IMG/VR virus record: IMGVR_UViG_3300025112_006940
Coordinates: 1-64,000 of that record
Length of the DNA: 64,000 bases
From: a virus
Reading direction: 5' to 3' (one strand)
Positions within the stretch are counted from its first letter, which is position 1; the number at the start of each line of letters is the position of its first letter. Below the pieces are notes generated by a model. The model was not told where the DNA came from and did not search any database. It saw nothing but the letters and a program-made list of their open reading frames with translations. Below, in pieces: positions 1 through 64,000 of the stretch. Position numbers and translations under genes: made by a program.

Positions 1-130
1 AAAACAAAAGAAAAATAATGGTAAGGCTTTGGCAACATTGGAAAGAACATATAAAATAGTTTAATAATATAAGCTTAATTGTTAAGAGATAATAGAAATG
101 TTATCTCTTTTTTTTATATGTGGAGGCTAT

Positions 131-637
131 ATGACTTTTGAAATAGATAAGATAAATAAAAAATTAGCAATGTTTATGTATGATGAAATAATCAATGCAG
201 TTAATAGGCCAAATGATATTGATTTAATAATAGATTCTGGCGGTGGTGCATTAGAGTACGCAGTATTTATTTATGAATTTTTAAGAAACATACAAAATAG
301 AGATATTGGAAGCATCAATGTAAATGCTGTAGTTATTTCAAAATGTTTTTCTGCAGCTATGTTAATTTTTGCAGCTGCAGAAAATAGAGCAACATATCCA
401 AGTTCAACATTTATGACTCATGATGCCTCTATTGGATTTAATGCTAGTAATTTAAAATCAATAGAGACTGCATTAAGATCTAGCGCAAAACATGAAGAAA
501 TTGGATATAAAATATTAGCAGAAAGATCTAATGAAAATAAAACTTTTTGGAAAGAATCTGTAAGCGCATACAGTGAATTTTATTTCGATGGAAGAGATGC
601 GCTAAATTATGGTTTAGCAACTGAAATATTGGAGTGA
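131..637 (+). CDS. clpP: ClpP-family Ser protease
   Basis: IDSGGG, CFSAA (catalytic Ser), FMTH (His), DALNYGL; GGAGG RBS favours ATG at 131 over 98. Confidence 0.85.
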   Translation: MTFEIDKINKKLAMFMYDEIINAVNRPNDIDLIIDSGGGALEYAVFIYEFLRNIQNRDIGSINVNAVVISKCFSAAMLIFAAAENRATYPSSTFMTHDASIGFNASNLKSIETALRSSAKHEEIGYKILAERSNENKTFWKESVSAYSEFYFDGRDALNYGLATEILE

Positions 638-640
638 AAA

Positions 641-1297
641 ATGAACATAAAAAAGGTTTTGCTACATAACGTTCTTGTTCTTAATAGGTCTTGGGTTCCA
701 ATTCACATAACAACTGTAAGAGCTGCAATAGGTTTAGTTTTTGTAGATGCTGCAAATGTTATAGCAACAAATGATATGCTCAATATTTATAATGAAAGAG
801 TATGCTCTGAGTTTGAAAAATTAAGTTATGTTGATTGGATATCTGCATCTAAATTTCTAGATGATTCTAAATATGAAATGTTGAGATCTTCAAAAAGTAA
901 ACATTTTAAACCATCAGTAATTGTATTAACAAGATACAATGGCGTACCGAAATATGATATTAAATTTTCTAGAGTAACCATATATGATCGTGATAAAGGT
1001 AATTGCCAATATTGCGGAAAACATATTAGGAGAAGTGATTCAACTATAGATCATATTTTGCCAAAATCTAGAGGTGGAAAAAATACCTGGAATAATGTAA
1101 CATTATCTTGTAAAAAATGTAACGAATTTAAATCTGATAGAACTCCTATAGAGGCTGATATGGAATTATTGAACCCCCCTAAAAAACCATCATGGGTATC
1201 TATAAAATTTGGAAAAGTTAGAACTATTCGTGAACGTAATGAATGGATTAAATTTACTGGTTCTGTAGAAAGTGAGGTTGATGAAAATGGACGTTAA
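641..1297 (+). CDS. HNH endonuclease
   Basis: RDKGNCQYCG...TIDHILPKSRGG..TWNNV..SCKKCN. Confidence 0.9.
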   Translation: MNIKKVLLHNVLVLNRSWVPIHITTVRAAIGLVFVDAANVIATNDMLNIYNERVCSEFEKLSYVDWISASKFLDDSKYEMLRSSKSKHFKPSVIVLTRYNGVPKYDIKFSRVTIYDRDKGNCQYCGKHIRRSDSTIDHILPKSRGGKNTWNNVTLSCKKCNEFKSDRTPIEADMELLNPPKKPSWVSIKFGKVRTIRERNEWIKFTGSVESEVDENGR

Positions 1298-2510
1298 AAA
1301 ATGGGTTAAACATAGGACTATATTTTTAATGTTAGATGCAAATAAAGCCTATTATGAATTAAAGCAGGGCATGATAACGCCTCTTATGTGCTTTCCTTTG
1401 AGGCTTTACATGCCTTGGTATAGGTATCATTGGAACCCTATTTGGATTCATAGATTGATAACTGAAGTATGTGTACAAATATTTGACACTGCAGAAATAC
1501 AACTTTTTAGAAAAATGCTTATGGATGATCGTAAGTTTTTTTCTAAGATGTGGGATACGACATTAAATTCAAATAAAAAAATTACTCATTATTGTGCGCT
1601 AGCTGCATTGAGTTGCTTAGTAGATGAAAATGAAGAGAACTGGAGGATATTTTCTAAATTAGAAAAATGTTTTCATGGAATGGTTAATGACGGTGCTTAT
1701 CGTGAAGGTACTCATTATGCGATTTTTGTTGTAGAAGAAGTAAAGAAGATTATCCCAATGCTTTTTAATCGTCATGGCAATAGAATCTATAATACACAAT
1801 TATTTGTTGATATTAAAAATGTAGAACAATGGCTAAATAATGTATCATCTAATAATATTATAACACCAATCGGGGATGGTTGGCCAGAAAAAGTAAACAT
1901 ATTACATAAAAAATATGCAGCAATTCCAGAAAAAATAGAATATCAAGATATGACGATTTATGCAAACAAGGATTGGAAGGTTATAGAACATCATCGTCAA
2001 ACTGGATTTACATTACATGAACATGCAGAATTAAATGGTATTCAAGCAGCTTATAAGGGGAAATGGATTTTACCTGGAGATGGAATGCCTTCGTATTCCC
2101 TGAAATGGAATAAGCCTTTTGATTGGTATCGCCCAAGAAATCATTGGATAACTGAGCATTGGTTAGATTTACCATTTTTATGGAGATTTAGAAAAGATTT
2201 GCCAAGAAGAAAGATACAATTTATAGCAGAAAATTTACATATTTTTGATTCAGGTATAAATACAATAAGATTACCAGCCTCAGAAAATATTGATTATGAT
2301 AGAAGGAAAAATTATGAAAATATAAGTTGGATTAATAAGGATTTTATTGTAGAAGTAAATGGCGCAATTTATGGAATAAAAAAATGTAAATCATATATAA
2401 CAACTGCTTATAAAAAACAAAAACAAGTTTCTGTTGTAATAATAACAGGAAAAAATTTACATACAAAATTTATACCCTTAATAGATTTTAATAAAACAAT
2501 GGAGAAATAA
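1272..2510 (+). CDS. possible heparinase II/III-like polysaccharide lyase
   Basis: DGAYREGTHY, PIGDG, HEHAE..GKWILPGDG motif order. Confidence 0.45.
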   Translation: MRLMKMDVKKWVKHRTIFLMLDANKAYYELKQGMITPLMCFPLRLYMPWYRYHWNPIWIHRLITEVCVQIFDTAEIQLFRKMLMDDRKFFSKMWDTTLNSNKKITHYCALAALSCLVDENEENWRIFSKLEKCFHGMVNDGAYREGTHYAIFVVEEVKKIIPMLFNRHGNRIYNTQLFVDIKNVEQWLNNVSSNNIITPIGDGWPEKVNILHKKYAAIPEKIEYQDMTIYANKDWKVIEHHRQTGFTLHEHAELNGIQAAYKGKWILPGDGMPSYSLKWNKPFDWYRPRNHWITEHWLDLPFLWRFRKDLPRRKIQFIAENLHIFDSGINTIRLPASENIDYDRRKNYENISWINKDFIVEVNGAIYGIKKCKSYITTAYKKQKQVSVVIITGKNLHTKFIPLIDFNKTMEK

Positions 2511-2827
2511 TGAATAAGATAATTGCACTTGATTTTGATGGAACTACTTTCAAAAATAACTTTCCAATGATTGGTGCGCCTATATGGGATGTTATTAATA
2601 AGGCAATTATATGTCAAAAATGTGGTGATAAAGTTGTTTTATGGACTTGTAGGACTGATGAATATTTAGATCAGGCAATTGAAGCAGCTAGAGAACATGG
2701 GTTAAAATATGATTATATCATGGAAGATCCTGAATGGTCTAGTAATACATCTAGAAAAATAAATGCTACAATATTTGTCGATGATAAAGCACCTGGCAGC
2801 ATAGAATATTTTCTGAATGAATTTTAG
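2510..2827 (+). CDS. small HAD-superfamily phosphatase
   Basis: IIALDFDGT, LWTCR, K...FVDDK. Confidence 0.85.
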   Translation: MNKIIALDFDGTTFKNNFPMIGAPIWDVINKAIICQKCGDKVVLWTCRTDEYLDQAIEAAREHGLKYDYIMEDPEWSSNTSRKINATIFVDDKAPGSIEYFLNEF

Positions 2828-2836
2828 GAGATTAAA

Positions 2837-2998
2837 ATGTCAGATTCAGAAAAGCTGGAAATTGCTGCAAAAGCTTTAAAAGATATTGTTAGATATGCAA
2901 CTATTAATAATAAAAATCTAATAAGGCATATGGCGCAAGAAGGATTAAGAAAAATACAAGATCCATCTAATAAAAAGAAAGCCATATACACTTCCTAA
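2837..2998 (+). CDS. hypothetical protein (53 aa)
   Basis: AGGAG RBS, open frame MSDSEKLEIAAKALKDI. Confidence 0.6.
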   Translation: MSDSEKLEIAAKALKDIVRYATINNKNLIRHMAQEGLRKIQDPSNKKKAIYTS

Positions 2999-3070
2999 AA
3001 TGATAATTAATAATAGGGGTCAAAACATAGACGATTTTGTTTATGAAGATTTTGAATTGAGAGATTATCA

Positions 3071-3499
3071 ATGTCACAAAGGATTAAAAATGGATGTATC
3101 GGTTTAATAATAGTATCATTTCTATTATTATCTGTTAGCTGTGATCCAGTGCCAGCAGATTTAAATGGCCCAGATCAAAATACATTGCCAACAGATGGTG
3201 AATTAGTAGGGTTATGGATAGCTGCTGATGGAGATCATGTAAATTTTATAAACAATTTTGATTTTCAGCGATGGGCAGATGATGATTTTGTTCATTGGGG
3301 CAAATATGAAATAGTCAATAACAACATACATTTTGATTTACAAGGTTATTTAACAAATGCTAGGAAATCTAGAATAACATATGGAGATATATGGTTTGAT
3401 GCATGGGTTGTTGAATATGATAAAGTAGATTTAAATTCATTAATCATAGCTGATCATGAATATCAAAAGTCTGTAGAATTTGAAGCCGGCAATTTTTAA
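3071..3499 (+). CDS. putative lipoprotein
   Basis: basic N-terminus, hydrophobic stretch, lipobox-like LSVSC. Confidence 0.6.
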   Translation: MSQRIKNGCIGLIIVSFLLLSVSCDPVPADLNGPDQNTLPTDGELVGLWIAADGDHVNFINNFDFQRWADDDFVHWGKYEIVNNNIHFDLQGYLTNARKSRITYGDIWFDAWVVEYDKVDLNSLIIADHEYQKSVEFEAGNF

Positions 3500-3570
3500 T
3501 TGCATCTAAAGTTTAAATCATCATACTTATGTATTAATAATATATTGTAAGGCACATTAATAAAATATGA

Positions 3571-3637
3571 CTGAAGCGAGGGCCGTGGCTACATCTTATC
3601 TAAAATGACAACGAAAAAGCCACCCTATTTATCTCAA
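3571..3637 (+). ncRNA. Y RNA-like element, copy 1 (short)
   Basis: TGAAGCGA..GTGGCT-ACATCT..AGCCAC..ATTTATCTCA; shares motifs with three other copies around the TROVE gene. Confidence 0.65.
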
Positions 3638-3655
3638 CAAAAATAAAATCAATCA

Positions 3656-3717
3656 CTGAAGCGACTGAATTGGCTACATCTCACTGCAAATGAAACTGCC
3701 ATTCATACATATCTCAG
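3656..3717 (+). ncRNA. Y RNA-like element, copy 2 (short, contains TCA-CTGCAAA-TGA anticodon-like hairpin)
   Basis: CTGA/TCAG and TGAAT-GGC/GCC-ATTCA stems, TACATCT linker. Confidence 0.65.
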
Positions 3718-3728
3718 GAGGATATAAT

Positions 3729-5357
3729 ATGGGTAAATTAAAAGCACATGCACAAAAGCGTGATGCAATAGTTCGTAAATTTAAAGAAGAACAAGTAACT
3801 AACTTTATGGATGGAATTTCTTATAAAGTTAATCCGTTAGATACATTAAAAATTATAGCATCATCTTCAATTTTTGGTGAACCTTCCTATTATCGTAAAT
3901 CAAAAGCAAGCAGAAGTAGATCATATGTTCATATGCAAATAGATAAAGTTCCATTTTTATTTGCTCATTATAAAGATCCAAAAATGTCAACTGAAGATGT
4001 ATTTGAAGATGCAATTGATAATGCATTAGAATTTGATTTTTTTGGAACATTGAAACTTGCTGTAGAGTTACGTTCAGCATATCAAATGAGATTAAACCCA
4101 TCTGTAATTGTAATGAGAGCTGCAGTTCATCCAAAAAGAGTAGAATTTTCAAAAGAAGCTCCTGGGCTTTTGCGTGATACAATTCGCAAAGTTATTCAAA
4201 GACCAGATGATTCATTTAATCAATTTGAATATTATATGTATATGAATGGATCTAAAAAAGGATTGCCATCAGTTGTAAAAAGAGCTTGGGGAGATAAGCT
4301 TACAAATTCTCCAGCATGGGCATTAAAGAAATATATTCAACCAAGATTATTTGATATTGTAAATATTGCCCATCCAAAGAAATCAGAAGCCTTAGCAGAG
4401 CTTATGACTACTGGTGATATTAAAGTTGATGAATCTGATACAAAATGGGAAACTTTAAGGGCTCAAGGAAAGTCATTTAAGGAAATATATGAAGCTGGAA
4501 GATTTAATCATATGGCTTTGCTTAGAAATTTAAGAAATATTTTTACAGAAACTGAAGATCTAAATTTTGCAAAAATAGTTGTTGAAGATCTAAAAAATGG
4601 AGTAGAAAAAGGTAGACAGTTCCCGTTTAGATATTATACAGCTCATAATATTTTGCATGGTAATAGAGATATAAATCATTTACCAATTTTGCTTGATGGT
4701 TTAGAGGATTGTATTGATTTAGCTATGGATAATTTTCCTAAGCTTGATGGCAAAACAATGTGTTTAGCAGATAATTCAGGTTCAGCACATGGTGCATTAC
4801 CAAGTCAATATGGTACTGTAAATGTTGCTCAAATTGCAAATCTTTCAAGTATAATGACTGCTGCAAATTCTGATGAAGGTTATGTTGGAGTTTTTGGTGA
4901 TACATTAAAAATATCTGCAATTAAAAAAAGAGCAGGTATTCTTGAGCAACACAAGAAAATAAATGGGCTTAGAGGTACTATTGGTGGAGGAACAGAGCAT
5001 GGTATTTGGTTATTTTGGGAACAAGCATTAGCTGAAAAACAACATTGGGATAATGTATTTATTTATTCTGATATGCAAGCAGGTCATGGTAATTTGTATG
5101 GTCATGGCAGAATTGCTAATAAGTTTTTAGTTGCTGGCGATAGTAGGCATATCGATGTATTAAAATGTGTTCAAGCTTACCGTGAAGAAGTTAATCCAAA
5201 GGTAAATGTATTTTCAGTACAAGTAGCAGGATATGATAATTCTGTACTTCCAGAAAATTTATACAGAACAGCTTTACTTTCAGGTTGGACTGGAAATGAA
5301 ACAATTTATGCAAATTCATTGAACAATGTTTGGGATCAATTAGAACAAAGGCAATAA
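3729..5357 (+). CDS. rsr: Ro60/Rsr TROVE-domain RNA-binding protein with C-terminal vWA
   Basis: WET, HMALLRNLRNI, QFPFRYYTA, vWA DNSGS and YSDMQ; AGGAGG RBS supports ATG 3729. Confidence 0.92.
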   Translation: MGKLKAHAQKRDAIVRKFKEEQVTNFMDGISYKVNPLDTLKIIASSSIFGEPSYYRKSKASRSRSYVHMQIDKVPFLFAHYKDPKMSTEDVFEDAIDNALEFDFFGTLKLAVELRSAYQMRLNPSVIVMRAAVHPKRVEFSKEAPGLLRDTIRKVIQRPDDSFNQFEYYMYMNGSKKGLPSVVKRAWGDKLTNSPAWALKKYIQPRLFDIVNIAHPKKSEALAELMTTGDIKVDESDTKWETLRAQGKSFKEIYEAGRFNHMALLRNLRNIFTETEDLNFAKIVVEDLKNGVEKGRQFPFRYYTAHNILHGNRDINHLPILLDGLEDCIDLAMDNFPKLDGKTMCLADNSGSAHGALPSQYGTVNVAQIANLSSIMTAANSDEGYVGVFGDTLKISAIKKRAGILEQHKKINGLRGTIGGGTEHGIWLFWEQALAEKQHWDNVFIYSDMQAGHGNLYGHGRIANKFLVAGDSRHIDVLKCVQAYREEVNPKVNVFSVQVAGYDNSVLPENLYRTALLSGWTGNETIYANSLNNVWDQLEQRQ

Positions 5358-5365
5358 ATAAATAA

Positions 5366-5511
5366 TCAGAAGCGAGGAATATAGTTACATCTACTTATAA
5401 GAGAGAGACTCTGGTTCGAGTCCAGATTTATGGAAAATGCCAGCTTGCTGGAAAATGCCGTAAATAGCTTAATAGGAAAAGCGCTATATTTCTATATCCA
5501 TTTATCTCTGA
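5366..5511 (+). ncRNA. YrlA-like Y RNA with permuted tRNA module, copy 3
   Basis: T arm TCTGG-TTCGAGT-CCAGA, acceptor TTTATGG/CCGTAAA, D arm GCTT-AATAGGAA-AAGC, closed by TCAGA/TCTGA stem. Confidence 0.85.
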
Positions 5512-5522
5512 GTATAAAATTA

Positions 5523-5667
5523 GATAGTAAAAAGAAGCAAAATGTTTAGCTACATCTGGTAAAAATTGTCCTCAAAACAATTGATACGGTTCAAACCCGT
5601 TAAGATTGAGTTGATTTCGATCAATTCAAATGCAACACTGCTATTCATACTGATCTCTTTTATTATC
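5523..5667 (+). ncRNA. Y RNA-like element, copy 4
   Basis: GAAGCAA..GCTACATCT, T-arm ACGG-TTCAAAC-CCGT, TTGAGTTGAT-TTCG-ATCAATTCAA hairpin, ..GATCTCTTTT closing stem. Confidence 0.75.
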
Positions 5668-5677
5668 GATAAAAACG

Positions 5678-5709
5678 AATGTCTTGGTATAAAAACCAAG
5701 GCATTTTTT
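5678..5709 (+). terminator. intrinsic terminator after the Ro60/Y RNA unit
   Basis: AATGTCTTGGT/ACCAAGGCATT stem + T run. Confidence 0.7.
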
Positions 5710-5771
5710 GTTATAATATATAGTAAGAAACAATTAGGAAAACAACTTATAACCTTTTTAGGAGGAGCTAC

Positions 5772-6620
5772 ATGGCTTTAGATTTAGAAAAGATTAAAAA
5801 TAGGCTGAATCAATATGAAAACCCAAAAGAAGGAGGCGGAGGAGGAAACGATAAGCTCTGGCGGTTAGATCCAGGTGATGGAGAAGCTTCTGCAATAATT
5901 AAATTAGTACCGTATAAATATGCACCAGAGGATCCATTTTTAGAGATGTGGTTTCATTATGGGCTTGCTGGAAAGAATTTTTTATGCCCTAAAAAAATGG
6001 ATAATGTTGAATGTGATGTTTGTAATTTTGGTTGGAAAACATTAGACAAATATCGTGAAACAAAAAAAGAGGAATATAAGAAACAGCTTGGTATTTTATT
6101 ACCAAAATGTCGTGTTTATGTTCCAATGGTTCAAATGGATGAATTAGATAAGGGCGTAAGATTATGGGGTTTTAGTCCAACAATTCATGAAATTTTGTTA
6201 AAAATGGCATTTGAATTTGGGACAGCGCAAGTAGATATTACTGATCCAAAAAATAGCCCAGAATTTAAAGTAACTGTTCAATCACCTCAAAAGCATGGTG
6301 GTTTATTTAATAAGACTGAAATTGTAAAGGTTGAAGAACAGCTTCAAACTAAACTTTCTAAATTAGCTGGTACGCAAAAAGAAATAAATGCTATTTTGGA
6401 TACATGCCCAGATATTAGCGAAATTTATTCATTGAAATCAATGGATGAATTAACAAAGGCATTGCATGAACATGTAGGTGGTTCAGAAGGTAATGAATCT
6501 AATTCTGATGATTCAAGTCTTGGTACTGCTAAGCTTGATAATAGTAATGAAGAATCTAAAGAAGAATCATTAGAGGATATTGGCAGTAAGTTTGAAAAAA
6601 TGTTAGGTGATGAAGAATAA
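5772..6620 (+). CDS. single-stranded DNA-binding protein (gp32-like)
   Basis: HYG..CPK..CDVC zinc site, GVRLWGF, DITDP, acidic tail; adjacent to recombinase. Confidence 0.8.
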   Translation: MALDLEKIKNRLNQYENPKEGGGGGNDKLWRLDPGDGEASAIIKLVPYKYAPEDPFLEMWFHYGLAGKNFLCPKKMDNVECDVCNFGWKTLDKYRETKKEEYKKQLGILLPKCRVYVPMVQMDELDKGVRLWGFSPTIHEILLKMAFEFGTAQVDITDPKNSPEFKVTVQSPQKHGGLFNKTEIVKVEEQLQTKLSKLAGTQKEINAILDTCPDISEIYSLKSMDELTKALHEHVGGSEGNESNSDDSSLGTAKLDNSNEESKEESLEDIGSKFEKMLGDEE

Positions 6621-6644
6621 TATTAAAGAGGTGATTAAAAATTA

Positions 6645-7820
6645 ATGGCTAAGAGAAAAGTAGTAATCAAAGAAGATTATGAAGAAGACTCTAAGTCAGA
6701 TTCATCGCCTGGAACGTTTAATGATATACTAATAGATACACTGAAAAAGGATCTTGGTGATTCTGGCTCAGTGTATGTATTAGGAAAAGATGAAACGCCA
6801 GCTGATGTAACTGAATGGTTATCAACAGGTTCAACAATATTAGATATGAATATATCTAACAATCCATATATTGATGGTGGAATTCCAGTAGGTAGATTAA
6901 CAGAAGTTCATGGAGATCCAAGCACAGGAAAATCTTTAATGGCATATATGATTCTTGCTGATTGTGCTAGAAAGGGTGGAGTATCAGTTTTAATTGATAC
7001 TGAAAATGCTGCGAATATTAGCTTTCTTAAAATGCTTGGTTTAGAGCCTGATAAAAATTTAGTGTATTCACAAGCAGATACAGTTGAAGATGTTTTCAAT
7101 ATTATTGAAACTATCATAAAAACTGTTAGAAAAAATGATAGAAATAAGCTTATAACAATAGTTTGGGATAGCATTGCTGGAACATCAACAAGGAAAGAAA
7201 TGGAAGAAGATGTTGGTAATGTTCAAGTTGCAATGGTACCAAGATTATTAGGGCAAGGATTAAGAAAAGTAATTAGGCAAATTGGTGATCAAAGAATTGC
7301 ATTAATTTTTCTTAATCAATTAAGATCAAAAATCGGAATGGTTTTTGGTGACCCTATGACCCCTCCAGGTGGTAATGCAGTTCCATTTTTTGCAGATGTA
7401 CGACTTAGATTATTAACTGCTGGTAAAATTAAGGCTGGTAATGATATAATTGGCGTTGGTACAAAAGCAAAAGTTGTAAAAACTAGATTCGGTCCGCCAT
7501 TTAGAGAATGTATTTTCAATATATATTTTGATAAAGGCATTGTAGATGAAGAATCTTGGATAACATATTTGAAGAGTAAAAAGTTAATAAGAAAAGAAAA
7601 AGAAAAATCTCCAATCTCTTTTATAAAGCTTGATGATGATGCTGAAGAGTTTTCATTTAGAGATAAGGAATTTGCTAAATTTATCAAAAAACACCCAGAA
7701 TTAAGTGCTAAAATTAAAAAAATGATCAAATTAGATATGTATATTGATCAAAATCCTGATAATAGGGATGAAGATATAGTGCTAGAGGAAATAAATGAAG
7801 ATGAAATTTCAAGTTTGTAG
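6645..7820 (+). CDS. recA: RecA/UvsX recombinase
   Basis: GDPSTGKS Walker A, IDTENA, VWDSIA, FLNQLR, PGGNAVPF. Confidence 0.93.
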   Translation: MAKRKVVIKEDYEEDSKSDSSPGTFNDILIDTLKKDLGDSGSVYVLGKDETPADVTEWLSTGSTILDMNISNNPYIDGGIPVGRLTEVHGDPSTGKSLMAYMILADCARKGGVSVLIDTENAANISFLKMLGLEPDKNLVYSQADTVEDVFNIIETIIKTVRKNDRNKLITIVWDSIAGTSTRKEMEEDVGNVQVAMVPRLLGQGLRKVIRQIGDQRIALIFLNQLRSKIGMVFGDPMTPPGGNAVPFFADVRLRLLTAGKIKAGNDIIGVGTKAKVVKTRFGPPFRECIFNIYFDKGIVDEESWITYLKSKKLIRKEKEKSPISFIKLDDDAEEFSFRDKEFAKFIKKHPELSAKIKKMIKLDMYIDQNPDNRDEDIVLEEINEDEISSL

Positions 7821-7912
7821 TTTTTTTGTTTAAAATGGAGAAATTCTTTATTATTACTAATTTGTAAAGAGAAATTCTAATTCTAAGTTATATTTATTCA
7901 AAGGAGAAACAC

Positions 7913-8161
7913 ATGTCACAACCGTATTTGCCAAATGAAGTTGTTAACGCAGTAAAGACATTGCAAGGCTTTATTGATTCACAAAAATCAAAAGCTCTTG
8001 GCGCAGCTCAACCAAGATTTGGCGATAATTTTGCTGTGTCTGATAAACCAGCAACTGATCGTGCAAGATATTATAAGACTAATATCAATGCATTGAATGA
8101 AGTTTTAGCAGGGCATGCAGTTGAAACACAAAATACATGGGTAAGTGGCTTAGTTTCCTAA
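7913..8161 (+). CDS. hypothetical protein
   Basis: AAGGAG RBS, own putative promoter and terminator. Confidence 0.7.
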   Translation: MSQPYLPNEVVNAVKTLQGFIDSQKSKALGAAQPRFGDNFAVSDKPATDRARYYKTNINALNEVLAGHAVETQNTWVSGLVS

Positions 8162-8182
8162 ACGTTAGGAACATAGATTTAC

Positions 8183-8227
8183 AAAATAGGCCTCCCAATA
8201 AAAAATTTTGGTAGGCCTATTTTTTTT
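8183..8227 (+). terminator. intrinsic terminator
   Basis: AAAATAGGCCT/AGGCCTATTTT stem + T run. Confidence 0.8.
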
Positions 8228-8237
8228 GTAGTTTTGG

Positions 8238-8266
8238 TTTACTTCTCGATAACTAATGCTTATATT
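8238..8266 (+). promoter_or_regulatory. sigma70-like promoter at the start of the tRNA region
   Basis: TTTACT-N17-TATATT immediately after terminator. Confidence 0.6.
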
Positions 8267-8309
8267 AAAATAAGTGAAGTAAAATGCTCAATCATATCGA
8301 GGAGGCAAC

Positions 8310-8498
8310 ATGATCAATAAGTATTTCAAAAATGAAAATTTAGAATTACTCAAAGAAGAAGTTGCAAAATATTTTAGACAGTATCATCCTCAAGGTTATG
8401 GCACAGCATTTAATTATAATGATAAGGAAGATTATAATTGGGATGATGAAAAAAAGGTTTGGTATTCTCGGGTAACTCGATATTCACATTGTGATTAA
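8310..8498 (+). CDS. hypothetical protein
   Basis: GAGGAGG RBS, ORF track. Confidence 0.7.
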   Translation: MINKYFKNENLELLKEEVAKYFRQYHPQGYGTAFNYNDKEDYNWDDEKKVWYSRVTRYSHCD

Positions 8499-8504
8499 TT
8501 ATAT

Positions 8505-8581
8505 GGGGCGTTGGTGTAAATTGGAGAACACCTACCGCTGAAGACGGTACATTCAAGGTTCGATTCCTTGACGTCCCACCA
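8505..8581 (+). tRNA. tRNA-Phe(GAA)
   Basis: cloverleaf, TACCG-CTGAAGA-CGGTA, CCA end. Confidence 0.92.
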
Positions 8582-8736
8582 TTTACTCACTAAGGATAAT
8601 ATCATGAAAATTTATGTTGAAAAATCAAAAATACGAATTCCATTACCAAAACAGCGAAATGAAATACTTGAACCTAAGAAAGGTCGTGGTGCTCGATACA
8701 AAAGAGCAAAGGAAAAATTAGGATGGAAACAGGAGA

Positions 8737-8922
8737 TTGCTTTTGCATCATAAACGCAAAAGACCTAAGAATCGTAGGGCTGGATGTTTACTTTGTAAAC
8801 CTCATAAAATGAATGGTATAGAAAAATATTCCAGCAAAGGATATGCAAGAAAAATTGATATTCAAGAGAATGATAGAAAAAAAGAACAGCTTAATGAAAT
8901 AAAAAATAATGTGGGGCTATAG
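8737..8922 (+). CDS. hypothetical basic protein (CxxC)
   Basis: AGGAG RBS before TTG; RAGCLLCKPHK. Confidence 0.6.
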   Translation: MLLHHKRKRPKNRRAGCLLCKPHKMNGIEKYSSKGYARKIDIQENDRKKEQLNEIKNNVGL

Positions 8923-8987
8923 CTCAACGGGAGAGCACTTCCCTTGCACGGAATAGGTTGAGAGTTCAAATCTCTCTAGCTCCACCA
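8913..8987 (+). tRNA. tRNA-Ala(TGC)
   Basis: GGGGCTA acceptor with G3:U70, CTTGCAC loop, CCA. Confidence 0.93.
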
Positions 8988-9155
8988 AAAAATGAAAGGT
9001 TATTAAATGTCATTTATTGTTTCTAATACTCCAGGATATAAGTTGCTAGGGAAAGATGATAGAAAGATCTTAAAAGCATACCGTAAAGCTTTTATGAGAA
9101 AAAGAAGTTGGTTCGACTCCAACCTTGCCCAGCAAATTTAAAATTAAAATAATAT

Positions 9156-9232
9156 GGAGGCGTAGCTCGATGGAATGGGCACTTGATTGTCGATCAAGCG
9201 AACTGAGGGTTCGATTCCCTTCGTCTCCGCCA
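9156..9232 (+). tRNA. tRNA-Asp(GTC)
   Basis: CTTGA-TTGTCGA-TCAAG, G73, CCA. Confidence 0.92.
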
Positions 9233-9337
9233 AATCAGGATGAGATATCTATAGTATCGTTAGAGAAAGAGGGGCTAAAAGCTATAGAACTTTTAGGCAG
9301 ACTCGATTGGGTTTAAATCCCAAATCATCCGAAAAAT

Positions 9338-9413
9338 TCAGGAGGTCATTTAACTGGCAAGATCTCTGCCTGTGAAGCAGATGAAGAAGGTTCAAGTCCT
9401 TCTCTCCTGACCA
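9338..9413 (+). tRNA. tRNA-His(GTG), U-1:A73 type
   Basis: TCTGC-CTGTGAA-GCAGA, CCA. Confidence 0.9.
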
Positions 9414-9419
9414 AAATAT

Positions 9420-9495
9420 GACTCGGAGTGCAAAGTGGATAGCAGCTAGACTTTCAATCTAGTGATAGCGGGTTCAATCCCCGTCCGAGTCACCA
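9420..9495 (+). tRNA. tRNA-Glu(TTC)
   Basis: CTAGA-CTTTCAA-TCTAG, CCA. Confidence 0.88.
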
Positions 9496-9514
9496 AACTT
9501 TTAGGAAAGGTAAC

Positions 9515-9724
9515 ATGGCACGTACAAATCGTAAGAAATTTAGAGATCAAGAAGATAATTTCAAGATGACTAAATCAGAAGCGAAGCATGCTAGAAAAAC
9601 AGCAAGGCAAAATAAGAATTGGTTATTAGAGGATGAAGATGATGATTGGGAGTTTTATAATTTCAATGATGAAGAAAAAGATTTAGATAATTTGAGTGAC
9701 ATATTAATTAGAAAAGTAGTTTAA
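9515..9724 (+). CDS. hypothetical protein (basic N-half, acidic C-half)
   Basis: RBS + ORF track. Confidence 0.65.
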   Translation: MARTNRKKFRDQEDNFKMTKSEAKHARKTARQNKNWLLEDEDDDWEFYNFNDEEKDLDNLSDILIRKVV

Positions 9725-9766
9725 AATGATGTTATTCTTTATTATATAGGAAAGTAAGTTTAATAT

Positions 9767-9852
9767 GGGTCAGCGTCCAAGTTGGAGAGTGGAGACGGTC
9801 TGTAAAACCGTTGGCTTAGCCTGAGTAGGTTCGATTCCTACCTGGCCTACCA
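9767..9852 (+). tRNA. tRNA-Tyr(GTA)
   Basis: ACGGT-CTGTAAA-ACCGT, variable arm, CCA. Confidence 0.92.
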
Positions 9853-9873
9853 TAATATAATAAGGAGAATATA

Positions 9874-10641
9874 ATGGCTCAAGATGGTGGCTTAACATTC
9901 AGAGAAAATAGGCAAATTAAAGATTTTGAATTATTTGCATCTGTTGAAGAAGATGGAAGGGATGCTTATACAGAAGAAAATCATGATATTGGTTTTCCTA
10001 TAGAATTAAAAACTTCAAGATATGATTTTGATTATAGGAATATTGATTTTAAAATAGTTTCAAGTCCAACAGAAAATACGATATCAAAAAAATTACCTAC
10101 TCAATATTACATTTTTTCTATAGGCAAAGATATTAAAAAAGATGGTTTTAACGATTTTGAAATACATGATTCTTGGTTTATTTCTGGTGAACAGATGCTA
10201 CCTTGGATTAATGAAAAACTAGAAGATTTGAAAAATAGAAAAAGACAACTCAATTTAAATATTGAAGAACTTGAATCTAGATTTTTATCATTGGCTGGAA
10301 TAACATACTTAGAACTTAGGGATATGAAACCTTATCCTAAGCAAAAATTCTTTAAAAAATTACATGAAAATTTCCAGTTTAACCAAGCTAATGAAATTAA
10401 AGATCTTGCAGAAACTTTGAAAAGAAAATACAGTAGCGATCGAAGCGAAAGACCAGATTCTTATCATATTTCATTAAAGAGAATTATTGATCTTGGCGCT
10501 AAGAAGTTTGGATTATCTAGTCATGAAGAATTAGAATTTATTATGGCTAGGTTGAAAATTCAATATCATGTAGTAAAGGGTGTAAGATGGATTAAACAAG
10601 AACTTATGTATCCATCAACTGTTAATTTTAGAAATCAATAA
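9874..10641 (+). CDS. hypothetical protein, possible PD-(D/E)xK nuclease
   Basis: E...DAY...IELKT spacing; AAGGAG RBS. Confidence 0.45.
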   Translation: MAQDGGLTFRENRQIKDFELFASVEEDGRDAYTEENHDIGFPIELKTSRYDFDYRNIDFKIVSSPTENTISKKLPTQYYIFSIGKDIKKDGFNDFEIHDSWFISGEQMLPWINEKLEDLKNRKRQLNLNIEELESRFLSLAGITYLELRDMKPYPKQKFFKKLHENFQFNQANEIKDLAETLKRKYSSDRSERPDSYHISLKRIIDLGAKKFGLSSHEELEFIMARLKIQYHVVKGVRWIKQELMYPSTVNFRNQ

Positions 10642-10647
10642 TAATAT

Positions 10648-10726
10648 TGGGGGAGAGCTGTCCAGGCGACTAGCACCGGACTGTTAATCCGGATAAAGAT
10701 GGGTTCGAGTCCCATTCCTCCAGCCA
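10648..10726 (+). tRNA. tRNA-Asn(GTT)
   Basis: CCGGA-CTGTTAA-TCCGG, G73, CCA. Confidence 0.92.
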
Positions 10727-10925
10727 AATATTTGAGGGTTTGTCGTAATCGTCTAGCAAGGCAGCTAACAAGTGACCAAGTTAAATATATGATTATTTTC
10801 TACGCGCATAAAATTTAAGATAATATTTGCACCCTCCCGGATTCCAGAGTCCCAGTCTGCTAGAAAACGAATTGGGAAAGTTTGTGGGGTAACCTTTTAA
10901 AAAACCCTGCTATAAATTTATATGA

Positions 10926-11001
10926 TGCTCCGTCTCCTCTAACGGCAAGATTACTGGCTTTGAACCAGTCGATGCAGGTTCGATTCCTGCCGGAGCATCC
11001 A
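10926..11001 (+). tRNA. tRNA-Gln(TTG)
   Basis: ACTGG-CTTTGAA-CCAGT, U1:A72, CCA. Confidence 0.88.
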
Positions 11002-11208
11002 ACTTTTTTTAAAGGAGCTTAAGATGAAAACCTTCATCAATACCGTTAATACTTCTTTAAACAATGTTTCAGTTTTTGTTTTAAAACCAACTAAGAAAAC
11101 TGATCGAGTTAAAAAAGTTGTTTCTGTAATTGAATTGCCTAAGACTTTTTATAAACGAGAACATGAGTTAAATTTATTTGATAGGTTCGTATAAGAAAGG
11201 TTACTTAT

Positions 11209-11442
11209 ATGTGCGGAAATTGTGGAAGAAATGATAGATGCGAATGCGATGAAACAGATGAAGAATTAGTTGCTCTTGTAATTAAAAATTTGAATGATGA
11301 AAAATTTCCAAGAAGAGATTTAACTGAAGTTATTAGAATTCTCTGGAGAGAAATATATGATCTTAAATTGAAAAATAACAAATTAGAAAAAGATCATATA
11401 GAATTATCATGGATTAAATGTCCAGAAGGAATGGGCCGATGA
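11209..11442 (+). CDS. hypothetical protein
   Basis: ORF track, ATGA overlap with next gene. Confidence 0.6.
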   Translation: MCGNCGRNDRCECDETDEELVALVIKNLNDEKFPRRDLTEVIRILWREIYDLKLKNNKLEKDHIELSWIKCPEGMGR

Positions 11443-11675
11443 ATCCAACAGGTATAAAAAACAAAAGACAATTGATTAGAACAAAAGAATATTTACAACA
11501 TTTTCAAGAATACAGAAAAGAATTAGGTAAACAAAAAATAGCAGAAAATGAAATGAAAAGAATTGAAATAGCTTGCGTAGATTCGGTTATATCTACTTTG
11601 AAAGAACAAGTTAAAAACTACAAGAAAAAAGAACCTGCTCACGAAAAAGGAAATGATGGAAAGGATTCTAAATGA
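11439..11675 (+). CDS. hypothetical helical protein
   Basis: IKNKRQL.RTKE...LKEQVKNY; start at ATGA overlap. Confidence 0.6.
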   Translation: MNPTGIKNKRQLIRTKEYLQHFQEYRKELGKQKIAENEMKRIEIACVDSVISTLKEQVKNYKKKEPAHEKGNDGKDSK

Positions 11676-11741
11676 CTGATAAGCAATATGAAAAGTTTTT
11701 TCAACAATGCAATGTAATTGAATGTATTAAAAAATTGCAGT

Positions 11742-11817
11742 CCCTTCGTAGCTCATATGGTGGAGCAGCTGGCTTTTAACCAGTTGGAAGTAGGTTCGAA
11801 TCCTACCGAGGGGACCA
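11742..11817 (+). tRNA. tRNA-Lys(TTT)
   Basis: GCTGG-CTTTTAA-CCAGT, CCA. Confidence 0.92.
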
Positions 11818-11825
11818 TAAAATTA

Positions 11826-11855
11826 AGGTCGAGAGTTCGATCCCCCCCCTCACCA
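11826..11855 (+). pseudogene. orphan tRNA 3' half
   Basis: AGGTC-GAGAG-TTCGATC-CCCCCC-TCACCA with no 5' half. Confidence 0.65.
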
Positions 11856-11860
11856 ATAAA

Positions 11861-11934
11861 CTCCAGTTCGTTTAATGACAAGACGCAGAGCTACGAACTC
11901 TGTAATAAAGGTTCGATTCCTTTACTGGAGACCA
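11861..11934 (+). tRNA. tRNA-Arg(ACG)
   Basis: CAGAG-CTACGAA-CTCTG, CCA. Confidence 0.9.
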
Positions 11935-12009
11935 GTTTAAAAGTTTAAAATATAAGATTTTGTTTTATTATCTACTGTAAGTAAAATAATTCAAATAGGA
12001 GATAATGAA

Positions 12010-12396
12010 ATGACTTCAAGAGATCAACACTGGAAGGAACTTTATGAATCTGCTAATGAGATGGGTTTTAGGCAGGCTCAGGAGCATATTCCTACTCCAA
12101 TGATTGTAACTGAAAGAATTAATCCATTAAATGATAAATCTGCAATTAAAAAGGATTATATAGTAAATGATGGAGTTTGTGGATTTGCCTCAATTGTAAT
12201 TAAGCCTGCAACATCTTCATTTGCACGATGGCTTAGAAAAAATGATATTGGATATAAACGATATTATGGTGGATGGAATATTTCAATAAGCGAACATAAT
12301 CAAAGCATGGAAAAGAAAACAGCTCATGCAAAAGCTATGAGTGAAGTTTTTCAAGCAAACGGAATTGAATGTTTTGTTGAATCTCGAATGGATTAA
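12010..12396 (+). CDS. conserved phage hypothetical protein
   Basis: GVCGFA..KP...FARWL..QSMEKK; AGGAG RBS. Confidence 0.75.
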   Translation: MTSRDQHWKELYESANEMGFRQAQEHIPTPMIVTERINPLNDKSAIKKDYIVNDGVCGFASIVIKPATSSFARWLRKNDIGYKRYYGGWNISISEHNQSMEKKTAHAKAMSEVFQANGIECFVESRMD

Positions 12397-12399
12397 TAT

Positions 12400-12475
12400 G
12401 CTTCCATGGCGCAATAGGTAGCGCAAAGGACTCTTAATCCTGAGGTTGTAGGTTCAATTCCTACTGGGAGCACCA
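12400..12475 (+). tRNA. tRNA-Lys(CTT)
   Basis: AGGA-CTCTTAA-TCCT, CCA. Confidence 0.92.
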
Positions 12476-12496
12476 AATTTAATGAAAGGTTTACAA

Positions 12497-12757
12497 ATGT
12501 CTAAGACTGGTATTGAAGTTATGGTGGATTTATCTGGCTCTGAAGGAAATGCATTTGTTGTAATGGGGATAGTTGGCAAAATATTAAGGCAAATTGATTC
12601 AAAGATGGATGCAAAATATAAGGCTGACGCTATGTCTGGAGATTATGAAAATCTTTTAAAAGTAACAAATGAATATGTTGATCTAATTGATACATCAAAT
12701 TCTTATCCAGAAATTCTTGGAAATGTAAAAGTTGAAACAACAATTATTCGTGACTAA
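12497..12757 (+). CDS. conserved phage hypothetical protein
   Basis: DLSGSEGNAF...AMSGDYENLL motif. Confidence 0.7.
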   Translation: MSKTGIEVMVDLSGSEGNAFVVMGIVGKILRQIDSKMDAKYKADAMSGDYENLLKVTNEYVDLIDTSNSYPEILGNVKVETTIIRD

Positions 12758-12931
12758 AAATAATAAGAAGCTTGTGAAGCTTTAAAGAAGGCCATGGAAA
12801 TTTTTTTAAAGCGAAAAACAACATCAGACAGCTGGCGACCGGATCGTTAAGGCTAATGATGAAAAAATTTAATCAACAGATTAGCACATTCCGGTGGAAA
12901 TGTTAATTGAGATTAATGCTTCTTAAAAAAT

Positions 12932-13008
12932 ACGGGTGTAGCCCAAAGGCAGGAGGCATCAGGTTTAAGCCCTGAGTAGTGTGGGTTCGAATCCCACCAC
13001 CCGTACCA
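12932..13008 (+). tRNA. tRNA-Leu(TAA), short variable loop
   Basis: TCAGG-TTTAAGC-CCTGA, A73, CCA. Confidence 0.88.
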
Positions 13009-13030
13009 TATTTTTTTAAGTGAGGTTATA

Positions 13031-13297
13031 ATGCCACTGATTGTAAAAGTACATTGGGCAGAACATGAGAGAGGTTGGGGTTCCAGACCTGATGGTTGTA
13101 CATTACACCTTAGTAAAATTGATGCAGATGAATTTATAAAAGAATATTGGGATAGGCAGCCAGATGAAACTCCATATGAATATTCAGCGCCTGGTTCATA
13201 AGAAATTTTTAATGTTTCAAATAAGCTATACAAAAAAATCAAAGAATCCAAAAACGGAATAAGGTTTTGGCGTCATCAAGAGGATCAAATAAAATGA
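13031..13297 (+). pseudogene. phage hypothetical gene with in-frame TAA at 13199
   Basis: ERGWGSRPDG... frame continues past the stop to an ATGA overlap with the next gene. Confidence 0.7.
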
Positions 13298-13551
13298 CAA
13301 CAAAAATTCTGAATATAGTTTTAGGTATAACATTAATCCTGTTTTTCAGTTTTATGTCTTATAGAAGTGGTTATTATTCTGGTTACGATAAAGGTAAATT
13401 GGTTGGATTTAATGAAGCTGTAGATGCGGAAATTGCTGAAAAAGTTAATCAACGTTATGAATATATAAAGGCTAAGGCCGACAGTTTAGTTCAAGCTAAA
13501 TTGAGTGAAAAAGCTTTGGAAATGCTAACAGATTTTAAGTGGAGTAAATAA
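13294..13551 (+). CDS. membrane-anchored hypothetical protein
   Basis: N-terminal TM helix, GYxxGY repeats. Confidence 0.7.
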   Translation: MTTKILNIVLGITLILFFSFMSYRSGYYSGYDKGKLVGFNEAVDAEIAEKVNQRYEYIKAKADSLVQAKLSEKALEMLTDFKWSK

Positions 13552-13859
13552 TGTTCAAATTCGTTTGTAAGTGGTTTGGTCATAAAAAAATAGGTATAGA
13601 TGAATATAACATCGTCATTAAAAACCTTAGAGAAAATGTTAAGCAAATTCAAAAACTTGAAGATAATCAAAATTTGATTCTTAAACATTTGGACAAATGG
13701 TATGATTACAAATACAGCCCAACTTCATCTTATTCTATTCCAAAATGTAAACGATGCGGTAAAGAGGATGTTGATAATACAAAGATGGATGTAGATTTTA
13801 AAGTTAGAATAGAAACACAGAGAACAACACCATGGCAACCAAAGTTTGGAATAAATTAA
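13551..13859 (+). CDS. hypothetical protein (C..GH / CKRCG zinc motif)
   Basis: CKWFGHK...CKRCGK. Confidence 0.7.
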   Translation: MFKFVCKWFGHKKIGIDEYNIVIKNLRENVKQIQKLEDNQNLILKHLDKWYDYKYSPTSSYSIPKCKRCGKEDVDNTKMDVDFKVRIETQRTTPWQPKFGIN

Positions 13860-14175
13860 CGGATGAAGAGAAAAAAGAAATAATAGACTCTAAACGATAA
13901 TGAAATTATAATGGATTATGAATATGCTGTTTGTTTCGGATCAGGTTCTAGTGTTGCATGGAGTGGTGAATCTAAACAACGTATTTTAGATGTTCGTTTT
14001 AATCATAAAAGTAAATGGCGATTAAGAGAAGAATTTGAAGAGTTTGATAAGCATGCTAATTATGGTGACTTTTAAACAATTGGTGATTATCTATTTATTT
14101 GTCAAAGACCATTAAAAGAACAAAGCCCAATGTCAAAGGGTGGTTTATATCATTTTGGTCCATAAATAAAAATTT

Positions 14176-14251
14176 GCCCCGTTAGCTCAACTGGAAGGGC
14201 ATGTGGCTTCTAACCACAAGATTACAGGTTCGAACCCTGTACGGGGTACCA
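14176..14251 (+). tRNA. tRNA-Arg(TCT)
   Basis: TGTGG-CTTCTAA-CCACA, CCA. Confidence 0.92.
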
Positions 14252-14258
14252 AATATGA

Positions 14259-14344
14259 GCTGAAGTCCCATAGAGGTTGATTGGACTGGTTTTGTAATCC
14301 AGTGACTTTTGTCCACGTCGGTTCGAATCCGACCTTCAGCTCCA
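14259..14344 (+). tRNA. tRNA-Thr(TGT) with extended variable arm
   Basis: GCTGAAG/CTTCAGC acceptor, TTTGTAA loop, GAC-TTTT-GTC V-arm, CCA. Confidence 0.8.
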
Positions 14345-14558
14345 CAAAAAATTATGCAAAAAAAGAAAAATACATAAGATTGCATTGATGCATAGAATGA
14401 TGTTTTACAATGGATTTTCATTACAGCCTGATGGTACAAGACATCCATTCAGATGTTATCAATGCAGAAGAGAGTTCAATTATTATATTAGGCCTAAAAG
14501 AAAAATGCAGCACCCATTAGATATAATATTTGGATATATCGATTTAAAAAATAAATAT

Positions 14559-14652
14559 GGAGGGAATCCGGCTGGATGAGGAGACAGTCTTGAAAACTGT
14601 TAGGTCATTCGAATAGAGTGGCTTTAGGGTTCGAGTCCCTATCCCTCTCCCA
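14559..14652 (+). tRNA. tRNA-Ser(TGA)
   Basis: ACAGT-CTTGAAA-ACTGT, long V arm, CCA (C73 atypical). Confidence 0.85.
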
Positions 14653-14844
14653 TTTTTTTGAATTGATGAAGCTTATGAGGTTGAAAAAGGAAAACGTGAA
14701 ATGCTAGAAGAAGAAGCAAAGAAACGTAAAGAAGAAGAAGAAAGATTACAGAGAATAGAAGATAAAAAACAAATAAAAAAAGCTGAATTTGAAACATATA
14801 AAAAATTGCGTGCTAAATATGATAAATTTTAATAAGGCGGTAAA

Positions 14845-15288
14845 ATGAAAATTGATATAGTCAATAAGTCGCCACATGAATTACCAAAATATGAAACAAC
14901 TGGATCAGCTGGAATGGATATTAGGGCATGGATAGATACATTTAATGCATCTGTAACAATACAAAAACATTGTACTGAAGTTATATCAACAGGCTTATAT
15001 TTAAACATTCCAGAAGGTTATGAAATTCAAATTAGGTCAAGAAGTGGTTTAGCTGCTAAAAATCATATTATTGTTGCTAATTCTCCAGGAACTATTGATA
15101 GTGATTATCATGGTGAAATAAAGGTAATTTTACATAATCTTTCGGCACCAGCATTTTACTTATACGATGGTGATAGAATTGCGCAAATGGTTTTAAAAAA
15201 AGTTAATACAATTAAGTGGCATGAAATTGATACTATTTCACAATCAGACAGAGGTGAAGGTGGTTTTGGTTCTACAGGAATAAAGTAA
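14845..15288 (+). CDS. dut: trimeric dUTPase
   Basis: AGMDI, RSGLAAK, GTIDSDYHGEI, DRIAQ, RGEGGFGSTG. Confidence 0.96.
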   Translation: MKIDIVNKSPHELPKYETTGSAGMDIRAWIDTFNASVTIQKHCTEVISTGLYLNIPEGYEIQIRSRSGLAAKNHIIVANSPGTIDSDYHGEIKVILHNLSAPAFYLYDGDRIAQMVLKKVNTIKWHEIDTISQSDRGEGGFGSTGIK

Positions 15289-15409
15289 AGGATACTTTAT
15301 GATTGAATATATAAAATGTGATATATTTAATAGTAAATGCAAAGTGATTTAGTTGAGAAGAAATTAAAAGTTGAAAAAGCTTTGAAAGGTTGGTAACATT
15401 AAATAAAAT

Positions 15410-15484
15410 GCGGCATTAGTTCAATTGGCAGAATATTAGGCTTCCACCCTGAAGATACCGGATCGTAGCCGGTATGCCGCTCCA
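15410..15484 (+). tRNA. tRNA-Gly(TCC)
   Basis: GCG acceptor, CTTCCAC loop, U73, T-loop ATCGTAG. Confidence 0.88.
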
Positions 15485-16001
15485 AAAAAACATAAGCAAT
15501 TTTAGATTTGTGGGGTAGTTTAATGAGTTATCAATAATATACTTAGTCATGAATGATATATTATACAACGTGCAAATGCATATGTTGTGCACAAATATAT
15601 GCAAATGTTAAAATATTACTGTTCGGCAGTAAAGATTCTAATTGGAACGTAGACCCCTATTATATTTTGAATGTAGTAAATTATAGGTATTGAATTCTTT
15701 TGTATAAGGAGTATTTATTATGTATGATAGGTATAAAATGCGATTAAGTGATGTTAGGCACATAAAAAAAATGAAACCTAAAAAACAAAGCATTTTTAAA
15801 AGAATTAAGGCAAAAATTGAAAAATTATTATATTGAGTTTTACGATGATACTCATGGAAAGCATTCACATAAGATGCTCTTAAGGCAATTGAAGAAATAA
15901 AAGAATGGTGTGCATTATTTCTATAACAATAGAAGATGATGAAAGAAACAAAAAAGTGGTAGAAGAAATTGATAAAATAAATAATAAATCAGAGAATTCA
16001 A

Positions 16002-16295
16002 ATGAAACTAAGTAAAGTATTGTTAGAAACAAATTATCAATTATATCATCCTACATTTATTTCTGCTTCTCAGGCAGCACATGATTATGCTGAAAAAAAA
16101 GGATATGAAATTAATGATAATGAATGGTTTAGTTCTGTTTCAACAGGCAAAAAAAGAGGAAGACCTGCTGTTGGCAAATCAAATTCATTTCATGTCAAAT
16201 TAAATAAAAATGGTAAAGAGCAAAGAAAACAATTGCACTTTCAAGTTTATGGAATGGAATCTGGTAAATATGAATTAAATATGTATATTCAATAA
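16002..16295 (+). CDS. hypothetical protein with MKL..LLE leader
   Basis: MKLSKVLLE; QVYGMESGKYELNMYI. Confidence 0.75.
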   Translation: MKLSKVLLETNYQLYHPTFISASQAAHDYAEKKGYEINDNEWFSSVSTGKKRGRPAVGKSNSFHVKLNKNGKEQRKQLHFQVYGMESGKYELNMYIQ

Positions 16296-16421
16296 TTTAG
16301 CATAGAGAAAATCAATGAAAATAAAAAAATCAGTATTACAACAAATAATAAAAATAAGAAGTAAAATCTTTTTTTTTGTAAAAGAACTAAAGAGAATTTT
16401 ACTAAATTAGAGACCTTAAGA

Positions 16422-16456
16422 TTGACTTTTCGTGGAAAATACTTCTGGATCTAAAT
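16422..16456 (+). repeat. 35-bp dispersed repeat, copy A
   Basis: TTGACTTTTCGTGGAAAATACTTCTGGATCTAAAT; one mismatch to 51967-52001. Confidence 0.85.
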
Positions 16457-16469
16457 ATCAAAATAAATT

Positions 16470-16555
16470 GCCTGAGTGGTGAAATGGTAAACACGCATGG
16501 CTAAGAACCATGTGGCTGCAAGGCCTTGAGGGTTCGACTCCCTCCTTAGGCACCA
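16470..16555 (+). tRNA. tRNA-Leu(AAG)
   Basis: CATGG-CTAAGAA-CCATG, V arm, A73, CCA. Confidence 0.88.
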
Positions 16556-16690
16556 AAAAATAGGAAATGAAAATTGTTAGATAGAAAGCTAAAATGGTTT
16601 TTCTATACTTTAGCCGTAAGTATATTATTTTTGTTTTATTGTTTATAAATGAATGCAATTTTAATATAAAAATTTGTAAGTTAATTAATT

Positions 16691-16767
16691 CGGTGTATGG
16701 CTCAGTCCGGTAGAGCACTTGCTTTGGGAGCAAGGGGCCGCAGGTTCGATTCCTGCTACACCGACCA
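16691..16767 (+). tRNA. tRNA-Pro(TGG)
   Basis: CGG acceptor, TTTGGGA loop, CCA. Confidence 0.94.
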
Positions 16768-16774
16768 AATATTT

Positions 16775-16850
16775 ACTCCCGTCGTCTACTGGTTTAAGGC
16801 CTCAGTCTTATATGCTGATGAAGAGGGTTCAATTCCCTCCGGGAGCACCA
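16775..16850 (+). tRNA. tRNA-Ile(TAT)
   Basis: TCAGT-CTTATAT-GCTGA, CCA; A1:C72 mismatch. Confidence 0.8.
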
Positions 16851-16944
16851 TATAGCCTAAGTGTGGATCAGGGTAAGAGGGGCATTTTTCAAACATGAGG
16901 AAGTTATATAAAGATTGGCCCCTCTAAAAAAATGAGGTTTTAAA

Positions 16945-17160
16945 ATGGCAGATCTTAAGATTAGTAGTTTATGTTTAGTGAATGGTAGTGGTGATTTACG
17001 TATGACTTCATAAGGAAAACGATACGCTGGTACAGTAGTTACAATTCTTAAGAAATGCAAAAGTGGTTTATATCTTGTTGAAGGAAAAGATGGAAAAACA
17101 GCAACATTTGCAAAAAGAAATTTAGATGAAATTATATCTTTAGGAATTAATTCGGTATGA
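16945..17160 (+). pseudogene. small ORF with in-frame TAA at 17011
   Basis: GAGG RBS; frame continues 49 codons past stop. Confidence 0.55.
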
Positions 17161-17300
17161 CTAAATGACATTTATAATAATTGTTATAATATACAGTGCT
17201 ATTATGATTGAATATGCAGATTGGCTAGAACATGTAAATTATTGGAAACGTTGGAATCGTGAAAAAGGTTTTATTCAATTTATCTTAGAAGGGAATAATA

Positions 17301-17492
17301 ATGGCTGATTCAAGTAGTTCTTTTAGTGGCATTGATTTTTTTGGATTGTTAACAATTATATTTATAGTTCTTAAGTTGACAAATTATATTGCTTGGTCTT
17401 GGTTATGGATATTAGCACCGCTTTGGATTCCTGTTACGCTTTTGTTATTATTTGTTATATTCGCAGCAATTATAGCGGCAGCATTAAAATGA
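17301..17492 (+). CDS. small membrane protein
   Basis: LLTIIFIVLKL..IAWSWLWILAPLW, two TM helices. Confidence 0.8.
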   Translation: MADSSSSFSGIDFFGLLTIIFIVLKLTNYIAWSWLWILAPLWIPVTLLLLFVIFAAIIAAALK

Positions 17493-17627
17493 AAAACATG
17501 ACAACAGATGAAAAATTCAAAGCTATTGGTAAAAAAAATAGCTGAGATACAAAACACAAAATATGAAACTGATTTAGTTAAAATGGGACCAAGTCACTAT
17601 AGATTAATTCAAAAAAAATGGAAAATT

Positions 17628-17703
17628 ACTCGGGTTGATTAGCGGCCAAATCGTCTGGCTTACATCCAGTTCATCGTGGGTTCGAGTCCCACCCCGAGTA
17701 CCA
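17628..17703 (+). tRNA. tRNA-Val(TAC)
   Basis: CTGG-CTTACAT-CCAG, CCA. Confidence 0.88.
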
Positions 17704-17711
17704 AAAATTAA

Positions 17712-17788
17712 GGGCTGGTGGTGTCAATTGGCAAACATAGGAGATTCCAAACCTCTTGCTCCGGGTTCAAATCCTGGCCAGCCTGCCA
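17712..17788 (+). tRNA. tRNA-Trp(CCA)
   Basis: TTCCAAA loop, G73, CCA. Confidence 0.88.
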
Positions 17789-17836
17789 TAAAAAAATGAG
17801 AGTAACATAAATAGGTAAATGCATTCGTCTATACGT

Positions 17837-17913
17837 TGTCCGGATGTCAATTTGGTATCGGCGCCATCCTGATAAGGTGGAAATAGTGAGTTCAAATCTC
17901 ACCCGGGCTACCA
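17837..17913 (+). tRNA. tRNA-Ile(GAT)
   Basis: CCATC-CTGATAA-GGTGG, CCA. Confidence 0.85.
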
Positions 17914-17920
17914 TATTATA

Positions 17921-17950
17921 TAGTGAGTTCAATCCTCACCTGTCCTACCA
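17921..17950 (+). pseudogene. orphan tRNA 3' half
   Basis: GTGAG-TTCAATC-CTCAC-CTGTCCT-ACCA. Confidence 0.7.
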
Positions 17951-17956
17951 AAATAT

Positions 17957-18036
17957 ATGAACATACGCAATAATGGAAGCGCGGCCAATCTAAACATATT
18001 GGTGAAGTGTGGGTTCGAACCCCATTGTTCATACCA
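17957..18036 (+). tRNA. atypical tRNA with 8-nt anticodon loop (CTAAACAT)
   Basis: perfect ATGAACA/TGTTCAT acceptor, CCAAT/ATTGG stem, TTCGAAC T-loop, CCA. Confidence 0.7.
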
Positions 18037-18094
18037 ATTTTTTCAAAGGCTAATAATGACATAATTACTTAAATATTAAACAGGAGAAATAATT

Positions 18095-18640
18095 ATGTCA
18101 AAATGTATACTTTTCGGCCCAGAAGAAAAAACTCCATGGTATGAAAGAGCTTATTATTGGTTCTTAAGAACTGTATGGGATAACATCAAAATAACAGATC
18201 GACATATCAAATGGTTTTATCAAAGAAGAACAAGGGGATTTGATGATACAGAATTATGGTCATTAGATCAACCATTAGCAAAGTACATACTTCCAAGATT
18301 AAAAGCTTTTAGAAATTATCCACTTCATGGATATCCAGGTCAATTAGATGAACCTGGATTGATTGAAGATAATCAAGATGGTGATCATCATGATCATAAT
18401 TTCCAGATCTGGTTGGCAGTAATTGATAAGATGATTATTGCTTTTGAATACATTTTAAAAGGTGATGATGATGTTGAAACCGGATTTATTAGGGGTTGGG
18501 TTGATGATGATGGAAGATTTCATTCAGAAAAAGATGAAGAAAAGTGGCAAGCATATTTAAAAGAAGGCGAAAGACGCCAAAAAATAATAACTGAAGGCTT
18601 ACAGTTATTTGCTAAGTATTTTCAAAATCTTTGGGATTAA
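18095..18640 (+). CDS. conserved phage hypothetical protein
   Basis: ELWSLD..LAKYILPRLKAF...EGLQLFAKYFQNLWD. Confidence 0.8.
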   Translation: MSKCILFGPEEKTPWYERAYYWFLRTVWDNIKITDRHIKWFYQRRTRGFDDTELWSLDQPLAKYILPRLKAFRNYPLHGYPGQLDEPGLIEDNQDGDHHDHNFQIWLAVIDKMIIAFEYILKGDDDVETGFIRGWVDDDGRFHSEKDEEKWQAYLKEGERRQKIITEGLQLFAKYFQNLWD

Positions 18641-18790
18641 GAGGTTTTTATGTCTAATTGGGCATTTACTAATGAGGATTTTCAGGGGCAGGCAAATATA
18701 TTAAAAGATAGTATTTTAAATTGCTTATTTAATGAATGATCACTTAACAATAAGTGCTGTTAAATTAGTAGAAGATAAAGAAGAAAATAA

Positions 18791-18866
18791 TGCGGAGTAG
18801 AGAAACGGCCATCTCACGATCCTCATAAGGTCGGGATAGCAGGTTCAACTCCTGCCTCCGCTTCCA
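18791..18866 (+). tRNA. tRNA-Met(CAT), initiator-like
   Basis: CTCATAA loop, 1:72 mismatch, A11:U24; lacks the three G-C anticodon pairs. Confidence 0.8.
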
Positions 18867-18969
18867 AATTGTAAAATAAAGCCGATTAAAGCGCAAAAAT
18901 CTGGCGAGACCACATGGCAGTGGAGGCCAACTCGAAAGGTTCGAATCCTTCTTATTTTACATTAATTAA

Positions 18970-19038
18970 TGCGGTGCACGGCTGGCTAGTTCCCTCATAT
19001 GGAACAAAGCGAGAGTTCAATTCTCTCCACCGCAACCA
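18970..19038 (+). tRNA. tRNA-Met/Ile2(CAT) lacking a normal D arm
   Basis: TGCGGTG/CACCGCA acceptor, GTTCC-CTCATAT-GGAAC, T arm, CCA; 69 nt. Confidence 0.75.
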
Positions 19039-19164
19039 AATATTCTTAGGTGTAGGCCTAAACCTGCTTTAAGGCTGAGGGGAGTGTATCGGTTACAGCA
19101 ATGACTGGCAGGAACCGATTGTGGCGCACTCGAAGGGAATATTTTATAATACACAGAGGTTAAA

Positions 19165-20136
19165 ATGAAATCACATATTGATAATTTTTGTGGTGGTAAT
19201 TTCAGCAACTGGTTAGAAGTTAATCTTATTGAGCATTGTAATGGCTCTTGTTCATGGTGTATAGAAAAAAATGGTTTTCACCCAAAGCAAAAAGTTGAGT
19301 GGCATATTTTAGTTGACAAAATATTAGAAACAAATGCAACTAATATAATCCTTCTCGGCGGCGAACCAACCCTCCATCCACGACTACAAGAAATTATAGA
19401 ACGTCTATCAAATGCAGGAAGAAAAGTTTATGTTACCACGAATGGTGTAATGTTAACATCAAAATGGGTAAGAAAAAATCTTGTAGGGTTAGCCGGTATT
19501 AATATTTCAATTCATCATTATGACCTTCCAAATAATAAGATAATTACAGGTGTCCATTTAGGCTATATAGATTTATATGATTCCATAAAGCAATTGCAAA
19601 TAATGGGTAGTTCTATTAGATTAAATTGTAATTGTATTGTGGGGTATATTGATAGTAAAGCTCAGTGCATGAAATATATTCAATTTGCAAAAGCTCTCGG
19701 AATAAACTCTGTAAGATTTGCAGAACTTAAATTAGATAACGAAAATTTTGTTGATTTAGCTATTGAGTTTAATTATGAATATGGTTTAAATGATGATCCT
19801 TTTTTATTAGGATGTAATAAGAATTGTAGAATAGATGATGTTGATATAAACTTTAGACAAATGTGTGGTTTACAAACAAGTAAAAGAGTTTTGCCAATCA
19901 ATCCAGAACAAAGTCAAGAAAAATCAGTTTTATATTATGATGGTAAAATCTATGATGGATGGCAAACAGTAAAAAAGGAGGAGATTGTGGATGATAAAGA
20001 ATTGTTACAGCTTATGGAAGATGTTAAAAGTGGTAGAGTTTCAGCTAAAATTGCTGCAATGAAAATAGCTAGAACAATGGGCAATACAAAAATTGTTGAA
20101 GTATCCAATAATGATAGTATGGGCTGTCGATATTAA
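19165..20136 (+). CDS. radical SAM protein
   Basis: CNGSCSWC (CxxxCxxC), LLGGEPT, TTNG. Confidence 0.92.
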   Translation: MKSHIDNFCGGNFSNWLEVNLIEHCNGSCSWCIEKNGFHPKQKVEWHILVDKILETNATNIILLGGEPTLHPRLQEIIERLSNAGRKVYVTTNGVMLTSKWVRKNLVGLAGINISIHHYDLPNNKIITGVHLGYIDLYDSIKQLQIMGSSIRLNCNCIVGYIDSKAQCMKYIQFAKALGINSVRFAELKLDNENFVDLAIEFNYEYGLNDDPFLLGCNKNCRIDDVDINFRQMCGLQTSKRVLPINPEQSQEKSVLYYDGKIYDGWQTVKKEEIVDDKELLQLMEDVKSGRVSAKIAAMKIARTMGNTKIVEVSNNDSMGCRY

Positions 20137-20415
20137 TTTATTGAAAAGCTGCAAAGGACAAAAAAATAAAATTATATTCAGGTGAAAAAATTGAAGAACT
20201 TTTAATTCGTTAGTAGAATAATTCAAATCTTGTAACAGGAGAAAAAACATGCCTAAATTCGAAATTCACTCTCAAGTAAACAGGCATACGAAACAAATGG
20301 AACATTCTGCAACTGTTTCATCATTCGATTTGGTTAAAGTATTAGAAGGATATTTTAGGGAAACGCTTGGCTTAAAATTTAAATACGAAGAATTAAAAGA
20401 AGTGACGGAGTAAAT

Positions 20416-20646
20416 ATGATCTTAAGCGAGATTCAAAAAAGACAAAAAGAAACAAATTTTAGATGCCAAGAAAAAGCTTGTTCAAATTGTGAAAATATGA
20501 AAGTTGAAAAAAATACTACTTTTTATGAATCTCGCTGTATATCTTTAGGCAGCATATTAAATTTGTCTATAGATATTCATAGATGTTATGAATTTTCTTG
20601 GAAAACAAAATGTGATGATTGGATAGAAAGGAAAAATGAAGAATGA
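20416..20646 (+). CDS. hypothetical Cys-rich protein
   Basis: CSNC..C..CDDW; GGAG RBS. Confidence 0.6.
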   Translation: MILSEIQKRQKETNFRCQEKACSNCENMKVEKNTTFYESRCISLGSILNLSIDIHRCYEFSWKTKCDDWIERKNEE

Positions 20647-20740
20647 TAGCCCAGTTAGTTTTTTACATTTTAGTCATAGGGATTTTCGGGTAAAGTACAC
20701 AAGTTAAAAAGTAAATCAATCAAATCCACAGCTAAAATTT

Positions 20741-20778
20741 ATAGCTCCTATAGGAAAATCTATGGGGGCTATATTTTT
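20741..20778 (+). terminator. intrinsic terminator ending the tRNA region
   Basis: ATAGCTCCTATAG/CTATGGGGGCTAT + T run. Confidence 0.7.
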
Positions 20779-20885
20779 GTCAAAAACACCTGATTTTTGT
20801 TTATTTCTGGTGACCTTTTTGTTATATTATTGAAGATAGTTCTTCGTATAGGATTTTATATACAAATAAAAAAGGTGGCAAAAAA

Positions 20886-21419
20886 ATGAAAATAAATGTA
20901 GCTTTTACTGGCTCTAGAAAATACGATATAATGGATAATGAAAATAATGATGTAATGCAAAATGTAGCAGATTTATTAGTTGGATGCCAATATATTGATA
21001 ATCTATATTTTGGATGTGCAGTTGGAGTTAATACAGAAATGCTTATTAGAATTGGCTCAACAAAACCTGCATTAACTAATTTTAAAAAATCACTCATAGC
21101 ATGTATTCCAGATACGCTAGATCATTTACATCCAGGTGCGTTAGACGCAGTAAATAAATATGCTGATGAAGTTATAGAATTAAAAAATGAAATAACACAT
21201 AAAGATTGGTTTAAATCATTTCATATTAGAGATAAGTTTATGGTTAATCATTGTACTAAGCTTTTTGCATTTCCAAATAAATTTGCCTTAGAAAATAAGA
21301 AAGGTGGAACTTGGGCAACTATGAAATATTCATTTAAAAATAAGCATGAAAGAGTGGAAAATATGGATTGGAATGAAGAAAAACAAACAATAGTTTATCC
21401 ATTGAATGGAGGTAGTTAA
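20886..21419 (+). CDS. SLOG (DprA/YspA-like) family protein
   Basis: VAFTGSR, GCAVGV, RDKFMV, GGTWAT. Confidence 0.8.
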   Translation: MKINVAFTGSRKYDIMDNENNDVMQNVADLLVGCQYIDNLYFGCAVGVNTEMLIRIGSTKPALTNFKKSLIACIPDTLDHLHPGALDAVNKYADEVIELKNEITHKDWFKSFHIRDKFMVNHCTKLFAFPNKFALENKKGGTWATMKYSFKNKHERVENMDWNEEKQTIVYPLNGGS

Positions 21420-21420
21420 A

Positions 21421-21792
21421 ATGATTAAAGGTGCATTTGATCAGGAATTAAGTATAGGTGATGTTATTTCATATCCTGGTAGAAGTGGTTCTTCATTATA
21501 GATGAATGTAGGATTAATTCATGATGCTATAAATGAAGAAAGAGATAAAGAAGGAAATATTAAAGAATTTGAAAGAATAAAGGTTTTAAGCATACATGAA
21601 AGCTGGGGTGTAATTTATTGCGATGATGGAATATATTAGGATGAAGTTAAGGAAAAAAGGTATAATTATGGAACTAAACACTATCCAGCATTATCAACAG
21701 TCTATAGAGTTGATAGAGTTGTTAAAATTAGCGCTGCATTAAAAGATTTAGATTTACTTGAATTAGAAAACTTTTATAATGCAAAGGCTTAA
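21421..21792 (+). pseudogene. 124-codon ORF interrupted by two in-frame TAG codons
   Basis: GGAGG RBS; TAG at 21499 and 21637; fills the gap up to the next gene. Confidence 0.75.
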
Positions 21793-21795
21793 TAA

Positions 21796-22806
21796 ATGAA
21801 AAAAACAAGAATAATGTATATAGATGGAATGAATATGTTTATAAGAAATTTTGCATCGTTACCATTAACAAATGATCAAGGCGCCCATATAGGTGCTTTG
21901 TATGGTTGTTTACAAAGTTTTAGAATGCTTATAAATGAGTTCAAACCTGATATGTTCATTTTTGTTTGGGAAGGAAAGGGGTCATCTGAGAAAAGGAGAG
22001 CAATATTAAATGAATACAAAGAAGGAAGAAAATTTTCTGGTTTCAATAGAATTTTTGAAGGTTCACCAGAAGAAGAAAAAAAAGCATTTAGCAATCAACT
22101 TAAATTGCTTAGAGAATATATAAAGTTATTGCCTTTTTATCAAGCATCAATTGATTATTTAGAAGCTGATGATGTAATTGCATATATGACTGAGCAAATG
22201 TTTGATGATAAAGATCAATTTGAAAATCTCATAATATCTACTGATAGAGATTACTATCAATTAGTAGATGATAATACATTTATTTTTAGACCTGTAAAAA
22301 CAAAGAAGAATAAAAAGGGGCAGTTTATAACTACTCAAAAGGTTATTGAAGAAACAGGAGTTCATCCTAAAAATTACATTATTTCAAAATGTGTTGCTGG
22401 AGATTCAGATAATATAGATGGGATTCCAAGAGTAGGCGCCAAAACTGTTGCAAAAGATTTTGCTTTTCTAGAATCTTTAAAAAGCAATGGGGATATTTAT
22501 AACATCAATGACATTATTGATTTTTGTAAAAAAGAACTGGAAACTAATAAGTCTAAAAAATACGAAAAATATCTCGGGCATAGGGAACTTCTCGAAAGAA
22601 ACTATCAATTAATCCAGCTCTTAGACCCTGATATAAGCCTTCAATCTATCAGATCTATTGAGAGAATCTTTACTAATTACACTCCAGCTTATGAAAAAAC
22701 ATCTTTTAGGTTGGCATTAATTAGAGATTCAATATCTCCAAAAAATGTTTTAAGTTGGGTAGATGCATTTACAAATATACATCCAAAAAAAATATCTTTC
22801 GAGTAA
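21796..22806 (+). CDS. 5'-3' exonuclease / flap endonuclease (RNase H-like)
   Basis: IDGMN, EYKEGR, EADDVI, STDRDYYQL, GDSDNIDGIPRVGAKT. Confidence 0.92.
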   Translation: MKKTRIMYIDGMNMFIRNFASLPLTNDQGAHIGALYGCLQSFRMLINEFKPDMFIFVWEGKGSSEKRRAILNEYKEGRKFSGFNRIFEGSPEEEKKAFSNQLKLLREYIKLLPFYQASIDYLEADDVIAYMTEQMFDDKDQFENLIISTDRDYYQLVDDNTFIFRPVKTKKNKKGQFITTQKVIEETGVHPKNYIISKCVAGDSDNIDGIPRVGAKTVAKDFAFLESLKSNGDIYNINDIIDFCKKELETNKSKKYEKYLGHRELLERNYQLIQLLDPDISLQSIRSIERIFTNYTPAYEKTSFRLALIRDSISPKNVLSWVDAFTNIHPKKISFE

Positions 22807-22821
22807 GGGAAAATAGACAAA

Positions 22822-24192
22822 ATGCAAAGAGATGAATCTTTTGAAAAATTTGGTAGAAGCTTTCAAAATAGAGTTATTCAAGCATGCCTTATTGATAATA
22901 AATTTTTTCAACAAATTGTAGCTATTTGTAAACCAAGCTATTTTAACGGTGCGCATGAAACTATTTGGAAAGTAATTTTTAGTTATTTCGAACAATATAA
23001 TACCCCTCCAACATATGATTCCATAAAAATAGAATTAGAAAAAATCGGTCAAGATACGACTAGAGAACATTGCAAAGTTATCATAAAAGAGATTGAAGCA
23101 AATATTAATCAATCTGAAATTGAGCATGTTAAGGATGTCGCGCATGATTTTTGTACAGATAAAGAAATGGAACAAGCTATTCTTGATTCTGTTGAATTGT
23201 TAAAAGATGATAAAAGAGATGCAATTAAACCAAGAATAGAAGCTGCATTAAAGCATGTTCATATTATCGACACAGGCCATGAATATTTTGATAGATTAGA
23301 GGAAAGATCAAAAACTAATTCAAGAAAAACTGTTCCTACTGGGCTACCTATGCTTGATAGTCTTGATTTTCTTGAAGGCGGATTAGGCAATGGTGAAATT
23401 GGAATGATAATGGCACCTACTGGTGGGGGTAAAAGTTATTGGTTAGTTCAACTTGGTTATGGTGGATTACAAGCAGGTGTTGATGTTGTGCATTATACAT
23501 TTGAATTATCAGAAGTAAATATAGGCAGAAGATATGATTCCTGTATTACAGGTATTCCTATCAAAATGTTAAGTGATAATTATGATGAAGTTGATAAAAG
23601 ATTAAAAGATTTTAAAGGTGGCAAACTCATAATAAAAGAATTTCCTACAAGATCTGCAAATATTAATAAAATCAAATTTCATATTGATAGATTGAAAGCA
23701 TCTGGTTTTAATCCTAGCCTTATCATTTTAGATTATGCAGATTTAATGAGAAGTACCAGAGAATATGACCAAAGAACTTGGGAATTGGAATCTATTTACG
23801 AAGAACTTCGTGGTTATTCAATGGAAATTCAAGTTCCGATTTGGACAGCATCTCAAACAAATAGGTCTGGTCTTGATGAAGATATTATTGGATTAGATAA
23901 AATTGCTGATGCTTATGCAAAGGCTATGGTCGTAGATTTTATGGGAACATTTTCAAGGAATATGTTTGAAAAGGAAAATAGCCTCGGTAAATTTTTTATT
24001 GCTAAAAATAGAATAGGAAGAGACGGAAAAGTTTTTGGTGTAGATTTTCATCCAGAAATTGCATCAATTAAATTATTTGAGCTAAATGATAGAGATGAAC
24101 AAGAAACATTAAAGGAAGATATACAATCATTATTTAAGGAATATAAGGATACAAAAGGATTATCAAATTTAGAAGCTGCGCAGAAAGGATAA
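22822..24192 (+). CDS. DnaB-like replicative helicase
   Basis: APTGGGKS, ILDYADLM, WTASQTNR, KNR. Confidence 0.93.
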   Translation: MQRDESFEKFGRSFQNRVIQACLIDNKFFQQIVAICKPSYFNGAHETIWKVIFSYFEQYNTPPTYDSIKIELEKIGQDTTREHCKVIIKEIEANINQSEIEHVKDVAHDFCTDKEMEQAILDSVELLKDDKRDAIKPRIEAALKHVHIIDTGHEYFDRLEERSKTNSRKTVPTGLPMLDSLDFLEGGLGNGEIGMIMAPTGGGKSYWLVQLGYGGLQAGVDVVHYTFELSEVNIGRRYDSCITGIPIKMLSDNYDEVDKRLKDFKGGKLIIKEFPTRSANINKIKFHIDRLKASGFNPSLIILDYADLMRSTREYDQRTWELESIYEELRGYSMEIQVPIWTASQTNRSGLDEDIIGLDKIADAYAKAMVVDFMGTFSRNMFEKENSLGKFFIAKNRIGRDGKVFGVDFHPEIASIKLFELNDRDEQETLKEDIQSLFKEYKDTKGLSNLEAAQKG

Positions 24193-24195
24193 AAT

Positions 24196-24408
24196 ATGCC
24201 ATTTCATTTATTTGAATGTACAAAATGTGAAAAAGAATTTGAAGTTATGATAACATTTACAGAATATGAAAATTATAAAAAAAGAAAACTTAAACTTGAT
24301 TGTTTAAACTGCGGGTTTTCTAGCGATAAACATCAAAAATTACATGTCGGTAAAACTGCATTAATTTTTAAAAGCGGAAAATGGTTTAAGACTCATGGAG
24401 AATATTGA
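24196..24408 (+). CDS. FmdB-like zinc-ribbon protein
   Basis: MP...FECTKC..FE..CLNCG..FKSGKWF. Confidence 0.75.
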   Translation: MPFHLFECTKCEKEFEVMITFTEYENYKKRKLKLDCLNCGFSSDKHQKLHVGKTALIFKSGKWFKTHGEY

Positions 24409-24546
24409 TGGCTATTGGTTTACTTAGCGTTTGTTCAAAATGTAGTAGAGCTTATAAAGTTATGTTACAAAATAGTTCATTTACAGAAATAGGTAAGCAT
24501 CGCTATAATAGATGTCCAGATTGTATAACAAAGGAAGAGGAAAAAT

Positions 24547-24774
24547 ATGAAAGACAAATATTCAGTTTCATTAATAATTAGCAGCGCTGATGAATCATCT
24601 GTAAGTAATGTAGGTAGTTTTAACAAAGACGATAAAACTGAAGAAGATATTAGAAGGCATGCTAATGGTATTTTATCAAGTGTAAAATTAGAATATAATC
24701 AGCATGCAAGAATTGAAGTATGGTTAATAAGGGCAAATGGAATTCAACAAATGATTTACGATAACGAAAGATAG
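24547..24774 (+). CDS. hypothetical protein
   Basis: ORF track, GAGG RBS. Confidence 0.6.
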   Translation: MKDKYSVSLIISSADESSVSNVGSFNKDDKTEEDIRRHANGILSSVKLEYNQHARIEVWLIRANGIQQMIYDNER

Positions 24775-24785
24775 GGAGAGATTAG

Positions 24786-26648
24786 TTGGATATTTCACAA
24801 CAAATTTTATCTGATATTACAGTACATATGAAATATGCTAAATATTTATTAGAACTTAACAGAAGGGAAACATGGGAAGAAATAGTATATCGTAATAAAG
24901 AGATGCACAAAAAAAAGTTTAAGCATTTAGGTTTAGATTTTTTAAAAATGATTGATAACGCTTATGAATTTGTTTATCAAAAAAAGATTTGCCCATCCAT
25001 GAGAAGTATGCAATTTGCTGGAAAACCAATTGAAATTTCTCCAAATAGAGTTTACAATTGTGCCTATCTTCCTATAGATGATTATAGGGCGTTTGGTGAA
25101 ATAATGTTTCTATTATTAGGTGGGACAGGAATTGGCTATTCTGTACAAAAGCATCATGTTGAAAAATTACCAGAAATTAGAAGACCTACAAAAAAACGTA
25201 GATTTTTAATTAGCGATTCAATTGAAGGATGGGCCGATGCAATTAAGGCATTAATGAAAGCTTATTTTTCTGGCAAATCTTTGCCAGTATTTGATTTTTC
25301 TGATATTAGAGTAAAAGGCGCAGCATTGATAACAAGTGGTGGTAAAGCACCTGGGCCAGAACCATTAAAGGATTGTTTGCATAATCTTAAAAAAGTTTTT
25401 GATAGAAAGCATGATGGCAATCAATTATCTACACTTGAAGCTCATGATATGGTATGTTATATTGCCGATGCTGTTCTAGCAGGCGGGATTAGAAGGGCTG
25501 CATTAATATCTTTATTTTCTATGGATGATGAAGAAATGGCAGCATGTAAATTTGGAAATTGGTGGGAAGAAAATCCACAAAGAGGTAGGTCAAATAATTC
25601 TGCATGCATTGCAAGACATAGAATTAAAAAATATGAATTCAAAAATTTATGGAAAAAAATTGAAAAATCTAATGCAGGCGAGCCAGGAATATATTTTACA
25701 AATGATATAGAATGGGGGACAAATCCATGTTGTGAAATTGCGTTAAGGGCATTTCAATTTTGTAATCTTACAGAAATTAATGTATCTAATGTAGAATCAC
25801 AAGAAGACTTAAATGAAAGGGCAGCAGCGGCAGCATTTTTAGGTACATTACAAGCATCATATACAGATTTTCATTACCTTAGAGATATATGGAAAAGAAC
25901 AACTGAAAAAGATGCATTAATTGGCGTTGGAATGACTGGCATAGCAAGTAAGAAAATATTTGATTTTTCTTTAGAGAAAGCTGCCGATATAGTCAAATCT
26001 ACTAATAAAGAAATTTCAAAATTAATAGGTATTAATGAAGCTGCAAGAATGACTTGTATAAAACCATCTGGAACATCATCATTAGTATTGGGTTGTTCTT
26101 CTGGGATACATGCATGGCATAATGATTATTACATAAGAAGAATAAGAGTAGGAAAAAATGAAGCAATTTATTCGTATCTTTCTATTTATCATCCAGAGTT
26201 ATTAGAGGATTGTTTTTTTAAGCCTAAAATAGATGCTGTTATTTCTATCCCGCAAAAGGCACCAGATTATTCAATATATAGAACGGAAAATGCAATTGAT
26301 TTATTAGAAAGAATAAAATATTTTCATGAAAATTGGATTGATTCAGGGCATTCACAAGGAAATAACAGTCATAATGTTTCTGCAACAGTATCTATAAAAA
26401 ATGAAGAATGGGATAACGTTGGTGAATGGATGTGGAAAAATAGAAAGCACTATAATGGTTTAGCATGCTTGCCATTTGATGGAGGTTCATATGTTCAAGC
26501 CCCATTTGAAGATTGCGATAGCATGACTTTTGATAAATTATTTTCAAAATTACATGAAATAGATTTGACAAAAGTAATTGAAATGAATGATAATACAAAT
26601 TTAAAAGGTGAATTAGCTTGTTCTAGCGGTGTTTGCGAAATAGTTTAA
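24786..26648 (+). CDS. nrdJ: class II (adenosylcobalamin) ribonucleotide reductase
   Basis: RRETW, YNC, GGIRRAA, TNPCCEI, KPSGT, C-terminal ACSSGVCEI. Confidence 0.92.
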   Translation: MDISQQILSDITVHMKYAKYLLELNRRETWEEIVYRNKEMHKKKFKHLGLDFLKMIDNAYEFVYQKKICPSMRSMQFAGKPIEISPNRVYNCAYLPIDDYRAFGEIMFLLLGGTGIGYSVQKHHVEKLPEIRRPTKKRRFLISDSIEGWADAIKALMKAYFSGKSLPVFDFSDIRVKGAALITSGGKAPGPEPLKDCLHNLKKVFDRKHDGNQLSTLEAHDMVCYIADAVLAGGIRRAALISLFSMDDEEMAACKFGNWWEENPQRGRSNNSACIARHRIKKYEFKNLWKKIEKSNAGEPGIYFTNDIEWGTNPCCEIALRAFQFCNLTEINVSNVESQEDLNERAAAAAFLGTLQASYTDFHYLRDIWKRTTEKDALIGVGMTGIASKKIFDFSLEKAADIVKSTNKEISKLIGINEAARMTCIKPSGTSSLVLGCSSGIHAWHNDYYIRRIRVGKNEAIYSYLSIYHPELLEDCFFKPKIDAVISIPQKAPDYSIYRTENAIDLLERIKYFHENWIDSGHSQGNNSHNVSATVSIKNEEWDNVGEWMWKNRKHYNGLACLPFDGGSYVQAPFEDCDSMTFDKLFSKLHEIDLTKVIEMNDNTNLKGELACSSGVCEIV

Positions 26649-26689
26649 TAATATCAATATTTTTATTAATAATTGAGGGATAACAAAAT

Positions 26690-26944
26690 ATGAATGAAAC
26701 AACAATTCGTCGTAGCTACTTAACTCCTAAATTTGATGTTAGGCCAGCTAAAAAAGAAGTAAAAAAACCAGGCTTATTTTTTGAAGATAGGGTAGAAAAT
26801 CTTGCTAAAAAATATAAGACAATTGATGAAATATGGAAACATATGACATTAGGGCAAGTATCACGATATAGTACAATAGGTCCAAAGATTTTTTTAGGAA
26901 CAAAGTTAATTTACGATGAATCAACAGGAGAAACTTTTGTATGA
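26690..26944 (+). CDS. hypothetical protein
   Basis: GAGG RBS, overlaps next start. Confidence 0.65.
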   Translation: MNETTIRRSYLTPKFDVRPAKKEVKKPGLFFEDRVENLAKKYKTIDEIWKHMTLGQVSRYSTIGPKIFLGTKLIYDESTGETFV

Positions 26945-27423
26945 TGACTATCTTAGAGGATTTAGAACAAATTCTAGATTGCTATTGTGATAATAGTAGA
27001 TTAGAATTTGAAGAAGTTTTTATTTTATTTACTAAGATACTTTCATATAGAAGCAGTTGTGCAAAAACAAAACAAGCAGCATTACTTGTTAATAATAACA
27101 GAGTAATTTCAATTGGTGTAAATGGGCCGCCATCTGGTGGAATAAATTGTATAGCAGATGGCGGCGAAGAAGTATGCGGAAAAGATCTTTCAGGTAGTTG
27201 CTTAGAAGGGATTCATGCCGAACAAAATTGTCTTGGATATGCATCAAGATATGGAATAAGAACTGACAATTGTAAATTGTATGTAACAATGACGCCTTGT
27301 ATAAATTGCGCCAAACTTATTATAGCTGCTGGAATTGAAGAATATATTTACATTGATGATTATAGAATAACTGAAGGCATAGATTTTTTAAATAATCATG
27401 GTATTAAAACAAGAAAAATTTAA
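26941..27423 (+). CDS. dCMP deaminase
   Basis: HAEQN, PCINC, GVNG. Confidence 0.92.
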   Translation: MMTILEDLEQILDCYCDNSRLEFEEVFILFTKILSYRSSCAKTKQAALLVNNNRVISIGVNGPPSGGINCIADGGEEVCGKDLSGSCLEGIHAEQNCLGYASRYGIRTDNCKLYVTMTPCINCAKLIIAAGIEEYIYIDDYRITEGIDFLNNHGIKTRKI

Positions 27424-27431
27424 GGAGAGGC

Positions 27432-28463
27432 ATGCCAAGAGAACTTGAGACAATAGAAGATATGTATATAAATTGTATATATAGAGTATTTGGGGGCAAT
27501 AAAATAGATGCTGTTACAGATCCTTCATCAATTACATATGGTAAAGCAAGTAGGGAACGAATAGGATTAAGCTATAAAATAGAAAATCCATTAAGCAGGA
27601 TAATTTTAAACCCAGCTAGAAAATTTAATATATTGCAAGTTATGGGTCATTTTTTATGGATTATGAAAGGTGATAATATTCTAAAAAATGTTAGTTATTA
27701 TAATCCTAAGGCCTCTGCACTTTCAGATGATGGTATAACACATAGAGCTGCATATGGTGAAAGATTGATGTTTTGTAGTAATGGCAATGGTGGAATAAAA
27801 ATTGATCAACTGAAAAATGTTATAACTAGACTGAAAATGGATTTACAATCAAGGAGAGCATTTGCTACTATATATAATCCAGTAATTGATAGCTGTTGTA
27901 TGCAAACAAATGATTTTCCATGTACGATTGGTTATCAATTTTTAATTAGAAATAATAAGCTTGATATGATATGTTTTATGAGATCTCAAAGTGTTTTATT
28001 TGTAATGCCATATGATGTTTTTATAAATACAATGCTTCAAGAATACATGGCAAAAAGATTAGGGGTGGAAATTGGAAATTATTATCATACGGGCGGAAGT
28101 TTTCACTTTTTTGAAAATGAAACTAAGTTTGCAGAAAAAATTATAGAAGCTGATTATATTATTCCTGAAAATTTTTCAATGCCAAAAATGTATGATAATG
28201 TATTAGATGGTTTAAATCATGTATTAGAACATGAAACATTAATCAGGGAATCTGCAGTAGCAGGCTCTTATATTCATCTTCCAGATGATCATGCAGATGA
28301 ATATGGGAAATATTGGGGCGATATTATACGACTCTTAGAAATATATGCTATAGATAAAATAGAAAAAGATATATCTGAACATATAAGAAAAACATATGAA
28401 AGAAAGGTATTGATAAAAAAATTACATCCAACATATCAAGCTGCATTGGAGATTTTAGAATGA
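27432..28463 (+). CDS. thymidylate synthase-superfamily enzyme, likely dCMP-modifying
   Basis: AYGERL, SRRA, DFPCT, MRSQS....PYD (Asp at dUMP-specifying Asn site), SFHFF. Confidence 0.85.
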   Translation: MPRELETIEDMYINCIYRVFGGNKIDAVTDPSSITYGKASRERIGLSYKIENPLSRIILNPARKFNILQVMGHFLWIMKGDNILKNVSYYNPKASALSDDGITHRAAYGERLMFCSNGNGGIKIDQLKNVITRLKMDLQSRRAFATIYNPVIDSCCMQTNDFPCTIGYQFLIRNNKLDMICFMRSQSVLFVMPYDVFINTMLQEYMAKRLGVEIGNYYHTGGSFHFFENETKFAEKIIEADYIIPENFSMPKMYDNVLDGLNHVLEHETLIRESAVAGSYIHLPDDHADEYGKYWGDIIRLLEIYAIDKIEKDISEHIRKTYERKVLIKKLHPTYQAALEILE

Positions 28464-29575
28464 CTCATGAATTAATGGCAGGAAATTTATGGACTTTTGA
28501 CTATCTTGTTGCTTGCAAAAAATTAAATGATGATAATCCAAAAGCTAAAATAGTGGAAATGTATGGATCAATTAAAGGATTAGATCCAATTGGTTCTGCT
28601 AGACCAGATTCAAGATTACCCTTAGTTGCTAAAAAAGATTTTGAAGCATACGTTAGCAAGGCAATTACATATGGAATTGAAATTAATTACACTCTTAATA
28701 TTTCATGTATTGGTGAATTGAGTGAATTAGAAAAAAATGAATTAAAAATTGCAGATTTTTTACGTTATATAGAATTTTATGGTGTAAAAAGAGTTACAGT
28801 AGCACATCCATTGATAGCTCAATTAGTAGCAAAATATACAGATATTGCCGTTGAAATTTCTACAATTATGCATGTTGAAACTATTGGACAATTACAAAAA
28901 TATAAAGAAATGTGCCCTAATGTAGATAAAGTATGCATGAATTTGTATCGCAACAGAGATTTTAAATTTTTAAATCAATTCAAAAAAGAAGCCGATAAAC
29001 TTGGTATCATAACAGAACTTATGGCAAATGAATTTTGTTCAATAGGAGGAATTCCTTGTTATGGACTTTACAGAAACTCATGTTATATGGTCCATTCCCA
29101 TGGCGGAAACGATGAACTCAATTTTGAAGGCTATCCAATTAAAGGCCCTGGTGGATGTATCACTTCAAGAATACAAAGCCCAGCATCTTACCTTAAAGCA
29201 CGTTTTATTCTTCCACAATGGTACGACAAATATTTCAACGAAACGGGGATATCGCATTTTAAGATTACTGGAAGAACTCATTCTATCGAAGATGTATTAC
29301 CCATCGTTAAGTCCTATTCTAAGGGTACTTTTAATGGCAACTTAATGGATTTATGGTTGCTAGATAAAGATCATGCTGATTTAAATATTGATTCAAGTTT
29401 ATTAAAAGATTTTATAGATCATTGGATTGAAAATGCAGATTTTCCATGTGATAAAATGTGTGGAATAAATTGTCAAATATGTGATGATGCATTTAAAGAA
29501 ATCTGCCCAGATATTCCATTGTATCGCCCAAAACTTATTCATAGCATTGATGAAAAAATAGGAATTGAAAAATGA
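28460..29575 (+). CDS. peptidase U32-family Fe-S protein
   Basis: INYTLN, EISTI, ELMANEFC..C..C, FKITGR, C-terminal Cys cluster. Confidence 0.8.
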   Translation: MTHELMAGNLWTFDYLVACKKLNDDNPKAKIVEMYGSIKGLDPIGSARPDSRLPLVAKKDFEAYVSKAITYGIEINYTLNISCIGELSELEKNELKIADFLRYIEFYGVKRVTVAHPLIAQLVAKYTDIAVEISTIMHVETIGQLQKYKEMCPNVDKVCMNLYRNRDFKFLNQFKKEADKLGIITELMANEFCSIGGIPCYGLYRNSCYMVHSHGGNDELNFEGYPIKGPGGCITSRIQSPASYLKARFILPQWYDKYFNETGISHFKITGRTHSIEDVLPIVKSYSKGTFNGNLMDLWLLDKDHADLNIDSSLLKDFIDHWIENADFPCDKMCGINCQICDDAFKEICPDIPLYRPKLIHSIDEKIGIEK

Positions 29576-30624
29576 ATGTTTTGATAATTCAACAATACAG
29601 TATGAGGTCTTATGAAAACAATGAATATCTATTTGATAAAGATGGACATTCAGATACAATGCTTTCATTGATCAAAGGTGTTGATAAAGAAGATTACAAT
29701 TTCACAATTGTTGTTCCTGATAATGTAAGAGGTGGATTAAAGGCCGTAAAAAAATATATAGATTTTTGGAAAATAAAAAGTAATGTAATGATTCTATGTA
29801 AAAAATTTGGTATTAACATTGATGAAGAAAGATCAGATTTTGATAGACAATATTGGAAAAATGTTATTGAAGAAAACAATGTAGATTTAGTAATTAATAT
29901 GAATGATGTTATTGCCCCAAATCTTGCAACGTTAAGAAGGTATTGCAGTAAAACATTTAAGATTTATACAATACTTGATCATATGCCATTTTATAAACAT
30001 TCATGGCAACATCCTAATCATGGAAAAATTCACAGAATACTGGAATCAATTGATGTATCAGATAGGGTATTTACATACTTCGAACATACGCAATCAATAT
30101 TAAGTTATCTATCAAAAAGAGAAATAAGCCTAATTCCAGCATTTTCAACTGAATTTTTAAATAAATTTGCAATGAGAGATTTAACAAATTATTCAGAATT
30201 GCATGAACTTATAGATGAAAAACATGAAAAAACATTATTGGCATCAAGATTAACTGATAAAACAAAATATACACCTGAAGCAATTAAGCAACATTGTAAC
30301 GCACGTAGCACTGATTTATTGATTTGTAATCCAAATGAATTAAACGAAAAATTTATAGATGATGCATTTAAAGATGCTGAATTCCCAAAATTAAAAACAA
30401 AAAATGATTTTTTAAAACTGCTTTCAAAATCTATGTATATGATTAATACAATAGATCCAGAAGTAATTTTATCTTCATCATCATTGCAGGCAATTTATTA
30501 TGCATGCGAATTAGAACCGTTTAGAAGATATGATAGAGATTATTTGATGATTAAACAGTTTAAATTTATTAACAACTATTCAATAGAATATACACCAACA
30601 AAATTAAGGAGGTTATATTCATGA
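29572..30624 (+). CDS. putative GT-B glycosyltransferase
   Basis: MNVLII N-terminal Rossmann strand, LASRLTD, SSLQAI; operon context. Confidence 0.5.
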   Translation: MNVLIIQQYSMRSYENNEYLFDKDGHSDTMLSLIKGVDKEDYNFTIVVPDNVRGGLKAVKKYIDFWKIKSNVMILCKKFGINIDEERSDFDRQYWKNVIEENNVDLVINMNDVIAPNLATLRRYCSKTFKIYTILDHMPFYKHSWQHPNHGKIHRILESIDVSDRVFTYFEHTQSILSYLSKREISLIPAFSTEFLNKFAMRDLTNYSELHELIDEKHEKTLLASRLTDKTKYTPEAIKQHCNARSTDLLICNPNELNEKFIDDAFKDAEFPKLKTKNDFLKLLSKSMYMINTIDPEVILSSSSLQAIYYACELEPFRRYDRDYLMIKQFKFINNYSIEYTPTKLRRLYS

Positions 30625-31160
30625 TGCCAATGATAGTACTTGAAGGTCCTGATTTTGCAGGAAAAAGTTTTTATGCAAAAAAATTAATGAAGTATTTGAG
30701 AAAACACTATAGACTTTTAGAAAGTAATATAACAAAAGAACTTGAAATACCTAAAAAAGAATTCAATAAAACAATTCAGCTTATAGGACATCATAGCTAT
30801 ATCATATTAAGAGAATTACAAGATTCCCCCATAATTGCAATAAGGTTAGCGGTTTCTGATATAGTTTATTCAAACGTATTTAAAAGAAATCAAGATTTAA
30901 GTTGGATAAATTTAAAAAGAGATTTTCCAGATGCAAAATTTATTCATTTGACTACTTCATGTTTTGATGTAATTAAAAAACGTCGTAAAAATAGAGAGGA
31001 TTATACAAACGAAGAAGAAAATTTTGAAATATATAAAGAATATTATCTTGCTTTTCCAAAACTTGGCATTGATTATTTAGAGCTAAATAATGATAGCTTT
31101 AAAAATACTGAAAGAAATATAGGGCAAATAATTAATTTTGTATTTTCGGAGGGATTATGA
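30621..31160 (+). CDS. nucleoside monophosphate kinase (Tmk-like)
   Basis: IVLEGPDFAGKS, R..VSDIVYS. Confidence 0.8.
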   Translation: MMPMIVLEGPDFAGKSFYAKKLMKYLRKHYRLLESNITKELEIPKKEFNKTIQLIGHHSYIILRELQDSPIIAIRLAVSDIVYSNVFKRNQDLSWINLKRDFPDAKFIHLTTSCFDVIKKRRKNREDYTNEEENFEIYKEYYLAFPKLGIDYLELNNDSFKNTERNIGQIINFVFSEGL

Positions 31161-34100
31161 GTCAAATTGAAACATATACCCATCTTCATTGCCATTCATC
31201 TGGTTCATTAATGGATGGTGTTGCAAAACCTGCTGATAATGCTAAACGTGCTGCAGAATTAGGAATGCAAGCAATTGCATTAACAGATCATGGAACTCTT
31301 GCAGGATTATTTGAATTTCAAAAAACATGCGAAGAAGTTGGGGTTAAGCCTATACTTGGCAATGAAATGTATATTGTAGATGATATGAATTCAGGCCCTA
31401 TTTCAGATGAAGAAAGAGAAACATTATCAAGAGAACAAAGAAAAGAATTACAAAGAACTAGAATGAGAACTTCTCATGTAATTTTATTAGCAGAAAATCA
31501 AAAAGGGCTTGAAAATCTTTATACATTGAATTATTATGCTAATAAAAATGGTTATTATTATCGTCCAAGAATTGATCTAAATTTACTTAGGGATCATCAT
31601 GAAGGATTAATTGCAACAACTACTTGTGTTGCATCTAAAATAGCAAGATATTTTTTTAATGGAGATGAAAATTTAGCAATTAGGCATTTTGAAGATATGT
31701 TAGATTTATTTGGCGAAGATAAGTATTTCATAGAAATGCATCCTCATGAAATTGATATGCAGCTTAATTATAACAGATTTTTAATTGATAAAATTAAATC
31801 AAAATACAAAGATGTTAAATGTATATTGGCAAATGATTCTCATTATGCAAGACCTAACGATAATGAAGCACATAAATTTTTGTTAAGCATTACAACAGAT
31901 GATATGGTTCCTGGCTGTAAAAATTTGTATGTAGCATCCGAAGAAGACATGAGAAAATTTTGGCATGAAAATAATCATGGTAAATACATAGATGAAAAAT
32001 ATTTGAATGAAGCTATTGAAACAACAAAAGAAATTGCTACAAGATGTAATGCACGTATTGATATGGAATCATTAAAAGAGCCTGAATTTACATTGCCAGA
32101 AGGATGGGAGGGACATGACAATAAACATTACATGGGCCATATTTTGCAAAATGCCCTTAGGGATAAAAGAGATAAGGGGTTAATACCAGAAGATAGAGTT
32201 GACGAATATCTTGAACGTCTTAAATATGAATTTAATATAATTGCAGATAAAGGCTATATAGATTACTTTCTTATAGTAATGGATTTTATAAAATGGGCTA
32301 AAGATAATGACATTCTAGTTGGGCCTGGACGAGGTTCTGCTGCTGGATCATTATTATCATGGCTATTGGAAATAATTGAAGTAGATCCAATAAAATATGA
32401 ATTATCATTTGATAGATTTTTAAATCCGTTGAGAAATAAGGCACCGGATATTGATACAGATATTGAAAAATACAGAAGAGAAGAAGTAAGGGATTATATT
32501 GCTAATAAATGGGGTGAAGCAAATATAGCACCAATTGGGGCATATGCAAGATATTCAGCAAATAGTTTATTTAGGGAGGTATGCAAAAATCTTGAATACG
32601 ATTTTTCAGATGTAAATAAAGTTGCTAAAAATATAGATTCTTCAGGTGATGAATATAGGTCATTAAAAACATTTAAAGAAAATGTAAATGAAAAGTCAGT
32701 AATAAAGGCATTCATGGACAAAATTCCAAAAGAAGAAGCTGAACAAATATATAGCTTAGTTGGTGCTATTGAAGGTAATTATAGAAATTTAAGTGTTGCT
32801 GCAGCTGGAACTATTATTTCGTCTAGACCGCTTTATGAAATTGTGCCTTTAAGGAAAACAAAAGATGATACAATCATAACTGAATGGGACGGCAGGGATC
32901 TTACAGATGCTAAGTATCTTAAAATTGATATGCTTGGAATTGCTACATTATCAATTGTTAAAAATGTAATGGATAGAGTTGGTATGACTATCAGAGAATT
33001 ATATGATATGCCTTTATACATTGAAGATGTTAAAGATCCAGAAGAAAAGAAGATCTATGAAAAATGTTATGAAGAATTTAGAAAAGGTCATACAGAGGCA
33101 ATATTTCAATTTGAATCAGGTGGAATTACTGAGTTAATGAAAAACATTTCTCCAGATTCTATAAATGATATATCTGCTACAAATGCATTATACAGACCTG
33201 GTCCGTTAGCTACAGGCGCAGCAAGTAACTTCTATAAAAGAAAGAACAAAAAGACTGATGTTTTTAAGAATGAATTTCATCCTACATTGTTTGATAACGT
33301 ATTAAAGGAAACATATGGTCTTATAGTTTATGAAGAACAAATTACTGAAATGTTTAATTTATTAGGGCTTGATTATGGCGATGCAGATATATTGAGAAGA
33401 GGTATGGAAGAACATGACCAAGAAAAAACACAGCATTATCTTGACAAATTATTAGCAAAGCCAGAATCAGAATTACCATTTAGCAAGGCTGAAGTTAAAC
33501 AAACATTTGAAAATATTCAAAGACATGAAGGCTATGCATTTAATAAATCTCATTCATTATCATATGCGATTGTTGCTTTTTGGACAATGTACATGAAAGT
33601 GAAATACAAAAAAGAATTTTGCGAAGAGGTTTTAAATGACCATATTAATGATGATGGAAAATTACCAATGTATATTAACATGACATTAAATTGTTTTCCA
33701 GATTTGAAGTTAAGCATGGGTGATATTAACATGTTTTCAGATAAGTTTGTTATTGAAGATGGTCAACTTAAATTTGCATTAAATACTACAAAAGGTATTG
33801 GAAAAGCCTTAATTAAGAAATTGCTTAAGATGAAAAATGATGGTAAGGTTTGGGAAAATTTTCAAGATTTCTTTATGAATAGCAAAATTTCTGTTAACAA
33901 CATCATTAATTTGGTAAAAATAGGAATATTTGATAATACTGATTTTGGTAATGGTAGAAATTATAATAGAAAAACATTAGTTGATATTATTGAGTTTTTA
34001 GAAATAATAAGAAGCGCAAAAGTAAAGGAAAAAAAGCCATTTTTTGAAAAACTTGGCATAGATAACATTGAAGGTATGTTTAATCATGATATCATAAAAA

Positions 34101-34531
34101 AATATATGTCTAATATTGGTGGAAATATAGATCAAAAAGATTACAGTGCAAGGGATCTTGCAATAATTGAAAATGATCTCATTGGCTTTAGATTAACTGG
34201 CGATAGTGATGAATTTATACAGGCTATAACTTCTGCAGGAGTTATGGCATGTGGTAACTGGAAATCTAAATTGGAACCTGTATGGGGCAAAATAACAAAT
34301 GTGGATATGAAAAAGACAAAAAGAGGGCAACCATATGCAGTGGCAAAAATAACAGATAATGAAACATCTATAAGCTTAAAATTATGGTCTAATCAACTTA
34401 AAAAATATGGTGGGATGCTTATCAATGGAAATGTAATTGTAGTAAATCTTTCAAAAGATAGGTTTGGTTATGCATTAGTAAATGCAAAGCATGAAGATAC
34501 AATGTTTGATGAATTTTCTATGACAACATAA
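31157..34531 (+). CDS. dnaE: DNA polymerase III alpha subunit
   Basis: HLHCHS, LTDHG, GRGSAAGS, PDIDTD, KIDMLG, YAFNKSH. Confidence 0.96.
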   Translation: MSQIETYTHLHCHSSGSLMDGVAKPADNAKRAAELGMQAIALTDHGTLAGLFEFQKTCEEVGVKPILGNEMYIVDDMNSGPISDEERETLSREQRKELQRTRMRTSHVILLAENQKGLENLYTLNYYANKNGYYYRPRIDLNLLRDHHEGLIATTTCVASKIARYFFNGDENLAIRHFEDMLDLFGEDKYFIEMHPHEIDMQLNYNRFLIDKIKSKYKDVKCILANDSHYARPNDNEAHKFLLSITTDDMVPGCKNLYVASEEDMRKFWHENNHGKYIDEKYLNEAIETTKEIATRCNARIDMESLKEPEFTLPEGWEGHDNKHYMGHILQNALRDKRDKGLIPEDRVDEYLERLKYEFNIIADKGYIDYFLIVMDFIKWAKDNDILVGPGRGSAAGSLLSWLLEIIEVDPIKYELSFDRFLNPLRNKAPDIDTDIEKYRREEVRDYIANKWGEANIAPIGAYARYSANSLFREVCKNLEYDFSDVNKVAKNIDSSGDEYRSLKTFKENVNEKSVIKAFMDKIPKEEAEQIYSLVGAIEGNYRNLSVAAAGTIISSRPLYEIVPLRKTKDDTIITEWDGRDLTDAKYLKIDMLGIATLSIVKNVMDRVGMTIRELYDMPLYIEDVKDPEEKKIYEKCYEEFRKGHTEAIFQFESGGITELMKNISPDSINDISATNALYRPGPLATGAASNFYKRKNKKTDVFKNEFHPTLFDNVLKETYGLIVYEEQITEMFNLLGLDYGDADILRRGMEEHDQEKTQHYLDKLLAKPESELPFSKAEVKQTFENIQRHEGYAFNKSHSLSYAIVAFWTMYMKVKYKKEFCEEVLNDHINDDGKLPMYINMTLNCFPDLKLSMGDINMFSDKFVIEDGQLKFALNTTKGIGKALIKKLLKMKNDGKVWENFQDFFMNSKISVNNIINLVKIGIFDNTDFGNGRNYNRKTLVDIIEFLEIIRSAKVKEKKPFFEKLGIDNIEGMFNHDIIKKYMSNIGGNIDQKDYSARDLAIIENDLIGFRLTGDSDEFIQAITSAGVMACGNWKSKLEPVWGKITNVDMKKTKRGQPYAVAKITDNETSISLKLWSNQLKKYGGMLINGNVIVVNLSKDRFGYALVNAKHEDTMFDEFSMTT

Positions 34532-34547
34532 GGGGAAGAATAACAAA

Positions 34548-34934
34548 ATGGATAGACTTGAGCAAATGTTTGAACAACAAAAATATCTACAAGAATATCT
34601 TGCAAGATATAAACCAGACGCAGCTTGTATTCCTGGTGCAGATGAAGAGGAAAAGTTTAAAAATATGATTTTATTGCTTATAAAAGAATGTACAGAAGTT
34701 TTAGATGAGATTAATTTTAAACCGCATAAATTATCTAAGATTAAGGTAAATAAAGATAAAATAGCAGAAGAGTTAGTAGATGTATTAAAATATTGGATGA
34801 ATCTTGCATTATTAACAGGGTTAGATACTGATGATATATATGCCATGTTTATAAAAAAATCATCGATAGTTTTAGAAAGATTCAAAGAGGAATTAAAAAA
34901 TGCTAAAAAAGGACACGGCCAAGTTAACAATTAA
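34548..34934 (+). CDS. all-alpha dNTP pyrophosphatase (dimeric dUTPase/dCTPase-like)
   Basis: MFEQQ, ECTEVLDEINFKPH, EELVDVLKY. Confidence 0.82.
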   Translation: MDRLEQMFEQQKYLQEYLARYKPDAACIPGADEEEKFKNMILLLIKECTEVLDEINFKPHKLSKIKVNKDKIAEELVDVLKYWMNLALLTGLDTDDIYAMFIKKSSIVLERFKEELKNAKKGHGQVNN

Positions 34935-35442
34935 TGAAATTGAAGGAAGTAAGAAAGGAATGCTTGCAACAAAGATCGTTTATAATACAATTATAGAAAA
35001 TCATTTTAAAATATGGTTCATATGCAATTCTCCAGGAAATAGATTATTTTACATAACTATTAACGATGGCGTTGGAGGCACAGTAGCATTTACAGATTAC
35101 AATATAGCATTTTCGGCGTTAAATAATAATCTATTTAAACCAGCGCTTTTAAAAGCATTTGGATCAGAAATAATATTATCAAGATTATCGCTTTTCTATG
35201 TTAAAGAAATGCTTAACGAAAATAATGTTGCATTTTTAGGAACAATTTTGGTTAACCCTACTAGAGAATTTTTTACGCCAATATCATTACATTTTTTTAG
35301 TAAATTAGATTCTCTTAAGGTAAATGAATATGAAATTGATTTAGATTTAGAAGGCGGCGACTATGTAGCATTAAAATATGATAAAGAAACTATGAGTTAT
35401 TTATCACAGGAAAATGATGATTATCTAGATTTATTAGTATGA
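34900..35442 (+). CDS. hypothetical protein
   Basis: ORF track, GAGG RBS. Confidence 0.7.
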   Translation: MLKKDTAKLTINEIEGSKKGMLATKIVYNTIIENHFKIWFICNSPGNRLFYITINDGVGGTVAFTDYNIAFSALNNNLFKPALLKAFGSEIILSRLSLFYVKEMLNENNVAFLGTILVNPTREFFTPISLHFFSKLDSLKVNEYEIDLDLEGGDYVALKYDKETMSYLSQENDDYLDLLV

Positions 35443-35575
35443 TAGAATATATTTATATAAATTGTAAGAGCTAACTATTTGCATAATCAACGCTGATACT
35501 GTCTCCCATAATACAAATTCAGCAGAATTTGAATGTGTATTTGGTTAGCTCGCTTGTTATTAATTTGGAGGTAAA

Positions 35576-35941
35576 ATGGAAGAAGAAAGTGCATTAGATA
35601 TTGATGAAGCAACATTATCAACTAGAATTATTCTTATAAAAGATCAATTAATAAATATATCAAAATCTTTAAGAGGGGCAATTCCAACAACTTTAGGTGA
35701 TGATGCATTAATAGAAGACGATAATTTTAAGCATTGGATGCTAAGCAATTTGATTATAGAAGGAATGGAAAATGATTCTAACAATGAAGATTTTAATAGA
35801 TTTTTATATTTTATGTTTGAGCAAGTAGGTGGAAATGTTGCAAGATTAATAGATCAATATGAATTGGAAATTAATAATATTCCAGGTGGCACATATAGTT
35901 TCAATCTTATCATTAAGGAACCGGAGCAAAAGGATGAATAA
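35576..35941 (+). CDS. hypothetical protein
   Basis: GGAGG RBS. Confidence 0.7.
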   Translation: MEEESALDIDEATLSTRIILIKDQLINISKSLRGAIPTTLGDDALIEDDNFKHWMLSNLIIEGMENDSNNEDFNRFLYFMFEQVGGNVARLIDQYELEINNIPGGTYSFNLIIKEPEQKDE

Positions 35942-36380
35942 TGGAATAGATCATGAACTTATAAAAATAACTGAAGTAATGGCAATTATTAATAAGGATA
36001 TTGAAATAAGTAGGCAAACTATTAATACTACTCAGGCAAAATTAGAGTTGCTTACTGGAGAAAAAAAGTTTTATGATACAATTACATCTAACGATTATAT
36101 GATGATGCTTAAGACGCTTAACATAGTGCTGCTTAATTTAACAATCGCTAAAAATCAATCATTAGATACATTAGATATATTAATGAAAGAAGGCGAAAAA
36201 ATTATGAAAGGTACTGATGAAAAAATACATGCTCAATCACAAAATGTAAAACCTACAAATATTTCTAAGGAAGAAAATGAACATATAATAGGTGCATTTA
36301 ATTACGCGAATAATCTTATGAAAACACTTGAAAAAACAAGTTTATCAGGAGATGATAATGAGCAAAAGGAAAAGAATTAA
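35934..36380 (+). CDS. hypothetical helical protein
   Basis: ORF track; start re-assigned to MNNGID. Confidence 0.65.
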   Translation: MNNGIDHELIKITEVMAIINKDIEISRQTINTTQAKLELLTGEKKFYDTITSNDYMMMLKTLNIVLLNLTIAKNQSLDTLDILMKEGEKIMKGTDEKIHAQSQNVKPTNISKEENEHIIGAFNYANNLMKTLEKTSLSGDDNEQKEKN

Positions 36381-36720
36381 AAAGGTTCGCCAAAAGAAAA
36401 TAAAGCTTAAGGAAATAGAGATTGACAATAACATAATAAATTATTTTGTGTATTCTTCAGTTCCAGAAAAACTTCAACCTAATAATGAACTTGTAGGTAA
36501 AATATTTCAAGTAGCAGGTAAAAAATTAAATGATCTATTCAAATTGCAAAATGTATATGAAAATCATGTAATGATGATGGATGAATCAGGGGCAGCTAGG
36601 GCATTTAAAAAAGAATCTGTTGCATTACATACTGATGAAAATAAAAGAGATGCAGATTTAAGTTTGGCATTTTTAATAGCAAAAGCTGCTTCCAAGAAAA
36701 GAGGAAAAAGAAGGAAATGA
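36328..36720 (+). CDS. hypothetical protein
   Basis: ORF track; true start probably near 36358. Confidence 0.65.
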   Translation: MKKQVYQEMIMSKRKRIKKVRQKKIKLKEIEIDNNIINYFVYSSVPEKLQPNNELVGKIFQVAGKKLNDLFKLQNVYENHVMMMDESGAARAFKKESVALHTDENKRDADLSLAFLIAKAASKKRGKRRK

Positions 36721-36935
36721 GCGGAAATAAAATAATCACTCCTGGAGATTTAAATACGCAAGGTTTAAAACCAAGTGAAGTTGATCCATTAGATTTTATG
36801 GTTTCAATAGCTGGAAGAATGAAATTAGCTGAACAAGAAATTGCTACATTAAGGATTAGGTTACATAATGCCGAAGTTAATTATGAAATGGCCTTAGAAA
36901 GAATAAGTAAGATAGAGAATAAGGATGTCAAGTGA
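36717..36935 (+). CDS. hypothetical coiled-coil protein
   Basis: ATGA overlap. Confidence 0.65.
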   Translation: MSGNKIITPGDLNTQGLKPSEVDPLDFMVSIAGRMKLAEQEIATLRIRLHNAEVNYEMALERISKIENKDVK

Positions 36936-37386
36936 ATATGATAAATATCATACAAGAATAATTGATGTTAAGGCAAGATTATATAAGACAGCTTTAAAAA
37001 GCTCAAAAAAAAGAATGTCAGATCCTGGCAGAGCTAGAAAAAAGAAAAAAAGAACTGCACCAGAAAAAATGATGATGAGAATATTGGATATGATGGGCCT
37101 TCCTTATGAAGAAGAATATTCAATTCCATTTGCGAATTCTTATAGGGTATTTGATTTTAGAATAGGCGATGATCTACTTATAGAAGTTGATGGTGATTTT
37201 TTTCATGGCAATTCAGAAGTTGTAAAGAAATATACAACAATGCATATAAAAAATAAACAAAATGATATTATAAAAAATTGGATTGCAAGAAAAAAAGGTT
37301 TTAAGCTTTTAAGATTTTGGCAATCTGATATTCAACACGATGAAGATTATGTTATTACAGAAATAAACAAGCATTTTACAGATTAA
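36925..37386 (+). CDS. Vsr/DUF559-like endonuclease
   Basis: TAPE, FDF, IEVDGDFFHG, GFKLLRFW. Confidence 0.85.
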   Translation: MSSEYDKYHTRIIDVKARLYKTALKSSKKRMSDPGRARKKKKRTAPEKMMMRILDMMGLPYEEEYSIPFANSYRVFDFRIGDDLLIEVDGDFFHGNSEVVKKYTTMHIKNKQNDIIKNWIARKKGFKLLRFWQSDIQHDEDYVITEINKHFTD

Positions 37387-37434
37387 ATGTTTAAAAAATA
37401 ATGTAAATGCTTTATTAAAATTTGGAGAAGAAAG

Positions 37435-37914
37435 TTGGCCGATCAATGGAGAAAGAAATTTAAGGTACAAAAGTTTAAGCATGTAACAGTAGGAGGATTT
37501 TATGAACATAAATTAAAACCATGGATGATTACATTTTTAGTTGGTTTCAAAATCAAAACAACTCCTCTTGCAAAAGATTATTTTCCTAATCAAAATGATA
37601 TGCTTAGAAATCTTGCAAATAATCACATTAGCTTAAGAAAATTAGATAGGGCAGTTGAAGCATTTGTATTACCTGGGTGGCAATGGAATGGTGTAAGATA
37701 TTCATATAATCATAATCCAAAACAAATAGATTTTGATAGACAATCTCCATTCCAGTTTGATGCATTTATGATTGCTGATCCAGCATATGAACAAAATAGA
37801 GATTATAAAACTATGCAATGGGCATTTAAATTTTATGCAACACATATTGCAGCAATGGACGAATTACAAACAAATGAATTTTTTGAATTTACTCCAACCA
37901 AAAGCGTAAAATAG
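37435..37914 (+). CDS. hypothetical protein
   Basis: GGAG RBS before TTG. Confidence 0.7.
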   Translation: MADQWRKKFKVQKFKHVTVGGFYEHKLKPWMITFLVGFKIKTTPLAKDYFPNQNDMLRNLANNHISLRKLDRAVEAFVLPGWQWNGVRYSYNHNPKQIDFDRQSPFQFDAFMIADPAYEQNRDYKTMQWAFKFYATHIAAMDELQTNEFFEFTPTKSVK

Positions 37915-37922
37915 GGGGCAGC

Positions 37923-38621
37923 ATGAGCAATGTTTTTTTGAAAATTCATCCGCTTGATAGAAATAACAAACCTATTAAAACACACTGTTTTGATATGGAA
38001 AATAACATGTTTGTAAAGGTAAACCAAAGGGCTACAAAAAATATTCCAAATAAAAAGTACTTTACAAGAGATGAAAAAATTGGAAAATTTAAAGTCCTAA
38101 GGGCAAGAAATGAATTTAAAGAAACATTGATGGAAGAATTTCAAAGGGATCATAGGAATCTTAAAAGACGAAAAATCGAAACGCATTTATTATTTTCAGA
38201 TAAGACAGTACTTGTCCTATCTCAACCGCATAAATACATATATAAAAGTCAAAGACCAATTAAGCATAAATTTGCATTTGATGTATTAAATAATGAATTT
38301 ATTTTAATTTCAAATGAAACTTGGAAAAATGAAGGATTACATAAGTTTGGCAGAGGTTTTTTAGTTAGAAAAGAAAATGGTAAGTGGAAAAAAATTATGC
38401 CTATTTCTGAAGGCAAATTTACTAAAGAATTAGATGAAATACAACTTCAGGGTATTCATGATATTGTAGGAGAAAATTTACTTTTATGGATATCTAAATC
38501 TAAGTATGATAATATGTGCAATAGGTGCAAGAAAACATGCAAACAACCTAAGCTTACTGAATTAATGTTTTGTAAAACATTTGACGCTATTAAATCAAGA
38601 AAGAAAAGGGCTGTTAAATGA
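37923..38621 (+). CDS. hypothetical protein with C-terminal CxxCxxxC..C
   Basis: CNRCKKTCKQ..MFC. Confidence 0.7.
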   Translation: MSNVFLKIHPLDRNNKPIKTHCFDMENNMFVKVNQRATKNIPNKKYFTRDEKIGKFKVLRARNEFKETLMEEFQRDHRNLKRRKIETHLLFSDKTVLVLSQPHKYIYKSQRPIKHKFAFDVLNNEFILISNETWKNEGLHKFGRGFLVRKENGKWKKIMPISEGKFTKELDEIQLQGIHDIVGENLLLWISKSKYDNMCNRCKKTCKQPKLTELMFCKTFDAIKSRKKRAVK

Positions 38622-39241
38622 TTGATAAAAAAGCAGCTAAGGCTGTTGATCAAGCAATAAAGGTTTTAAATAAATACATACTTGAGTCTGATAAAATTTC
38701 AAATGAAAGAAAAGATCAGGTTAACAATGTATTAGAAGTTTTAGGTGAGAGGTTATTTACTGCACCGGCTTCAACAAAAACTGCAATGCATTCAGCATAT
38801 CCTGGCGGATTGATTGTTCATTCATTAGCAGTAACAAGGAGAATATTTGATTTATGCGGCGCATTTGAGGTTTCAGAAGAAGATGTGCCGCATGACTCAA
38901 AAGTAATTGTTGGTTTATTCCATGATATTGGAAAAATAGGAACATATGATGGAATACCTCAATATATGCCAGAAGAATCAGAATGGCATAGAACCAAACT
39001 TGGCCAAATATATAATTACAATAAAAATCTTGATGATGCACTTACACATGCTCAAAGATCAGCAAGATTATTAGGGCAATGCGGATTGATTTTAACTGAT
39101 CAAGAATATGCATCAATATTGATTCATGATGGAATTTATATTGAAACAAATAAATCAAGAGAAGCTATGTATACTAAAATTAAATTAGCGAGAATTGCAC
39201 ATTTTGCTGATTCATGGGTTGCTTTACAGGAGGATATTTAA
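38618..39241 (+). CDS. HD-domain phosphohydrolase
   Basis: APAS..H...GGLIVHS, FHDIGK, HDG, HFAD. Confidence 0.88.
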   Translation: MIDKKAAKAVDQAIKVLNKYILESDKISNERKDQVNNVLEVLGERLFTAPASTKTAMHSAYPGGLIVHSLAVTRRIFDLCGAFEVSEEDVPHDSKVIVGLFHDIGKIGTYDGIPQYMPEESEWHRTKLGQIYNYNKNLDDALTHAQRSARLLGQCGLILTDQEYASILIHDGIYIETNKSREAMYTKIKLARIAHFADSWVALQEDI

Positions 39242-39242
39242 T

Positions 39243-40043
39243 ATGAAACTTACATTCGTAGGTTGTGGTTCTGCATTTAATAAGTTAAGTCTTCAAAGCA
39301 ATATGCTTTTAGAAGCTGAGTCTGGTAAAAAAATGCTTATTGATTGTGGTTCTTATGCGCATATAGGATTATTATCTGCATTAGGGATTAATGAAACAAA
39401 TTATGCAGATGAAATTGATTCTATTTATATTTCACATCAACATGGAGATCATATTGATGGGTTAGAAGAAATTGCATTTTGCACATATTTTAATCCTAAT
39501 GCTCCAAAAATTGCACTTTATTGCGAGCAATATCTAATGCATAGAATTTGGGATGAAAGTCTTAAAGGTGGATTAGGATCTGTTCAAGGCAAAGTAATGC
39601 ATCTTACAGATTATTTTGATTGTAGGCCATTGAATGTTAATGTTATAAATCAATGGGAGGGAATTAATTTTGAATTAGTTCAAACACTTCATGTGATGAA
39701 TGGATTTGAATTTGTTCCAAGCTATGGTTTAATGATAAAAGAAGAAAAGGTAAATGCTAAAAATATATTTTTAACAACAGATACACAACATTGCCCAAAT
39801 CAAATTCAAGATTTTTATGATATGGCAGATGTTATATTTCATGATTGTGAAACAGCACCTTATTTTTCTGGTGTTCATGCCCGCTATGATGAATTAAAAA
39901 CGCTGAATAAAGAAACAAAAAAGAAAATGTGGTTATATCATTATCAACCGGAACCACCACAAATGAAAACTGCAAGAGAAGATGGTTTTAGAGGACTAGT
40001 TACAAGAGGCCAAAGTTTTAAGTACGAGGTGAAAAATGAGTGA
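39243..40043 (+). CDS. MBL-fold metallo-hydrolase (RNase Z-like)
   Basis: GCGSAF, LIDCG, SHQHGDH, TTDT, FHDC, LYHY. Confidence 0.88.
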   Translation: MKLTFVGCGSAFNKLSLQSNMLLEAESGKKMLIDCGSYAHIGLLSALGINETNYADEIDSIYISHQHGDHIDGLEEIAFCTYFNPNAPKIALYCEQYLMHRIWDESLKGGLGSVQGKVMHLTDYFDCRPLNVNVINQWEGINFELVQTLHVMNGFEFVPSYGLMIKEEKVNAKNIFLTTDTQHCPNQIQDFYDMADVIFHDCETAPYFSGVHARYDELKTLNKETKKKMWLYHYQPEPPQMKTAREDGFRGLVTRGQSFKYEVKNE

Positions 40044-41055
40044 ATTAATTGTTGAAGTTTGTAAAATAGATGAAATAAGATCACATAGTAATGCAGATAA
40101 ATTAGAAATTGCTATAGTGAAGGGGTGGTCTGTTATTACACAAAAAGGAAAATATAAGGCTGGAGATCTAGTTGTCCATGTTCCCCCAGATACGATTCTT
40201 ACTGAAGAACTTTCAGAACAGCTCGAAGTTACAAAATACCTTTCTAAGCAAAGAGTAAAGGCTGTAAGATTACGTGGTGAAATGAGTTTTGGTTTAATAT
40301 TTGAGCCACCACTTGGGCATCATCAAGAAGGTACGTCAGTTGTAGATTTTTATAAAATGAGAAAATGGGAGCCACCTGAAGAATCTATTCAAGGTGATTC
40401 AGAAGTAGATGCTACATTTTTTGTTAAATACACAAGCATTGAAAACTATAGAAATTTTCCTTTGATGATTGCTGAAGGTGAAGATGTAATTATAACTGAA
40501 AAAATTCATGGAACAAATTCAAGAGTAGGATATTGTTTTGATACTAAGGCGCAAGAACCTATTTTCATGATTGGCTCTCATAACAGACGAAGAAAAATTG
40601 ATGTTGAGAGCTTATATCATAAACCATTAACTGATAATGTAAAATCATTGCTTAAACAATTATATGATAGCTGGGACAATTGTGCAGCAGTAATTTTATA
40701 TGGCGAAATTTATGGACGTGGTATTCAAGATTTAGGTTATGATATAGAACATTCTTTTGCTGCATTTGATATAAAGAGAGATGATCATTATTTTGATTAT
40801 TCAGCAATGAAAGATTTATGTGATTCATTTGAAATTCCAACAGTTCCAGTATTATATCGTGGCCCATTTAGCAAAGAAATTTTAGAAAAATATTACATGG
40901 GCACTACAATAGTTGGAAATAATTCAAATCAAATTAGGGAAGGCGTTGTTGTTAAACCAACTTTTGAACATAGAAATGCTCGTGGTCGTAGAGTAATATT
41001 GAAAATGATAAGCGATGATTATCTCGTTAGAAAAGATGGTACAGAAAGACATTAG
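40036..41055 (+). CDS. ATP-dependent RNA ligase (DRB0094/Rnl5-like) with N-terminal tRNA-binding OB fold
   Basis: HSNADKLEI..LRGEMSFG; TEKIHGTN, YGEIYG, FDI, REGVVVK, LKMIS. Confidence 0.9.
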   Translation: MSELIVEVCKIDEIRSHSNADKLEIAIVKGWSVITQKGKYKAGDLVVHVPPDTILTEELSEQLEVTKYLSKQRVKAVRLRGEMSFGLIFEPPLGHHQEGTSVVDFYKMRKWEPPEESIQGDSEVDATFFVKYTSIENYRNFPLMIAEGEDVIITEKIHGTNSRVGYCFDTKAQEPIFMIGSHNRRRKIDVESLYHKPLTDNVKSLLKQLYDSWDNCAAVILYGEIYGRGIQDLGYDIEHSFAAFDIKRDDHYFDYSAMKDLCDSFEIPTVPVLYRGPFSKEILEKYYMGTTIVGNNSNQIREGVVVKPTFEHRNARGRRVILKMISDDYLVRKDGTERH

Positions 41056-41132
41056 CACGTGTATCCAAATTGGACAAAGGAAACGGACTGCAAATCCGTT
41101 CTGTGAGAGTTCGAGTCCCTCCGCGTGCTCCA
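41055..41132 (+). tRNA. tRNA-Cys(GCA)
   Basis: ACGGA-CTGCAAA-TCCGT, U73, CCA. Confidence 0.9.
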
Positions 41133-41149
41133 AAAATTAAGGAAAAAAG

Positions 41150-41479
41150 ATGGTAGAAATTGTAATAATCATTTTAACAATTTATGGAATTTGCACATCA
41201 TTTGCAATTTATAAAACCTTAGATAGAATCAATTATCTAGAGCTTATATTTAGAAATATGCATGCTCAATTAGGAACATTTACAGTTTACTGCGAACAAG
41301 TTCTTAACACAAAAAGATATGCAAATGAACCAATGATCATTGGTTTTGTTGGGCAAATGAAAGAGCTCTATACGTATTTAAAATCTGTAGAAGATTTTTA
41401 TACATTTGATATTGAGCTAAGTAATGATAACATTTCAATAGAGAATTTAGATGAGCAAGAAGAAAGAAAACAAGCTTAA
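41150..41479 (+). CDS. membrane-anchored hypothetical protein
   Basis: N-terminal TM helix. Confidence 0.7.
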   Translation: MVEIVIIILTIYGICTSFAIYKTLDRINYLELIFRNMHAQLGTFTVYCEQVLNTKRYANEPMIIGFVGQMKELYTYLKSVEDFYTFDIELSNDNISIENLDEQEERKQA

Positions 41480-41960
41480 GGAAATAGAATTATTTGATGG
41501 AAAAACACTGTCAGATTTATTTAAAGATGTTTTCGATAGATCGACAGAAGAAAGAGAAAAAGCATTAGAAATATACGACAATATTGCTGCAAGATTTCAA
41601 ACTGATGATGATGTATTTATGATTGGCGATAAAGCTAATCCATACCTTAATGTTGCGCAAAAAGCTACAGATAACATTACAAAAATGTTATTAACTGCAC
41701 AAAAAATGATTGAGATGACAAAGGTTGAAGAGGTTGAAGAGGGATTAAATAGCGAAGATATACTCACGCAACTCGATAAATTAAATGCAAACCCAGAAGA
41801 ATTAGAAATGCGTAATAATGCCGATAGTTCAGAAAAAAATGAATCTTTTTTTGATATTGATATTGAGGAAAATATTCCAAAAAGAACGACTAGTGGTAAT
41901 GCAGCCAAAAAATTTGAATTTGATTTAGGAAAGGATAAAGACTTAGAGCGCTTTAAATAA
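41451..41960 (+). CDS. conserved phage hypothetical protein
   Basis: ELFDGKTLSDLFKDVF. Confidence 0.7.
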   Translation: MSKKKENKLKEIELFDGKTLSDLFKDVFDRSTEEREKALEIYDNIAARFQTDDDVFMIGDKANPYLNVAQKATDNITKMLLTAQKMIEMTKVEEVEEGLNSEDILTQLDKLNANPEELEMRNNADSSEKNESFFDIDIEENIPKRTTSGNAAKKFEFDLGKDKDLERFK

Positions 41961-41964
41961 ATTT

Positions 41965-42483
41965 ATGATATTAGGTTTGGATGTCTCAACAAATTCAACC
42001 GGTTATGCTGTTATCGATAAAGAAGGAAAATTGTTAAAATATGGCTTTATAGATACCTCTAAAGAAAAAGATTTTTTTGATAAAGCTAATATATTTGCTC
42101 TTCAGATGAAAAATTTGTCTGAAGAGTTTTGCTTTGAAAAAATAGCTATAGAAGAAATACTTGGAAAATTTTCTGGTGGTAGATCTAGTGCAAAGGTAAT
42201 AATTGCGCTAGCTAGATTCAATGCATTGGTAAGCTATAAATGTTTTGAATATACTGAAATTAAACCTGTTCATATAAATGTATTAAGGGCAAGGAGTTTA
42301 GCATTAGGTCATAGTGTGCCAAGAGGTTTATCTAGTAAAGAATATGTATTAAAAAAAGTTATAGAATGGTATCCGGATATTATATTGCCAAAAATGAAAA
42401 GAAAAGATGCAATCGCGAAAAATGCTTATGATATCGCGGATGCTGTAGTTATCGGGAAGGCAATGATGAGATATGACGAATGA
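41965..42483 (+). CDS. ruvC: RuvC-like Holliday junction resolvase
   Basis: ILGLDVST..TGYA, IAIEE, DIADA. Confidence 0.88.
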   Translation: MILGLDVSTNSTGYAVIDKEGKLLKYGFIDTSKEKDFFDKANIFALQMKNLSEEFCFEKIAIEEILGKFSGGRSSAKVIIALARFNALVSYKCFEYTEIKPVHINVLRARSLALGHSVPRGLSSKEYVLKKVIEWYPDIILPKMKRKDAIAKNAYDIADAVVIGKAMMRYDE

Positions 42484-43435
42484 TGAAACTTTTGAATTAT
42501 TACAAGATATATTAGGAAATGCAGAAACAGAGCCAGATAAAAATGGTGACTCTACATTTCAATGTCCAAATTGCGACCATCCAAAGCCACATTTAGTTGT
42601 GAACATAGATAAGGAATTATATCATTGTTGGATATGTGAATTCAGTGGAATAGGTCATAAATATTGCTTATCAAAGCTCGGCTTCTTTAAAGAGGCTAAA
42701 CAATATTTTTCAAACCATAGAAAAACCTTAGCTGAGTTTAATCGTTCAACTATTTATCAATTAATGCATCCAGAGTATGCTAATTCTCCGCAAAATGAAT
42801 GGAAATTAGCCATACCAAATGATTACATGCAATTGTATTTTAAGAAAAAAAAATCAAGTTATCATAATGCAAATGATTACTTAGCAACACGTGGATTAAA
42901 TAGTGATGATATAATAAAATACAATATTCATTACAACCCAGAGCAAAGAAGAATATTAATACCATCTTATGATGCTAATTTCAAATTGAATTATTACATA
43001 ACAAGAGCAATAGATGATTCATTTGTAAAATACACCAATCCAGACATTCCAAAAACTGAATTTATATTTAATGAACATTTAATAAACTGGAATGAAAAGC
43101 TTCATATTTTTGAAGGAGTTTTTGATTCAATATTAAGTAGGAAAAATTCAGTAGCATTATTAGGATCATCCTTAAAAGCAAACAATAAATTATTCCAAAA
43201 AATATTACAACATCAAACAAAAGTAATAATTGCATTAGATCCTGATGCATTTCAAAAACAATCTAGAGTAGCAAAATTATTTTTTAAAAATGATATTCAA
43301 GTTGATATAGTAGATAGTAGAGAAAATGATAATGATATAGCAGATATTGGAGAAGAAGGTTATAACAAATTGTTATCAAAAAAATTGATTAATTTTGGCT
43401 TAAGGGAAATTATTGCATCTAGATTAAATGAATAG
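42473..43435 (+). CDS. DNA primase
   Basis: CPNC..HCWIC zinc finger, EGVFD, LDPDA TOPRIM. Confidence 0.9.
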   Translation: MTNDETFELLQDILGNAETEPDKNGDSTFQCPNCDHPKPHLVVNIDKELYHCWICEFSGIGHKYCLSKLGFFKEAKQYFSNHRKTLAEFNRSTIYQLMHPEYANSPQNEWKLAIPNDYMQLYFKKKKSSYHNANDYLATRGLNSDDIIKYNIHYNPEQRRILIPSYDANFKLNYYITRAIDDSFVKYTNPDIPKTEFIFNEHLINWNEKLHIFEGVFDSILSRKNSVALLGSSLKANNKLFQKILQHQTKVIIALDPDAFQKQSRVAKLFFKNDIQVDIVDSRENDNDIADIGEEGYNKLLSKKLINFGLREIIASRLNE

Positions 43436-43444
43436 GAGAACATA

Positions 43445-46400
43445 TTGAAAATTGCCCATTGCGCAGATATTCATATACGTTTATTAAAAAGACATAGCGA
43501 ATATAGCAAAGTATTTGATAATTTTCAGAGATCATTATTTGAAAATGAAATTGATAGAATTGTTGTTGCAGGAGATTTATTTCATAATAAGGTAAGTTTA
43601 TCACCAGAGGCAGTAAGATTAGGCAGGGATTTTTTACAAAAAATTGCTCAAGCTGCTCCTGTTGATATAATAGTAGGAAATCATGATTGTATAGTAAACC
43701 AGCCTAATAGACTAGATGCAATCACTCCAGTTTTAGATCATATAGATGAATTAACACATTCTATAAATTTGTGGGAAAATAGTGGAATATTTAACATTGA
43801 AGATAACATAAATTATGGAATTTTTGCAATAAACGATGAAGATAATTTTCCATACATAATTGATGATAAAAAAGATGATCAAATTTACATAGCATTATTT
43901 CATGGAGCTATAAACAAAGCAAAAACTGATGTTGAATATGCTTTAAAATCTAGATATAATGTTAATATGTTTGATAATTATGATTTTGCATTTTTAGGTG
44001 ATATTCATAAAATGCAAGTTTTATCATACGATCGTGCAATGAATCCAAAAATAGCATATTCAGGTAGTCTTATACAACAAAATCATGGTGAAGTAATAGA
44101 TAAAGGATATTTAATTTGGGATACAGAAGAATTATCAACTAAATTTGTAAAAGTAGAAAATGACTATGGTTTTTATACAATAAAGCTTAATGATATTGAT
44201 GCTAATAATTTAACAAATTTAGCATTTGAAGGTGTTCCAAAAAAACCATACATAAGAGTTCTTGTTGGCGGCTCTTCATATAATCAAGTTACATTAAATA
44301 ACATAGCTTCGACTGTTAGAGAAATGTATAATCCATTATCACTTTCTGTTGAAGTAGATATGACTAGCGATAATGAAAATATTGATATAGAAGACTTAGA
44401 AATTGAAAATGTTACTCAATTATCAGTTCAACAAAAACTACTTAGAAATTGGTTTGATAATTCATCTTTAACAAAAACAGAAATTGATAATATACTTAGC
44501 ATACATTCAGAAATATTTAATACTTCAATTGAAGTAGAAACAAAAAATAGAGGAATAAATTGGAATGTTCATAGAATGAATTTTTCAAATACATTTTCTT
44601 ATGGAGAGGATAATTCAATTGATTTTGATTCATTGGATGGGCTTGTAGGAATATTTGCACCGAACAGGGCTGGAAAATCTGCGCTCTTGGCTACATTGTT
44701 AAATGGTCTATTTAATATGTCAGATAGAGTATCTAGAAGCAATATCTCAGATCTTATAAATTCAAATGAAAGTAATGCTTCAATTGAAATATATTTTTCA
44801 GTTGATAATAGAAAATTTGTTATAATGAGAATTATTGAAAGAAGACCAGATAATCCAAATAAGGGAAAAACTAAAATTGCATTATGGGAAATAATTGCTG
44901 GGCAAAGAATACCATTATCTGGAGATGCAAGAGTAAACGAAACTGAGCAAATGTTAAAAAATATGTTAGGTAGTTATTTAGACCATAGATTAACAACATT
45001 TGGAATGCAAAATGACCTATCCAGTTTTTTAGATCAAAATCAAGCTAGCAGAAAAGAGTCATTATCAAAATTTTTAGGACTTGATGTTATAGATCAATTA
45101 TATTGGGCAATTAAGGCTGAAAATGATGGACTTAAAAAGTTGATAAAACAATACAAGGAGCATGATTTTAATGCAATACTTGATGGCTATATAAAGGAAA
45201 GAGATTCTATAGAAATAGAATTGGCAGATGCTAATAAGCTGAAAAATAAGATATCAAAACAAATATCAAAAATAAATGAAAAAATAAATGAAAAAACTAA
45301 GCAAATTGAAAATGTAGATTATTCTAATGATGTAGATATTAAGGGCAAAATTCGTTCTTTAGAGATGCTTATAAAAAATGAGAAACAGCATATTATTGAT
45401 AGCGAAAATGAAAAGAAGCAAATACAAAAATCTATAGACGATATTGAAAATGAATTAAATGATTTTGATGAATTATTACGCAGCAAAATTAAATCAAAAT
45501 TAGTTGAAAATAAGGAAAAACATTTATTCATAATGAATAGCATAATGTTGTTGAAAAAAGATTTAAAAAATGCTAAATCATTATCAGAAATTCTTGAAAA
45601 ACATGATTGGTTTGAAAAAAATGATTATTGCAAAAAATGTTCATTTTTATCTGAGGCCTTTATTGCTAAAAATTCATTAGACAATTTTTTATTGCAAATT
45701 GAAGAAAAGAATAAGGAAGCAATTGAAGTAAATGAAAAAATAGAAAAGGCACAAATTATTGAATCTGAATTTGAAATATTGGAAACAAAACTTCATGATC
45801 AAAAAAGATTAGCATCCACTTTAGATTTATTAGAATTAAGATTGAAAAATGATAAACAAAATGCAGAGTATACTATAAAAGAACTGGACGATGCCAAACA
45901 ATTATTAAAACTATACGAAAAAAATGAAGCAACAATTGAAAAAAATGAAAGATTAGAAAATGAAATCGCGAAGCAAAGAAAAGATCTAAATACATTTTCA
46001 GACCAAAGCAATGGAATTGACAATTTCATAAATAAGCGAAATGTTGAATTAGGTGGAATAAAACAAAAAATTGACGATCTTGGAAATTCCATGCAGCATT
46101 TAACTGAAATTGAAGAAACATTTAGATTGTCATCAATGTTACAAAATGCATTATCAAAAGACGGTATTCAATTACAGATCATAAAAAAAGTTATCCCAAG
46201 AATTAATATGGAGCTTAGGAAAATACTTTCAAATGTTACTGACTTTGATATTATACTTGAAATTGATGATGAATCAAGAGATATAGGAATTTATATAGAC
46301 GATGGAAATAGTAAGAGGTCATTAGATCTTGGTTCCGGAATGGAAAAATCAACAGGGTCAATAGCAATAAGGGCTGCTATAGCAAATATATCATTAATCC

Positions 46401-46612
46401 CCAGATGTAATTTATTTATTATAGATGAAGGATTCGGTACATTAGATTCTGATAATTTAAATAACATGAATATGCTGCTTGGCTACCTTAAATCAATTTT
46501 TAAAACAGTTATTATAATATCTCATATTTCTGAGATGCAAGATATAGTTGATCATATCATAACAATGGAAAGGGATGAAAATGGGTATTCGAAAATTAAG
46601 TTCGGCAATTGA
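43445..46612 (+). CDS. fused SbcD (Mre11)-SbcC (Rad50) nuclease-ATPase
   Basis: DIH, GDLFH, GNHD, GDIH; APNRAGKS, CKKC hook, GSGMEK, IIDEGFG, ISH. Confidence 0.92.
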   Translation: MKIAHCADIHIRLLKRHSEYSKVFDNFQRSLFENEIDRIVVAGDLFHNKVSLSPEAVRLGRDFLQKIAQAAPVDIIVGNHDCIVNQPNRLDAITPVLDHIDELTHSINLWENSGIFNIEDNINYGIFAINDEDNFPYIIDDKKDDQIYIALFHGAINKAKTDVEYALKSRYNVNMFDNYDFAFLGDIHKMQVLSYDRAMNPKIAYSGSLIQQNHGEVIDKGYLIWDTEELSTKFVKVENDYGFYTIKLNDIDANNLTNLAFEGVPKKPYIRVLVGGSSYNQVTLNNIASTVREMYNPLSLSVEVDMTSDNENIDIEDLEIENVTQLSVQQKLLRNWFDNSSLTKTEIDNILSIHSEIFNTSIEVETKNRGINWNVHRMNFSNTFSYGEDNSIDFDSLDGLVGIFAPNRAGKSALLATLLNGLFNMSDRVSRSNISDLINSNESNASIEIYFSVDNRKFVIMRIIERRPDNPNKGKTKIALWEIIAGQRIPLSGDARVNETEQMLKNMLGSYLDHRLTTFGMQNDLSSFLDQNQASRKESLSKFLGLDVIDQLYWAIKAENDGLKKLIKQYKEHDFNAILDGYIKERDSIEIELADANKLKNKISKQISKINEKINEKTKQIENVDYSNDVDIKGKIRSLEMLIKNEKQHIIDSENEKKQIQKSIDDIENELNDFDELLRSKIKSKLVENKEKHLFIMNSIMLLKKDLKNAKSLSEILEKHDWFEKNDYCKKCSFLSEAFIAKNSLDNFLLQIEEKNKEAIEVNEKIEKAQIIESEFEILETKLHDQKRLASTLDLLELRLKNDKQNAEYTIKELDDAKQLLKLYEKNEATIEKNERLENEIAKQRKDLNTFSDQSNGIDNFINKRNVELGGIKQKIDDLGNSMQHLTEIEETFRLSSMLQNALSKDGIQLQIIKKVIPRINMELRKILSNVTDFDIILEIDDESRDIGIYIDDGNSKRSLDLGSGMEKSTGSIAIRAAIANISLIPRCNLFIIDEGFGTLDSDNLNNMNMLLGYLKSIFKTVIIISHISEMQDIVDHIITMERDENGYSKIKFGN

Positions 46613-46871
46613 AGTAAAGGTAAAACAACTATCACTTAAAGATGGTGATATTTTGCATATAGATAATACAGATCAAAAATTGTCATCTTCAGAATTACAA
46701 AGCATAACAAATGGTGTTAATGCGTTACTCAAAGATATTTATAAAGATAAAGTTAAAATAGGCCTTATTGTAACAAGCAATGGTGAATACAAAGTTGACA
46801 GAGCAGATAAGATGCTCAGAGATAAAGGTTGGCGAAAAGTAGGAAGTCCAAATAAAATGGATTTAATATAG
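46575..46871 (+). CDS. hypothetical protein
   Basis: ORF track. Confidence 0.6.
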   Translation: MKMGIRKLSSAIEVKVKQLSLKDGDILHIDNTDQKLSSSELQSITNGVNALLKDIYKDKVKIGLIVTSNGEYKVDRADKMLRDKGWRKVGSPNKMDLI

Positions 46872-46880
46872 AGAAAAATA

Positions 46881-47417
46881 ATGGGTTTGATGGATATAGT
46901 CAAAGGAGCTGGAAATGTTTTATCAGGTGGCCTTGGTGGATTAGCAGAATCAGTTGTTGATGTTGTAGCTGGCCAATTTCCTGATAAAATGAGTGAAGCT
47001 GAAAAGGCGCAACTTACAGCAAAAATTAAAGAAATTGAGCATAAGAAAGAAATTGAATTAATGCAAGCTTGGAATGAACAAGAAAAAGGCTTTCAACAAT
47101 TCATAAATGAACATGAAGGATCTGCTAGCGATTTAAAAGCTTTGCCAGTGCTTGGTCCTATCATGATCTTTTTAAGGGGTGCATTCAGACCTCTCATGGC
47201 ATTTGGTGTGATGATAACTGACTTGTGTGTATTTTCAGGTCAATGGAATATTGCAGTGTTAGCTGGATCTGCTTTGGCGCCACAAGTTATGTCGTTGTTA
47301 TGGATCATAAATATTTGTGTTTTGACATTTTATTTTGGGGAAAGAGCTATGAAGAATGTTGGCCCATTAGTTGAAAGAATAATTGAAAAATCAATCTTGT
47401 CTAAAGATGCTAAATAG
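46881..47417 (+). CDS. putative holin (3-TM type)
   Basis: RGAFRPL, TM helices, YFGERAMK. Confidence 0.7.
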   Translation: MGLMDIVKGAGNVLSGGLGGLAESVVDVVAGQFPDKMSEAEKAQLTAKIKEIEHKKEIELMQAWNEQEKGFQQFINEHEGSASDLKALPVLGPIMIFLRGAFRPLMAFGVMITDLCVFSGQWNIAVLAGSALAPQVMSLLWIINICVLTFYFGERAMKNVGPLVERIIEKSILSKDAK

Positions 47418-47558
47418 AAGTTTAACACTACTATATAAAGGTGAGAGTATGAAATTATTTTATGCGTTTAAAGAATGTGTTAACATTCCAGTTCATCTTA
47501 TAGATAATGTTAAAAACTTAGCACCATTTATTGAAAAGATGTTTATGGGGAAATAGTA

Positions 47559-47915
47559 ATGAAGTTATCAGAAGCAACAGAACCAAAACCAACGTTTAAA
47601 AGTCTTATAAGCAGAATGCAAATTTTTAAACAAAACTATAGCAATGCTTTTAATGCATATAACTACAATAAAAGTACTGCTTATACTGAACTTGTAGTAT
47701 TAAAAAAAGAATTAACTAAATTTGCAAAAGATAATAAAAAGAATCCAGAAGTATCACAAAAACTTCATTCACAAATAAAAGAAGTTATTAAATATTTTAC
47801 TGGAAGAATAAAAGAACTTGATGTTCGTTATAAAGAGCAAAAAGAAAGAGAAAAAAATTTGAAACAACATGGTCGCTCATCTAGTTACTTAGATAATAAA
47901 CTGAGGGCAAGATAA
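47559..47915 (+). CDS. hypothetical protein with MKLSE leader
   Basis: ORF track. Confidence 0.7.
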   Translation: MKLSEATEPKPTFKSLISRMQIFKQNYSNAFNAYNYNKSTAYTELVVLKKELTKFAKDNKKNPEVSQKLHSQIKEVIKYFTGRIKELDVRYKEQKEREKNLKQHGRSSSYLDNKLRAR

Positions 47916-48286
47916 TGAATCAAGAACTGAAAAGAACAATCATATTATCATACAATAAGAGTGACAAAAATAAGGCTAAATTCTTAAAATTGCTGGCAAG
48001 AGAAACAGGCCTTACGAAAAGGGGAATGTCAAGAGGTCCTGTTGCTGATATGATATCTACATTTGTGTTTAATGAGGGTAAAGGAATGGAATTAAAAGAA
48101 GCACAAGGTAAAGATTCTATGAAATTAGCATATTCAGGATTGAAACAAATAAATCAAGCAATTCAAATAATTAGGTATCAATCTAAAGGTGGTGGTGATA
48201 GAGCTCTTGGCGAATACGCTTCTGAATTAGCTGAACATGCAGAAGCGCTTGACATGTTATTTCAAAATGCTGAAGATATAATGTAA
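47915..48286 (+). CDS. hypothetical protein (internal MELKEA)
   Basis: ORF track. Confidence 0.65.
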   Translation: MNQELKRTIILSYNKSDKNKAKFLKLLARETGLTKRGMSRGPVADMISTFVFNEGKGMELKEAQGKDSMKLAYSGLKQINQAIQIIRYQSKGGGDRALGEYASELAEHAEALDMLFQNAEDIM

Positions 48287-48295
48287 GGAAAATAT

Positions 48296-48784
48296 ATGAA
48301 TTTACTTGTTGAAAGATTTTCCGATAATGGCGATAGCACGCTTGGAATATTATATGAAAAAGTTCCAGGATATAAAAGATTTGAAAAAAAGCTATTAGCA
48401 TTTACAATTGAAGATGAAAAAAGAACACAAAAAGTTTTTGGAGAAACAAGAATACCTGAAGGTATTTATGACATAAAATTAAGAACTGAAGGTGGTTTTC
48501 ATAAAAGGTATGCAGCAAAATATGGAGATATGCATGTAGGAATGTTATGGTTACAAGATGTTCCTAATTTTGAATATGTATTAATTCATACTGGAAATGA
48601 TGATGATGATACAGCAGGTTGTTTATTGGTAGGGGATAAGAGTGCGCAAAATGTTACAAAACCCGGTGCAGTAGAAATTTCAGTAGGCGCATATAAGAGA
48701 ATCTATCCACCAATTGCTGAAGCAATTTATAATGGCGAAAATGTTACGATTGAATACGTAGATTCAACTATTCATTTTTTCTAA
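48296..48784 (+). CDS. DUF5675-like putative cell-wall hydrolase
   Basis: STLG, FTIED, TRIPEG.Y, DVPNF..VLIHTGN...TAGCLLVG. Confidence 0.78.
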   Translation: MNLLVERFSDNGDSTLGILYEKVPGYKRFEKKLLAFTIEDEKRTQKVFGETRIPEGIYDIKLRTEGGFHKRYAAKYGDMHVGMLWLQDVPNFEYVLIHTGNDDDDTAGCLLVGDKSAQNVTKPGAVEISVGAYKRIYPPIAEAIYNGENVTIEYVDSTIHFF

Positions 48785-48870
48785 TTTACCAGCAAAGCAA
48801 ATCTGTTAAAACAATATTATAGAGAATATTTATTTAAAATAAAAGTCTTTAATAGATTTGGAGGAAATGA

Positions 48871-49806
48871 ATGGCTTTAAAGAGTAGTGAATTAGTATTA
48901 TTAGGGCCACCAACAATTTTTGGTGGTGATGTTGCCGATAGAGCGACTAGCGGTGATTTTGAAGGAACATTTGCTTCTGAACAAGTTTTTACTGGTTGGA
49001 CGGCTGGCACTTCAATTTCTGGTTTATCAACAACTGACTTTCAAGCGGGAGCAAGTGCTCAAATTGTTGCATTTCCAAAATCTGGTGCAGCAGTAACCGC
49101 CGCTGAAGGTCATTCATTCGCGCAACAATTAGCAGGTTTAGATACAGATAATGATTATGGATTAACTGCCTATGTAAAAGTGACAGCGCCAACACATCCT
49201 GCTGGACCTGTATACGTAAGAGTAGGACCTAATTCTGGTGGTGATTCTTTTCAAGCTTCTGCAACTGCGGCTGGTGGAGCAACAGCAGATTATCAATTAA
49301 TAGAATTAACATGGTCAAATACTGCAGCAAGTCCTTGGGTATTTTTTGCAAGTGATGAAGATGGAACAACAGCGCAAATAGACAGCATCGTTATAAGATC
49401 AGCTTCAGCATCAACAATGGATGCAAATACAGCATCTCCAGGCTATTTGCTTTCAACTCCAAGTTGGACAATTACTGTGCCTAATGGAATTGATACTCCA
49501 GCTTCTGGTGTACCTTATAGAGTAGAAGTTAATAATGCAAATCCACATGATCCAAATAAAAAGGATCATTATGTTAATCCGCAAATGTATGCATTAAAAT
49601 CATTTAATAAGCAACAAGTTCAAGCTGCTGCATCTGCTTCTAATTTTGAATCAAGGTGGATTAATTTAGGCGATATGACTACATCTGCATATGTTGGTGT
49701 AGGAACTTATAGATATGTTAGAATTGTAAATGCTGGTGGATTTACTGGGGCATCATCTGCATTTGAAGGACATTTATGGACGCAACATAAAGCACCAATG
49801 ATATAA
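48871..49806 (+). CDS. putative virion structural protein (beta-rich, CBM-like)
   Basis: A/G/S/T-rich, GDFE..FTGW, IDSIVIR; strong RBS. Confidence 0.55.
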   Translation: MALKSSELVLLGPPTIFGGDVADRATSGDFEGTFASEQVFTGWTAGTSISGLSTTDFQAGASAQIVAFPKSGAAVTAAEGHSFAQQLAGLDTDNDYGLTAYVKVTAPTHPAGPVYVRVGPNSGGDSFQASATAAGGATADYQLIELTWSNTAASPWVFFASDEDGTTAQIDSIVIRSASASTMDANTASPGYLLSTPSWTITVPNGIDTPASGVPYRVEVNNANPHDPNKKDHYVNPQMYALKSFNKQQVQAAASASNFESRWINLGDMTTSAYVGVGTYRYVRIVNAGGFTGASSAFEGHLWTQHKAPMI

Positions 49807-49816
49807 GGGGGGAATA

Positions 49817-50062
49817 ATGAAAATTAAAAAATCAGAAATTAAAGAGCTTGTAAAAGAAGTATTGGAAGAAGAAGGCGGCGGCAATACTGATGAACTTCGT
49901 AAAAAATATAAAAATAAATTAAGATTAGCCTTACGTTCTACAGATCAATTGTTTAGACTATGGGCATATGCAGAAGACGAAGATAAAATTGGTAAATGGT
50001 CTCATTTACTAACTAATCTTGATAGAGGTTGGTATAAAATATTTGGTGATAACTTAAGATAG
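49817..50062 (+). CDS. hypothetical protein with MKIKKSEIKELVKEVLEE leader
   Basis: leader shared with 51707. Confidence 0.7.
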   Translation: MKIKKSEIKELVKEVLEEEGGGNTDELRKKYKNKLRLALRSTDQLFRLWAYAEDEDKIGKWSHLLTNLDRGWYKIFGDNLR

Positions 50063-50070
50063 GAGGCTTA

Positions 50071-50415
50071 ATGCCTGAAGAAGAATCAGAATTATATAAT
50101 CCATCTAAACATGTTGGAAGGCATCCTGAAACAGGAATACCTTTAGTAAGGGCAAGACATAAATACAAAAAACCAAAAAGTGCTAGAGGAAAAGATTTAA
50201 AAAATGAAGGTTATAAACCTTTGAATCCTTGGTTTTGCCCAATGAAAGATCCTGATACAAAGGAAGTTTGTGGTAAAATGATGTCTAATTGGGATGATAT
50301 GTTTTACAATTCATATGGAATGTGTCAAGATTGTGCCCAAAAGTATAATCCACATTTATTTGGAAATTTAAAGGATGTTCCAAAGGTTGAAGTTGTGGGG
50401 CCTAAGGAAGTTTAA
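50071..50415 (+). CDS. hypothetical zinc-binding protein
   Basis: FCP..CGK..GMCQDC; AGGAGG RBS. Confidence 0.7.
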   Translation: MPEEESELYNPSKHVGRHPETGIPLVRARHKYKKPKSARGKDLKNEGYKPLNPWFCPMKDPDTKEVCGKMMSNWDDMFYNSYGMCQDCAQKYNPHLFGNLKDVPKVEVVGPKEV

Positions 50416-50430
50416 AATAGAGAAAAGATA

Positions 50431-50665
50431 ATGAAAATAAAAAATTTAGCTGAAGCAGAAAGTAGAGTATATAATGCTGTTGTTCATGCAACAGGCCAAA
50501 GCTCAAGCCCAGAAACAAGGGAAATAACAAGCTATTAAGGAACGTGTTTCTAAAAGCAAAAATGTTCTTTCTGCACTTACTTATATAATTAAAAAATATT
50601 CTCGAAATGAAAGAATGTTTTCAAGTTTAGCTTATGCAGTATTAACTGCATTTTCAGAAAAATAA
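50431..50665 (+). pseudogene. frameshifted leader-family gene
   Basis: MKIKNLAEAE..; coding-like frame resumes near 50528. Confidence 0.45.
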
Positions 50666-50729
50666 TTTCATGTATTAAAAATGCAATAATTTTTATTATA
50701 ATATTTTGTAAGTAGCAAAGGGGAATAAA

Positions 50730-50981
50730 ATGAAATTAAAAGAGGCCGCATATACAGAAAAAGAAATGTTGGCGATAGCTAGAAGTGAAAGTAAAGGCGG
50801 AAAAACTCTCAAAATAAAAAATACTTTTGCTACTGAAGATGATGATGAAGGAATGCCATCAGTAGTAGATTCAAATACTGGAGAAATTGTTTTTATAGAA
50901 GATGATCCGTTTTTTCGTAGGCAATTTCCATCAATAAAAACTGCCAAACAATTCATAAGTAATGTTAGAAAGAAAAGATAA
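50730..50981 (+). CDS. hypothetical protein with MKLKE leader
   Basis: ORF track. Confidence 0.7.
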   Translation: MKLKEAAYTEKEMLAIARSESKGGKTLKIKNTFATEDDDEGMPSVVDSNTGEIVFIEDDPFFRRQFPSIKTAKQFISNVRKKR

Positions 50982-51003
50982 GAGGATTAATTGGAGATAA
51001 CAA

Positions 51004-51390
51004 ATGAGTGAAGTTTATCAAACTTCTCCTAATAGAGTTGAGGATCATAGAGTTCATAATGCTATTGAATGTTTAGCTAATTTTGTTGAAATGATTCCAG
51101 AAGTTCATATTGGGTTTGAAGATGGAATATTCTTTTTAGATACACAAAGATATGGCGCTGTTAATGATTTAAGTATTCATGCTGATTTACAAAATGAATT
51201 AGATTTAACTGCTAAAAATGCAGAAAAATATCTTAAGGATGATGGATTTTCAGGTGTTAAGGTTACACCTGTTAGTTTTGAAGTAACACCAATGGGTTGG
51301 GGCTCAGGAGTTCATAATTCTACTGGCACGGCTGGAAGACAACTTCTTTATACTGCTCGTGGAACATATGAATTTACGGCCAATCCATAA
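51004..51390 (+). CDS. hypothetical protein
   Basis: GGAG RBS. Confidence 0.7.
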   Translation: MSEVYQTSPNRVEDHRVHNAIECLANFVEMIPEVHIGFEDGIFFLDTQRYGAVNDLSIHADLQNELDLTAKNAEKYLKDDGFSGVKVTPVSFEVTPMGWGSGVHNSTGTAGRQLLYTARGTYEFTANP

Positions 51391-51402
51391 CAGAGATAAG
51401 AA

Positions 51403-51705
51403 ATGGATAAGCTATTATTAAATGCTATAGCAATGATGTTTAAAATATTAAGAATTCCAGGAAAAGAATATTTGATCAATCAGATCTATCAAAAAATTCA
51501 TCCTATTATTAGTCCATTATTAGAGAACAAAGGAATGAAGTTAAAAGAAGCTATAACAATTGATGTTAAGATTGGTGATACAATTCTTACAGGAAAATTC
51601 AAAAATAAAAAAACAGTAATAAAGTCAATAACAAAAGATGAGCATGGAATGCCAGTTATCAATGACAGGAAAGCTACTACATTTAGAATTTTTAAAGAGA
51701 AATAG
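51403..51705 (+). CDS. hypothetical protein (internal MKLKEA + small beta domain)
   Basis: DVKIGDTILTGKFKNKK..KDEHGMPVIN. Confidence 0.7.
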   Translation: MDKLLLNAIAMMFKILRIPGKEYLINQIYQKIHPIISPLLENKGMKLKEAITIDVKIGDTILTGKFKNKKTVIKSITKDEHGMPVINDRKATTFRIFKEK

Positions 51706-51706
51706 C

Positions 51707-51946
51707 ATGAAGATTAAAAAATCAGATATCAAAAATATCATAAGAGAGGTATTGGAAGAAGAAGAAGCTGAAGAATGGGGTGTATATAGTAGAGGTGGCT
51801 CTGTTGGCAGCAAAAATGATGGTTCACCAATAGCAACAGGCACAAAAGAAGATATGAAAGCAAAAGCAAGAAGAATGACAAAATCATTAAGTCCAGGTGA
51901 ACGCAAATATTATAAAATGGGTTATTCTGCTAGAATAGTTAAATAG
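51707..51946 (+). CDS. hypothetical protein with MKIKKSDIKNIIREVLEE leader
   Basis: start re-assigned by similarity to 49817. Confidence 0.7.
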   Translation: MKIKKSDIKNIIREVLEEEEAEEWGVYSRGGSVGSKNDGSPIATGTKEDMKAKARRMTKSLSPGERKYYKMGYSARIVK

Positions 51947-51966
51947 GAAAATTTTGCTCTTTAATT

Positions 51967-52001
51967 TTGACTTTTCGTGGAAAATACTTCCGGATCTAAA
52001 T
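51967..52001 (+). repeat. 35-bp dispersed repeat, copy B
   Basis: TTGACTTTTCGTGGAAAATACTTCCGGATCTAAAT. Confidence 0.85.
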
Positions 52002-52085
52002 TGAGAAATGAATATGAAATTAAATGAAGCTGTAAATGTTAAATAGTAGTTAAAAAATTGTCTTGAAAATTGAATGGAGGCGTAG

Positions 52086-53438
52086 TTGGATTTATCAGTA
52101 GAAAACGTAGAAAGAAATTTGCAATATAATAATGCTTCAGAACGAGATATTATAAAGCAATTTTTTACAAACCCACAAGAAATAGATAGAAAAAAGAAAA
52201 CATTTGTATTTAGCACACCATCAGAAACTGGCACAAGTTTTTTTAGATTATTTGAGCCAATGAGAGTGATGTGGAAGCATTTCAGAGATGAAGCTAATTT
52301 TGTGTATACAGAAGGTATTCAGCCAAATCATTTAAAATTAGCAGATGGTATTATAATGCATAGGGCTGGTAATTTACATTCACACTTTTTATCAGCTGTT
52401 GAAATGTGGCCAAAGACAGAAGTTAAACCTTTCATTATTCATGATGTTGATGATAATGAGTTCAATCTCCCTAGGGCTCATCCAATGAGGGATATTTGGT
52501 ATATTTCTGGCAAAGATAAAATGTCAATACAATCGTTAAAACAATCTGATCTTATAATGACAACAACAGAAAAGCTTAAAAAAACATTTAAGCCAATGAA
52601 TAAAAAGGGTAATGTTCATATATTCAGAAATGCATTTGATTGGGAATTACCACAATGGAATCTTGATAAAAATGAAGTAAGAAAGGAAATGATTCCAGAG
52701 TGGGGAGAAGATAAAATTGTAATTGGGTGGGCTGGTTTAACATCTCATTATGAAGATATAAAAAGAATGCATGCCGTACTTAAAAAAATACATGATAAAT
52801 ATCCTGAGACTGTTTTTATATTAGCTGGAATGGCCTTGAAAGATTCATCAATTGAAATTAGATATGATGATGATGGTAAGCCATTATTTAAAGAGCAAGA
52901 AATTGAAGATGAAAGCATGCTCTATAAAAATAGAGTAAAATCATTATACGCAGATTTTGATGAAAGCAGATTGAAAATTTTTGATGCTAAACCATTAGAA
53001 GAATATGGAAAGTTTTATGCATTATTCGATATATCATTAGCATATATTGAACGTAATGCATTCAATTCATGTAAGTCAGAAATTAAAGTAATTGAAAGTT
53101 TACATTATGATGCCCCAACAGTTTTTAGTAATTATGGTGGATATAAGGATTTTTGGGATTCAGTGCCTGGAAATATAAAGAAAAGTGAGTCTGGGAACAG
53201 GCTGCCATTTGCGATAGATTCAATGATGCCAAAAAAATGGATTGAGGCCTTATCCTTTTGGGTAGATGCAATAAAAACAAATAGCCCAGACTTAAAAAAA
53301 GTAAAAGAGCTTGCTGAATTTTCAGATAACAAATATGATCTTAATCAAACTGCAGAAGAAAGGTTATTTTTCTTAATAGAAGAGTCAGAAAAACATGAAG
53401 AAAATGAAATTAATAAAATAGCTAGAAATTATAAATAG
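52086..53438 (+). CDS. GT-B glycosyltransferase
   Basis: HDVDD, IGWAGLTSHYED, FNSCKSEIKVIE. Confidence 0.82.
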   Translation: MDLSVENVERNLQYNNASERDIIKQFFTNPQEIDRKKKTFVFSTPSETGTSFFRLFEPMRVMWKHFRDEANFVYTEGIQPNHLKLADGIIMHRAGNLHSHFLSAVEMWPKTEVKPFIIHDVDDNEFNLPRAHPMRDIWYISGKDKMSIQSLKQSDLIMTTTEKLKKTFKPMNKKGNVHIFRNAFDWELPQWNLDKNEVRKEMIPEWGEDKIVIGWAGLTSHYEDIKRMHAVLKKIHDKYPETVFILAGMALKDSSIEIRYDDDGKPLFKEQEIEDESMLYKNRVKSLYADFDESRLKIFDAKPLEEYGKFYALFDISLAYIERNAFNSCKSEIKVIESLHYDAPTVFSNYGGYKDFWDSVPGNIKKSESGNRLPFAIDSMMPKKWIEALSFWVDAIKTNSPDLKKVKELAEFSDNKYDLNQTAEERLFFLIEESEKHEENEINKIARNYK

Positions 53439-53450
53439 GAGAATTTCATA

Positions 53451-53741
53451 ATGGCTTCATTGAGAGTTTGGGGAGATGATTATAACATAAGAGAAGAAGG
53501 TATTTTTGCTAAGTTTCCAGCAAATCAAAAATATCAACTTTTAGATCTTGGTGTTAATGAAACTATTGTTGTTTTACCATTTAACATAGGCTTTCAAAAT
53601 GAAAATTATTTATTTGAAGTTTTTGGTGATGTAGTTAGCAACTCATTTTTAAAAAATGTATATTACATAGCAGTTGGTCATAGAAATGATAGTGAAATAA
53701 TTGGTATAATTGAACAATTATCGGAGAAGTCGTTTGAATAA
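53451..53741 (+). CDS. hypothetical protein
   Basis: AGGAG RBS. Confidence 0.65.
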   Translation: MASLRVWGDDYNIREEGIFAKFPANQKYQLLDLGVNETIVVLPFNIGFQNENYLFEVFGDVVSNSFLKNVYYIAVGHRNDSEIIGIIEQLSEKSFE

Positions 53742-54045
53742 AAATGCATTAAAGGAAGTAATAAAAGATATTGTTAATTCCTATTTAAATGAAATAGATG
53801 TTATTGAAGAAGCTAAGCGAAGAAAAGTAGTTGTAAGAGGGGGTAAAAGAAAAAGAAAATTAACTTCTGATCCTGGACAAAAAATTGTTGGCGGCAAAGC
53901 AGTTAGAATGGGATCTGCTGAAAGAGTTAAACGTAAAAGAGGTGCTAGAAAAGCTGCATTCAAAAGAAAGCCAAAGGCTGCAAGAATTCAAAAGAAAAGA
54001 AAAAAATCAATGAAAAAAAGACATACATTTGGTTTAGATAGGTAA
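53734..54045 (+). CDS. prohead core protein (T4 gp68-like)
   Basis: acidic leader then KVVVRGGK..ARKAAFKRK..KRKKSMKKR..FGL basic tail. Confidence 0.65.
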   Translation: MNKNALKEVIKDIVNSYLNEIDVIEEAKRRKVVVRGGKRKRKLTSDPGQKIVGGKAVRMGSAERVKRKRGARKAAFKRKPKAARIQKKRKKSMKKRHTFGLDR

Positions 54046-54051
54046 ATAAAA

Positions 54052-54207
54052 ATGATACTTTGTAAAGTTTGTAAGGGTGAAAAAATATTAAGAGATGGCA
54101 TGAATAACTTTAGATCTTGTCCTGTTTGTAAAGGCAAGGGTTCAATCAGTGAAGTTGATAATGAAAATATTCAATCTTACGCAAAAAAACAATTGCTTAA
54201 AGGTTAA
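54052..54207 (+). CDS. small DnaJ-type zinc-finger protein
   Basis: CKVCKG...CPVCKGKG. Confidence 0.65.
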   Translation: MILCKVCKGEKILRDGMNNFRSCPVCKGKGSISEVDNENIQSYAKKQLLKG

Positions 54208-54244
54208 TTAAGTTATAACATTTATTAATAAACAAAGTAAATGC

Positions 54245-54336
54245 GGAGGGGCTGGCCATTGGTGAGGTCGGGCAGATTGCTAATCTGTTAGTCATAGAAA
54301 TATGGCTTGTGAGTTCGAATCTCACCCCCTCCGCCA
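54245..54336 (+). tRNA. tRNA-Ser(GCT)
   Basis: GCAGA-TTGCTAA-TCTGT, long V arm, G73, CCA. Confidence 0.92.
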
Positions 54337-54391
54337 TTTTTTTTATATAGTCAAGTCAAGTTTTAATTACACAAAAAGAAAGGAGACATAC

Positions 54392-56374
54392 ATGAATTTA
54401 AATAAGCTTTCTAATCTTGAGAAGGAAAGATATGATCAAGAACATTGGGAAGGTTCATTTGAACAATATTCAAATAAGTTAAAAAAAAATCCTGGCATTT
54501 GTAGAAATGCTTTTGCAAGATTACATGATGCTATTTTGTATCATGGATCAAAAGAATATGTTCATCTTAAAGAAAAAATTGTTCATTATAATTTCTTTGA
54601 TGATCCATTTGATAATGGCCTTGATGCTATTGAAGGTTTAGATGAATCATTAATGACATTAGTAAGATTGTTAGAATCTGCAGCTAAAGGTTATGGCCCA
54701 GATAAAAGAATCATTTTGCTACATGGCCCAGTTGGTTCTTCAAAATCTACTATTGCAAGATTGCTTAAAAAAGGTTTAGAGTTTTATACAAAACTTCCTG
54801 AAGGTGAAATTTATACTCATGAATGGCATATTAATGATGAAGTTATTGAATGCCCAATGCATGAAGAACCATTTAAAATTATTCCTATTAAGTACAGAAA
54901 AGAACTTGGTATTTCAAATGTTGAAGGTAATTTATGTCCATTATGTAGACTTCATTATAAAGACTTAATGAATAAATATGACGGTGATCTTAATAAAGTT
55001 CTAGAACATGTTAAAGTAAAAAGATTTACATTTTCAGAAGATGATCGTCTTGGAGTTACAACATTTCAACCTAAGGATGAAAAGAATCAAGATTCAACAG
55101 AATTGACTGGTGATATTGATTATAGAAAAATTGCTGAATACGGAAAAGATTCAGATCCAAGAGCATTCAATTTTGATGGTGAACTTAATTGTGCTAATCG
55201 TGGCCTTATTGAAATGATTGAAATTTTGAAGCTTGATACAGCTTTCTTATATGATTTATTGACAGCATCTCAAGAACATAAAATTAAACCTAAAAAATTC
55301 GCACATGTAGATATTGATGAGGTTATTATTGGTCATACAAATGAACCTGAATTTCTTAAGCTTCAAAAAGATCCTATGCAAGAAGCATTACGAGATAGGA
55401 TTGTACGAGTAAATATTCCATACGTTCTTTCATTAGACGAAGAAATTAAAATTTATGAAAAAAGTTTTAGCAAAGATAAGGTTGATAAAGATATAGCCCC
55501 ACATACAATTGAAATTGCAGCTATTTGGGCAATTTTAACAAGGCTTGAAGCACCTGATGGTGGTCAACTTACATTGATGCAAAAAATGAAACTATATAAT
55601 GGAAAGAGATTACCTGGATTTAATGATGATAATATTAGAGAGCTTAAAGAAAAGGCTGAACGTGAAGGAATGGAAGGAATTTCTCCAAGATATGTTCAAG
55701 ATAGGCTTTCAAGCGCAATAGTAAATACTGAAAAATCTAATGTTAATCCATTCATGATTTTAAATGAACTTGATGATGGATTAGATTCATATTCTCTAGT
55801 AAGTTCTAAAGATGTAATAAAAGGATACAGAGATTTGTTAGAAGAAGTTAAGACAGAATATGAAGATATCATTAAAAACGAGGTTCAACGAGCAATTGCT
55901 GCTGATGATTCAACACTGGCTAGATTATGTGGAAACTATATTGATAATGTTAAAGCATATACAAGTGCTGAAAAGGTAAGAAACCCTATAACTGGAAAGG
56001 ATGATCCACCTGATGAAAGATTGATGAGATCTATCGAAGAAAAGATTGATATTCCAGAAGATAGAAAAGATGATTTTAGGCAGCAAATGATGAATTATAT
56101 TGGTGGTTTGGCAGTTGAAGGAAAAACCTTCGACTTTAAATCTAATGACCGTTTGCTCAAAGCTCTTGAGTTAAAATTATTTGATGATCAAAAAGATACA
56201 ATTAAACTTCATACAATTTCACATGGCGTTATGGATGATGATACTCAAGAAAAAATTGAAGTTGTAAAAAGCAGATTAATGAATGATTTTGGTTATGATG
56301 AACAATCTGCACAAGATATTTTAGAATATGTTGCTTCAATTTATGCAAGATCAGACGCCAAAGACGAGAATTAA
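54392..56374 (+). CDS. prkA: PrkA/YeaG family AAA+ serine kinase
   Basis: [45 protein letters not shown]; AAGGAG RBS at 54392. Confidence 0.95.
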
Positions 56375-56378
56375 AAAT

Positions 56379-57470
56379 ATGGCAACTGTTAAAAGCGATA
56401 GGGCTAGATTTCAAGAGAAGCTTAAGTACAATGTTAAAAAAAATCTAAAAAATGTTATCAATGGTGAATTTCAATCTATCAAGGGGGGCAAGCTTATTAA
56501 GGTCCCCGTTGATTCAATTCATATGCCACGAATTAGATATGATACAGCTAACGAGGGTGGCGTTGGACGAGGAGATGGAGAAGCTGGTGATATAATAGGT
56601 ACTGAAAAAGGCGATGGATCTGACCAAGGTACTGAAGGTGGTAATCAAGCAGGAAGGCATTCTCATTATGCTGAATTAGATTTAGATGAATTAGCAGAAA
56701 TTTTAGGCGAAGAATTAGAATTACCTAAAATTTTACCAAAGGGGCATAGAACATTATTTGGTGAAAAAGACAAATATAATTCTATAGCTCAAAATGGTCC
56801 TGATTCACTGAAGCATAAAAAAAGGACATTGAAAAAGGCTATTCTTAGAGGTAGACCAAAACATATACCTTATAATAATGATTTTGAATATAAATCATTT
56901 ACAAGAAAACCTTCACCAATGAATAATGCTGTAATATTTTATATGCAAGATGTATCTTCTTCAATGAGTAGAGATCAACTAGAAATAGTTAGAATAGTGT
57001 GTTTTTGGATAGAAACTTGGCTTAAAAAACAATATGATAATGTAGATCAAAGATATATTTTGCATGATACAATTGCTGGAGAAGTAACAAGAGATGATTT
57101 TTATAGATATGATCCAAGTGGTGGCACATCTATTTCAACTGCATTTAACAAAATGAATGAAATAATAAAGAAGTCTTATCCAGTTGATGATTGGAATATT
57201 TATCCATTTTATTTTGGCGATGGAATGAATTGGACGCAAGATACAAAAACAGCTATAGATATTATAAAAAACGATTTGCTGCCTATTTCTAATCAATTAA
57301 GCATAGGTATGATAGAACCTGATTGGATGGGAATGGGTTCATTTGGTAAAGATTTGCTAGATTCATTAAATGGAACTGATGATTTGATAGATAAGGTTGT
57401 AATTGATACAATTAAAAATAGAGATGATTGTTTTAACGCTATTAAGACTTTCTTATCTAAAGGAAATTAA
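56379..57470 (+). CDS. yeaH: YeaH/YhbH (DUF444) vWA protein
   Basis: LGEELELP, AVIFYMQDVSSSM, SGGTSIS, WNIYPFYFGDGMNW. Confidence 0.92.
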   Translation: MATVKSDRARFQEKLKYNVKKNLKNVINGEFQSIKGGKLIKVPVDSIHMPRIRYDTANEGGVGRGDGEAGDIIGTEKGDGSDQGTEGGNQAGRHSHYAELDLDELAEILGEELELPKILPKGHRTLFGEKDKYNSIAQNGPDSLKHKKRTLKKAILRGRPKHIPYNNDFEYKSFTRKPSPMNNAVIFYMQDVSSSMSRDQLEIVRIVCFWIETWLKKQYDNVDQRYILHDTIAGEVTRDDFYRYDPSGGTSISTAFNKMNEIIKKSYPVDDWNIYPFYFGDGMNWTQDTKTAIDIIKNDLLPISNQLSIGMIEPDWMGMGSFGKDLLDSLNGTDDLIDKVVIDTIKNRDDCFNAIKTFLSKGN

Positions 57471-57473
57471 CAA

Positions 57474-59057
57474 ATGAAAGATAAATTCAATTTAGTTAAA
57501 AGTTTTCCTGCTGAGCTAAAAGAATGGAAATACAAAATTGAAAAAATTGCAGAAGAAGAGGGATTAACATATTTTGATATAATTTTTGAAATGGTAGATT
57601 GGGATGCATTATATCAAATTGCTGCAAGAGGAGGTTTTCCCGAAAGATTTCCACATTGGACATTTGGGCAAGAATATGACCATATGTATAAGCAACATAA
57701 ATTTGGTGTAATGAGAATCTCAGAAATGGTTATTAATACAGATCCAGTTTATGCATATTTAATGACCAGCAATGATTTGATAGATCAGAAAATGGTTATT
57801 GCACATGTATATGGTCATGCTGATTTTTTCAAAAATAATATGTGGTTTAATAAGACAGATAGAAAAATGCTAAGTACTATGGGAAATCATTCAAAAATTA
57901 TCAAAAGGTATATTGATAAATATGGCGCACAAGAAGTTGAAGATTTTATTGATATATGCTTTAGTATTGATACATTAATTGATAGGCATTCTATATTCAT
58001 AAATAGGGATTTGAATGAAAAAGATGGAAAAATAATTGATAATAAAAAAGAAGATGGCGATGATGATGGTGCCTTAATTTTTGATGTAGATCCTGAAAGA
58101 TTTTATATGAATGATTTTCTTAATCCTACAAAAAAATTAGATAAGGAAAGGGAAGATCATAAAAAGAAAATTAAAGAAGAAGAGGAATCAGATAAGGATT
58201 TACCTGAAAAAGATTTGCTTAAATTTCTTATAAAAAGGGCTCCATTAAAACCATGGCAAAAACATATCTTATCATTGATTAGAGAGGAAGCTTATTATTT
58301 TGCACCTCAAGGCATGACTAAAATAATGAATGAAGGATGGGCATCTTATTGGCATTCACATATTTTATCTAAAAGACAAATTTGTGATGATTCTGAAATA
58401 GTTCAATTTGCTACTCATCATGCTGGAACAATGGGTAGTTCTGGAAATCTTAATCCGTATAAACTTGGCTTGGAAATATTTTTAGATATTGAAGAGCGTT
58501 GGAATAAAGGTAGATTTGGAAAAGAATGGGAAGAATGTGATGATTTAGATACAAAGGAAAATTGGGATAAAGAACTTGGTTTAGGCAGAGAAAAAATATT
58601 TGAAGTAAGAAAATTGTATAGTGATATTGGTTTTATAGATGAATTTTTTACAAAAGAATTATGCGAAAAATTGAAGCTATTTAATTATGATAAAAGAGAA
58701 GTTTCAGAATATGGTAATAGCAAGTCAGATAAAATTTTAGTTTTAACTGATAGGGAATTTGATAAAATAAAGCAGCGATTATTATTTAGTTTATCAAATC
58801 ATGGTTTGCCAGCATTATCTATTACGAATGCAGATGCAGAAGGAAGAGGAATGTTATTACTTGAACATTCAACTGATACTGACTATATTTTTAATGTAGA
58901 TGATGCTAAATTAGTTTGTAAGAATATTAGAAGGCTTTGGAAAAAGCCGGTTAAAATAGAATTGGTTAATTCAAAAGAAAAGTATATTTATAATAATTCT
59001 GGCGGTGATACAGCTATGACTACTGGATCATTGAGTAATAGTTCTATTGTTCCATAG
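57474..59057 (+). CDS. spoVR: SpoVR/YcgB family protein
   Basis: PHWTFG, EMVINTDP, AHVYGHADFFKNN, TKIMNEGWASYWH, NPYKLG. Confidence 0.95.
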   Translation: MKDKFNLVKSFPAELKEWKYKIEKIAEEEGLTYFDIIFEMVDWDALYQIAARGGFPERFPHWTFGQEYDHMYKQHKFGVMRISEMVINTDPVYAYLMTSNDLIDQKMVIAHVYGHADFFKNNMWFNKTDRKMLSTMGNHSKIIKRYIDKYGAQEVEDFIDICFSIDTLIDRHSIFINRDLNEKDGKIIDNKKEDGDDDGALIFDVDPERFYMNDFLNPTKKLDKEREDHKKKIKEEEESDKDLPEKDLLKFLIKRAPLKPWQKHILSLIREEAYYFAPQGMTKIMNEGWASYWHSHILSKRQICDDSEIVQFATHHAGTMGSSGNLNPYKLGLEIFLDIEERWNKGRFGKEWEECDDLDTKENWDKELGLGREKIFEVRKLYSDIGFIDEFFTKELCEKLKLFNYDKREVSEYGNSKSDKILVLTDREFDKIKQRLLFSLSNHGLPALSITNADAEGRGMLLLEHSTDTDYIFNVDDAKLVCKNIRRLWKKPVKIELVNSKEKYIYNNSGGDTAMTTGSLSNSSIVP

Positions 59058-59070
59058 GATAATTTTAAAT

Positions 59071-59383
59071 GGGCCTGAAATGGATTCGACTACTGATGGT
59101 GTATAAAGAAGTGCATTCGAACAAAAAAGTAACTGACGAAACATACGCACTCGCTGCATAGACAGCGCGGGATATTAATCATACTCCGATAAGATTAAAA
59201 ATTATCTCGATAACGTATCGGAATATAGTAGATTCAAACATTGATTTGTAACATGTTAAATCAAATATGTTCTGTGGTTTGTCTATTGACTAAGAACATA
59301 AAATCTAAATAGGCCATGAATGTGGAAGACTTTTTTATATAGCTCGAGTAGGACGTGACTTTCGATGGTCACCAGGTCCACCA
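59071..59383 (+). ncRNA. ssrA: tmRNA
   Basis: GGGCCTGA..GGATTCGAC 5' end, G3:U70 acceptor, ACCA end, tag frame DETYALAA* at 59135-59161. Confidence 0.93.
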
Positions 59384-59391
59384 TTTTTTAG

Positions 59392-59562
59392 AGATACAGG
59401 AAAGGTAATAAAGTTGTATATGTTGGAGATGAAAACCCAAGTGAAAAATTGCAAGGAAAAGAAGGTATAGTTTCTGGTAAAGCTGATCATCATCATGCAT
59501 ATGTTCAATGGGATGATGGTAAAATGATGATTCATAAAAATGATCTAGAGAAAATAATATGA
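59392..59562 (+). pseudogene. SH3/KOW-like ORF lacking a start codon
   Basis: KGNKVVYVG..GKEGIV..AYVQWDDG; ends in ATGA overlap. Confidence 0.45.
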
Positions 59563-59945
59563 AATTGAAACAAGCTTTAAATGAAGCTGGCGAAATACGT
59601 ACAGATAAGTATAGAGCATATGTTATGACAGATGGAATGGGTGGATCTCTTTCAATTGAACCAAATATAGAAAGAATTACAATTCCCAGTGAAGGATCTT
59701 CATTTGCAGATGCTAGAAAATTCATAGATCAATTTGGCGCTGAAAATGCAGAAAAAATGATGGATGCTTATTACAAGAATATCGTTGACTTCAACGATAA
59801 GCAGCTAGAAGAAGTTAAGGTTCAAGTAGGAAAGGTTTTAGATGCAGCATCTATATTATTAGAAGGTATTGTTGCTAATGCAGCGGAAGATTATGGATCA
59901 TTTATAAAAAATGATTTATTCAAAGCATTAGAGAAATTGCAATGA
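59559..59945 (+). CDS. hypothetical protein with MKLKQALNE leader
   Basis: ORF track. Confidence 0.7.
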   Translation: MKLKQALNEAGEIRTDKYRAYVMTDGMGGSLSIEPNIERITIPSEGSSFADARKFIDQFGAENAEKMMDAYYKNIVDFNDKQLEEVKVQVGKVLDAASILLEGIVANAAEDYGSFIKNDLFKALEKLQ

Positions 59946-61072
59946 TATTTTTGACAGAAGCTGATTCATTTAAAGTTGTAAATGTAAGGCAATTAAAAAA
60001 TAATGAGCTTAAAATAATAAAGGATTTTAAAGAATTTTTGAGTATTGTGTACAGCTATTATAGTGAAGAACAAACAGTAAAGACATATAAAAACTTTAAA
60101 AAAAATGTATCAAAATTTTATAAGTATGGTTTTTCAGGCCGCTTGCAGAAAATGATTGCAGAAATGGATAAGGAATTTGATAAAATAAACAAAGCTATGT
60201 TAGGTAAAAAACAAGCAAAATCTGGTTTCAGCAAAAAATTAGATTCTGCAATAAAGGCTTTTACATCTGGTTCAATTGATGCAGGTCATAAAGCTGCAAA
60301 ATCATTACAATCGCAAATAAACATTATTATTAAGGCTAATAACAAGGATGATATAGTTTTCAGTAAGCAAAAAAATCCATTTAAAATAGATGACCCATTG
60401 TTTTTTCAATCTACAAACATGATTAGATCATTTAATAAGGATGATTTAGAAACATTATCATTAATAAATTTTTCTAAATTCAAATATACATATTTAGAGT
60501 TTCCAAAAGAAAAGTTAGATGATTTTCAATTTATCATTTATTTCATTCAAAATTTAAAATCATCTAACGAACAAATTGCAATTTCACATGAACAATACAA
60601 TAGGTGGACAGATTTTCTATATCAAGATCAAGATTATGATGAATTCAAAAAAATAGTTGAAACATATTTATATGATAATAACAAATCACTTGTTCCAAAA
60701 ATATTAAAGCAATTAGAAAAATATCCAGAATTAAAAAAGACAAATGAGCAATTAAAGAAAAAAATTAAAAAGGCATTTAGGGGTATTGGATTTAGAGAAA
60801 GAACCGATCTTGATAAGGAAATGATTTTTAAAGATGAAAAGAAAAGAAAATTTGTTGCTACAAGTTTAACAAAAAGAGTTGCAATAAGATTTGCTGAAGA
60901 AAAGGGACACTTAGATAGAGATAGAAAAAGCAAAATAGGTATTATAATTGAGTATGGCACAAATCCAAGATCTATAGTTTTAGATACAAGAATATTTGGT
61001 TCTGTATATGGTGAATCAGAAATATTAATAGATGTTGCAAAATCTAAAATTAATAATTGGGAAATAATATGA
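59942..61072 (+). CDS. putative ADP-ribosyltransferase (R-S-E clade) with MIFLTE leader
   Basis: AFRG, FVATS..VAIRFA, GESEILI. Confidence 0.65.
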   Translation: MIFLTEADSFKVVNVRQLKNNELKIIKDFKEFLSIVYSYYSEEQTVKTYKNFKKNVSKFYKYGFSGRLQKMIAEMDKEFDKINKAMLGKKQAKSGFSKKLDSAIKAFTSGSIDAGHKAAKSLQSQINIIIKANNKDDIVFSKQKNPFKIDDPLFFQSTNMIRSFNKDDLETLSLINFSKFKYTYLEFPKEKLDDFQFIIYFIQNLKSSNEQIAISHEQYNRWTDFLYQDQDYDEFKKIVETYLYDNNKSLVPKILKQLEKYPELKKTNEQLKKKIKKAFRGIGFRERTDLDKEMIFKDEKKRKFVATSLTKRVAIRFAEEKGHLDRDRKSKIGIIIEYGTNPRSIVLDTRIFGSVYGESEILIDVAKSKINNWEII

Positions 61073-61650
61073 AATTAAAAGAAGTAGTTAATACTGGAAA
61101 TATAAGAGATCTTGCGATTCAATATATTAAAGCTGTTAAACAGCAAGATAATGCTGAAGTTGATGAAGTCAAAGGTTTAATAACTTCAATGCTATTAGGG
61201 GTTGGATGGGAAAAACATATGACCATTCAATTTTTAGATCAGCTTGATAATACAAATAATGAAAGAGATCTTATGTCGCTTTTTGCCCATTATCAAGTTT
61301 TTGATGATCCAAATATAAATGAAGAATCTCCAGCAGATCCAGTTAATACATTTTCAGCTATAATTTCTATTCCTATTGTAGATAAAAAAAATGTTAAAGC
61401 TGATGTTGCTTCTTTACAAAATATGCTCAAAAGAAAAGGTATTAAAATTCTTAATGCAAAGGCTAAACCGGTTGGTTCATTTAAAATAGATGCTGGTGGA
61501 GATGCCCCTGGTATGGAAGACAATCAAGCTGGTTCAGAAGTTTTTGATATAGAGGTGCATATAAAATTTCAAACTAGAATGCAAAGAGATGATTTATATG
61601 ATGTTATTGAGCCTGCATATGAATTAACTATTTTATCAGAAAAAGGATAA
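61069..61650 (+). CDS. hypothetical protein with MKLKE leader
   Basis: ATGA overlap start. Confidence 0.7.
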   Translation: MKLKEVVNTGNIRDLAIQYIKAVKQQDNAEVDEVKGLITSMLLGVGWEKHMTIQFLDQLDNTNNERDLMSLFAHYQVFDDPNINEESPADPVNTFSAIISIPIVDKKNVKADVASLQNMLKRKGIKILNAKAKPVGSFKIDAGGDAPGMEDNQAGSEVFDIEVHIKFQTRMQRDDLYDVIEPAYELTILSEKG

Positions 61651-61653
61651 GTT

Positions 61654-61947
61654 ATGGTAAACAATAAAAAGGTTCATCAGCTATTTAAAAAAGCACGTGC
61701 CAATATGAATCTTCTTCAAATTACTTATAGGAAGAAAAACAAAAGAATGGTAAGGAGATTAATTGAACCATATGAAATTAAGAAAATTTTAGCAATTGAT
61801 GATTACGGCGGCCCAAGAAAGATTGAATATTTATTTGGGCATGATGTTTCGCCTAATTCAAGAAGAAGACATATAAGAAAATGGATAACAAGCAGTTTTA
61901 TAAACATTGCAATTGTTCCTGAAAAAACATTTAAGCAGAGATATTAA
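61654..61947 (+). CDS. stand-alone WYL-like domain protein
   Basis: LQITYRK...RRLIEPYEI...YLFGHD...IRKW. Confidence 0.7.
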   Translation: MVNNKKVHQLFKKARANMNLLQITYRKKNKRMVRRLIEPYEIKKILAIDDYGGPRKIEYLFGHDVSPNSRRRHIRKWITSSFINIAIVPEKTFKQRY

Positions 61948-61948
61948 T

Positions 61949-62140
61949 ATGAAATTAAGAAGTATTGTTAAAGAGGCAAAAGAATTTACATATGAAGAAG
62001 AGGATGGTGGTAGATATTTTTAGGCGAAATATCTGATGATGAAAAAAAATAATAGATGGACGCATGATTATTCTAAAAAATCATTCAGAAGTAAAGACGA
62101 TGCAGCAAAAGATCTTAATAAGCATGCAAGCGGTGGATAA
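61949..62140 (+). pseudogene. leader-family ORF with in-frame TAG at 62021
   Basis: MKLRSIVKEA..GRYF*AKYL..FRSKDDAAK. Confidence 0.6.
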
Positions 62141-62180
62141 ATAGGGCAATATAAAAATACAAAATAAGCTGAAAATTAAG

Positions 62181-62209
62181 AAGAGTCCTTAAACGGACTC
62201 TTTTTTTTT
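62181..62209 (+). terminator. intrinsic terminator
   Basis: AAGAGTCC-TTAAAC-GGACTCTT + T run. Confidence 0.85.
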
Positions 62210-62266
62210 GTGTGATATATTTATTATTGTATTATATACTACAAAAATTTAGGAACTTATGCATAT

Positions 62267-63898
62267 ATGAAACTTACGTCCAAGCAAGTTAAAGAAATCA
62301 TAAAATGCAGAAAAAACCCAATATATTTTTTAAGAACTTATGGAAAAGTAAGACATCCAACTAAAGGCTTATTAAAATTTGATTTATGGGATTTTCAAGA
62401 TGATTGCATAAAAGAATTTCTTAAAAATTCATACAACATCATATTAAAGGCAAGGCAATTAGGCTTATCTACCTTATGCGCTGGGTATGTTGCTTGGATG
62501 ATAACATTCTTCAAAGATAAGGAAGTTTATATTCTTGCTACAAAAGCTAAGACAGCTACAAACTTAGTGGCAAAAGTAAAAGTGTTCCTTGCTAATTTGC
62601 CTGTTTGGATGCAACCAGAACAAAGTGTTGATAATAGACAAAGCGTTGAATTAAAAAACGGCTCAAAAGTACAAGCATCTGGAACCACGAAAGATGCTGC
62701 ACGTTCTGAGGCGTTGAGCCTTTTGATAGTTGATGAAGCTGCAATTATTCGTGGTATGGATGATATATGGATTGCTGCTCAACCAACACTTTCTACAGGC
62801 GGAGATTGTATAGCGCTATCCACTCCAGAAGGTATGGGTAATTGGTTTCATAAACAATATTCAGATGCGATTGCTGGTCAAAAAATAGAAGTTGGCGGAA
62901 AAATGATAGGATTCAATCCAATCAAATTACACTGGTCATTACATCCAGATCGTGATGATGCATGGGCTGCCAATGAAAGAAGAAAATTAGGTACAAGAGC
63001 TTTTGCCCAAGAACATGATTGTGACTTTTTACAATCAGGTAATAATGTTATTGATCCAATGGATATGAAATGGTATGAAGAAAACCCATCACAAAATCCA
63101 TATATATGCGAACCAATAATGAAAGAAGCTTTTGATAAAAATTTTTGGATATGGAGATATCCACAAAATGGTAGAGAATATATTATATCTGCTGATGTTG
63201 CTAGAGGCGATGGCAACGATTATTCTGCCGCTCAAGTCATTGATACTGAAAATTATGAACAAGTTGCTGAATACAAGGGCAAGTTACCGACTGACTTATT
63301 TGGTAAAATGTTGGTTCAAATGGCTATGCAATATAACAACGCTCTTTTGGTCGTGGAAAACAACAACAACGGATGGGCATCGATACAAAAAATAATTGAT
63401 TTAGAGTATAGCAATATATATTGGTCAGATAAAACAAGAAAATTTGTTGACTCAGAAAGATCACAAGATTTTCCAGATCCTTGGGATAGGTCAAAGAAAA
63501 ATATGATACCTGGATTTACAACATCTTCAACAACTCGTCCTTTGATGATACAAAGAATTGAAGAAGATATAAGAAACCATGATATCATAATTCATTCTTC
63601 TAGATTAACTTCAGAGTTTGAAACATTTGTTTTTCAAAATGGAAAACCAGAAGCTATGGATAGCTATAATGACGATTTAATAATGGCGTTAGCTATTGGC
63701 GTATTTATTAGAGGTACATCAATAAGAATGAATTCTGTTGGCGGTGAAATTCAAAAAGTGCTTTTAGAAAGTATCGGACATACTAATAGCCCATACGATA
63801 GTGGTGTTATTAAGCCTGAAAATGCAAGAACTCAACTGCCAGATTATTTTAAAATGAACTTAAATTCAGGACAAGAAGATTTAAGGTGGCTTCTTTAA
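62267..63898 (+). CDS. terL: terminase large subunit (T4 gp17-like)
   Basis: KARQLGLST, IVDEAA, LSTPEG, ADVARG, VVENN, DDLIMA. Confidence 0.95.
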   Translation: MKLTSKQVKEIIKCRKNPIYFLRTYGKVRHPTKGLLKFDLWDFQDDCIKEFLKNSYNIILKARQLGLSTLCAGYVAWMITFFKDKEVYILATKAKTATNLVAKVKVFLANLPVWMQPEQSVDNRQSVELKNGSKVQASGTTKDAARSEALSLLIVDEAAIIRGMDDIWIAAQPTLSTGGDCIALSTPEGMGNWFHKQYSDAIAGQKIEVGGKMIGFNPIKLHWSLHPDRDDAWAANERRKLGTRAFAQEHDCDFLQSGNNVIDPMDMKWYEENPSQNPYICEPIMKEAFDKNFWIWRYPQNGREYIISADVARGDGNDYSAAQVIDTENYEQVAEYKGKLPTDLFGKMLVQMAMQYNNALLVVENNNNGWASIQKIIDLEYSNIYWSDKTRKFVDSERSQDFPDPWDRSKKNMIPGFTTSSTTRPLMIQRIEEDIRNHDIIIHSSRLTSEFETFVFQNGKPEAMDSYNDDLIMALAIGVFIRGTSIRMNSVGGEIQKVLLESIGHTNSPYDSGVIKPENARTQLPDYFKMNLNSGQEDLRWLL

Positions 63899-63911
63899 AA
63901 AGGAAAGATAA

Positions 63912-64000
63912 ATGAAATTTATAGAGAAATTTATAGAAGAAAGTTTAGAAAAACCTTATGCAGACAAAAAATACAGATCAAATGGTAATTTAGAAAAAAT
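63912..64000 (+). CDS. partial ORF with MKFIEKFIEE leader
   Basis: AGGA RBS; runs off window. Confidence 0.55.
   Translation, partial: MKFIEKFIEESLEKPYADKKYRSNGNLEK

What the first reader, a model, noticed from the sequence alone, without database searches (positions are those of the whole stretch)
3571..5667. Phage Ro60 locus with a four-member Y-RNA array carrying variable anticodon-like loops
Seen: four related elements (3571-3637, 3656-3717, 5366-5511, 5523-5667) flank the TROVE gene and end at a terminator. Each has a terminal stem, a conserved asymmetric loop (5' GAAGCRA / 3' AnnnATCTC), a second stem whose sequence co-varies between copies (GTGGCT/AGCCAC, TGAAT-GGC/GCC-ATTCA, ATATAG/CTATAT, TAGC/GCTA) and an invariant TACATCT linker leading to a variable module. 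In copy 2 the module is a hairpin with loop CTGCAAA, identical to this phage's tRNA-Cys anticodon loop; in copy 3 it starts with CTTATAA (Ile-UAU-like). Known: bacterial Ro60 binds Y RNAs encoded beside it, and YrlA RNAs mimic tRNA via T, acceptor and D arms. Inference: a modular RNP in which Ro60 displays interchangeable anticodon or tRNA mimics, e.g. as decoys for host anticodon nucleases or adaptors for tRNA repair/decay. The binding motif does not resemble the canonical GGUCCGA Y-RNA helix.
Basis: partly seen in the sequence, partly recalled or inferred. Interest (0 to 1): 0.88.

Follow-up and report, generated by a model that had tools for sequence, protein, structure and literature searches.

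The report
Phage Ro60 with four Y RNAs
A marine phage encodes the ring-shaped RNA-binding protein Ro60 flanked by four small RNAs that share one conserved docking stem but carry different inserts, two of them scrambled tRNA look-alikes; this is a diverged, uncatalogued branch of the known Ro60/Y-RNA partnership and not a new kind of system.

Summary
GAAGCRA-N10-TACATCT occurs exactly four times in the 76.5-kb contig, all on the Ro60 (TROVE) gene's strand and flanking it. A covariance model built only from other phages picks these four as its top hits.

The same frame (P1 ending GA / WGCRG / P2 / UACWUC / variable insert / P2' / AUUC or AUC / UC-P1') lies beside the orthologous gene in 60 of 65 related phage loci, 1-7 copies each, never on the opposite strand. 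It also occurs in Bacillus phage G and in bacterial genomes. Both stems covary strongly.

Rfam does not detect them.

- Copy 3 is a circularly permuted tRNA.
- Copy 4 is a D-arm-poor tRNA body.
- Copies 1 and 2 are short.

Anticodon-loop mimicry is real across the family (46 such hairpins against 7.5 expected). It is weak in this window: 3-bp stems, a C33 loop, and a tRNA-Cys 7-mer match with P about 0.37.

The decoy function is untested and no RNA evidence was obtained. This scan had already noted the same family on other DNA. Verdict: new variant of a known kind.

The parts
3512..3541 (+). Weak sigma-70-like promoter candidate (TTTAAA-18-AATAAT) about 30 nt upstream of copy 1. It would be the possible start of one transcription unit running to the terminator.
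   Evidence: It matches 9 of 12 positions only, and such sites are fewer here than in shuffles, so this is a suggestion only.
3568..3640 (+). Y RNA copy 1 (core 3572-3636). Short YrlB-like form: P1 is only TGA/TCA; J5 is AGCGA; P2 is GGG(CC)GTGGC/GCCACCCT; the linker is TACATCT. The terminal loop is A-rich and unstructured and holds ACAACGAAAAA. J3 is ATTTATC.
   Evidence: 15.6 bits. The same ACGAAAA loop class lies just upstream of TROVE in L011, L013, L025, L029, L030 and L054.
3653..3720 (+). Y RNA copy 2 (core 3656-3717). Short form: P1 is CTGA/TCAG; J5 is AGCGA; P2 is CTGAA(T)TGGC/GCCATTCA; the linker is TACATCT. It then has a 3-bp hairpin TCA-CTGCAAA-TGA. Its 3' P1 strand overlaps the Shine-Dalgarno AGGAGG of the Ro60 gene.
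   Evidence: 15.6 bits. The fold is not better than shuffles (z = 0.09).
3729..5357 (+). Ro60 (TROVE + vWA) gene, 542 aa, with the MIDAS motif DNSGS.
   Evidence: Pfam TROVE 7.5e-8. PHROG 850 'RNA-binding protein' 2.5e-38. A family profile hits the Thermus phage phiLo Ro60 entries 9KOP/9L5Y at 1e-13. For the AlphaFold model (pLDDT 74.8), the 12 best listed Foldseek PDB matches (13 with E <= 0.001) are all Ro60 entries: 9KOP, 2NVO, 1YVP, 9NEN. D348-N-S350-G-S352 is invariant in 24 homologues.
5366..5511 (+). Y RNA copy 3. Long YrlA-like form: P1 is TCAGA/TCTGA; J5 is AGCGA; P2 is a 10-bp GGAATATAGT/GCTATATTTC; the linker is TACATC. The module is a circularly permuted tRNA. In order it has a weak anticodon-arm-like hairpin (TCT-A-CTTATAA-G-AGA), AGAC, a T arm TCTGG-TTCGAGT-CCAGA, a 7-bp closed acceptor stem TTTATGG/CCGTAAA with an inner hairpin, TA, and a D arm GCTT-AATAGGAA-AAGC.
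   Evidence: 13.8 bits. ARAGORN finds no tRNA in the module as it stands but calls a cloverleaf in 31 rotated versions.
5523..5667 (+). Y RNA copy 4 (model hit 5529-5662). P1 is long, 12 bp with one bulge; J5 is AGCAA; P2 is AATG(TT)TAGC/GCTA(TT)CAT; the linker is TACATC. The module has a D-loop remnant TGGTAAAA, a hairpin AATTGT-CCTCAAA-ACAATT, a T arm ACGG-TTCAAAC-CCGT, and an extra 10-bp hairpin. There is no D stem.
   Evidence: z = -2.78; 16.8 bits. It resembles the modules L058:4606, L077:4720 and L052:4698, whose loop is CTTGAAA. The Rfam tRNA model gives only 17.7 bits.
5677..5706 (+). Intrinsic terminator (12-bp stem followed by a T run) closing the unit.

Best explanation
The locus is one phage operon: a possible promoter, Y RNA 1, Y RNA 2, Ro60, Y RNA 3, Y RNA 4, terminator. 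It encodes a Ro60 ring protein and four Y RNAs of a diverged YrlA/YrlB type. Each RNA closes its 5' and 3' ends into a two-helix 'handle'. The handle runs P1 ending G-A/U-C, an internal loop 5'-WGCRG / 3'-(N)AUUC or AUC, then P2, then UACWUC. By position and partial sequence this handle matches the Ro60-binding module of bacterial YrlA, so it is inferred to dock on the outer face of the Ro60 ring. The handle carries an exchangeable effector module: an A-rich loop (copy 1), a small anticodon-loop-like hairpin (copy 2), a circularly permuted, end-sealed tRNA (copy 3), and a D-arm-poor tRNA body (copy 4). By analogy with characterised Ro60/Y-RNA particles, each module would tether Ro60 to a different partner or gate its cavity. 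The likely partners are proteins that recognise tRNA shape or anticodon loops, or an exoribonuclease such as PNPase. This would give the phage a set of Ro60 particles acting on tRNA or structured-RNA metabolism during infection. Shown here: the elements, their conservation, linkage, strand bias, covariation, tRNA-like wiring, and the Ro60 fold of the protein. Inferred: transcription as discrete RNAs, Ro60 binding, and the partners.
For: The motif occurs only 4 times in the contig, all flanking the gene on its strand. A regex for the handle gives 196 hits on the TROVE strand against 2 on the opposite strand in 82 loci. Model R1 gives 133 hits at E<=0.01 in 60 of 65 non-redundant phage loci, all on the + strand, 79 upstream and 54 downstream, 1-7 per locus. 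It gives 64 hits, all on the + strand beside the gene, in GTDB genomes. Covariation: 89.1% of cells pair against 59.0% in shuffles, the score is 0.731 against 0.198 (0 of 500 shuffles reach it), slid controls give 0.10-0.16, and all 17 pairs show changes on both sides. A test anchored on motifs and independent of structure gives P1 4.62 of 6 pairs against 2.81 for permuted partners, and a perfect P2 complement in 40% against 5%. The handle lines up with the Rfam YrlA consensus, acggCgaAUGCu-P2-CUA ... aAaAcUuG-ucGccg, and with the published GNCGAAN0-1G and YUAY motifs. In Bacillus phage G the same handle frames a module that Rfam YrlA matches at 36.2 bits, E 1e-5. Other family members hit YrlA at 33-37 bits. 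The protein is a Ro60 by Pfam, profile and fold, with an intact MIDAS motif. A phage Ro60 has been shown experimentally to bind upstream-encoded Y-like RNAs and PNPase (PMC12135203).
Against: There is no expression evidence. The only RNA-library contigs matching the stretch cover 4932-5269 inside the coding region, and none covers an RNA element. No Rfam Y RNA family reaches even E<=10 in the window. The window copies score low with the family model (13.8-16.8 bits). They deviate at a nearly invariant position: A where 132 of 133 relatives have G in WGCRG. Copy 1 has only a 3-bp P1, and copies 1 and 2 do not fold better than shuffles. The literal CGAA motif is absent from all four copies (UGAA, AGAA). 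Ro60 binding was not and cannot be tested here.
Confidence: 0.8

Rival explanations
1. The anticodon-loop and tRNA resemblances are evolutionary residue. On this view Y RNA modules arose from tRNA genes of the neighbouring arrays, and what matters is only the tRNA elbow (T and D arms) or simply a stable insert. The loops CTGCAAA, CTTATAA and CCTCAAA in this window would then have no identity-specific role.
For: In the window the three candidate anticodon hairpins are defective: 3-bp stems in copies 2 and 3, and C33 instead of U33 in copy 4. One exact match to an own anticodon loop has P about 0.37. Known YrlA works without an anticodon loop and often has a long variable arm at exactly this position (10.1101/312249).
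Against: Family-wide, YU-NNN-A(A/C) heptaloops on stems of at least 4 bp number 46, against 7.5 +/- 2.8 in dinucleotide shuffles (maximum 19 in 300). Orthologous elements keep the hairpin through compensatory stem changes while the three 'anticodon' letters differ: L058:4732 has UCU and UCC, whereas L077:4848 and L052:4825 have UUU and UAA.
Confidence: 0.4
2. The elements act in cis on the Ro60 operon, as processing sites, stabilisers or an autoregulatory leader, and not as free trans-acting Y RNAs. For example, Ro60 bound to copy 2 would mask the Shine-Dalgarno sequence of its own gene.
For: Copy 2's 3' P1 strand (TCAG) runs into the AGGAGG 12 nt before the ATG. All four elements appear to lie in one transcription unit between a weak promoter-like site and one terminator.
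Against: In relatives the nearest element usually ends some 60-160 nt from the start codon (median gap 161 nt). Arrays of up to 7 lie downstream of the gene as often as upstream, which does not fit a leader. Bacterial Y RNAs are likewise cut from operon precursors yet act in trans (PMC4201824). The two roles are not exclusive.
Confidence: 0.1
3. The elements are precursors of working tRNAs. The conserved leader and trailer (the handle) would be a processing or quality-control signal, and RNase P/Z would release a tRNA used in translation.
For: In relatives some modules are complete, unpermuted cloverleaves that ARAGORN and Rfam call tRNAs, for example L061:4686-4758 Lys-UUU at 58.9 bits, L071:4614-4685 and L068:4706-4778. 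M. smegmatis YrlA is cut by RNase P and receives CCA (PMC4201824).
Against: None of the four window elements can yield a tRNA. ARAGORN finds none there, and the Rfam tRNA model gives 17.7 bits against a cut-off of 29. Copy 3 is permuted with a sealed acceptor stem. Copies 1 and 2 have no tRNA arms at all.
Confidence: 0.04
4. Chance similarity or a dispersed repeat or mobile element with no RNA function.
For: The sequence is AT-rich, and two of the four copies have unremarkable folding energies.
Against: The strand bias is 196 to 2. The elements are exclusively linked to one gene family across phages that are only about 50% identical in that protein. The stems vary in sequence but stay paired.
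Confidence: 0.01

Closest known systems
YrlA / YrlB Y RNAs with bacterial Ro60 (Rsr): Salmonella, M. smegmatis, mycobacteriophages, Bacillus phage G (Chen et al. 2014, PMC4201824; Rfam RF02553; YrlA structure preprint 10.1101/312249)
   Same: The RNAs are encoded beside Ro60 on the same strand and there are several per locus. The 5' and 3' ends pair into a long stem holding a conserved 5'-strand motif next to CGA. A UA(C/Y) follows the second helix. One long RNA has a T arm, a sealed acceptor stem and a D arm (a permuted tRNA); shorter RNAs lack these. The handle consensus aligns with the RF02553 consensus.
   Different: The handle sequence differs: GA|WGCRG and UACWUC against CGA|AUGCu and CUA. 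No member reaches the Rfam gathering score (best 37 against 69), and the window copies get no hit at all. Arrays reach 7 copies. Modules are wired in several ways that I did not find described for YrlA: anticodon-arm-like hairpins with heptaloops, tandem hairpins, tRNA bodies whose acceptor stem is the handle itself, and whole embedded cloverleaves. YrlA 'lacks the anticodon loop'.
Thermus phage phiLo Ro60 with Yrl1 and Yrl2 (PDB 9KOP, 9L5Y; PMC12135203)
   Same: It is the closest solved structure to this protein (Foldseek E 7e-14, TM 0.65/0.74; profile E 1e-13). It is a phage Ro60 with Y-like RNAs encoded next to the gene, and binding was shown by EMSA and cryo-EM. It also forms ternary complexes with host PNPase.
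   Different: Identity is only about 20%. The Yrl RNAs were picked by a CGAA motif and are not reported as tRNA mimics. There are two RNAs, not an array flanking the gene.
Deinococcus radiodurans Rsr-Yrn1-PNPase (RYPER) and metazoan Ro60-Y RNA particles
   Same: The logic is modular: a stem that binds Ro60 plus an effector module that recruits a partner. There are two to four different Y RNAs per genome. Yrn1 has a T arm and a possible anticodon arm with a 6-nt loop.
   Different: There is no sequence similarity beyond the CGA-type motif. The partners of the phage RNAs are unknown.
E. coli phage Bas63 gp130, a Ro60-like protein reported to counter the Ppl defence system (preprint PMC11482910)
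   Same: It is a phage Ro60-like gene beside tRNA genes. The authors guess that some annotated tRNAs are Y RNAs, which is what searches show for this clade. It points to a role in the phage-host conflict.
   Different: It is a different phage group. No RNA family was defined. Relatedness of that protein or its RNAs to this clade was not tested here.

Membership tests
Y RNA of the bacterial YrlA/YrlB type | Encoded within about 2 kb of a Ro60/TROVE gene, on the same strand | tested here: met
   The four copies lie 12-160 nt upstream and 9-170 nt downstream of the gene, all on the + strand. The same holds in 60 of 65 related loci.
Y RNA of the bacterial YrlA/YrlB type | 5' and 3' ends pair into a long stem, interrupted by an internal loop, that carries the Ro60 site; the stem is supported by covariation | tested here: met
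   P1 and P2 are 89% paired, with a covariation score of 0.731 against 0.198 shuffled. In the window, P1 is 3, 4, 5 and 12 bp long in copies 1 to 4.
Y RNA of the bacterial YrlA/YrlB type | Conserved 5'-strand motif GNCGAAN0-1G (CGAA) (PMC4201824) | tested here: inconclusive
   The family consensus is yCGAAGCGG or yUGAWGCRG. The C of CGA is a covarying P1 position (U-A 64, C-G 44). The window copies read CUGAAGCGA, UCAGAAGCGA and AAGAAGCAA, so literal CGAA is absent. The layout matches the RF02553 consensus.
Y RNA of the bacterial YrlA/YrlB type | Conserved YUAY after the second helix, opening the variable region | tested here: met
   (C/T)TACATCT is present in all four copies. In 133 relatives T, A and C are nearly invariant (133, 131 and 133 of 133).
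Y RNA of the bacterial YrlA/YrlB type | At least one RNA per locus with a tRNA-like domain: T arm, closed acceptor stem, D arm | tested here: met
   Copy 3 has all three, and ARAGORN calls a cloverleaf only after rotation. Copy 4 has a T arm but no D stem.
Y RNA of the bacterial YrlA/YrlB type | Reaches the Rfam RF02553 gathering score (69 bits) | tested here: not met
   There is no YrlA or Y_RNA hit at E<=10 in 3450-5780. Relatives reach 33-37 bits.
Y RNA of the bacterial YrlA/YrlB type | Discrete stable small RNA bound by Ro60 and dependent on it | not testable with these tools
   The only RNA-library contigs matching the stretch cover 4932-5269 in the coding region.
Ro60 / TROVE protein | TROVE domain above the Pfam cut-off and a HEAT-repeat ring plus vWA fold | tested here: met
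   Pfam gives 32.4 bits against 23. For the model (pLDDT 74.8, pTM 0.73), the 12 best listed Foldseek PDB matches are all Ro60 entries.
Ro60 / TROVE protein | MIDAS motif DxSxS in the vWA domain | tested here: met
   DNSGS at residues 348-352 is invariant in 24 homologues.
Genuine tRNA gene | Unpermuted cloverleaf with an open acceptor end, detected by ARAGORN or by Rfam RF00005 at 29 bits or more | tested here: not met
   ARAGORN makes no call at any of the four elements. RF00005 gives 17.7 bits at copy 4. Some relatives do pass.

The most novel reading that the evidence does not exclude
The array is a panel of identity-specific tRNA or anticodon-arm mimics displayed on Ro60. Each Y RNA would imitate a particular tRNA species; across the family these are Lys-UUU, Asn-GUU, Ser-UGA, Tyr-GUA, Leu-UAA and even stop-reading UCA, UUA and CUA loops. 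The mimics would bait, sense or sequester host factors that attack or modify specific anticodon loops, such as anticodon nucleases of anti-phage defence. Alternatively they would guide Ro60 and an exonuclease to the matching damaged tRNAs. This would be a counter-defence RNP whose specificity is reprogrammed by swapping the module.
Probability: 0.15. Interest if true: 0.85.

Novelty: new variant of a known kind. Interest (0 to 1): 0.55.

Why it matters
Ro60 and Y RNAs are conserved from bacteria to humans, yet what the tRNA-like half of bacterial Y RNAs binds is still unknown. This clade is very large: over 3,400 proteins at E<1e-20 among the candidates scored. It occurs in phages and bacteria and includes cultured Bacillus phage G. 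It offers natural series of up to seven RNAs with one constant handle and differently wired tRNA pieces. That amounts to a ready-made structure-function panel for asking which tRNA features matter.

There is also a practical consequence. Current pipelines miss these RNAs, because Rfam YrlA scores stay below threshold, or they mislabel some as tRNAs, as ARAGORN and RF00005 do. This inflates phage tRNA counts. If the anticodon-mimic reading is right, the locus would link Ro60 to the tRNA-centred arms race between phages and hosts. This phage also carries an RNA ligase next to tRNA-Cys and an Apyc1-like anti-Pycsar gene.

Tried and rejected
- Rfam at the gathering threshold over the whole window, and at E<=10 over 3450-5780, found no Y RNA family, only chance hits.
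- The search for related loci with the single protein found nothing. An alignment of homologues was needed.
- blastn of the locus against phage records found only a 94-nt stretch of phage G inside the gene.
- phmmer of the protein against PDB found nothing. The profile and the fold search did.
- MAFFT alone misaligned the 3' strand of P2, because J3 and the inserts vary in length. I therefore used a motif-anchored script test and a covariance-model alignment.
- My first script's P1 score had an offset error and read 0 throughout. It was corrected.
- RNA evidence: four marine metatranscriptome runs from two studies hold only 150-167-nt contigs at 4932-5269 of the coding region at 99% identity or more. 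They hold nothing over the RNA elements. This says nothing about expression of the small RNAs, and the marine habitat is only a hint.
- The Desulfovibrio phage Ro60 locus (33% identity) has no element of this handle type.
- I considered that the copy 2 loop specifically mimics the phage tRNA-Cys. That is not significant on its own.
- Two review articles on bacterial Y RNAs were not in the library. A 2026 preprint on bacterial tRNA mimics does not cover this family.
Full report
**What is in the window**

The window is the first 64 kb of a 76.5-kb IMG/VR phage contig, estimated 41% complete. It is AT-rich and carries 26 tRNA genes. Between an unannotated ORF ending at 3499 and a gp32-like SSB gene starting at 5772 lies one long ORF. 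Its likely start is ATG 3729, behind AGGAGG, and it ends at 5357.

The product is a Ro60:
- Pfam TROVE scores above its cut-off, and PHROG 850 'RNA-binding protein' scores 2.5e-38.
- A profile of 24 homologues hits the Thermus phage phiLo Ro60 structures at 1e-13.
- For an AlphaFold model (pLDDT 74.8), the 12 best listed Foldseek PDB matches are all Ro60 entries from phage, Deinococcus, Xenopus and human.
- The vWA MIDAS motif DNSGS is invariant in the family.

**The observation**

The pattern GAAGCRA-N10-TACATCT occurs exactly four times in the whole contig, at 3573, 3658, 5369 and 5534. All four are on the gene's strand, two on each side of the gene. There are none on the reverse strand and none for a reversed control pattern. 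A 12-bp terminator follows the last copy. I therefore confirm the observation. Two details need adjusting: the GA and TC of the 'loop' are really the last two pairs of the terminal stem, and copy 1's terminal stem is only 3 bp.

**Is it more than chance? Evidence from relatives**

The closest named protein is Bacillus phage G gp540, at 46% identity. Upstream of that gene I found six elements with the same frame, TGAWGCGG-N9/10-TACTTC ... ATCTCA.

The protein family is very large: over 3,400 proteins at E<1e-20 among the candidates scored. I fetched 80 IMG/VR loci with 3-kb flanks.
- A simple regex for the 5' half gives 196 hits on the gene's strand and 2 on the other.
- Parsing gives one architecture: P1 (4-14 bp, ending GA/TC), J5 (WGCRG), P2 (up to 10 bp), (U)UACWUC, a variable module of 17 to nearly 300 nt, P2', J3 (about 6-8 nt ending AUUC, or AUC in this window and phage G), and P1'.
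- A test that places both anchors by sequence motif alone shows that P1 pairs at 4.62 of 6 positions, against 2.81 when 5' and 3' halves of different elements are combined (maximum 3.03 in 200 permutations). P2 has a perfect 7-nt complement in 40% of elements against 5%.
- A covariance model built from 22 elements, none from the window, finds 133 matches at E<=0.01 in 60 of 65 non-redundant loci. All are on the gene's strand, 79 upstream and 54 downstream, 1-7 per locus.
- On the resulting alignment, 89.1% of cells pair against 59.0% in shuffles. The covariation score is 0.731 against 0.198, and 0 of 500 shuffles reach it. Slid controls give 0.10-0.16, and every one of the 17 pairs shows changes on both sides. 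This alignment is fitted to the model, which is why I also ran the independent test.
- Run without filters on 3300-5900, the model's four best hits are exactly the four claimed elements, at 13.8-16.8 bits; the next hit scores 9.1.

The window copies are divergent members. They have A where 132 of 133 relatives have G in WGCRG, and AUC instead of UUC.

The same RNA also lies beside the orthologous gene in GTDB genomes, with 64 hits, all on the + strand. These include the isolates Flavobacterium sp. 9AF, Bacillus sp. Brlt_9 and Acetatifactor muris.

**Relation to known Y RNAs**

The Rfam YrlA consensus reads acggCgaAUGCu-uggGgaa-CUA-cgcc ... T arm, closed stem, D arm ... ggcg-uAuG-uucCcca-aAaAcUuG-ucGccg. 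This is the same layout:
- P1 ends in CGA.
- The 5' loop contains (A/U)GC.
- P2 follows.
- Then comes (C)UA.
- The 3' loop is A-rich and then U-rich.
- P1' begins UCG.

Chen et al. 2014 define GNCGAAN0-1G and a conserved YUAY that opens the variable arm. The family consensus here is yCGAAGCGG ... UAC.

In phage G the same handle frames a module that Rfam YrlA matches at 36 bits, model positions 23-86 covering T arm, acceptor and D arm. Six other family members give 33-37 bits. All are far below the gathering score of 69, and the window gives no hit at all. A later paper cites Chen et al. as having found Y-like RNAs in phage G. So these are Y RNAs of a diverged YrlA/YrlB type that current catalogues do not capture.

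**The variable modules**

Across 143 distinct modules there are 40 T-loop hairpins (TTCRANN), against 0.9 expected. There are 46 hairpins with anticodon-like heptaloops (YT-NNN-A[AC], stem of at least 4 bp), against 7.5 +/- 2.8 in dinucleotide shuffles, with a maximum of 19. Many modules are related, so these are not independent counts.

Several wirings occur:
- YrlA-like permuted tRNAs.
- Permuted tRNAs that also keep a full anticodon-arm-like hairpin followed by AGGUC and the T arm. After rotation ARAGORN calls these tRNA-Thr(GGU) or tRNA-Asn(GUU).
- Two tandem anticodon-like hairpins whose stems covary between phages while the middle three letters change.
- tRNA bodies in which P2 replaces the acceptor stem.
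- Whole cloverleaves embedded in the handle, which ARAGORN and RF00005 call tRNAs.
- Short RNAs with an A-rich ACGAAAA loop.

[quoted passage not shown]
- Copy 1 belongs to the ACGAAAA class.
- Copy 2 has a single hairpin TCA-CTGCAAA-TGA.
- Copy 3 is a permuted tRNA. ARAGORN calls a cloverleaf only after rotation, in 31 rotations. Its anticodon-arm position holds a 3-bp stem flanked by A.G mismatches and the loop CTTATAA.
- Copy 4 resembles the acceptor-replaced, D-arm-poor class, but its loop is CCTCAAA, with C33.

**How far the anticodon idea goes**

As a family property, anticodon-loop mimicry is well supported statistically, and by compensatory changes in the stems. For this window alone it is weak. 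Copy 2's hairpin is not predicted by RNAfold and its fold is no better than shuffles. Identity of one 7-mer to any of the phage's 25 anticodon loops has P about 0.37. The phage's tRNA-Ile(UAU) loop differs from copy 3's. Topologically the hairpin occupies the long variable-arm position already known for YrlA. The decoy or adaptor function is an inference that I could not test.

**Mechanism proposed**

The unit appears to be one operon, from a weak promoter-like site at 3512-3541 to the terminator at 5677-5706. From it the RNAs would be processed, as in M. smegmatis. The handle is inferred to dock on Ro60. The modules would present tRNA-shaped or anticodon-shaped surfaces to partners, or tether an exonuclease as in the Deinococcus and phiLo complexes. 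I put 0.8 on 'Ro60-bound Y RNAs of a diverged YrlA/YrlB type' and about 0.15 on identity-specific anticodon mimicry in counter-defence.

Context that makes the latter worth testing: this phage has an RNA ligase gene ending at the first base of tRNA-Cys and an Apyc1-like anti-Pycsar gene. A preprint also reports a phage Ro60-like protein countering a defence system.

**Expression**

The only RNA-library contigs matching the stretch are four pieces of 150-167 nt within 4932-5269, from marine metatranscriptomes of two studies. None covers an RNA element. This neither supports nor refutes transcription of the small RNAs.

**Novelty**

I found no paper or Rfam family describing this handle, the arrays, or the alternative tRNA wirings. 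The kind of system is published, however: phage and bacterial Ro60 with adjacent, partly tRNA-like Y RNAs.

Earlier notes of this scan describe the same handle on other DNA, including the phage G link. I reached the same reading independently before consulting them, and I do not count them as support.

Verdict: a real, ordinary-in-kind but uncatalogued variant. It is interesting mainly for the modular tRNA and anticodon mimicry seen across the family.

Noticed in passing
window 3714-3731: The 3' strand of copy 2's terminal stem (TCAG) overlaps the AGGAGG Shine-Dalgarno sequence 12 nt before the Ro60 start codon. Ro60 bound to copy 2 could therefore mask its own ribosome-binding site. In relatives the gap is usually some 60-160 nt, so this is not a family feature.
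   Followed up: partly
window 3610-3621; L011:2830-2893, L013:2846-2909, L025:2828-2891, L029, L030, L054: A class of short elements, usually the one nearest the Ro60 start, has an unstructured A-rich terminal loop with a conserved ACGAAAA. Copy 1 belongs to it. Among short model hits, 16 of 73 carry A[AC]GAAAA. CGAA is complementary to the UUCG of T loops. No function is known.
   Followed up: partly
window 5570-5576; L012/L016 (CTCTAAA), L035 (CTTTAAA), L046/L076/L078 (CTTCAAA), L083:1826-1898: Some anticodon-like loops carry stop-reading triplets: UCA, UUA and CUA. ARAGORN calls one embedded module 'tRNA-Stop(tta)'. Copy 4's loop CCUCAAA would read UCA but has C33.
   Followed up: no
window 38618-41132: Three genes lie in a row directly before tRNA-Cys (41055). 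The first is an HD-domain protein. The second is a metallo-beta-lactamase-fold protein that matches the anti-Pycsar protein Apyc1 (PF23023, 92 bits against a cut-off of 50), not a generic RNase Z. The third is an RNA ligase (PF09414, 2e-25) with an OB-fold domain.
   Followed up: partly
window 17957-18036: ARAGORN reports a tRNA with a four-letter anticodon (aaac) within the tRNA array. The Rfam tRNA model does not list it at its gathering score.
   Followed up: no
window 98-1297 and 5772-7820: The neighbours of the locus are a ClpP-like protease, an HNH endonuclease, a gp32-like SSB (just under the Pfam cut-off; PHROG 224) and a RecA/UvsX-type recombinase. No RtcB, RtcA or PNPase gene lies next to Ro60 here.
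   Followed up: partly
L077:881-1524; L044:6650-6773; L052:6050-6096; L058:2111-2393: Related phages carry other structured RNAs near their tRNA and Y RNA arrays: ROOL RNA (284 bits), DUF3800-I and DUF3800-XI RNAs (both above their gathering scores), and a weak group I intron match.
   Followed up: no
L093, L095, L120 (GTDB genomes): The same Ro60 clade with the same handle RNAs occurs in cultured bacteria: Bacillus sp. Brlt_9 (3 copies), Flavobacterium sp. 9AF (57 bits) and Acetatifactor muris DSM 23669. I did not determine whether these sit in prophages.
   Followed up: partly
window 3580, 3665, 5376, 5541: All four window copies have A at the last position of WGCRG, where 132 of 133 relatives have G. 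Like phage G, they use AUC rather than UUC in the 3' loop. This may be co-variation between handle and protein in this lineage.
   Followed up: no

What the first reader, a model, noticed from the sequence alone, without database searches (positions are those of the whole stretch)
5366..5511. Circularly permuted near-complete tRNA inside Y RNA copy 3
Seen: the order is anticodon loop (CTTATAA) - variable - T arm (TCTGG TTCGAGT CCAGA) - acceptor 3' strand (TTTATGG, A) - linker with CCAGC-TT-GCTGG hairpin - acceptor 5' strand (CCGTAAA) - U8A9 - D arm (GCTT AATAGGAA AAGC). This is a tRNA opened at the D/anticodon junction. Typical YrlA RNAs replace the anticodon arm with the Ro-binding stem; here an anticodon loop is also retained. 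Inference: either an elbow+anticodon mimic or a precursor that RNase P/Z-type cuts plus the phage RNA ligase could convert to a tRNA, as with permuted tRNA genes of algae and archaea.
Basis: partly seen in the sequence, partly recalled or inferred. Interest (0 to 1): 0.72.

Follow-up and report, generated by a model that had tools for sequence, protein, structure and literature searches.

The report
Phage Y RNA with back-to-front tRNA
This 146-base stretch is a small non-coding "Y RNA" of a marine phage that sits right behind the gene for its partner protein Ro60 and carries a rearranged tRNA look-alike. This design is already known for bacterial and phage Y RNAs, so it is a new example of a known thing, not a new kind of tRNA gene.

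Summary

The element (5366-5511, + strand) starts 9 nt after a TROVE/Ro60 gene and is one of four Y-RNA-like elements around it. A covariance model built without the window scores it 77.8 bits (E about 4e-20) over exactly these coordinates.

The permuted-tRNA layout is the published hallmark of YrlA-type Y RNAs (Chen 2014; Wang 2018). The "retained anticodon loop" is their "V" stem-loop, so it is not special to this copy.

Across 77 related phage elements:
- 50 have a 5-bp stem and a 7-nt loop with U at loop position 2 and a purine at position 6 (2.3 expected by chance).
- The stem covaries.
- A 4-5-nt AGGUC-like tail follows the hairpin.
- The same model segment also hits the anticodon, variable and T region of real tRNAs.

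The window's copy is a weak example, with 3 of 5 stem pairs.

Maturation into a decoding tRNA is unsupported. I found no bulge-helix-bulge (BHB) motif and no splicing endonuclease. Acceptor ends do not match the "anticodons". The proposed MBL enzyme matches anti-Pycsar Apyc1.

This scan has noted phage Ro60 with permuted-tRNA Y RNAs before on other DNA.

The parts
3729..5357 (+). Ro60 (TROVE) homolog. The ORF is open from 3690, but the likely start is ATG 3729, behind AGGAGG.
   Evidence: Pfam TROVE 32.4 bits, cut-off 23. 45% identical to Bacillus phage G gp540, annotated 'RNA-binding protein'. 3686 homologs at E<=1e-30, mostly 535-555 aa. Start context checked.
5366..5511 (+).
   Evidence: Model R2, built without the window: 77.8 bits, E 4e-20, model positions 1-131 of 131. 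Model R1: 90.4 bits.
5366..5377 (+). 5' strand of the closing stem (UCAGA) and the Ro-handle motif GAAGCGAGG.
   Evidence: The same motif is in all four window copies and in 165 elements beside Ro genes. Compare GNCGAAN0-1G in Chen 2014.
5376..5384 (+). 5' strand of the second helix (GGAAUAUAG).
   Evidence: Pairs with 5484-5492 in the MFE fold, or with 5493-5499 in the register of the homologs.
5385..5388 (+). UUAC, the conserved YUAY motif.
   Evidence: Near-invariant in alignments A2 and A6. Chen 2014, Fig. 2 legend: YUAY begins the V loop.
5389..5405 (+). Anticodon-arm-like hairpin (the 'V' stem-loop): AUCUA, CUUAUAA, GAGAG.
   Evidence: Family-wide 5-bp stem and 7-nt loop signature with covariation. 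Only 3 of 5 pairs in this copy.
5406..5409 (+). Variable-loop-like tail AGAC (the family consensus is AGGUC).
   Evidence: The same tail is seen in L101:6884-7016.
5410..5426 (+). T arm: UCUGG, UUCGAGU, CCAGA.
   Evidence: The T stem is 99.5% paired across 76 relatives.
5427..5434 (+). Acceptor 3' strand UUUAUGG plus A at the discriminator position.
   Evidence: 7 of 7 pairs with 5458-5464.
5435..5457 (+). Linker that closes the acceptor stem. It holds the hairpin CCAGC-UU-GCUGG (5440-5451). The 11-nt repeat UGGAAAAUGCC lies at 5431-5441 and 5449-5459.
   Evidence: Linker length varies from 3 to about 35 nt in relatives.
5458..5466 (+). Acceptor 5' strand CCGUAAA, then U8 A9.
5467..5483 (+). 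D arm GCUU, AAUAGGAA, AAGC, then G26.
   Evidence: A14, G18, G19 and A21 are at tRNA positions.
5484..5511 (+). 3' strand of the handle: CUAUAU UUC UAUAUCC, the conserved CAUUUAUCUC, and the closing-stem strand UCUGA.
   Evidence: Aligned to the model consensus auUUaUUCuCggg.
3571..3637 (+). Short Y-RNA-like element, copy 1 (handle only).
   Evidence: Shares GAAGCGAGG, CUACAUCU and UAUUUAUCUC.
3656..3717 (+). Short Y-RNA-like element, copy 2. Its 3' end abuts the Ro ribosome-binding site.
5531..5660 (+). Y-RNA-like element, copy 4. It has the same handle but a tRNA-like interior in normal order: anticodon-like arm AUUGU CCUCAAA ACAAU, then T arm ACGG UUCAAAC CCGU.
   Evidence: Not matched by the permuted models R1 and R2.
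5677..5706 (+). Intrinsic terminator that ends the unit.
   Evidence: 12-bp stem followed by a T run.

Best explanation
Window 5366-5511 is a YrlA-type Y RNA of a marine tRNA-rich phage. It is transcribed with the Ro60 gene, inferred from a promoter-like site at 3512-3541 and the terminator at 5677-5706. It is then presumably trimmed out of the transcript.

Its two ends pair into a handle that carries the conserved GAAGCGAGG and CAUUUAUCUC motifs. By analogy with other Y RNAs, this is where phage Ro60 binds.

The interior is a tRNA look-alike whose acceptor stem is closed by a linker. It presents a tRNA-shaped body (T/D elbow, 7-bp acceptor helix, anticodon-like hairpin) to some tRNA-binding factor, and so tethers that factor, or its substrates, to Ro60.

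Shown here: the anatomy, the neighbourhood, family membership, and conservation and covariation of the hairpin.

Inferred from published relatives: Ro60 binding, folding into an L shape, modification by tRNA enzymes, and possible RNase P cleavage at G5457/C5458.

The hairpin is the 'V' stem-loop of the literature. Its sequence signature is that of an anticodon arm followed by a class-I variable loop. The module therefore most likely descends from a whole tRNA (or tRNA pair) opened at position 26/27. It works as a mimic, not as a decoder.
For: - Position: 9 nt downstream of a TROVE gene, on the same strand.
- Independent model R2: 77.8 bits, E 4e-20, full length.
- The same handle is found in 165 elements beside 80 phage Ro genes.
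- Relatives of the element give sub-threshold hits to Rfam YrlA RF02553, 32-42 bits, E 7e-6 to 4e-3.
- Chen 2014 (PMC4201824, sections 5-6, 8) and Wang 2018 (10.1101/312249) describe the same order: stem, YUAY, V, T, AS, D, stem. They call it circularly-permuted-tRNA-like.
- Six of seven tRNA tertiary contacts are possible from the sequence: U8:A14, G18:U55, G19:C56, U54:A58, G53:C61, G26:A44.
- The hairpin signature is met in 50 of 77 relatives, against 2.3 expected.
- All five stem pairs covary. The closing pair is CG 18, AU 16, UA 9, GC 2.
- Model positions 24-62 hit the anticodon, variable and T region of at least 10 real tRNAs in the window.
Against: - No experiment or RNA read covers the element. 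RNA-library contigs lie only in the Ro coding region at low depth.
- The Rfam YrlA model does not find the window element even at E<=10.
- The handle motif reads CGAG, not CGAA.
- The Levitt pair would be A15/C48.
- The hairpin of this copy is thermodynamically marginal.
- The closest Ro relatives (L004-L040) carry Y RNAs with other interiors.
- The effector of any YrlA is unknown.
Confidence: 0.8

Rival explanations
1. Nicked or split tRNA mimic (this can coexist with the best explanation). RNase P cuts 5' of C5458, the 3' trailer is trimmed, and CCA is added after A5434. The result is two RNA pieces held together by the acceptor stem and the Ro handle, as reported for M. smegmatis YrlA.
For: - The acceptor stem has 7 bp, and position 73 is unpaired.
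- Chen 2014, section 8: M. smegmatis YrlA, the tested YrlA with a 7-bp stem, is cut by RNase P RNA in vitro and receives CCA in vivo.
- Some relatives encode ACCA right after the acceptor 3' strand: phage G L002, L171:9884-10018 and L196.
Against: - No CCA is encoded here (A, then AAAUG).
- Many relatives close the acceptor with tight UUCG, GCAA or GAAA loops or have 6-bp stems, so cleavage is not a family rule.
- PF01743 (CCA-adding enzyme family) has no hit in the record, though the host would supply the enzyme.
- No read data.
Confidence: 0.2
2. Permuted pre-tRNA. The Ro handle is excised, G5483 is ligated to A5389, the acceptor is opened, and a decoding tRNA-Ile(UAU) results.
For: - Joined in silico in that order, the sequence is called tRNA-Ile(UAU) by ARAGORN, as are 52-55 of 61 relatives.
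- The phage encodes an RNA ligase at 40036-41055.
- Wang 2018 raises processing as a possibility for YrlA RNAs.
Against: - ARAGORN still of 61 when the hairpin and tail are shuffled, so that test is lenient.
- The anticodon stem has only 3 of 5 pairs.
- No bulge-helix-bulge motif flanks the junction (by inspection).
- No splicing endonuclease or RtcB domain is in the record.
- The MBL protein is Apyc1-like.
- The first acceptor pair and position 73 do not follow the 'anticodon'.
- D and T arms are nearly the same whatever the triplet.
- The phage already has tRNA-Ile(UAU) at 16775-16850, and it is not the closest tRNA to this module.
- The handle is conserved as a Ro-binding unit, not as a disposable spacer.
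Confidence: 0.04
3. Anticodon-loop decoy or sensor (this can coexist with the best explanation). The hairpin is a working anticodon stem-loop mimic. It is recognised by anticodon nucleases or by position-37 modification enzymes, so the Ro60 particle lures or reports enzymes that attack or modify particular tRNAs.
For: - Family-wide conservation of U at loop position 2 (51 of 53), purine at 6 (50 of 53) and A at 7 (50 of 53), while the middle triplet varies: 25 different triplets.
- Loops fall mainly into U36-A37-A38 and G36-G37-A38 types.
- Several phages keep one GUU-type and one NGG-type element side by side: L049, L053, L057, L074.
Against: - Purely sequence-based.
- The stem's 5' strand is part of the UUACUUCG motif, which is also conserved in Y RNAs without any tRNA part. 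Some of the conservation therefore has another cause.
- The window's own hairpin is weak.
- In the solved S. Typhimurium YrlA structure the handle, not a hairpin, occupies the anticodon-stem position (Wang 2018).
Confidence: 0.15
4. Decayed remnant of two neighbouring tRNA genes, with no function.
For: Adjacent tRNA pairs give partial hits to the same models, positions 24-106. Chen 2014 lists dimeric tRNAs as false positives.
Against: - The two acceptor strands pair with each other 7 of 7.
- The match is full length, including the Ro handle.
- More than 100 relatives show covariation.
Confidence: 0.02

Closest known systems
[quoted passage not shown] Chen et al. 2014, PMC4201824; Wang et al. 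2018, 10.1101/312249; Rfam RF02553.
   Same: - Lies next to Ro60 on the same strand.
- Terminal handle with a CGA-containing 5' motif.
- YUAY, V hairpin, T arm, closed acceptor stem, UA, D arm, in that order.
- tRNA tertiary-contact nucleotides are present.
- 7-bp acceptor stem, as in M. smegmatis.
   Different: - Not found by RF02553; relatives reach only 32-42 of the 69 bits needed.
- The handle reads GAAGCGAGG.
- Long 23-nt acceptor linker with its own hairpin and an 11-nt repeat.
- Marine AT-rich phage.
- Part of a four-member array with two handle-only RNAs and one normal-order tRNA-like RNA.
- S. Typhimurium YrlA has no V hairpin.
D. radiodurans Yrn1 and Thermus phage phiLo Yrl1/Yrl2 (PMC12135203).
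   Same: Ro60-bound Y RNAs. Yrn1 has a T arm and an anticodon-arm-like hairpin. The phage Ro60 plus Yrl can assemble with host PNPase.
   Different: In Yrn1 the tRNA-like part is in the other orientation, like window copy 4 and unlike copy 3. The phiLo RNAs were described without a tRNA-like domain.
Circularly permuted tRNA genes of Cyanidioschyzon merolae and other algae, and one archaeon (Soma 2007, Maruyama 2010 and Chan 2011, as cited in Wang 2018).
   Same: The 3' half is encoded before the 5' half. The acceptor stem is first closed by a linker. The ends of the transcript pair.
   Different: - Those use a bulge-helix-bulge motif and the splicing endonuclease, pass through a circular intermediate, and yield decoding tRNAs.
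- From my own knowledge, not checked here, their break points lie inside loops.
- Here the break is at 26/27 and the paired ends are a conserved Ro handle. No endonuclease is seen.
Canonical tRNA genes of the same phage (26 in the window).
   Same: Same anticodon-arm, variable-loop and T-arm geometry (the model segment cross-hits them). Same D and T loop consensus.
   Different: Not detected as tRNA in place. Permuted order. Best identity to any of them is 67%.

Membership tests
YrlA-type Y RNA (Chen et al. 2014) | Encoded within about 4 kb of a Ro60/TROVE gene, on the same strand | tested here: met
   Starts 9 nt after the stop of the TROVE ORF (Pfam 32.4 bits), + strand.
YrlA-type Y RNA (Chen et al. 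2014) | Paired 5' and 3' ends with the 5' motif GNCGAAN0-1G | tested here: inconclusive
   The ends pair (UCAGA/UCUGA plus a second helix). The motif is GAAGCGAGG: CGA is kept, the following A is G. It is conserved in all four window copies and in 165 related elements, as G[AU][AU]GC[AG].
YrlA-type Y RNA (Chen et al. 2014) | T stem-loop, then a closed 'acceptor' stem-loop, then UA and a D stem-loop | tested here: met
   Full-length model match.
YrlA-type Y RNA (Chen et al. 2014) | Conserved YUAY before the V region | tested here: met
   UUAC at 5385-5388. Near-invariant in A2 and A6.
YrlA-type Y RNA (Chen et al. 2014) | Nucleotides for the tRNA tertiary contacts, including the 15:48 Levitt pair | tested here: inconclusive
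   U8:A14, G18:U55, G19:C56, U54:A58, G53:C61 and G26:A44 are possible. 15:48 would be A/C, which is not a standard Levitt pair.
YrlA-type Y RNA (Chen et al. 2014) | Reaches the curated Rfam RF02553 score (69 bits) | tested here: not met
   No RF02553 hit on 5366-5511 even at E<=10. Relatives reach 32-42 bits. This is an operational threshold, not an architectural feature.
YrlA-type Y RNA (Chen et al. 2014) | Bound by Ro60; carries pseudouridine 55 and dihydrouridine | not testable with these tools
   Needs immunoprecipitation and modification mapping.
Circularly permuted tRNA gene (algal/archaeal type) | 3' half encoded upstream of the 5' half in one transcript | tested here: met
   Order shown. 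The break is at position 26/27.
Circularly permuted tRNA gene (algal/archaeal type) | Bulge-helix-bulge motif at the paired leader/trailer junction | tested here: not met
   By inspection of the fold and the model alignment, the junction is a 4-nt UUAC on one side and 1 or 10 nt on the other, next to an 8-9-bp helix. There is no 3-4-3 motif.
Circularly permuted tRNA gene (algal/archaeal type) | Splicing endonuclease available | tested here: inconclusive
   PF01974 is absent from the 76.5-kb record. The control rings in 4 archaea. The record is about 41% complete and the host is unknown.
Circularly permuted tRNA gene (algal/archaeal type) | Mature product is a sound tRNA whose identity elements fit its anticodon | tested here: not met
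   The anticodon stem has 3 of 5 pairs here. Across 61 relatives the 1:72 pair and position 73 do not follow the triplet. The ARAGORN call is lenient.
Canonical tRNA gene | Detected in place by ARAGORN or Rfam RF00005 | tested here: not met
   No call at 5366-5511.

The most novel reading that the evidence does not exclude
The 'V' stem-loop of YrlA-type Y RNAs is not a variable arm. It is a conserved, working anticodon stem-loop mimic: 5-bp stem, 7-nt loop, U33, R37, A38, then a class-I variable loop. On this reading, phage Ro60 particles display complete tRNA look-alikes with defined 'anticodons' (GUU, UGU, GCU, GAU and NGG types). These would serve as decoys, sensors or substrates for anticodon-directed enzymes. 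In copies with a 7-bp acceptor stem, such as this one, they may exist as two-piece CCA-tailed tRNA-like RNAs.
Probability: 0.2. Interest if true: 0.65.

Novelty: new member of a known kind. Interest (0 to 1): 0.36.

Why it matters
On its own the element adds one more phage to the list of Ro60/Y RNA carriers.

The family-level by-product is more useful. The hairpin that the literature calls a variable arm carries the full sequence signature of an anticodon arm in most phage relatives, and real tRNAs cross-match it. This favours an origin of these Y RNAs from whole tRNAs opened at position 26/27.

It also gives a concrete handle for finding the unknown effector of YrlA RNAs: mutate or probe the loop, then look for position-37 modification or nuclease cleavage. 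In addition, it shows that the curated Rfam model misses a large phage branch of the family.

Tried and rejected
- Rfam scans of the window, at gathering score and at E<=10, gave no Y RNA or YrlA hit on the element.
- A single-protein scan of viral contigs found no relative. The alignment-based scan did.
- The reviews PMC6047535 and PMC10870794 are not held. I could not check whether the anticodon-like nature of V is already stated there.
- Sequencing runs: DNA holders are marine or seawater metagenomes. Three RNA libraries hold only 150-167-nt contigs inside the Ro coding region (4986-5269) at depth 2-3, and nothing over the Y RNAs. There is therefore no evidence on expression, ends, joints or circles.
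- PF01974, PF01743 and PF01139 are absent from the 76.5-kb record. This is weak evidence, because the record is about 41% complete.
- The in-silico de-permuted module is not especially close to the phage's own tRNA-Ile(UAU). The best match is Arg-UCU at 67%, so a recent copy of that gene is rejected.
- There is no link between the 'anticodon' and the acceptor end.
- ARAGORN calls on de-permuted sequences looked striking (55 of 61). A shuffle control still gave 27 of 61, so I do not lean on them.

Full report
**What is there.** The window comes from a 76.5-kb viral contig (about 41% complete) of a marine phage. Its DNA is held by marine and seawater metagenomes, and it carries 26 tRNA genes. 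An ORF ending at 5357 encodes a TROVE/Ro60 homolog. It scores 32.4 bits on Pfam TROVE, is 45% identical to Bacillus phage G gp540, and has thousands of homologs of 535-555 aa. Its real start is probably ATG 3729, behind AGGAGG.

Four related small elements flank the gene on the same strand: 3571-3637, 3656-3717, 5366-5511 and 5531-5660. A terminator at 5677-5706 ends the unit. All four share a 5' GAAGC(G/A)A motif, a helix, (C/U)UACAUCU just after the helix, and a 3' CAU..AUCUC motif.

**Check of the observation.**
- hairpin AUCUA/CUUAUAA/GAGAG (5389-5405);
- tail AGAC;
- T arm UCUGG-UUCGAGU-CCAGA (5410-5426);
- acceptor 3' strand UUUAUGG plus A;
- a 23-nt linker with CCAGC-UU-GCUGG;
- acceptor 5' strand CCGUAAA (7 of 7 pairs);
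- U8A9;
- D arm GCUU-AAUAGGAA-AAGC;
- G26.

The borders 5366 and 5511 are the two strands of a closing stem. From the sequence, six of the seven classical tRNA tertiary contacts can form. The 15:48 pair would be A/C.

The hairpin of this copy is weak. It has three Watson-Crick pairs flanked by A.G oppositions, and ViennaRNA prefers a different 4-nt-loop fold (-1.7 against +1.1 kcal/mol).

**Relatives.** An alignment of 29 Ro homologs retrieved 80 viral contigs with 2-kb flanks. A simple pattern for the handle found 165 elements beside these Ro genes, usually several per locus. The handle is therefore a family-wide unit with interchangeable interiors:
- bare loops;
- T-arm-only forms;
- tRNA-like bodies in normal order (some are even called tRNA by ARAGORN);
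- permuted bodies like the one in question.

A pattern scan that did not constrain the hairpin (TTACWTC, 18-32 nt, GGTTCRANTCC) added 118 more contigs, including GC-rich ones.

I built two covariance models. R1 includes the window sequence. R2 was built from 32 elements without it. R2 matches window 5366-5511 end to end at 77.8 bits, E about 4e-20. The models found about 27 full-length members beside Ro genes and more than 80 in the other contigs.

Rfam's YrlA model (RF02553, gathering score 69 bits) does not report the window element. It does hit the relatives below threshold, at 32-42 bits and E 7e-6 to 4e-3, including the Bacillus phage G element. According to PMC12135203, phage G is one of the phages in which Chen et al. 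reported a Y-like RNA.

**Comparison with the literature.** Chen et al. 2014 (PMC4201824) define YrlA RNAs by these features:
- a position beside Ro60 on the same strand;
- a 5' GNCGAAN0-1G motif;
- a conserved YUAY;
- an often present 'V' stem-loop upstream of the T stem-loop;
- a closed 'acceptor' stem-loop;
- a D stem-loop.

Wang et al. 2018 solved the Salmonella domain. [quoted passage not shown]

**What the hairpin is.** Here my data go a little beyond the papers I could read.
- The distance from YUAC to the T stem peaks sharply at 22 nt (28 of 66) and 21 nt (10 of 66). This equals 5+7+5 plus a 5- or 4-nt tail.
- Of 77 distinct elements, 53 have at least 4 of 5 pairs in that parse. In these, loop position 2 is U in 51, position 6 is a purine in 50, position 7 is A in 50, and position 1 is a pyrimidine in 45. 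The middle triplet takes 25 values; GUU, UGU, GCU and GAU are the most common. The tail is most often AGGUC.
- The joint criterion (at least 4 of 5 pairs, U at position 2, purine at position 6) is met by 50 of 77. Shuffles give a mean of 2.3 and a maximum of 7 in 200. In the Ro-anchored subset it is met by 11 of 21.
- On a plain MAFFT alignment of 76 sequences, all five stem pairs show changes on both sides. The closing pair is CG 18, AU 16, UA 9, GC 2. No shuffle out of 500 reaches the covariation score, and slid registers fall from 0.54 to at most 0.16.
- Model positions 24-62 (hairpin, tail, T arm) also match the anticodon arm, variable loop and T arm of at least ten genuine tRNAs of the window, for example tRNA-Pro at 28 bits.

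In sequence terms the hairpin plus tail is an anticodon arm plus class-I variable loop, not a class-II variable arm. The Ro handle enters between the D arm and this arm.

Three cautions apply:
- The stem's 5' strand is part of the UUACUUCG motif, which is also conserved in Y RNAs without a tRNA part.
- In the Salmonella crystal structure the handle itself takes the anticodon-stem position.
- The window copy meets only 3 of 5 pairs. The A.G at the outer pair is shared with other 'ACAUC' members; the inner A.G is its own.

**Could it become a tRNA?** Joined in silico at 26/27, the window module is called tRNA-Ile(UAU) by ARAGORN, as are 52-55 of 61 relatives. A control with the hairpin and tail shuffled still gives 27 of 61, so this is weak evidence.

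Evidence against maturation into a decoding tRNA:
- No bulge-helix-bulge motif at the junction (by inspection).
- No tRNA-splicing endonuclease, RtcB or CCA-adding enzyme domain in the record (the record is incomplete).
- The RNA ligase is 35 kb away, beside tRNA-Cys.
- Across relatives the first acceptor pair and position 73 do not follow the 'anticodon', while the D and T arms stay nearly constant. This fits a common partner, not different synthetases.
- Many relatives close the acceptor with tight tetraloops.
- The phage already has tRNA-Ile(UAU), and that gene is not the nearest relative of the module.

[quoted passage not shown] It has a 7-bp acceptor stem, like M. smegmatis YrlA, which Chen et al. 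report to be cleaved by RNase P and to receive CCA (Chen 2014, section 8). Some relatives even encode ACCA at that spot.

**Expression.** No usable data. RNA-library contigs touch only the Ro coding region at low depth.

**Verdict.** The element is a YrlA-type Y RNA of a phage Ro60 particle. This is a known kind, and this scan has also met it repeatedly on other DNA. The 'retained anticodon loop' is a family trait, not a peculiarity of this copy. The tRNA-precursor idea is unsupported.

The residual interest lies in two points. The anticodon-arm signature of the V hairpin is strong and family-wide. A large phage branch escapes the Rfam model.

Noticed in passing
window 5531-5660 (+): Copy 4 has the same Ro handle, but its tRNA-like interior is in normal order, as in D. 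radiodurans Yrn1. It has a D-loop remnant UGGUAAAA, a 5-bp/7-nt hairpin AUUGU CCUCAAA ACAAU, a T arm ACGG UUCAAAC CCGU, and then an extra 10-bp hairpin with a UUCG loop. Its fold z-score is -5.2.
   Followed up: partly
window 3571-3637 and 3656-3717 (+): Two short handle-only Y-RNA-like elements lie upstream of Ro60. The 3' closing strand of the second runs into the AGGAGG ribosome-binding site, and the Ro start is probably 3729, not 3690. This could couple RNA folding or processing with Ro translation.
   Followed up: partly
window 5431-5441 and 5449-5459: An exact 11-nt direct repeat UGGAAAAUGCC straddles both sides of the acceptor linker. It gives a symmetric 6x6 internal loop between the 7-bp acceptor stem and the CCAGC/GCUGG hairpin.
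   Followed up: no
window 5484-5499: The 3' strand of the second helix has two mutually exclusive registers: CUAUAUUUC (the MFE fold, 9 bp, directly after G26) and UAUAUCC (the register used by homologs). This is a possible conformational switch, or simply a repeat.
   Followed up: partly
window 39195-40043 and 40036-41055 (+): The MBL-fold protein matches Pfam Anti-Pycsar Apyc1 at 92 bits (cut-off 50). The next gene is an RNA ligase (PF09414 plus the PHA02142 OB fold), and it abuts tRNA-Cys at 41055. This looks like a counter-defence and tRNA-repair corner, not tRNA maturation.
   Followed up: partly
L002:309-460 (Bacillus phage G), L171:9884-10018, L196:599-757: These YrlA-type relatives encode ACCA directly after the acceptor 3' strand, as if a ready-made tRNA 3' end were exposed after cleavage. 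Many other relatives instead close the stem with UUCG, GCAA or GAAA tetraloops.
   Followed up: no
L049, L053, L057, L074 (about 100-700 nt downstream of Ro): Several phages keep two permuted elements side by side. One has a CUGUUAA (GUU) loop and an AGGUC tail. The other has a UUNGGGN (NGG) loop and a GUGUC or GGGUC tail. The NGG-type members often start the acceptor with C1-G72. The pairing of types looks conserved.
   Followed up: partly
A3, A4, A7 alignments (family level): Hairpin loops fall mostly into U36-A37-A38 (34 of 53 have U at that position) and G36-G37-A38 classes. In real tRNAs these are the contexts of t6A37 and m1G37. A36 and C36 contexts are rare.
   Followed up: no
L004-L040 (the closest Ro relatives, 50-55% identity): Their Y-RNA-like elements lie upstream of Ro and carry long, different interiors without T or D arms. 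The permuted-tRNA interior is not shared with the window's nearest Ro relatives, so interiors seem to be swapped between handles.
   Followed up: no
L077:5131-5531: A tmRNA gene (Rfam 87.9 bits; also called by ARAGORN) lies 1.2 kb downstream of the Ro/YrlA unit in one related phage contig.
   Followed up: no

What the first reader, a model, noticed from the sequence alone, without database searches (positions are those of the whole stretch)
26941..34934. Candidate cytosine hydroxylation/glycosylation DNA-modification operon coupled to a DnaE replicase
Seen: a tightly coupled run (mostly ATGA overlaps): dCMP deaminase - TS-fold enzyme - U32 Fe-S protein - putative glycosyltransferase - NMP kinase - DnaE - all-alpha dNTP pyrophosphatase. 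The TS homolog keeps the catalytic Cys (DFPC) but has Asp at the position where Asn specifies dUMP (PYD vs PFN) and Ser in place of the conserved Asp of RSxD (RSQS). Known: Asp at that site marks dCMP-specific enzymes such as T4 gp42; U32 proteins (TrhP, RlhA, UbiU/V) do O2-independent C5 hydroxylation; TS+U32+kinase+sugar transferase clusters make glycosylated hydroxycytosine in some T-even-like phages that use family B polymerases. Inference: synthesis of 5-hydroxy-dCTP, removal of dCTP, incorporation by a family C polymerase and glycosylation by a divergent transferase; the sugar is unknown and the deaminase could shunt to 5-hydroxy-dU.
Basis: partly seen in the sequence, partly recalled or inferred. 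Interest (0 to 1): 0.85.

Follow-up and report, generated by a model that had tools for sequence, protein, structure and literature searches.

The report
Phage sugar-coated hydroxycytosine DNA operon
A large uncultured phage carries, fused to its DnaE-type DNA polymerase gene, a variant of the recently published gene kit that replaces cytosine in phage DNA by sugar-decorated 5-hydroxycytosine. The kit includes a highly conserved iron-sulfur-type "U32" enzyme whose role nobody has yet shown.

Summary
Nine + strand genes run from 26690 to 35442, with five 4-base ATGA overlaps.

They encode:
- a dCMP deaminase
- a thymidylate-synthase (TS) homologue
- a U32 protein
- a GT-B glycosyltransferase
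- a TMPK-like kinase
- DnaE
- a MazG-type pyrophosphatase

The TS, U32, transferase and kinase belong to the same four families as RB69 gp48, gp50, gp46:47 and gp45. Those genes form the published glycosyl-5-hydroxycytosine (5hoC) system (Lee et al., NAR 2026, PMC13326640).

In that system the TS homologue itself is the O2/flavin-dependent 5-hydroxy-dCMP (5hodCMP) synthase. The U32 protein has no tested role.

The window's TS has the 5hoC-type active site (C146, D143, Q168, V173, D177, F209). However, it has Ser, not the published diagnostic Asn, at position 169. It is also a long, MilA-like form.

Its nearest relatives carry Asn169. Other Ser169 enzymes sit next to the same transferase family in two further phage lineages.

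The same TS-U32-transferase-DnaE-MazG order recurs in other IMG/VR phages. Many U32+transferase+kinase loci show no TS homologue within 8 kb.

Verdict: this is a new variant of a known kind, probably in a Bacteroidota-type phage. The sugar is unknown. Earlier notes from this scan raised the oxygen-independent U32 idea on other DNA.

The parts
24786..26648 (+). Class II (B12-type) ribonucleotide reductase. Upstream dNTP-supply gene, given as context.
   Evidence: PF02867 plus the RNR-II insertion domain; phrog_367, 4.9e-118.
26690..26944 (+). 84-aa ORF of unknown function, translationally coupled (ATGA) to the deaminase gene.
   Evidence: No family hit. It is 46% identical to an ORF two genes upstream of the TS gene in relative L020.
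26941..27423 (+). dCMP deaminase with zinc motifs HAE and PCxxC.
   Evidence: PF00383, 4e-16; phrog_174, 1e-36. A deaminase recurs beside U32, kinase and DnaE in L033 and L075, and is fused to the kinase in L023.
27432..28463 (+). Long-form (343 aa) thymidylate-synthase homologue. Probable dCMP C5-hydroxylase (5hodCMP-synthase-like) with Ser at ThyA position 169.
   Evidence: PF00303, 1e-19. Signature D143 C146 T147 Q168 S169 V173 D177 F209. It lies on the N/S169+V173 side of a 99/98-supported split. Nearest relatives P0002 and P0003 carry N169. The best solved relative by sequence is MilA.
28460..29575 (+). U32-family TIM-barrel protein of the RB69 gp50 subfamily, with eight conserved cysteines. 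Role unproven; candidate Fe-S, O2-independent hydroxylase.
   Evidence: PF01136, 25.6 bits; phrog_5757, 2.7e-64. 36% identity to RB69-type gp50 and 37% to Thanatos TH2_068. AF2 pLDDT 91, top PDB hit 5d88, a U32 structure. hhalign to E. coli RlhA gives probability 93.8%. Cys159/193/208/233 and 330/334/338/341 are conserved in 69-73 of 73 sequences.
29572..30624 (+). Divergent GT-B glycosyltransferase of the base-proximal 'GT1' family (RB69 gp46:47, DLP3 gp79, RL38J1 gp215 type).
   Evidence: AF2 pLDDT 82, pTM 0.85. Foldseek hits are GT-B enzymes at E 2e-10, including MshA 3c4q and the phage HY126 transferase 9ir0. Shared motifs are SMRSY, R-L/I-T/S-D-x-x-Y and (D/N)PN. BLASTP to RL2RES_097 gives 6e-8. 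phrog_3891 matches the N-terminus at 7.5e-8.
30621..31160 (+). TMPK-like P-loop nucleotide kinase (RB69 gp45 / DLP3 gp78 family). Its stop overlaps the DnaE start.
   Evidence: phrog_761 at 3e-12, the same family as JS09 gp45 and DLP3 gp78. Pfam Thymidylate_kin scores 24.3 bits, below the cut-off of 27.
31157..34531 (+). DnaE-type (family C) DNA polymerase alpha subunit.
   Evidence: PHP 1.4e-41, DNA_pol3_alpha 1.1e-74, finger 2.3e-32, HHH_6 3.9e-9. 42% identity to the DnaE in the syntenic locus L020.
34548..34934 (+). All-alpha MazG/dimeric-dUTPase-type NTP pyrophosphatase. Inferred dCTPase; specificity unknown.
   Evidence: PF08761 at 36 bits and PF03819 at 27.7 bits, both over cut-off. 52% identity to the gene after DnaE in L020. 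Only marginal similarity to T4 gp56 (E 0.04).
34900..35442 (+). 180-aa ORF of unknown function, conserved downstream of MazG.
   Evidence: No family hit. 35% identical to the ORF that follows MazG in L020.
2510..2827 (+). Small HAD-type phosphatase of the same PHROG as RB69 gp51 / DLP3 gp81 (AfhF-type sugar-bisphosphate phosphatase). Its link to this pathway is uncertain.
   Evidence: phrog_1238 at 2.7e-19. JS09 gp51 and DLP3 gp81 hit the same PHROG at 1.6e-42 and 3.2e-38. No pairwise BLAST similarity.

Best explanation
This is a phage DNA-hypermodification module of the glycosylated 5-hydroxycytosine (5hoC) kind, built into the replication operon of a DnaE-type phage.

Proposed flow (no step is shown experimentally for this phage):
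1. The MazG-type pyrophosphatase turns dCTP into dCMP. This keeps plain C out of phage DNA and feeds the pathway.
2. The TS homologue binds dCMP (Asp at position 177) and hydroxylates C5 to give 5hodCMP. It is expected to use a flavin and O2 rather than folate, because the folate-binding Asp169 is lost (Ser) and Gly173 is Val, as in verified 5hodCMP synthases.
3. The TMPK-like kinase, with host NDP kinase, raises the product to the triphosphate.
4. DnaE incorporates it in place of dCTP.
5. The divergent GT-B transferase attaches the first sugar to the 5-hydroxyl, either on DNA or possibly at the nucleotide stage. The sugar donor is unknown and may come from the host.
6. The dCMP deaminase diverts part of the dCMP to dUMP for dTTP, as the cd gene does in T4. 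This suits a genome that is 70% A+T.

The U32 protein is an integral and the best-conserved member of the module. Its role is open. My preferred guess is a second, O2-independent C5 hydroxylase.
For: Published system. In RB69 and DLP3 the TS homologue makes 5hodCMP (in vivo assay, 18O2 label, FMN). The gene set is gp45 kinase, gp46:47 transferase, gp48 TS and gp50 U32. RL38J1 has the TS-transferase-kinase triad (PMC13326640).

Family identity, tested here:
- U32 = phrog_5757 at 2.7e-64. All 222 phage-database records with a match are from T-even-like phages, and the record inspected (JS09) is RB69ORF050c inside the arabinose cluster.
- The kinase is phrog_761, the same as JS09 gp45 and DLP3 gp78.
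- The transferase has a GT-B fold and three motifs invariant with RL2RES_097, JS09 gp46:47 and DLP3 gp79.

TS active site. The window reads D143/C146/Q168/S169/V173/D177/F209. Verified 5hoC enzymes read E/C/Q(E)/N/V/D/F(Y). Folate-type enzymes (ThyA, T4 gp42, SP10, ViI-like, phage G, MilA) all have D169+G173.

Tree. A 99/98-supported split puts the window with the N/S169 enzymes.

Nearest relatives. P0002 (54% identity) and P0003 (45%) carry N169.

Ser169 elsewhere. Ser169 enzymes sit beside GT1 in L017, with a UDP-galactopyranose mutase, and in L020-22.

Synteny. The order TS-U32-(P-loop)-GT1-DnaE-MazG is conserved in L020-22.
Against: - The one published diagnostic residue (D169N) is not met; the window has Ser. 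No Ser169 enzyme has been assayed.
- By overall sequence the TS homologue is closer to MilA, a folate-dependent CMP hydroxymethylase (E 8e-36), than to the HY126 5hodCMP synthase (E 4.5e-13). It is about 100 aa longer than the verified enzymes.
- In the tree it is not inside the verified clade; it lies in an unresolved set beside it.
- The transferase matches phrog_3891 only over its first 56 residues.
- No sugar-nucleotide gene, second transferase or T4-type dNMP kinase lies in the 76.5 kb held. The record is only 41% complete, so this is weak evidence.
- MazG specificity is unknown.
- There are no chemical data on this phage's DNA.
Confidence: 0.7

Rival explanations
1. U32 is the hydroxylase, either alone or as a second route. 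Like RlhA, TrhP and UbiU/V, it would hydroxylate pyrimidine C5 without O2, probably with prephenate as the oxygen donor. It would give 5hoC where the O2-dependent TS homologue cannot work. In this phage the two enzymes would form an aerobic/anaerobic pair.
For: - U32 is the best-conserved protein of the module: 66% identity to L020, against 42-43% for DnaE and TS.
- Eight cysteines are conserved in 69-73 of 73 homologues.
- The closest E. coli paralogue by profile is RlhA, the 23S rRNA 5-hydroxycytidine synthase (probability 93.8%). Window Cys208-Tyr209 aligns with RlhA Cys176-Tyr.
- Of 29 dereplicated IMG/VR U32 loci with at least 6 kb on both sides, 20 hold GT1 and 19 the kinase, but only 10 hold a TS homologue. 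Twelve have GT1 without TS, four of them next to DnaE.
- No Acinetobacter or Rhizobium phage is listed among the genera with a U32 match, although 63 and 22 of their records match the TS query. U32 is present in phages of Enterobacterales and Shewanella.
- Published chemistry of U32 proteins: PMC5727448, PMC6599085, PMC10990095.
Against: - No experiment links any phage U32 to a base. Lee et al. list gp50 only as 'sugar or heterocycle reductase'.
- Only one of the conserved cysteines aligns with a cysteine of RlhA. Profile matches to UbiU and UbiV are insignificant.
- No chorismate mutase or DAHP synthase lies in the held record.
- 'No TS' means none within 8 kb. The host-lifestyle pattern rests on three or four lineages, and the aerobic or anaerobic habits are from my own knowledge.
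Confidence: 0.35
2. A T4-like 5-hydroxymethylcytosine system. The TS homologue would be a folate-dependent dCMP hydroxymethylase, as in T4 gp42 or MilA, and the transferase would glycosylate hmC.
For: Asp177 and an acidic residue at position 143 are shared with T4 gp42 and MilA. MilA is the best solved-structure match by sequence, E 8e-36 over residues 35-305. Phage G, another DnaE phage, has a D169/D177 TS homologue with a deaminase two genes upstream and an alpha-glucosyltransferase gene about 3 kb upstream.
Against: All folate-type enzymes examined keep Asp169 and Gly173; the window has Ser and Val. The window lies on the other side of the 99/98 split. Its transferase, kinase and U32 belong to families known only from 5hoC systems.
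Confidence: 0.1
3. A uracil/thymine-side modification. The deaminase makes dUMP, which is hydroxylated or hydroxymethylated (5hoU or 5hmU) and then glycosylated.
For: The deaminase is translationally linked just upstream of the TS gene. The top phage-database hits of the TS homologue include the SP-10 dUMP hydroxymethylase and ViI-like enzymes. A kinase-deaminase fusion sits next to U32 and GT1 in L023. TrhP, a U32 protein, makes 5-hydroxyuridine in tRNA (PMC6599085).
Against: dUMP-specific enzymes (SP10, ViI-like, Molly, ThyA) all keep Asn177; the window has Asp, the dCMP switch (PMC13326640). In T4 a dCMP deaminase co-exists with cytosine modification purely to supply dTTP (my own knowledge).
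Confidence: 0.08
4. Ordinary nucleotide metabolism. The genes would be deaminase, thymidylate synthase, thymidylate kinase and dUTPase making dTTP for a replicase, with an unrelated 'peptidase' and an orphan gene between them.
For: Automatic annotation names them so. The record holds no intact ThyA or ThyX.
Against: The TS homologue lacks Asn177, Asp169, Leu143, His147 and Tyr209 of true ThyA. All NCBIfam TS models score far below cut-off. The orphan gene is a GT-B transferase. All four middle genes match the 5hoC kit.
Confidence: 0.03

Closest known systems
Arabinosyl-5-hydroxycytosine system of Straboviridae (RB69 gp45-gp55 plus gp3; DLP3 gp76-83; HY126 Afh genes; Thanatos). Lee et al., NAR 2026 (PMC13326640); Mahler et al. 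2025 and He et al., as cited there.
   Same: It has the same four protein families: a TS homologue with Asp177, an acidic residue at 143, Gln168 and Val173; a U32 protein (gp50 family, 36-37% identity); the base-proximal GT-B transferase family; and the TMPK-like kinase (phrog_761). An all-alpha NTP pyrophosphatase and a dCMP deaminase are also encoded. The genes are clustered beside the polymerase gene.
   Different: - The polymerase is DnaE (family C), not T4-type family B.
- The TS homologue is a 343-aa long form with Ser169 instead of Asn169, and Asp rather than Glu at 143.
- The gene order is TS-U32-GT-kinase.
- No arabinose-5-phosphate isomerase, AfhE-type kinase/uridylyltransferase or second transferase lies in the 76.5 kb held.
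- The transferase is so divergent that only 8 relatives appear among 1.84 billion representatives.
- TerL places the phage nearest Flavobacterium phage 'immuto' (44% identity), not the T-even phages.
Hexosyl-5-hydroxycytosine system of Pootjesviridae (Rhizobium phage RL38J1 gp214-216; RL2RES_096-098).
   Same: The TS homologue, GT1 and kinase are adjacent in the same relative order. The window's transferase gives its best pairwise match to RL2RES_097 (29% over 101 aa, E 6e-8). Like RL38J1 gp215, it hits UDP-GlcNAc 2-epimerase folds first (Table 1 of PMC13326640).
   Different: Pootjesviridae have no U32 near the cluster. Their TS is short with Asn169. Their kinase is a different PHROG (phrog_37904).
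E. coli RlhA (23S rRNA 5-hydroxycytidine-2501 synthase) and the other U32 hydroxylases TrhP and UbiU/UbiV.
   Same: The U32 TIM-barrel domain is shared. The profile match to RlhA residues 46-260 has probability 93.8%, with a shared C-Y-x-x-H motif. These enzymes hydroxylate C5 of pyrimidines or a quinone ring without O2 (PMC5727448, PMC6599085, PMC10990095).
   Different: The phage protein is a single 371-aa domain with its own C-terminal CX3CX3CX2C motif. It lacks the C-terminal domains of RlhA. Most conserved cysteines do not align. No activity is known.
T4 glucosyl-hydroxymethylcytosine pathway (gp42, gp1, gp56, cd, alpha/beta-gt) and Bacillus phage G (gp313, gp317, gp319, DnaE).
   Same: The logic is the same: remove dCTP, modify dCMP with a TS homologue carrying Asp177, phosphorylate, polymerise, glycosylate, and deaminate dCMP for dTTP. 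Phage G shows the hmC version in a DnaE phage.
   Different: Those enzymes keep Asp169/Gly173 and use folate. Their transferases are unrelated families.

Membership tests
[quoted passage not shown] | TS fold with the catalytic Cys146 | tested here: met
   PF00303, 1e-19. Cys aligns with C146 in the DFPC motif.
[quoted passage not shown] | Asp at ThyA position 177 (dCMP specificity) and an acidic residue at position 143 | tested here: met
   D177 and D143. Verified enzymes have D177 and E143.
[quoted passage not shown] | Asn at position 169 (D169N), the published diagnostic residue | tested here: not met
   The window has Ser169. The Asp is lost, as in the family, but Asn is not present. Nearest relatives P0002 and P0003 have Asn; P0005, P0006, L017 and L020-22 have Ser.
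[quoted passage not shown] | Gly173 replaced by Val/Leu, and Gln/Glu at 168. This co-variation was seen here and is not a published criterion. | tested here: met
   All 5 verified-type rows and the window have V173. All 11 D169 rows have G173.
[quoted passage not shown] | Groups with verified enzymes in a tree | tested here: inconclusive
   The window is on the same side of a 99/98 split as the verified clade, but lies in an unresolved set outside it.
[quoted passage not shown] | Makes 5-hydroxy-dCMP from dCMP with O2; binds flavin | not testable with these tools
   This needs the in vivo LC-MS assay of PMC13326640.
Base-proximal 5hoC glycosyltransferase 'GT1' (phrog_3891; RB69 gp46:47, DLP3 gp79, RL38J1 gp215) | GT-B fold | tested here: met
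   AF2 pLDDT 82, pTM 0.85, with two Rossmann-like halves. Foldseek finds at least 500 PDB hits at E<=1e-3. Those listed are GT-B glycosyltransferases and UDP-GlcNAc 2-epimerases, including 3c4q and the HY126 transferase 9ir0.
Base-proximal 5hoC glycosyltransferase 'GT1' (phrog_3891; RB69 gp46:47, DLP3 gp79, RL38J1 gp215) | Sequence membership in phrog_3891 | tested here: inconclusive
   Only residues 1-56 match (E 7.5e-8), whereas JS09, DLP3, RL2RES and L017 proteins match full length. A four-way alignment shows 26 invariant columns across the whole length, including SMRSY, R..D..Y and PN.
Base-proximal 5hoC glycosyltransferase 'GT1' (phrog_3891; RB69 gp46:47, DLP3 gp79, RL38J1 gp215) | Encoded next to the TS homologue and the kinase | tested here: met
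   The window order is TS-U32-GT-kinase. The comparable orders are TS-GT-kinase in DLP3, Thanatos, RL2RES and JS09.
Base-proximal 5hoC glycosyltransferase 'GT1' (phrog_3891; RB69 gp46:47, DLP3 gp79, RL38J1 gp215) | Transfers a sugar to 5hoC | not testable with these tools
   This is not shown in vitro even for the published members.
U32 family (PF01136), RB69 gp50 subfamily | Pfam and PHROG profile match | tested here: met
   PF01136 scores 25.6 bits against a cut-off of 22.4, matching only the first 64 profile positions. phrog_5757 scores 2.7e-64 over residues 18-346.
U32 family (PF01136), RB69 gp50 subfamily | U32 TIM-barrel fold | tested here: met
   AF2 pLDDT 91, pTM 0.92. The top PDB hit is the U32 protein Mk0906 (5d88, E 1.5e-7), the same hit Lee et al. 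report for gp50.
U32 family (PF01136), RB69 gp50 subfamily | Four cysteines that bind a 4Fe-4S cluster, as in UbiU/UbiV (my own knowledge of that work) | tested here: inconclusive
   Cys159, 193, 208 and 233 plus four C-terminal Cys are conserved. Only Cys208 aligns with an RlhA cysteine. No coordinates were available to measure distances.
U32 family (PF01136), RB69 gp50 subfamily | O2-independent, prephenate-dependent hydroxylase activity | not testable with these tools
   This needs anaerobic expression and labelling.
TMPK-like kinase of 5hoC clusters (phrog_761) | P-loop and profile match shared with RB69 gp45 and DLP3 gp78 | tested here: met
   GPDFAGKS P-loop. phrog_761 scores 3e-12, against 7.9e-45 for JS09 gp45 and 5.1e-31 for DLP3 gp78.
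Bona fide thymidylate kinase (PF02223 / TIGR00041) | Score over the curated cut-off | tested here: not met
   PF02223 scores 24.3 against 27. TIGR00041 scores 25.1 against 83.
DnaE (DNA polymerase III alpha, family C) | PHP, pol3-alpha NTPase, finger and HhH domains in order | tested here: met
   All four score over cut-off. phrog_405 scores 6.9e-247.
All-alpha NTP pyrophosphatase (MazG / dimeric dUTPase) | Profile match over cut-off | tested here: met
   PF08761 scores 36 against 22.9. PF03819 scores 27.7 against 22. dCTP specificity was not testable.

The most novel reading that the evidence does not exclude
The phage U32 protein is an oxygen-independent, Fe-S, prephenate-type C5 hydroxylase of deoxycytidylate or of DNA cytosine. 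It would be the first U32 enzyme acting on DNA precursors. This phage would then carry two non-homologous routes to 5-hydroxycytosine: the flavin/O2 TS homologue and U32. That would mirror the TrhO/TrhP and UbiIHF/UbiUV aerobic/anaerobic pairs. In the many DnaE phages with kinase-GT1-U32 and no TS homologue nearby, U32 would be the only route. A further possibility is that the conserved GT1+kinase pair adds the first sugar at the nucleotide stage, so that DnaE polymerises an already glycosylated dNTP.
Probability: 0.35. Interest if true: 0.8.

Novelty: new variant of a known kind. Interest (0 to 1): 0.58.

Why it matters
Glycosylated 5-hydroxycytosine was described only in 2025-26, and only in phages with family B polymerases (T-even-like phages and Pootjesviridae).

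This locus and its IMG/VR relatives matter for three reasons:
- They extend the system to a lineage of large, AT-rich DnaE phages. There the modification genes are translationally fused to the replicase, so a family C polymerase must accept the modified nucleotide.
- They show that the published D169N signature is too narrow. Ser169 enzymes recur in three lineages in the same gene context, so signature-based surveys will miss them.
- The comparative data make U32 the most conserved member of the module and one of its most constant partners. It is frequently present without the oxygen-requiring enzyme. This gives a testable hypothesis for how phages in oxygen-poor habitats make this base.

Such DNA resists many restriction enzymes and CRISPR nucleases. 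The system is therefore relevant to phage-host arms races and to sequencing or cloning of environmental phage DNA.

Tried and rejected
The contigs of the closest relatives (P0002/P0023 at 94,764 bp; P0003/P0024/P0014 at 77,828 bp) could not be read.
- Both metagenome-contig scans found no relative. Three viral-contig scans also found none.
- The word-based protein search found no homologue of the transferase, nor did tblastn against phage genomes. Only the exhaustive HMMER search gave 8 relatives.
- Direct PDB sequence searches of U32 and MazG gave nothing.
- Promoter and terminator scans were no better than shuffles.
- hhalign of the phage U32 profile against UbiU and UbiV was insignificant.
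- The HAD gene at 2510-2827 has no pairwise similarity to RB69 gp51, though it shares a PHROG with it. The 412-aa ORF before it is unrelated to AfhE.
- The held record has no hit for ThyX, SIS, NTP_transferase, Glycos_transf_1, chorismate mutase or DAHP synthase. The record is 41% complete, so this is weak evidence.
- I considered and rejected an intron-split thyA at 2967-3104. No Rfam intron and no 5' TS exon occur anywhere in the record.

Full report
**What is there**

The window is the first 64 kb of a 76.5-kb IMG/VR virus record. CheckV rates the record 41% complete, which implies a genome of roughly 190 kb. Its G+C is about 30% and all long ORFs lie on the + strand. It carries 22 tRNA genes.

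The large terminase is closest to Flavobacterium phage 'immuto' (44% identity) and Microcystis phage Mel-JY01.

Between 26690 and 35442 nine genes follow one another. There are five 4-base ATGA overlaps and two gaps of 8 and 16 nt. The genes are:
- an 84-aa ORF
- dCMP deaminase
- a 343-aa thymidylate-synthase (TS) homologue
- a 371-aa U32 protein
- a 350-aa protein with no Pfam hit
- a 179-aa TMPK-like kinase
- a 1124-aa DnaE
- a 128-aa MazG/dimeric-dUTPase-type pyrophosphatase
- a 180-aa ORF

A class II ribonucleotide reductase lies just upstream.

**The known system it resembles**

tblastn of the U32 protein against 50,697 phage records hits 222 records. All are T-even-like phages, at about 36% identity over more than 88% of the length.

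In Escherichia phage JS09 the hit is RB69ORF050c. It sits in a block with:
- arabinose-5-phosphate isomerase
- ORF052c and ORF051c
- a 238-aa TS homologue (gp48)
- a 299-aa protein (gp46:47)
- a 'thymidylate kinase' (gp45)

Lee et al. (NAR 2026, PMC13326640) showed several things about this block:
- RB69 and Acinetobacter phage DLP3 replace all cytosine by arabinosylated 5-hydroxycytosine (5hoC).
- The TS homologue itself makes 5-hydroxy-dCMP. The evidence is an in vivo assay, incorporation of 18O from O2, and bound FMN.
- These enzymes carry N177D, L143E and a diagnostic D169N.
- Rhizobium phage RL38J1 uses the same TS-transferase-kinase triad to make hexosylated 5hoC.

In that paper the U32 protein gp50 appears only in a table, as 'sugar or heterocycle reductase'. 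The authors could not tell whether the first sugar is added to the mononucleotide or to DNA. The base-proximal transferases were inactive alone on 5hoC DNA in vitro.

The hydroxylase of record, however, is the TS homologue, not U32.

**The TS homologue**

I aligned the window protein with E. coli ThyA, T4 gp42, the SP-10 dUMP hydroxymethylase, a ViI-like enzyme, phage G gp319 and Maribacter phage Molly gp103. I also included four 5hoC-type enzymes (JS09, DLP3, Thanatos-2, RL2RES) and metagenomic relatives.

| Enzyme group | Positions 143 / 146 / 168 / 169 / 173 / 177 / 209 |
|---|---|
| Folate-type enzymes, including MilA | all keep Asp169 and Gly173 |
| 5hoC-type enzymes | E / C / Q(E) / N / V / D / F(Y) |
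| Window | D / C / Q / S / V / D / F |

The window therefore shares the dCMP switch (D177), the loss of the folate-binding Asp169, the Gly173-to-Val change and Gln168. The difference is Ser in place of Asn at 169.

Its closest relatives, P0002 (54% identity) and P0003 (45%), have Asn169. P0005 and P0006 have Ser.

In a maximum-likelihood tree, a branch with 99/98 support separates all Asp169/Gly173 rows from all Asn/Ser169 rows. The window groups with P0002 and P0003 at 99/98. It sits beside, not inside, the clade of verified-type enzymes.

A Ser169 enzyme from a PolA phage contig (L017) is nested in that clade at 81/76 support. It is followed directly by a GT1 homologue and a UDP-galactopyranose mutase.

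One caution applies. The window enzyme is a long form with a C-terminal helical extension. By overall sequence it is nearer MilA, a folate-dependent CMP hydroxymethylase (E 8e-36), than the HY126 5hodCMP synthase (E 4.5e-13).

I therefore read it as a probable 5hodCMP-synthase-like enzyme. It fails the single published diagnostic residue, and it has not been assayed.

**The 350-aa protein**

It has no Pfam hit and no tblastn hit in phage genomes. An exhaustive HMMER search of 1.84 billion representatives gave only eight relatives.

With those as the alignment, AlphaFold2 gives pLDDT 82 and pTM 0.85, with two Rossmann-like halves. Foldseek returns GT-B enzymes at E down to 2e-10. They include UDP-GlcNAc 2-epimerases, plant UGTs, MshA (3c4q), BshA and the phage HY126 transferase 9ir0. 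UDP-GlcNAc 2-epimerase and MshA are also the top hits that Lee et al. list for RL38J1 gp215 and RB69 gp46:47.

Its N-terminus matches RL2RES_097 at E 6e-8. A four-way alignment with RL2RES_097, JS09 gp46:47 and DLP3 gp79 has 26 invariant columns spread over the full length. These include SMRSY, R-L/I-T/S-D-x-x-Y and (D/N)PN.

Those three proteins and the L017 protein are all phrog_3891. The window protein matches that profile only at its N-terminus. It is a very divergent member of the base-proximal transferase family.

**Kinase, pyrophosphatase, deaminase and polymerase**

- The kinase has a P-loop and belongs to phrog_761, like JS09 gp45 and DLP3 gp78. It scores below the curated cut-offs for true thymidylate kinase.
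- The pyrophosphatase passes the Pfam cut-offs for dUTPase_2 and MazG. Its similarity to T4 gp56 is marginal, so dCTP specificity is an inference from the pathway logic.
- The deaminase is a standard dCMP deaminase.
- DnaE has all four domains.

**U32**

The family alignment of 73 sequences has 61 columns at 90% conservation or better. These include Cys159, 193, 208 and 233, and a C-terminal CX3CX3CX2C motif at 330/334/338/341.

The AF2 model has pLDDT 91. Its best PDB hit is the U32 structure 5d88.

A profile comparison gives 93.8% probability to E. coli RlhA, the 23S rRNA 5-hydroxycytidine synthase. Cys208-Tyr209 aligns with RlhA Cys176-Tyr. UbiU and UbiV give nothing significant.

**Comparative context**

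A scan of IMG/VR with the U32 alignment returned 58 loci. I searched their ORFs with HMMs built here.

Three near-identical contigs come from three metagenome datasets (L020-22; G+C 31%). They carry, in order: SAM methyltransferase, TS (339 aa, Ser169), U32, a 195-aa P-loop protein, GT1, a UDG-like protein, DnaE and MazG.

| Window protein | Identity to L020 |
|---|---|
| U32 | 66% |
| MazG | 52% |
| TS | 43% |
| DnaE | 42% |
| GT1 | detectable only by HMM |

U32 is thus the most conserved and the transferase the fastest-evolving part.

L075 has TS (Asn169), U32, deaminase, kinase and DnaE.

Several other DnaE phages have kinase-GT1-U32-DnaE, with or without MazG, and no TS homologue within 8 kb. 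These are L023-25, L027, L028, L033, L049 and L068. L023 has a kinase-deaminase fusion.

Among 29 dereplicated loci with at least 6 kb on each side, the counts are:

| Partner of U32 | Loci (of 29) |
|---|---|
| GT1 | 20 |
| Kinase | 19 |
| AfhE-like enzyme | 14 |
| TS homologue | 10 |

Twelve of the 29 have GT1 without TS. In cultured phages, U32 is present in 5hoC phages of Enterobacterales and Shewanella (Thanatos TH2_068, 37% identity). It is absent near the clusters of DLP3 and RL2RES. No Acinetobacter or Rhizobium phage is listed among the genera with a U32 match, although 63 and 22 of their records match the TS query.

From my own knowledge, Acinetobacter and Rhizobium are obligate aerobes, and Enterobacterales and Shewanella are facultative anaerobes.

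**How it most likely works**

Confidence in this account is 0.7. Every step is inferred for this phage.
1. MazG removes dCTP and yields dCMP.
2. The TS homologue hydroxylates dCMP at C5, using flavin and O2.
3. The kinase and host NDP kinase make the triphosphate.
4. DnaE incorporates it.
5. The GT-B enzyme attaches an unknown sugar to the 5-hydroxyl.
6. The deaminase feeds dTTP synthesis.

U32 is part of the module, but its role is open. The best-supported guess (0.35) is an O2-independent second route to the same hydroxylated base. Four observations fit this: its kinship to RlhA, its conservation, its frequent occurrence with GT1 and kinase but without the O2-dependent enzyme, and its host distribution.

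This guess is not supported by any experiment. The cysteine mapping is only partial, and the lineages are few.

**Rivals**

- A folate-dependent hmC pathway (0.1) is disfavoured by the loss of Asp169 and Gly173.
- A uracil-side pathway (0.08) is disfavoured by Asp177.
- Plain dTTP synthesis (0.03) is disfavoured by the loss of five ThyA active-site residues and by the GT-B gene.

**Limits**

- The record holds no ThyX, no intact ThyA, no sugar-nucleotide genes, no second transferase and no prephenate-supply genes. However, 59% of the genome is missing.
The closest relatives' contigs and the habitat therefore remain unseen.

**Earlier notes of this scan**

Earlier notes had already proposed, on other genomes, that phage U32 proteins are oxygen-independent hydroxylases in TS-less gut and rumen phages. 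I treated this as a lead. The IMG/VR tally here is my own test of the co-occurrence part only.

**Novelty**

The kind of system is published. Four things are new here:
- its occurrence in DnaE phages, translationally coupled to the replicase
- a long-form TS homologue with Ser169, which escapes the published D169N signature yet keeps the same gene context in three lineages
- an extremely divergent first transferase with no sugar pathway nearby
- quantitative context evidence that places U32 at the core of the module

I rate it a new variant of a known kind, with interest 0.58.

Noticed in passing
window 2967-3104 (+): A 46-residue C-terminal remnant of a canonical ThyA (PF00303 positions 221-266, E 1e-9, ending ...KGLKMDVSV*). 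It has no start codon and no N-terminal part anywhere in the 76.5-kb record. It looks like a decayed thyA. No Rfam intron lies nearby.
   Followed up: partly
window 54302-59057 (+): A complete prkA (PrkA AAA plus C-terminal domain), yeaH-like DUF444 and spoVR triad is encoded by the phage. All three score far above the Pfam cut-offs.
   Followed up: no
window 39195-40043 (+): A metallo-beta-lactamase-fold protein matches the anti-Pycsar protein Apyc1 (PF23023, 92 bits). It is probably a cyclic-nucleotide-degrading counter-defence gene. An HD-domain protein lies just upstream (38618-39241).
   Followed up: no
window 8913-18863 and 41055-41129 (+): There are 22 tRNA genes over the Rfam gathering score. 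Most lie in a 10-kb array interspersed with small ORFs.
   Followed up: no
window 3690-5357 (+): A Ro60/TROVE-domain RNA-binding protein (PF05731; phrog_850, 2.6e-38). Another first-reader note reports Y-RNA-like elements around it.
   Followed up: no
window 40036-41055 and 43445-46612 (+): An RNA ligase (PF09414 plus an OB fold), and a 1055-aa fusion of an Mre11-type phosphoesterase with a Rad50/SbcC-type ATPase.
   Followed up: no
window 19165-20136 (+): A radical SAM protein (PF04055, 4e-12) of unknown role lies between the tRNA array and the replication genes.
   Followed up: no
L023 7027-7971 (IMGVR_UViG_3300022227_000028): A single 314-aa ORF matches both the TMPK-like kinase and the dCMP deaminase profiles, so it is a fusion. 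It sits between MazG and U32 in a DnaE phage with no TS homologue within 8 kb. This hints that deaminase and kinase work in one pathway.
   Followed up: partly
L020 10896-11501 and 6157-6957 (IMGVR_UViG_3300017703_000903): In the closest syntenic relative, a 201-aa protein that by eye resembles a family-4 uracil-DNA glycosylase sits between GT1 and DnaE. A 266-aa protein that by eye resembles a SAM methyltransferase replaces the deaminase upstream of the TS gene. Neither was checked against profiles.
   Followed up: no
L005 2198-6957 (Maribacter phage Molly_1, MT732451.1): A TS homologue with the dUMP-type signature (D143, D169, G173, N177) directly follows a 'beta glucosyl transferase', a UDP-glucose dehydrogenase and an epimerase/dehydratase. 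This suggests a glycosylated 5-hydroxymethyluracil in a Bacteroidota phage.
   Followed up: no
L004 1299-7035 and 11786-12960 (Bacillus phage G, JN638751.1): Phage G gp319 has the T4 gp42-type signature (D143, D169, G173, D177). A dCMP deaminase (gp317) lies two genes upstream, an alpha-glucosyltransferase gene (gp313) about 3 kb upstream, and DnaE about 5 kb downstream. This is an hmC-type counterpart in a DnaE phage.
   Followed up: no
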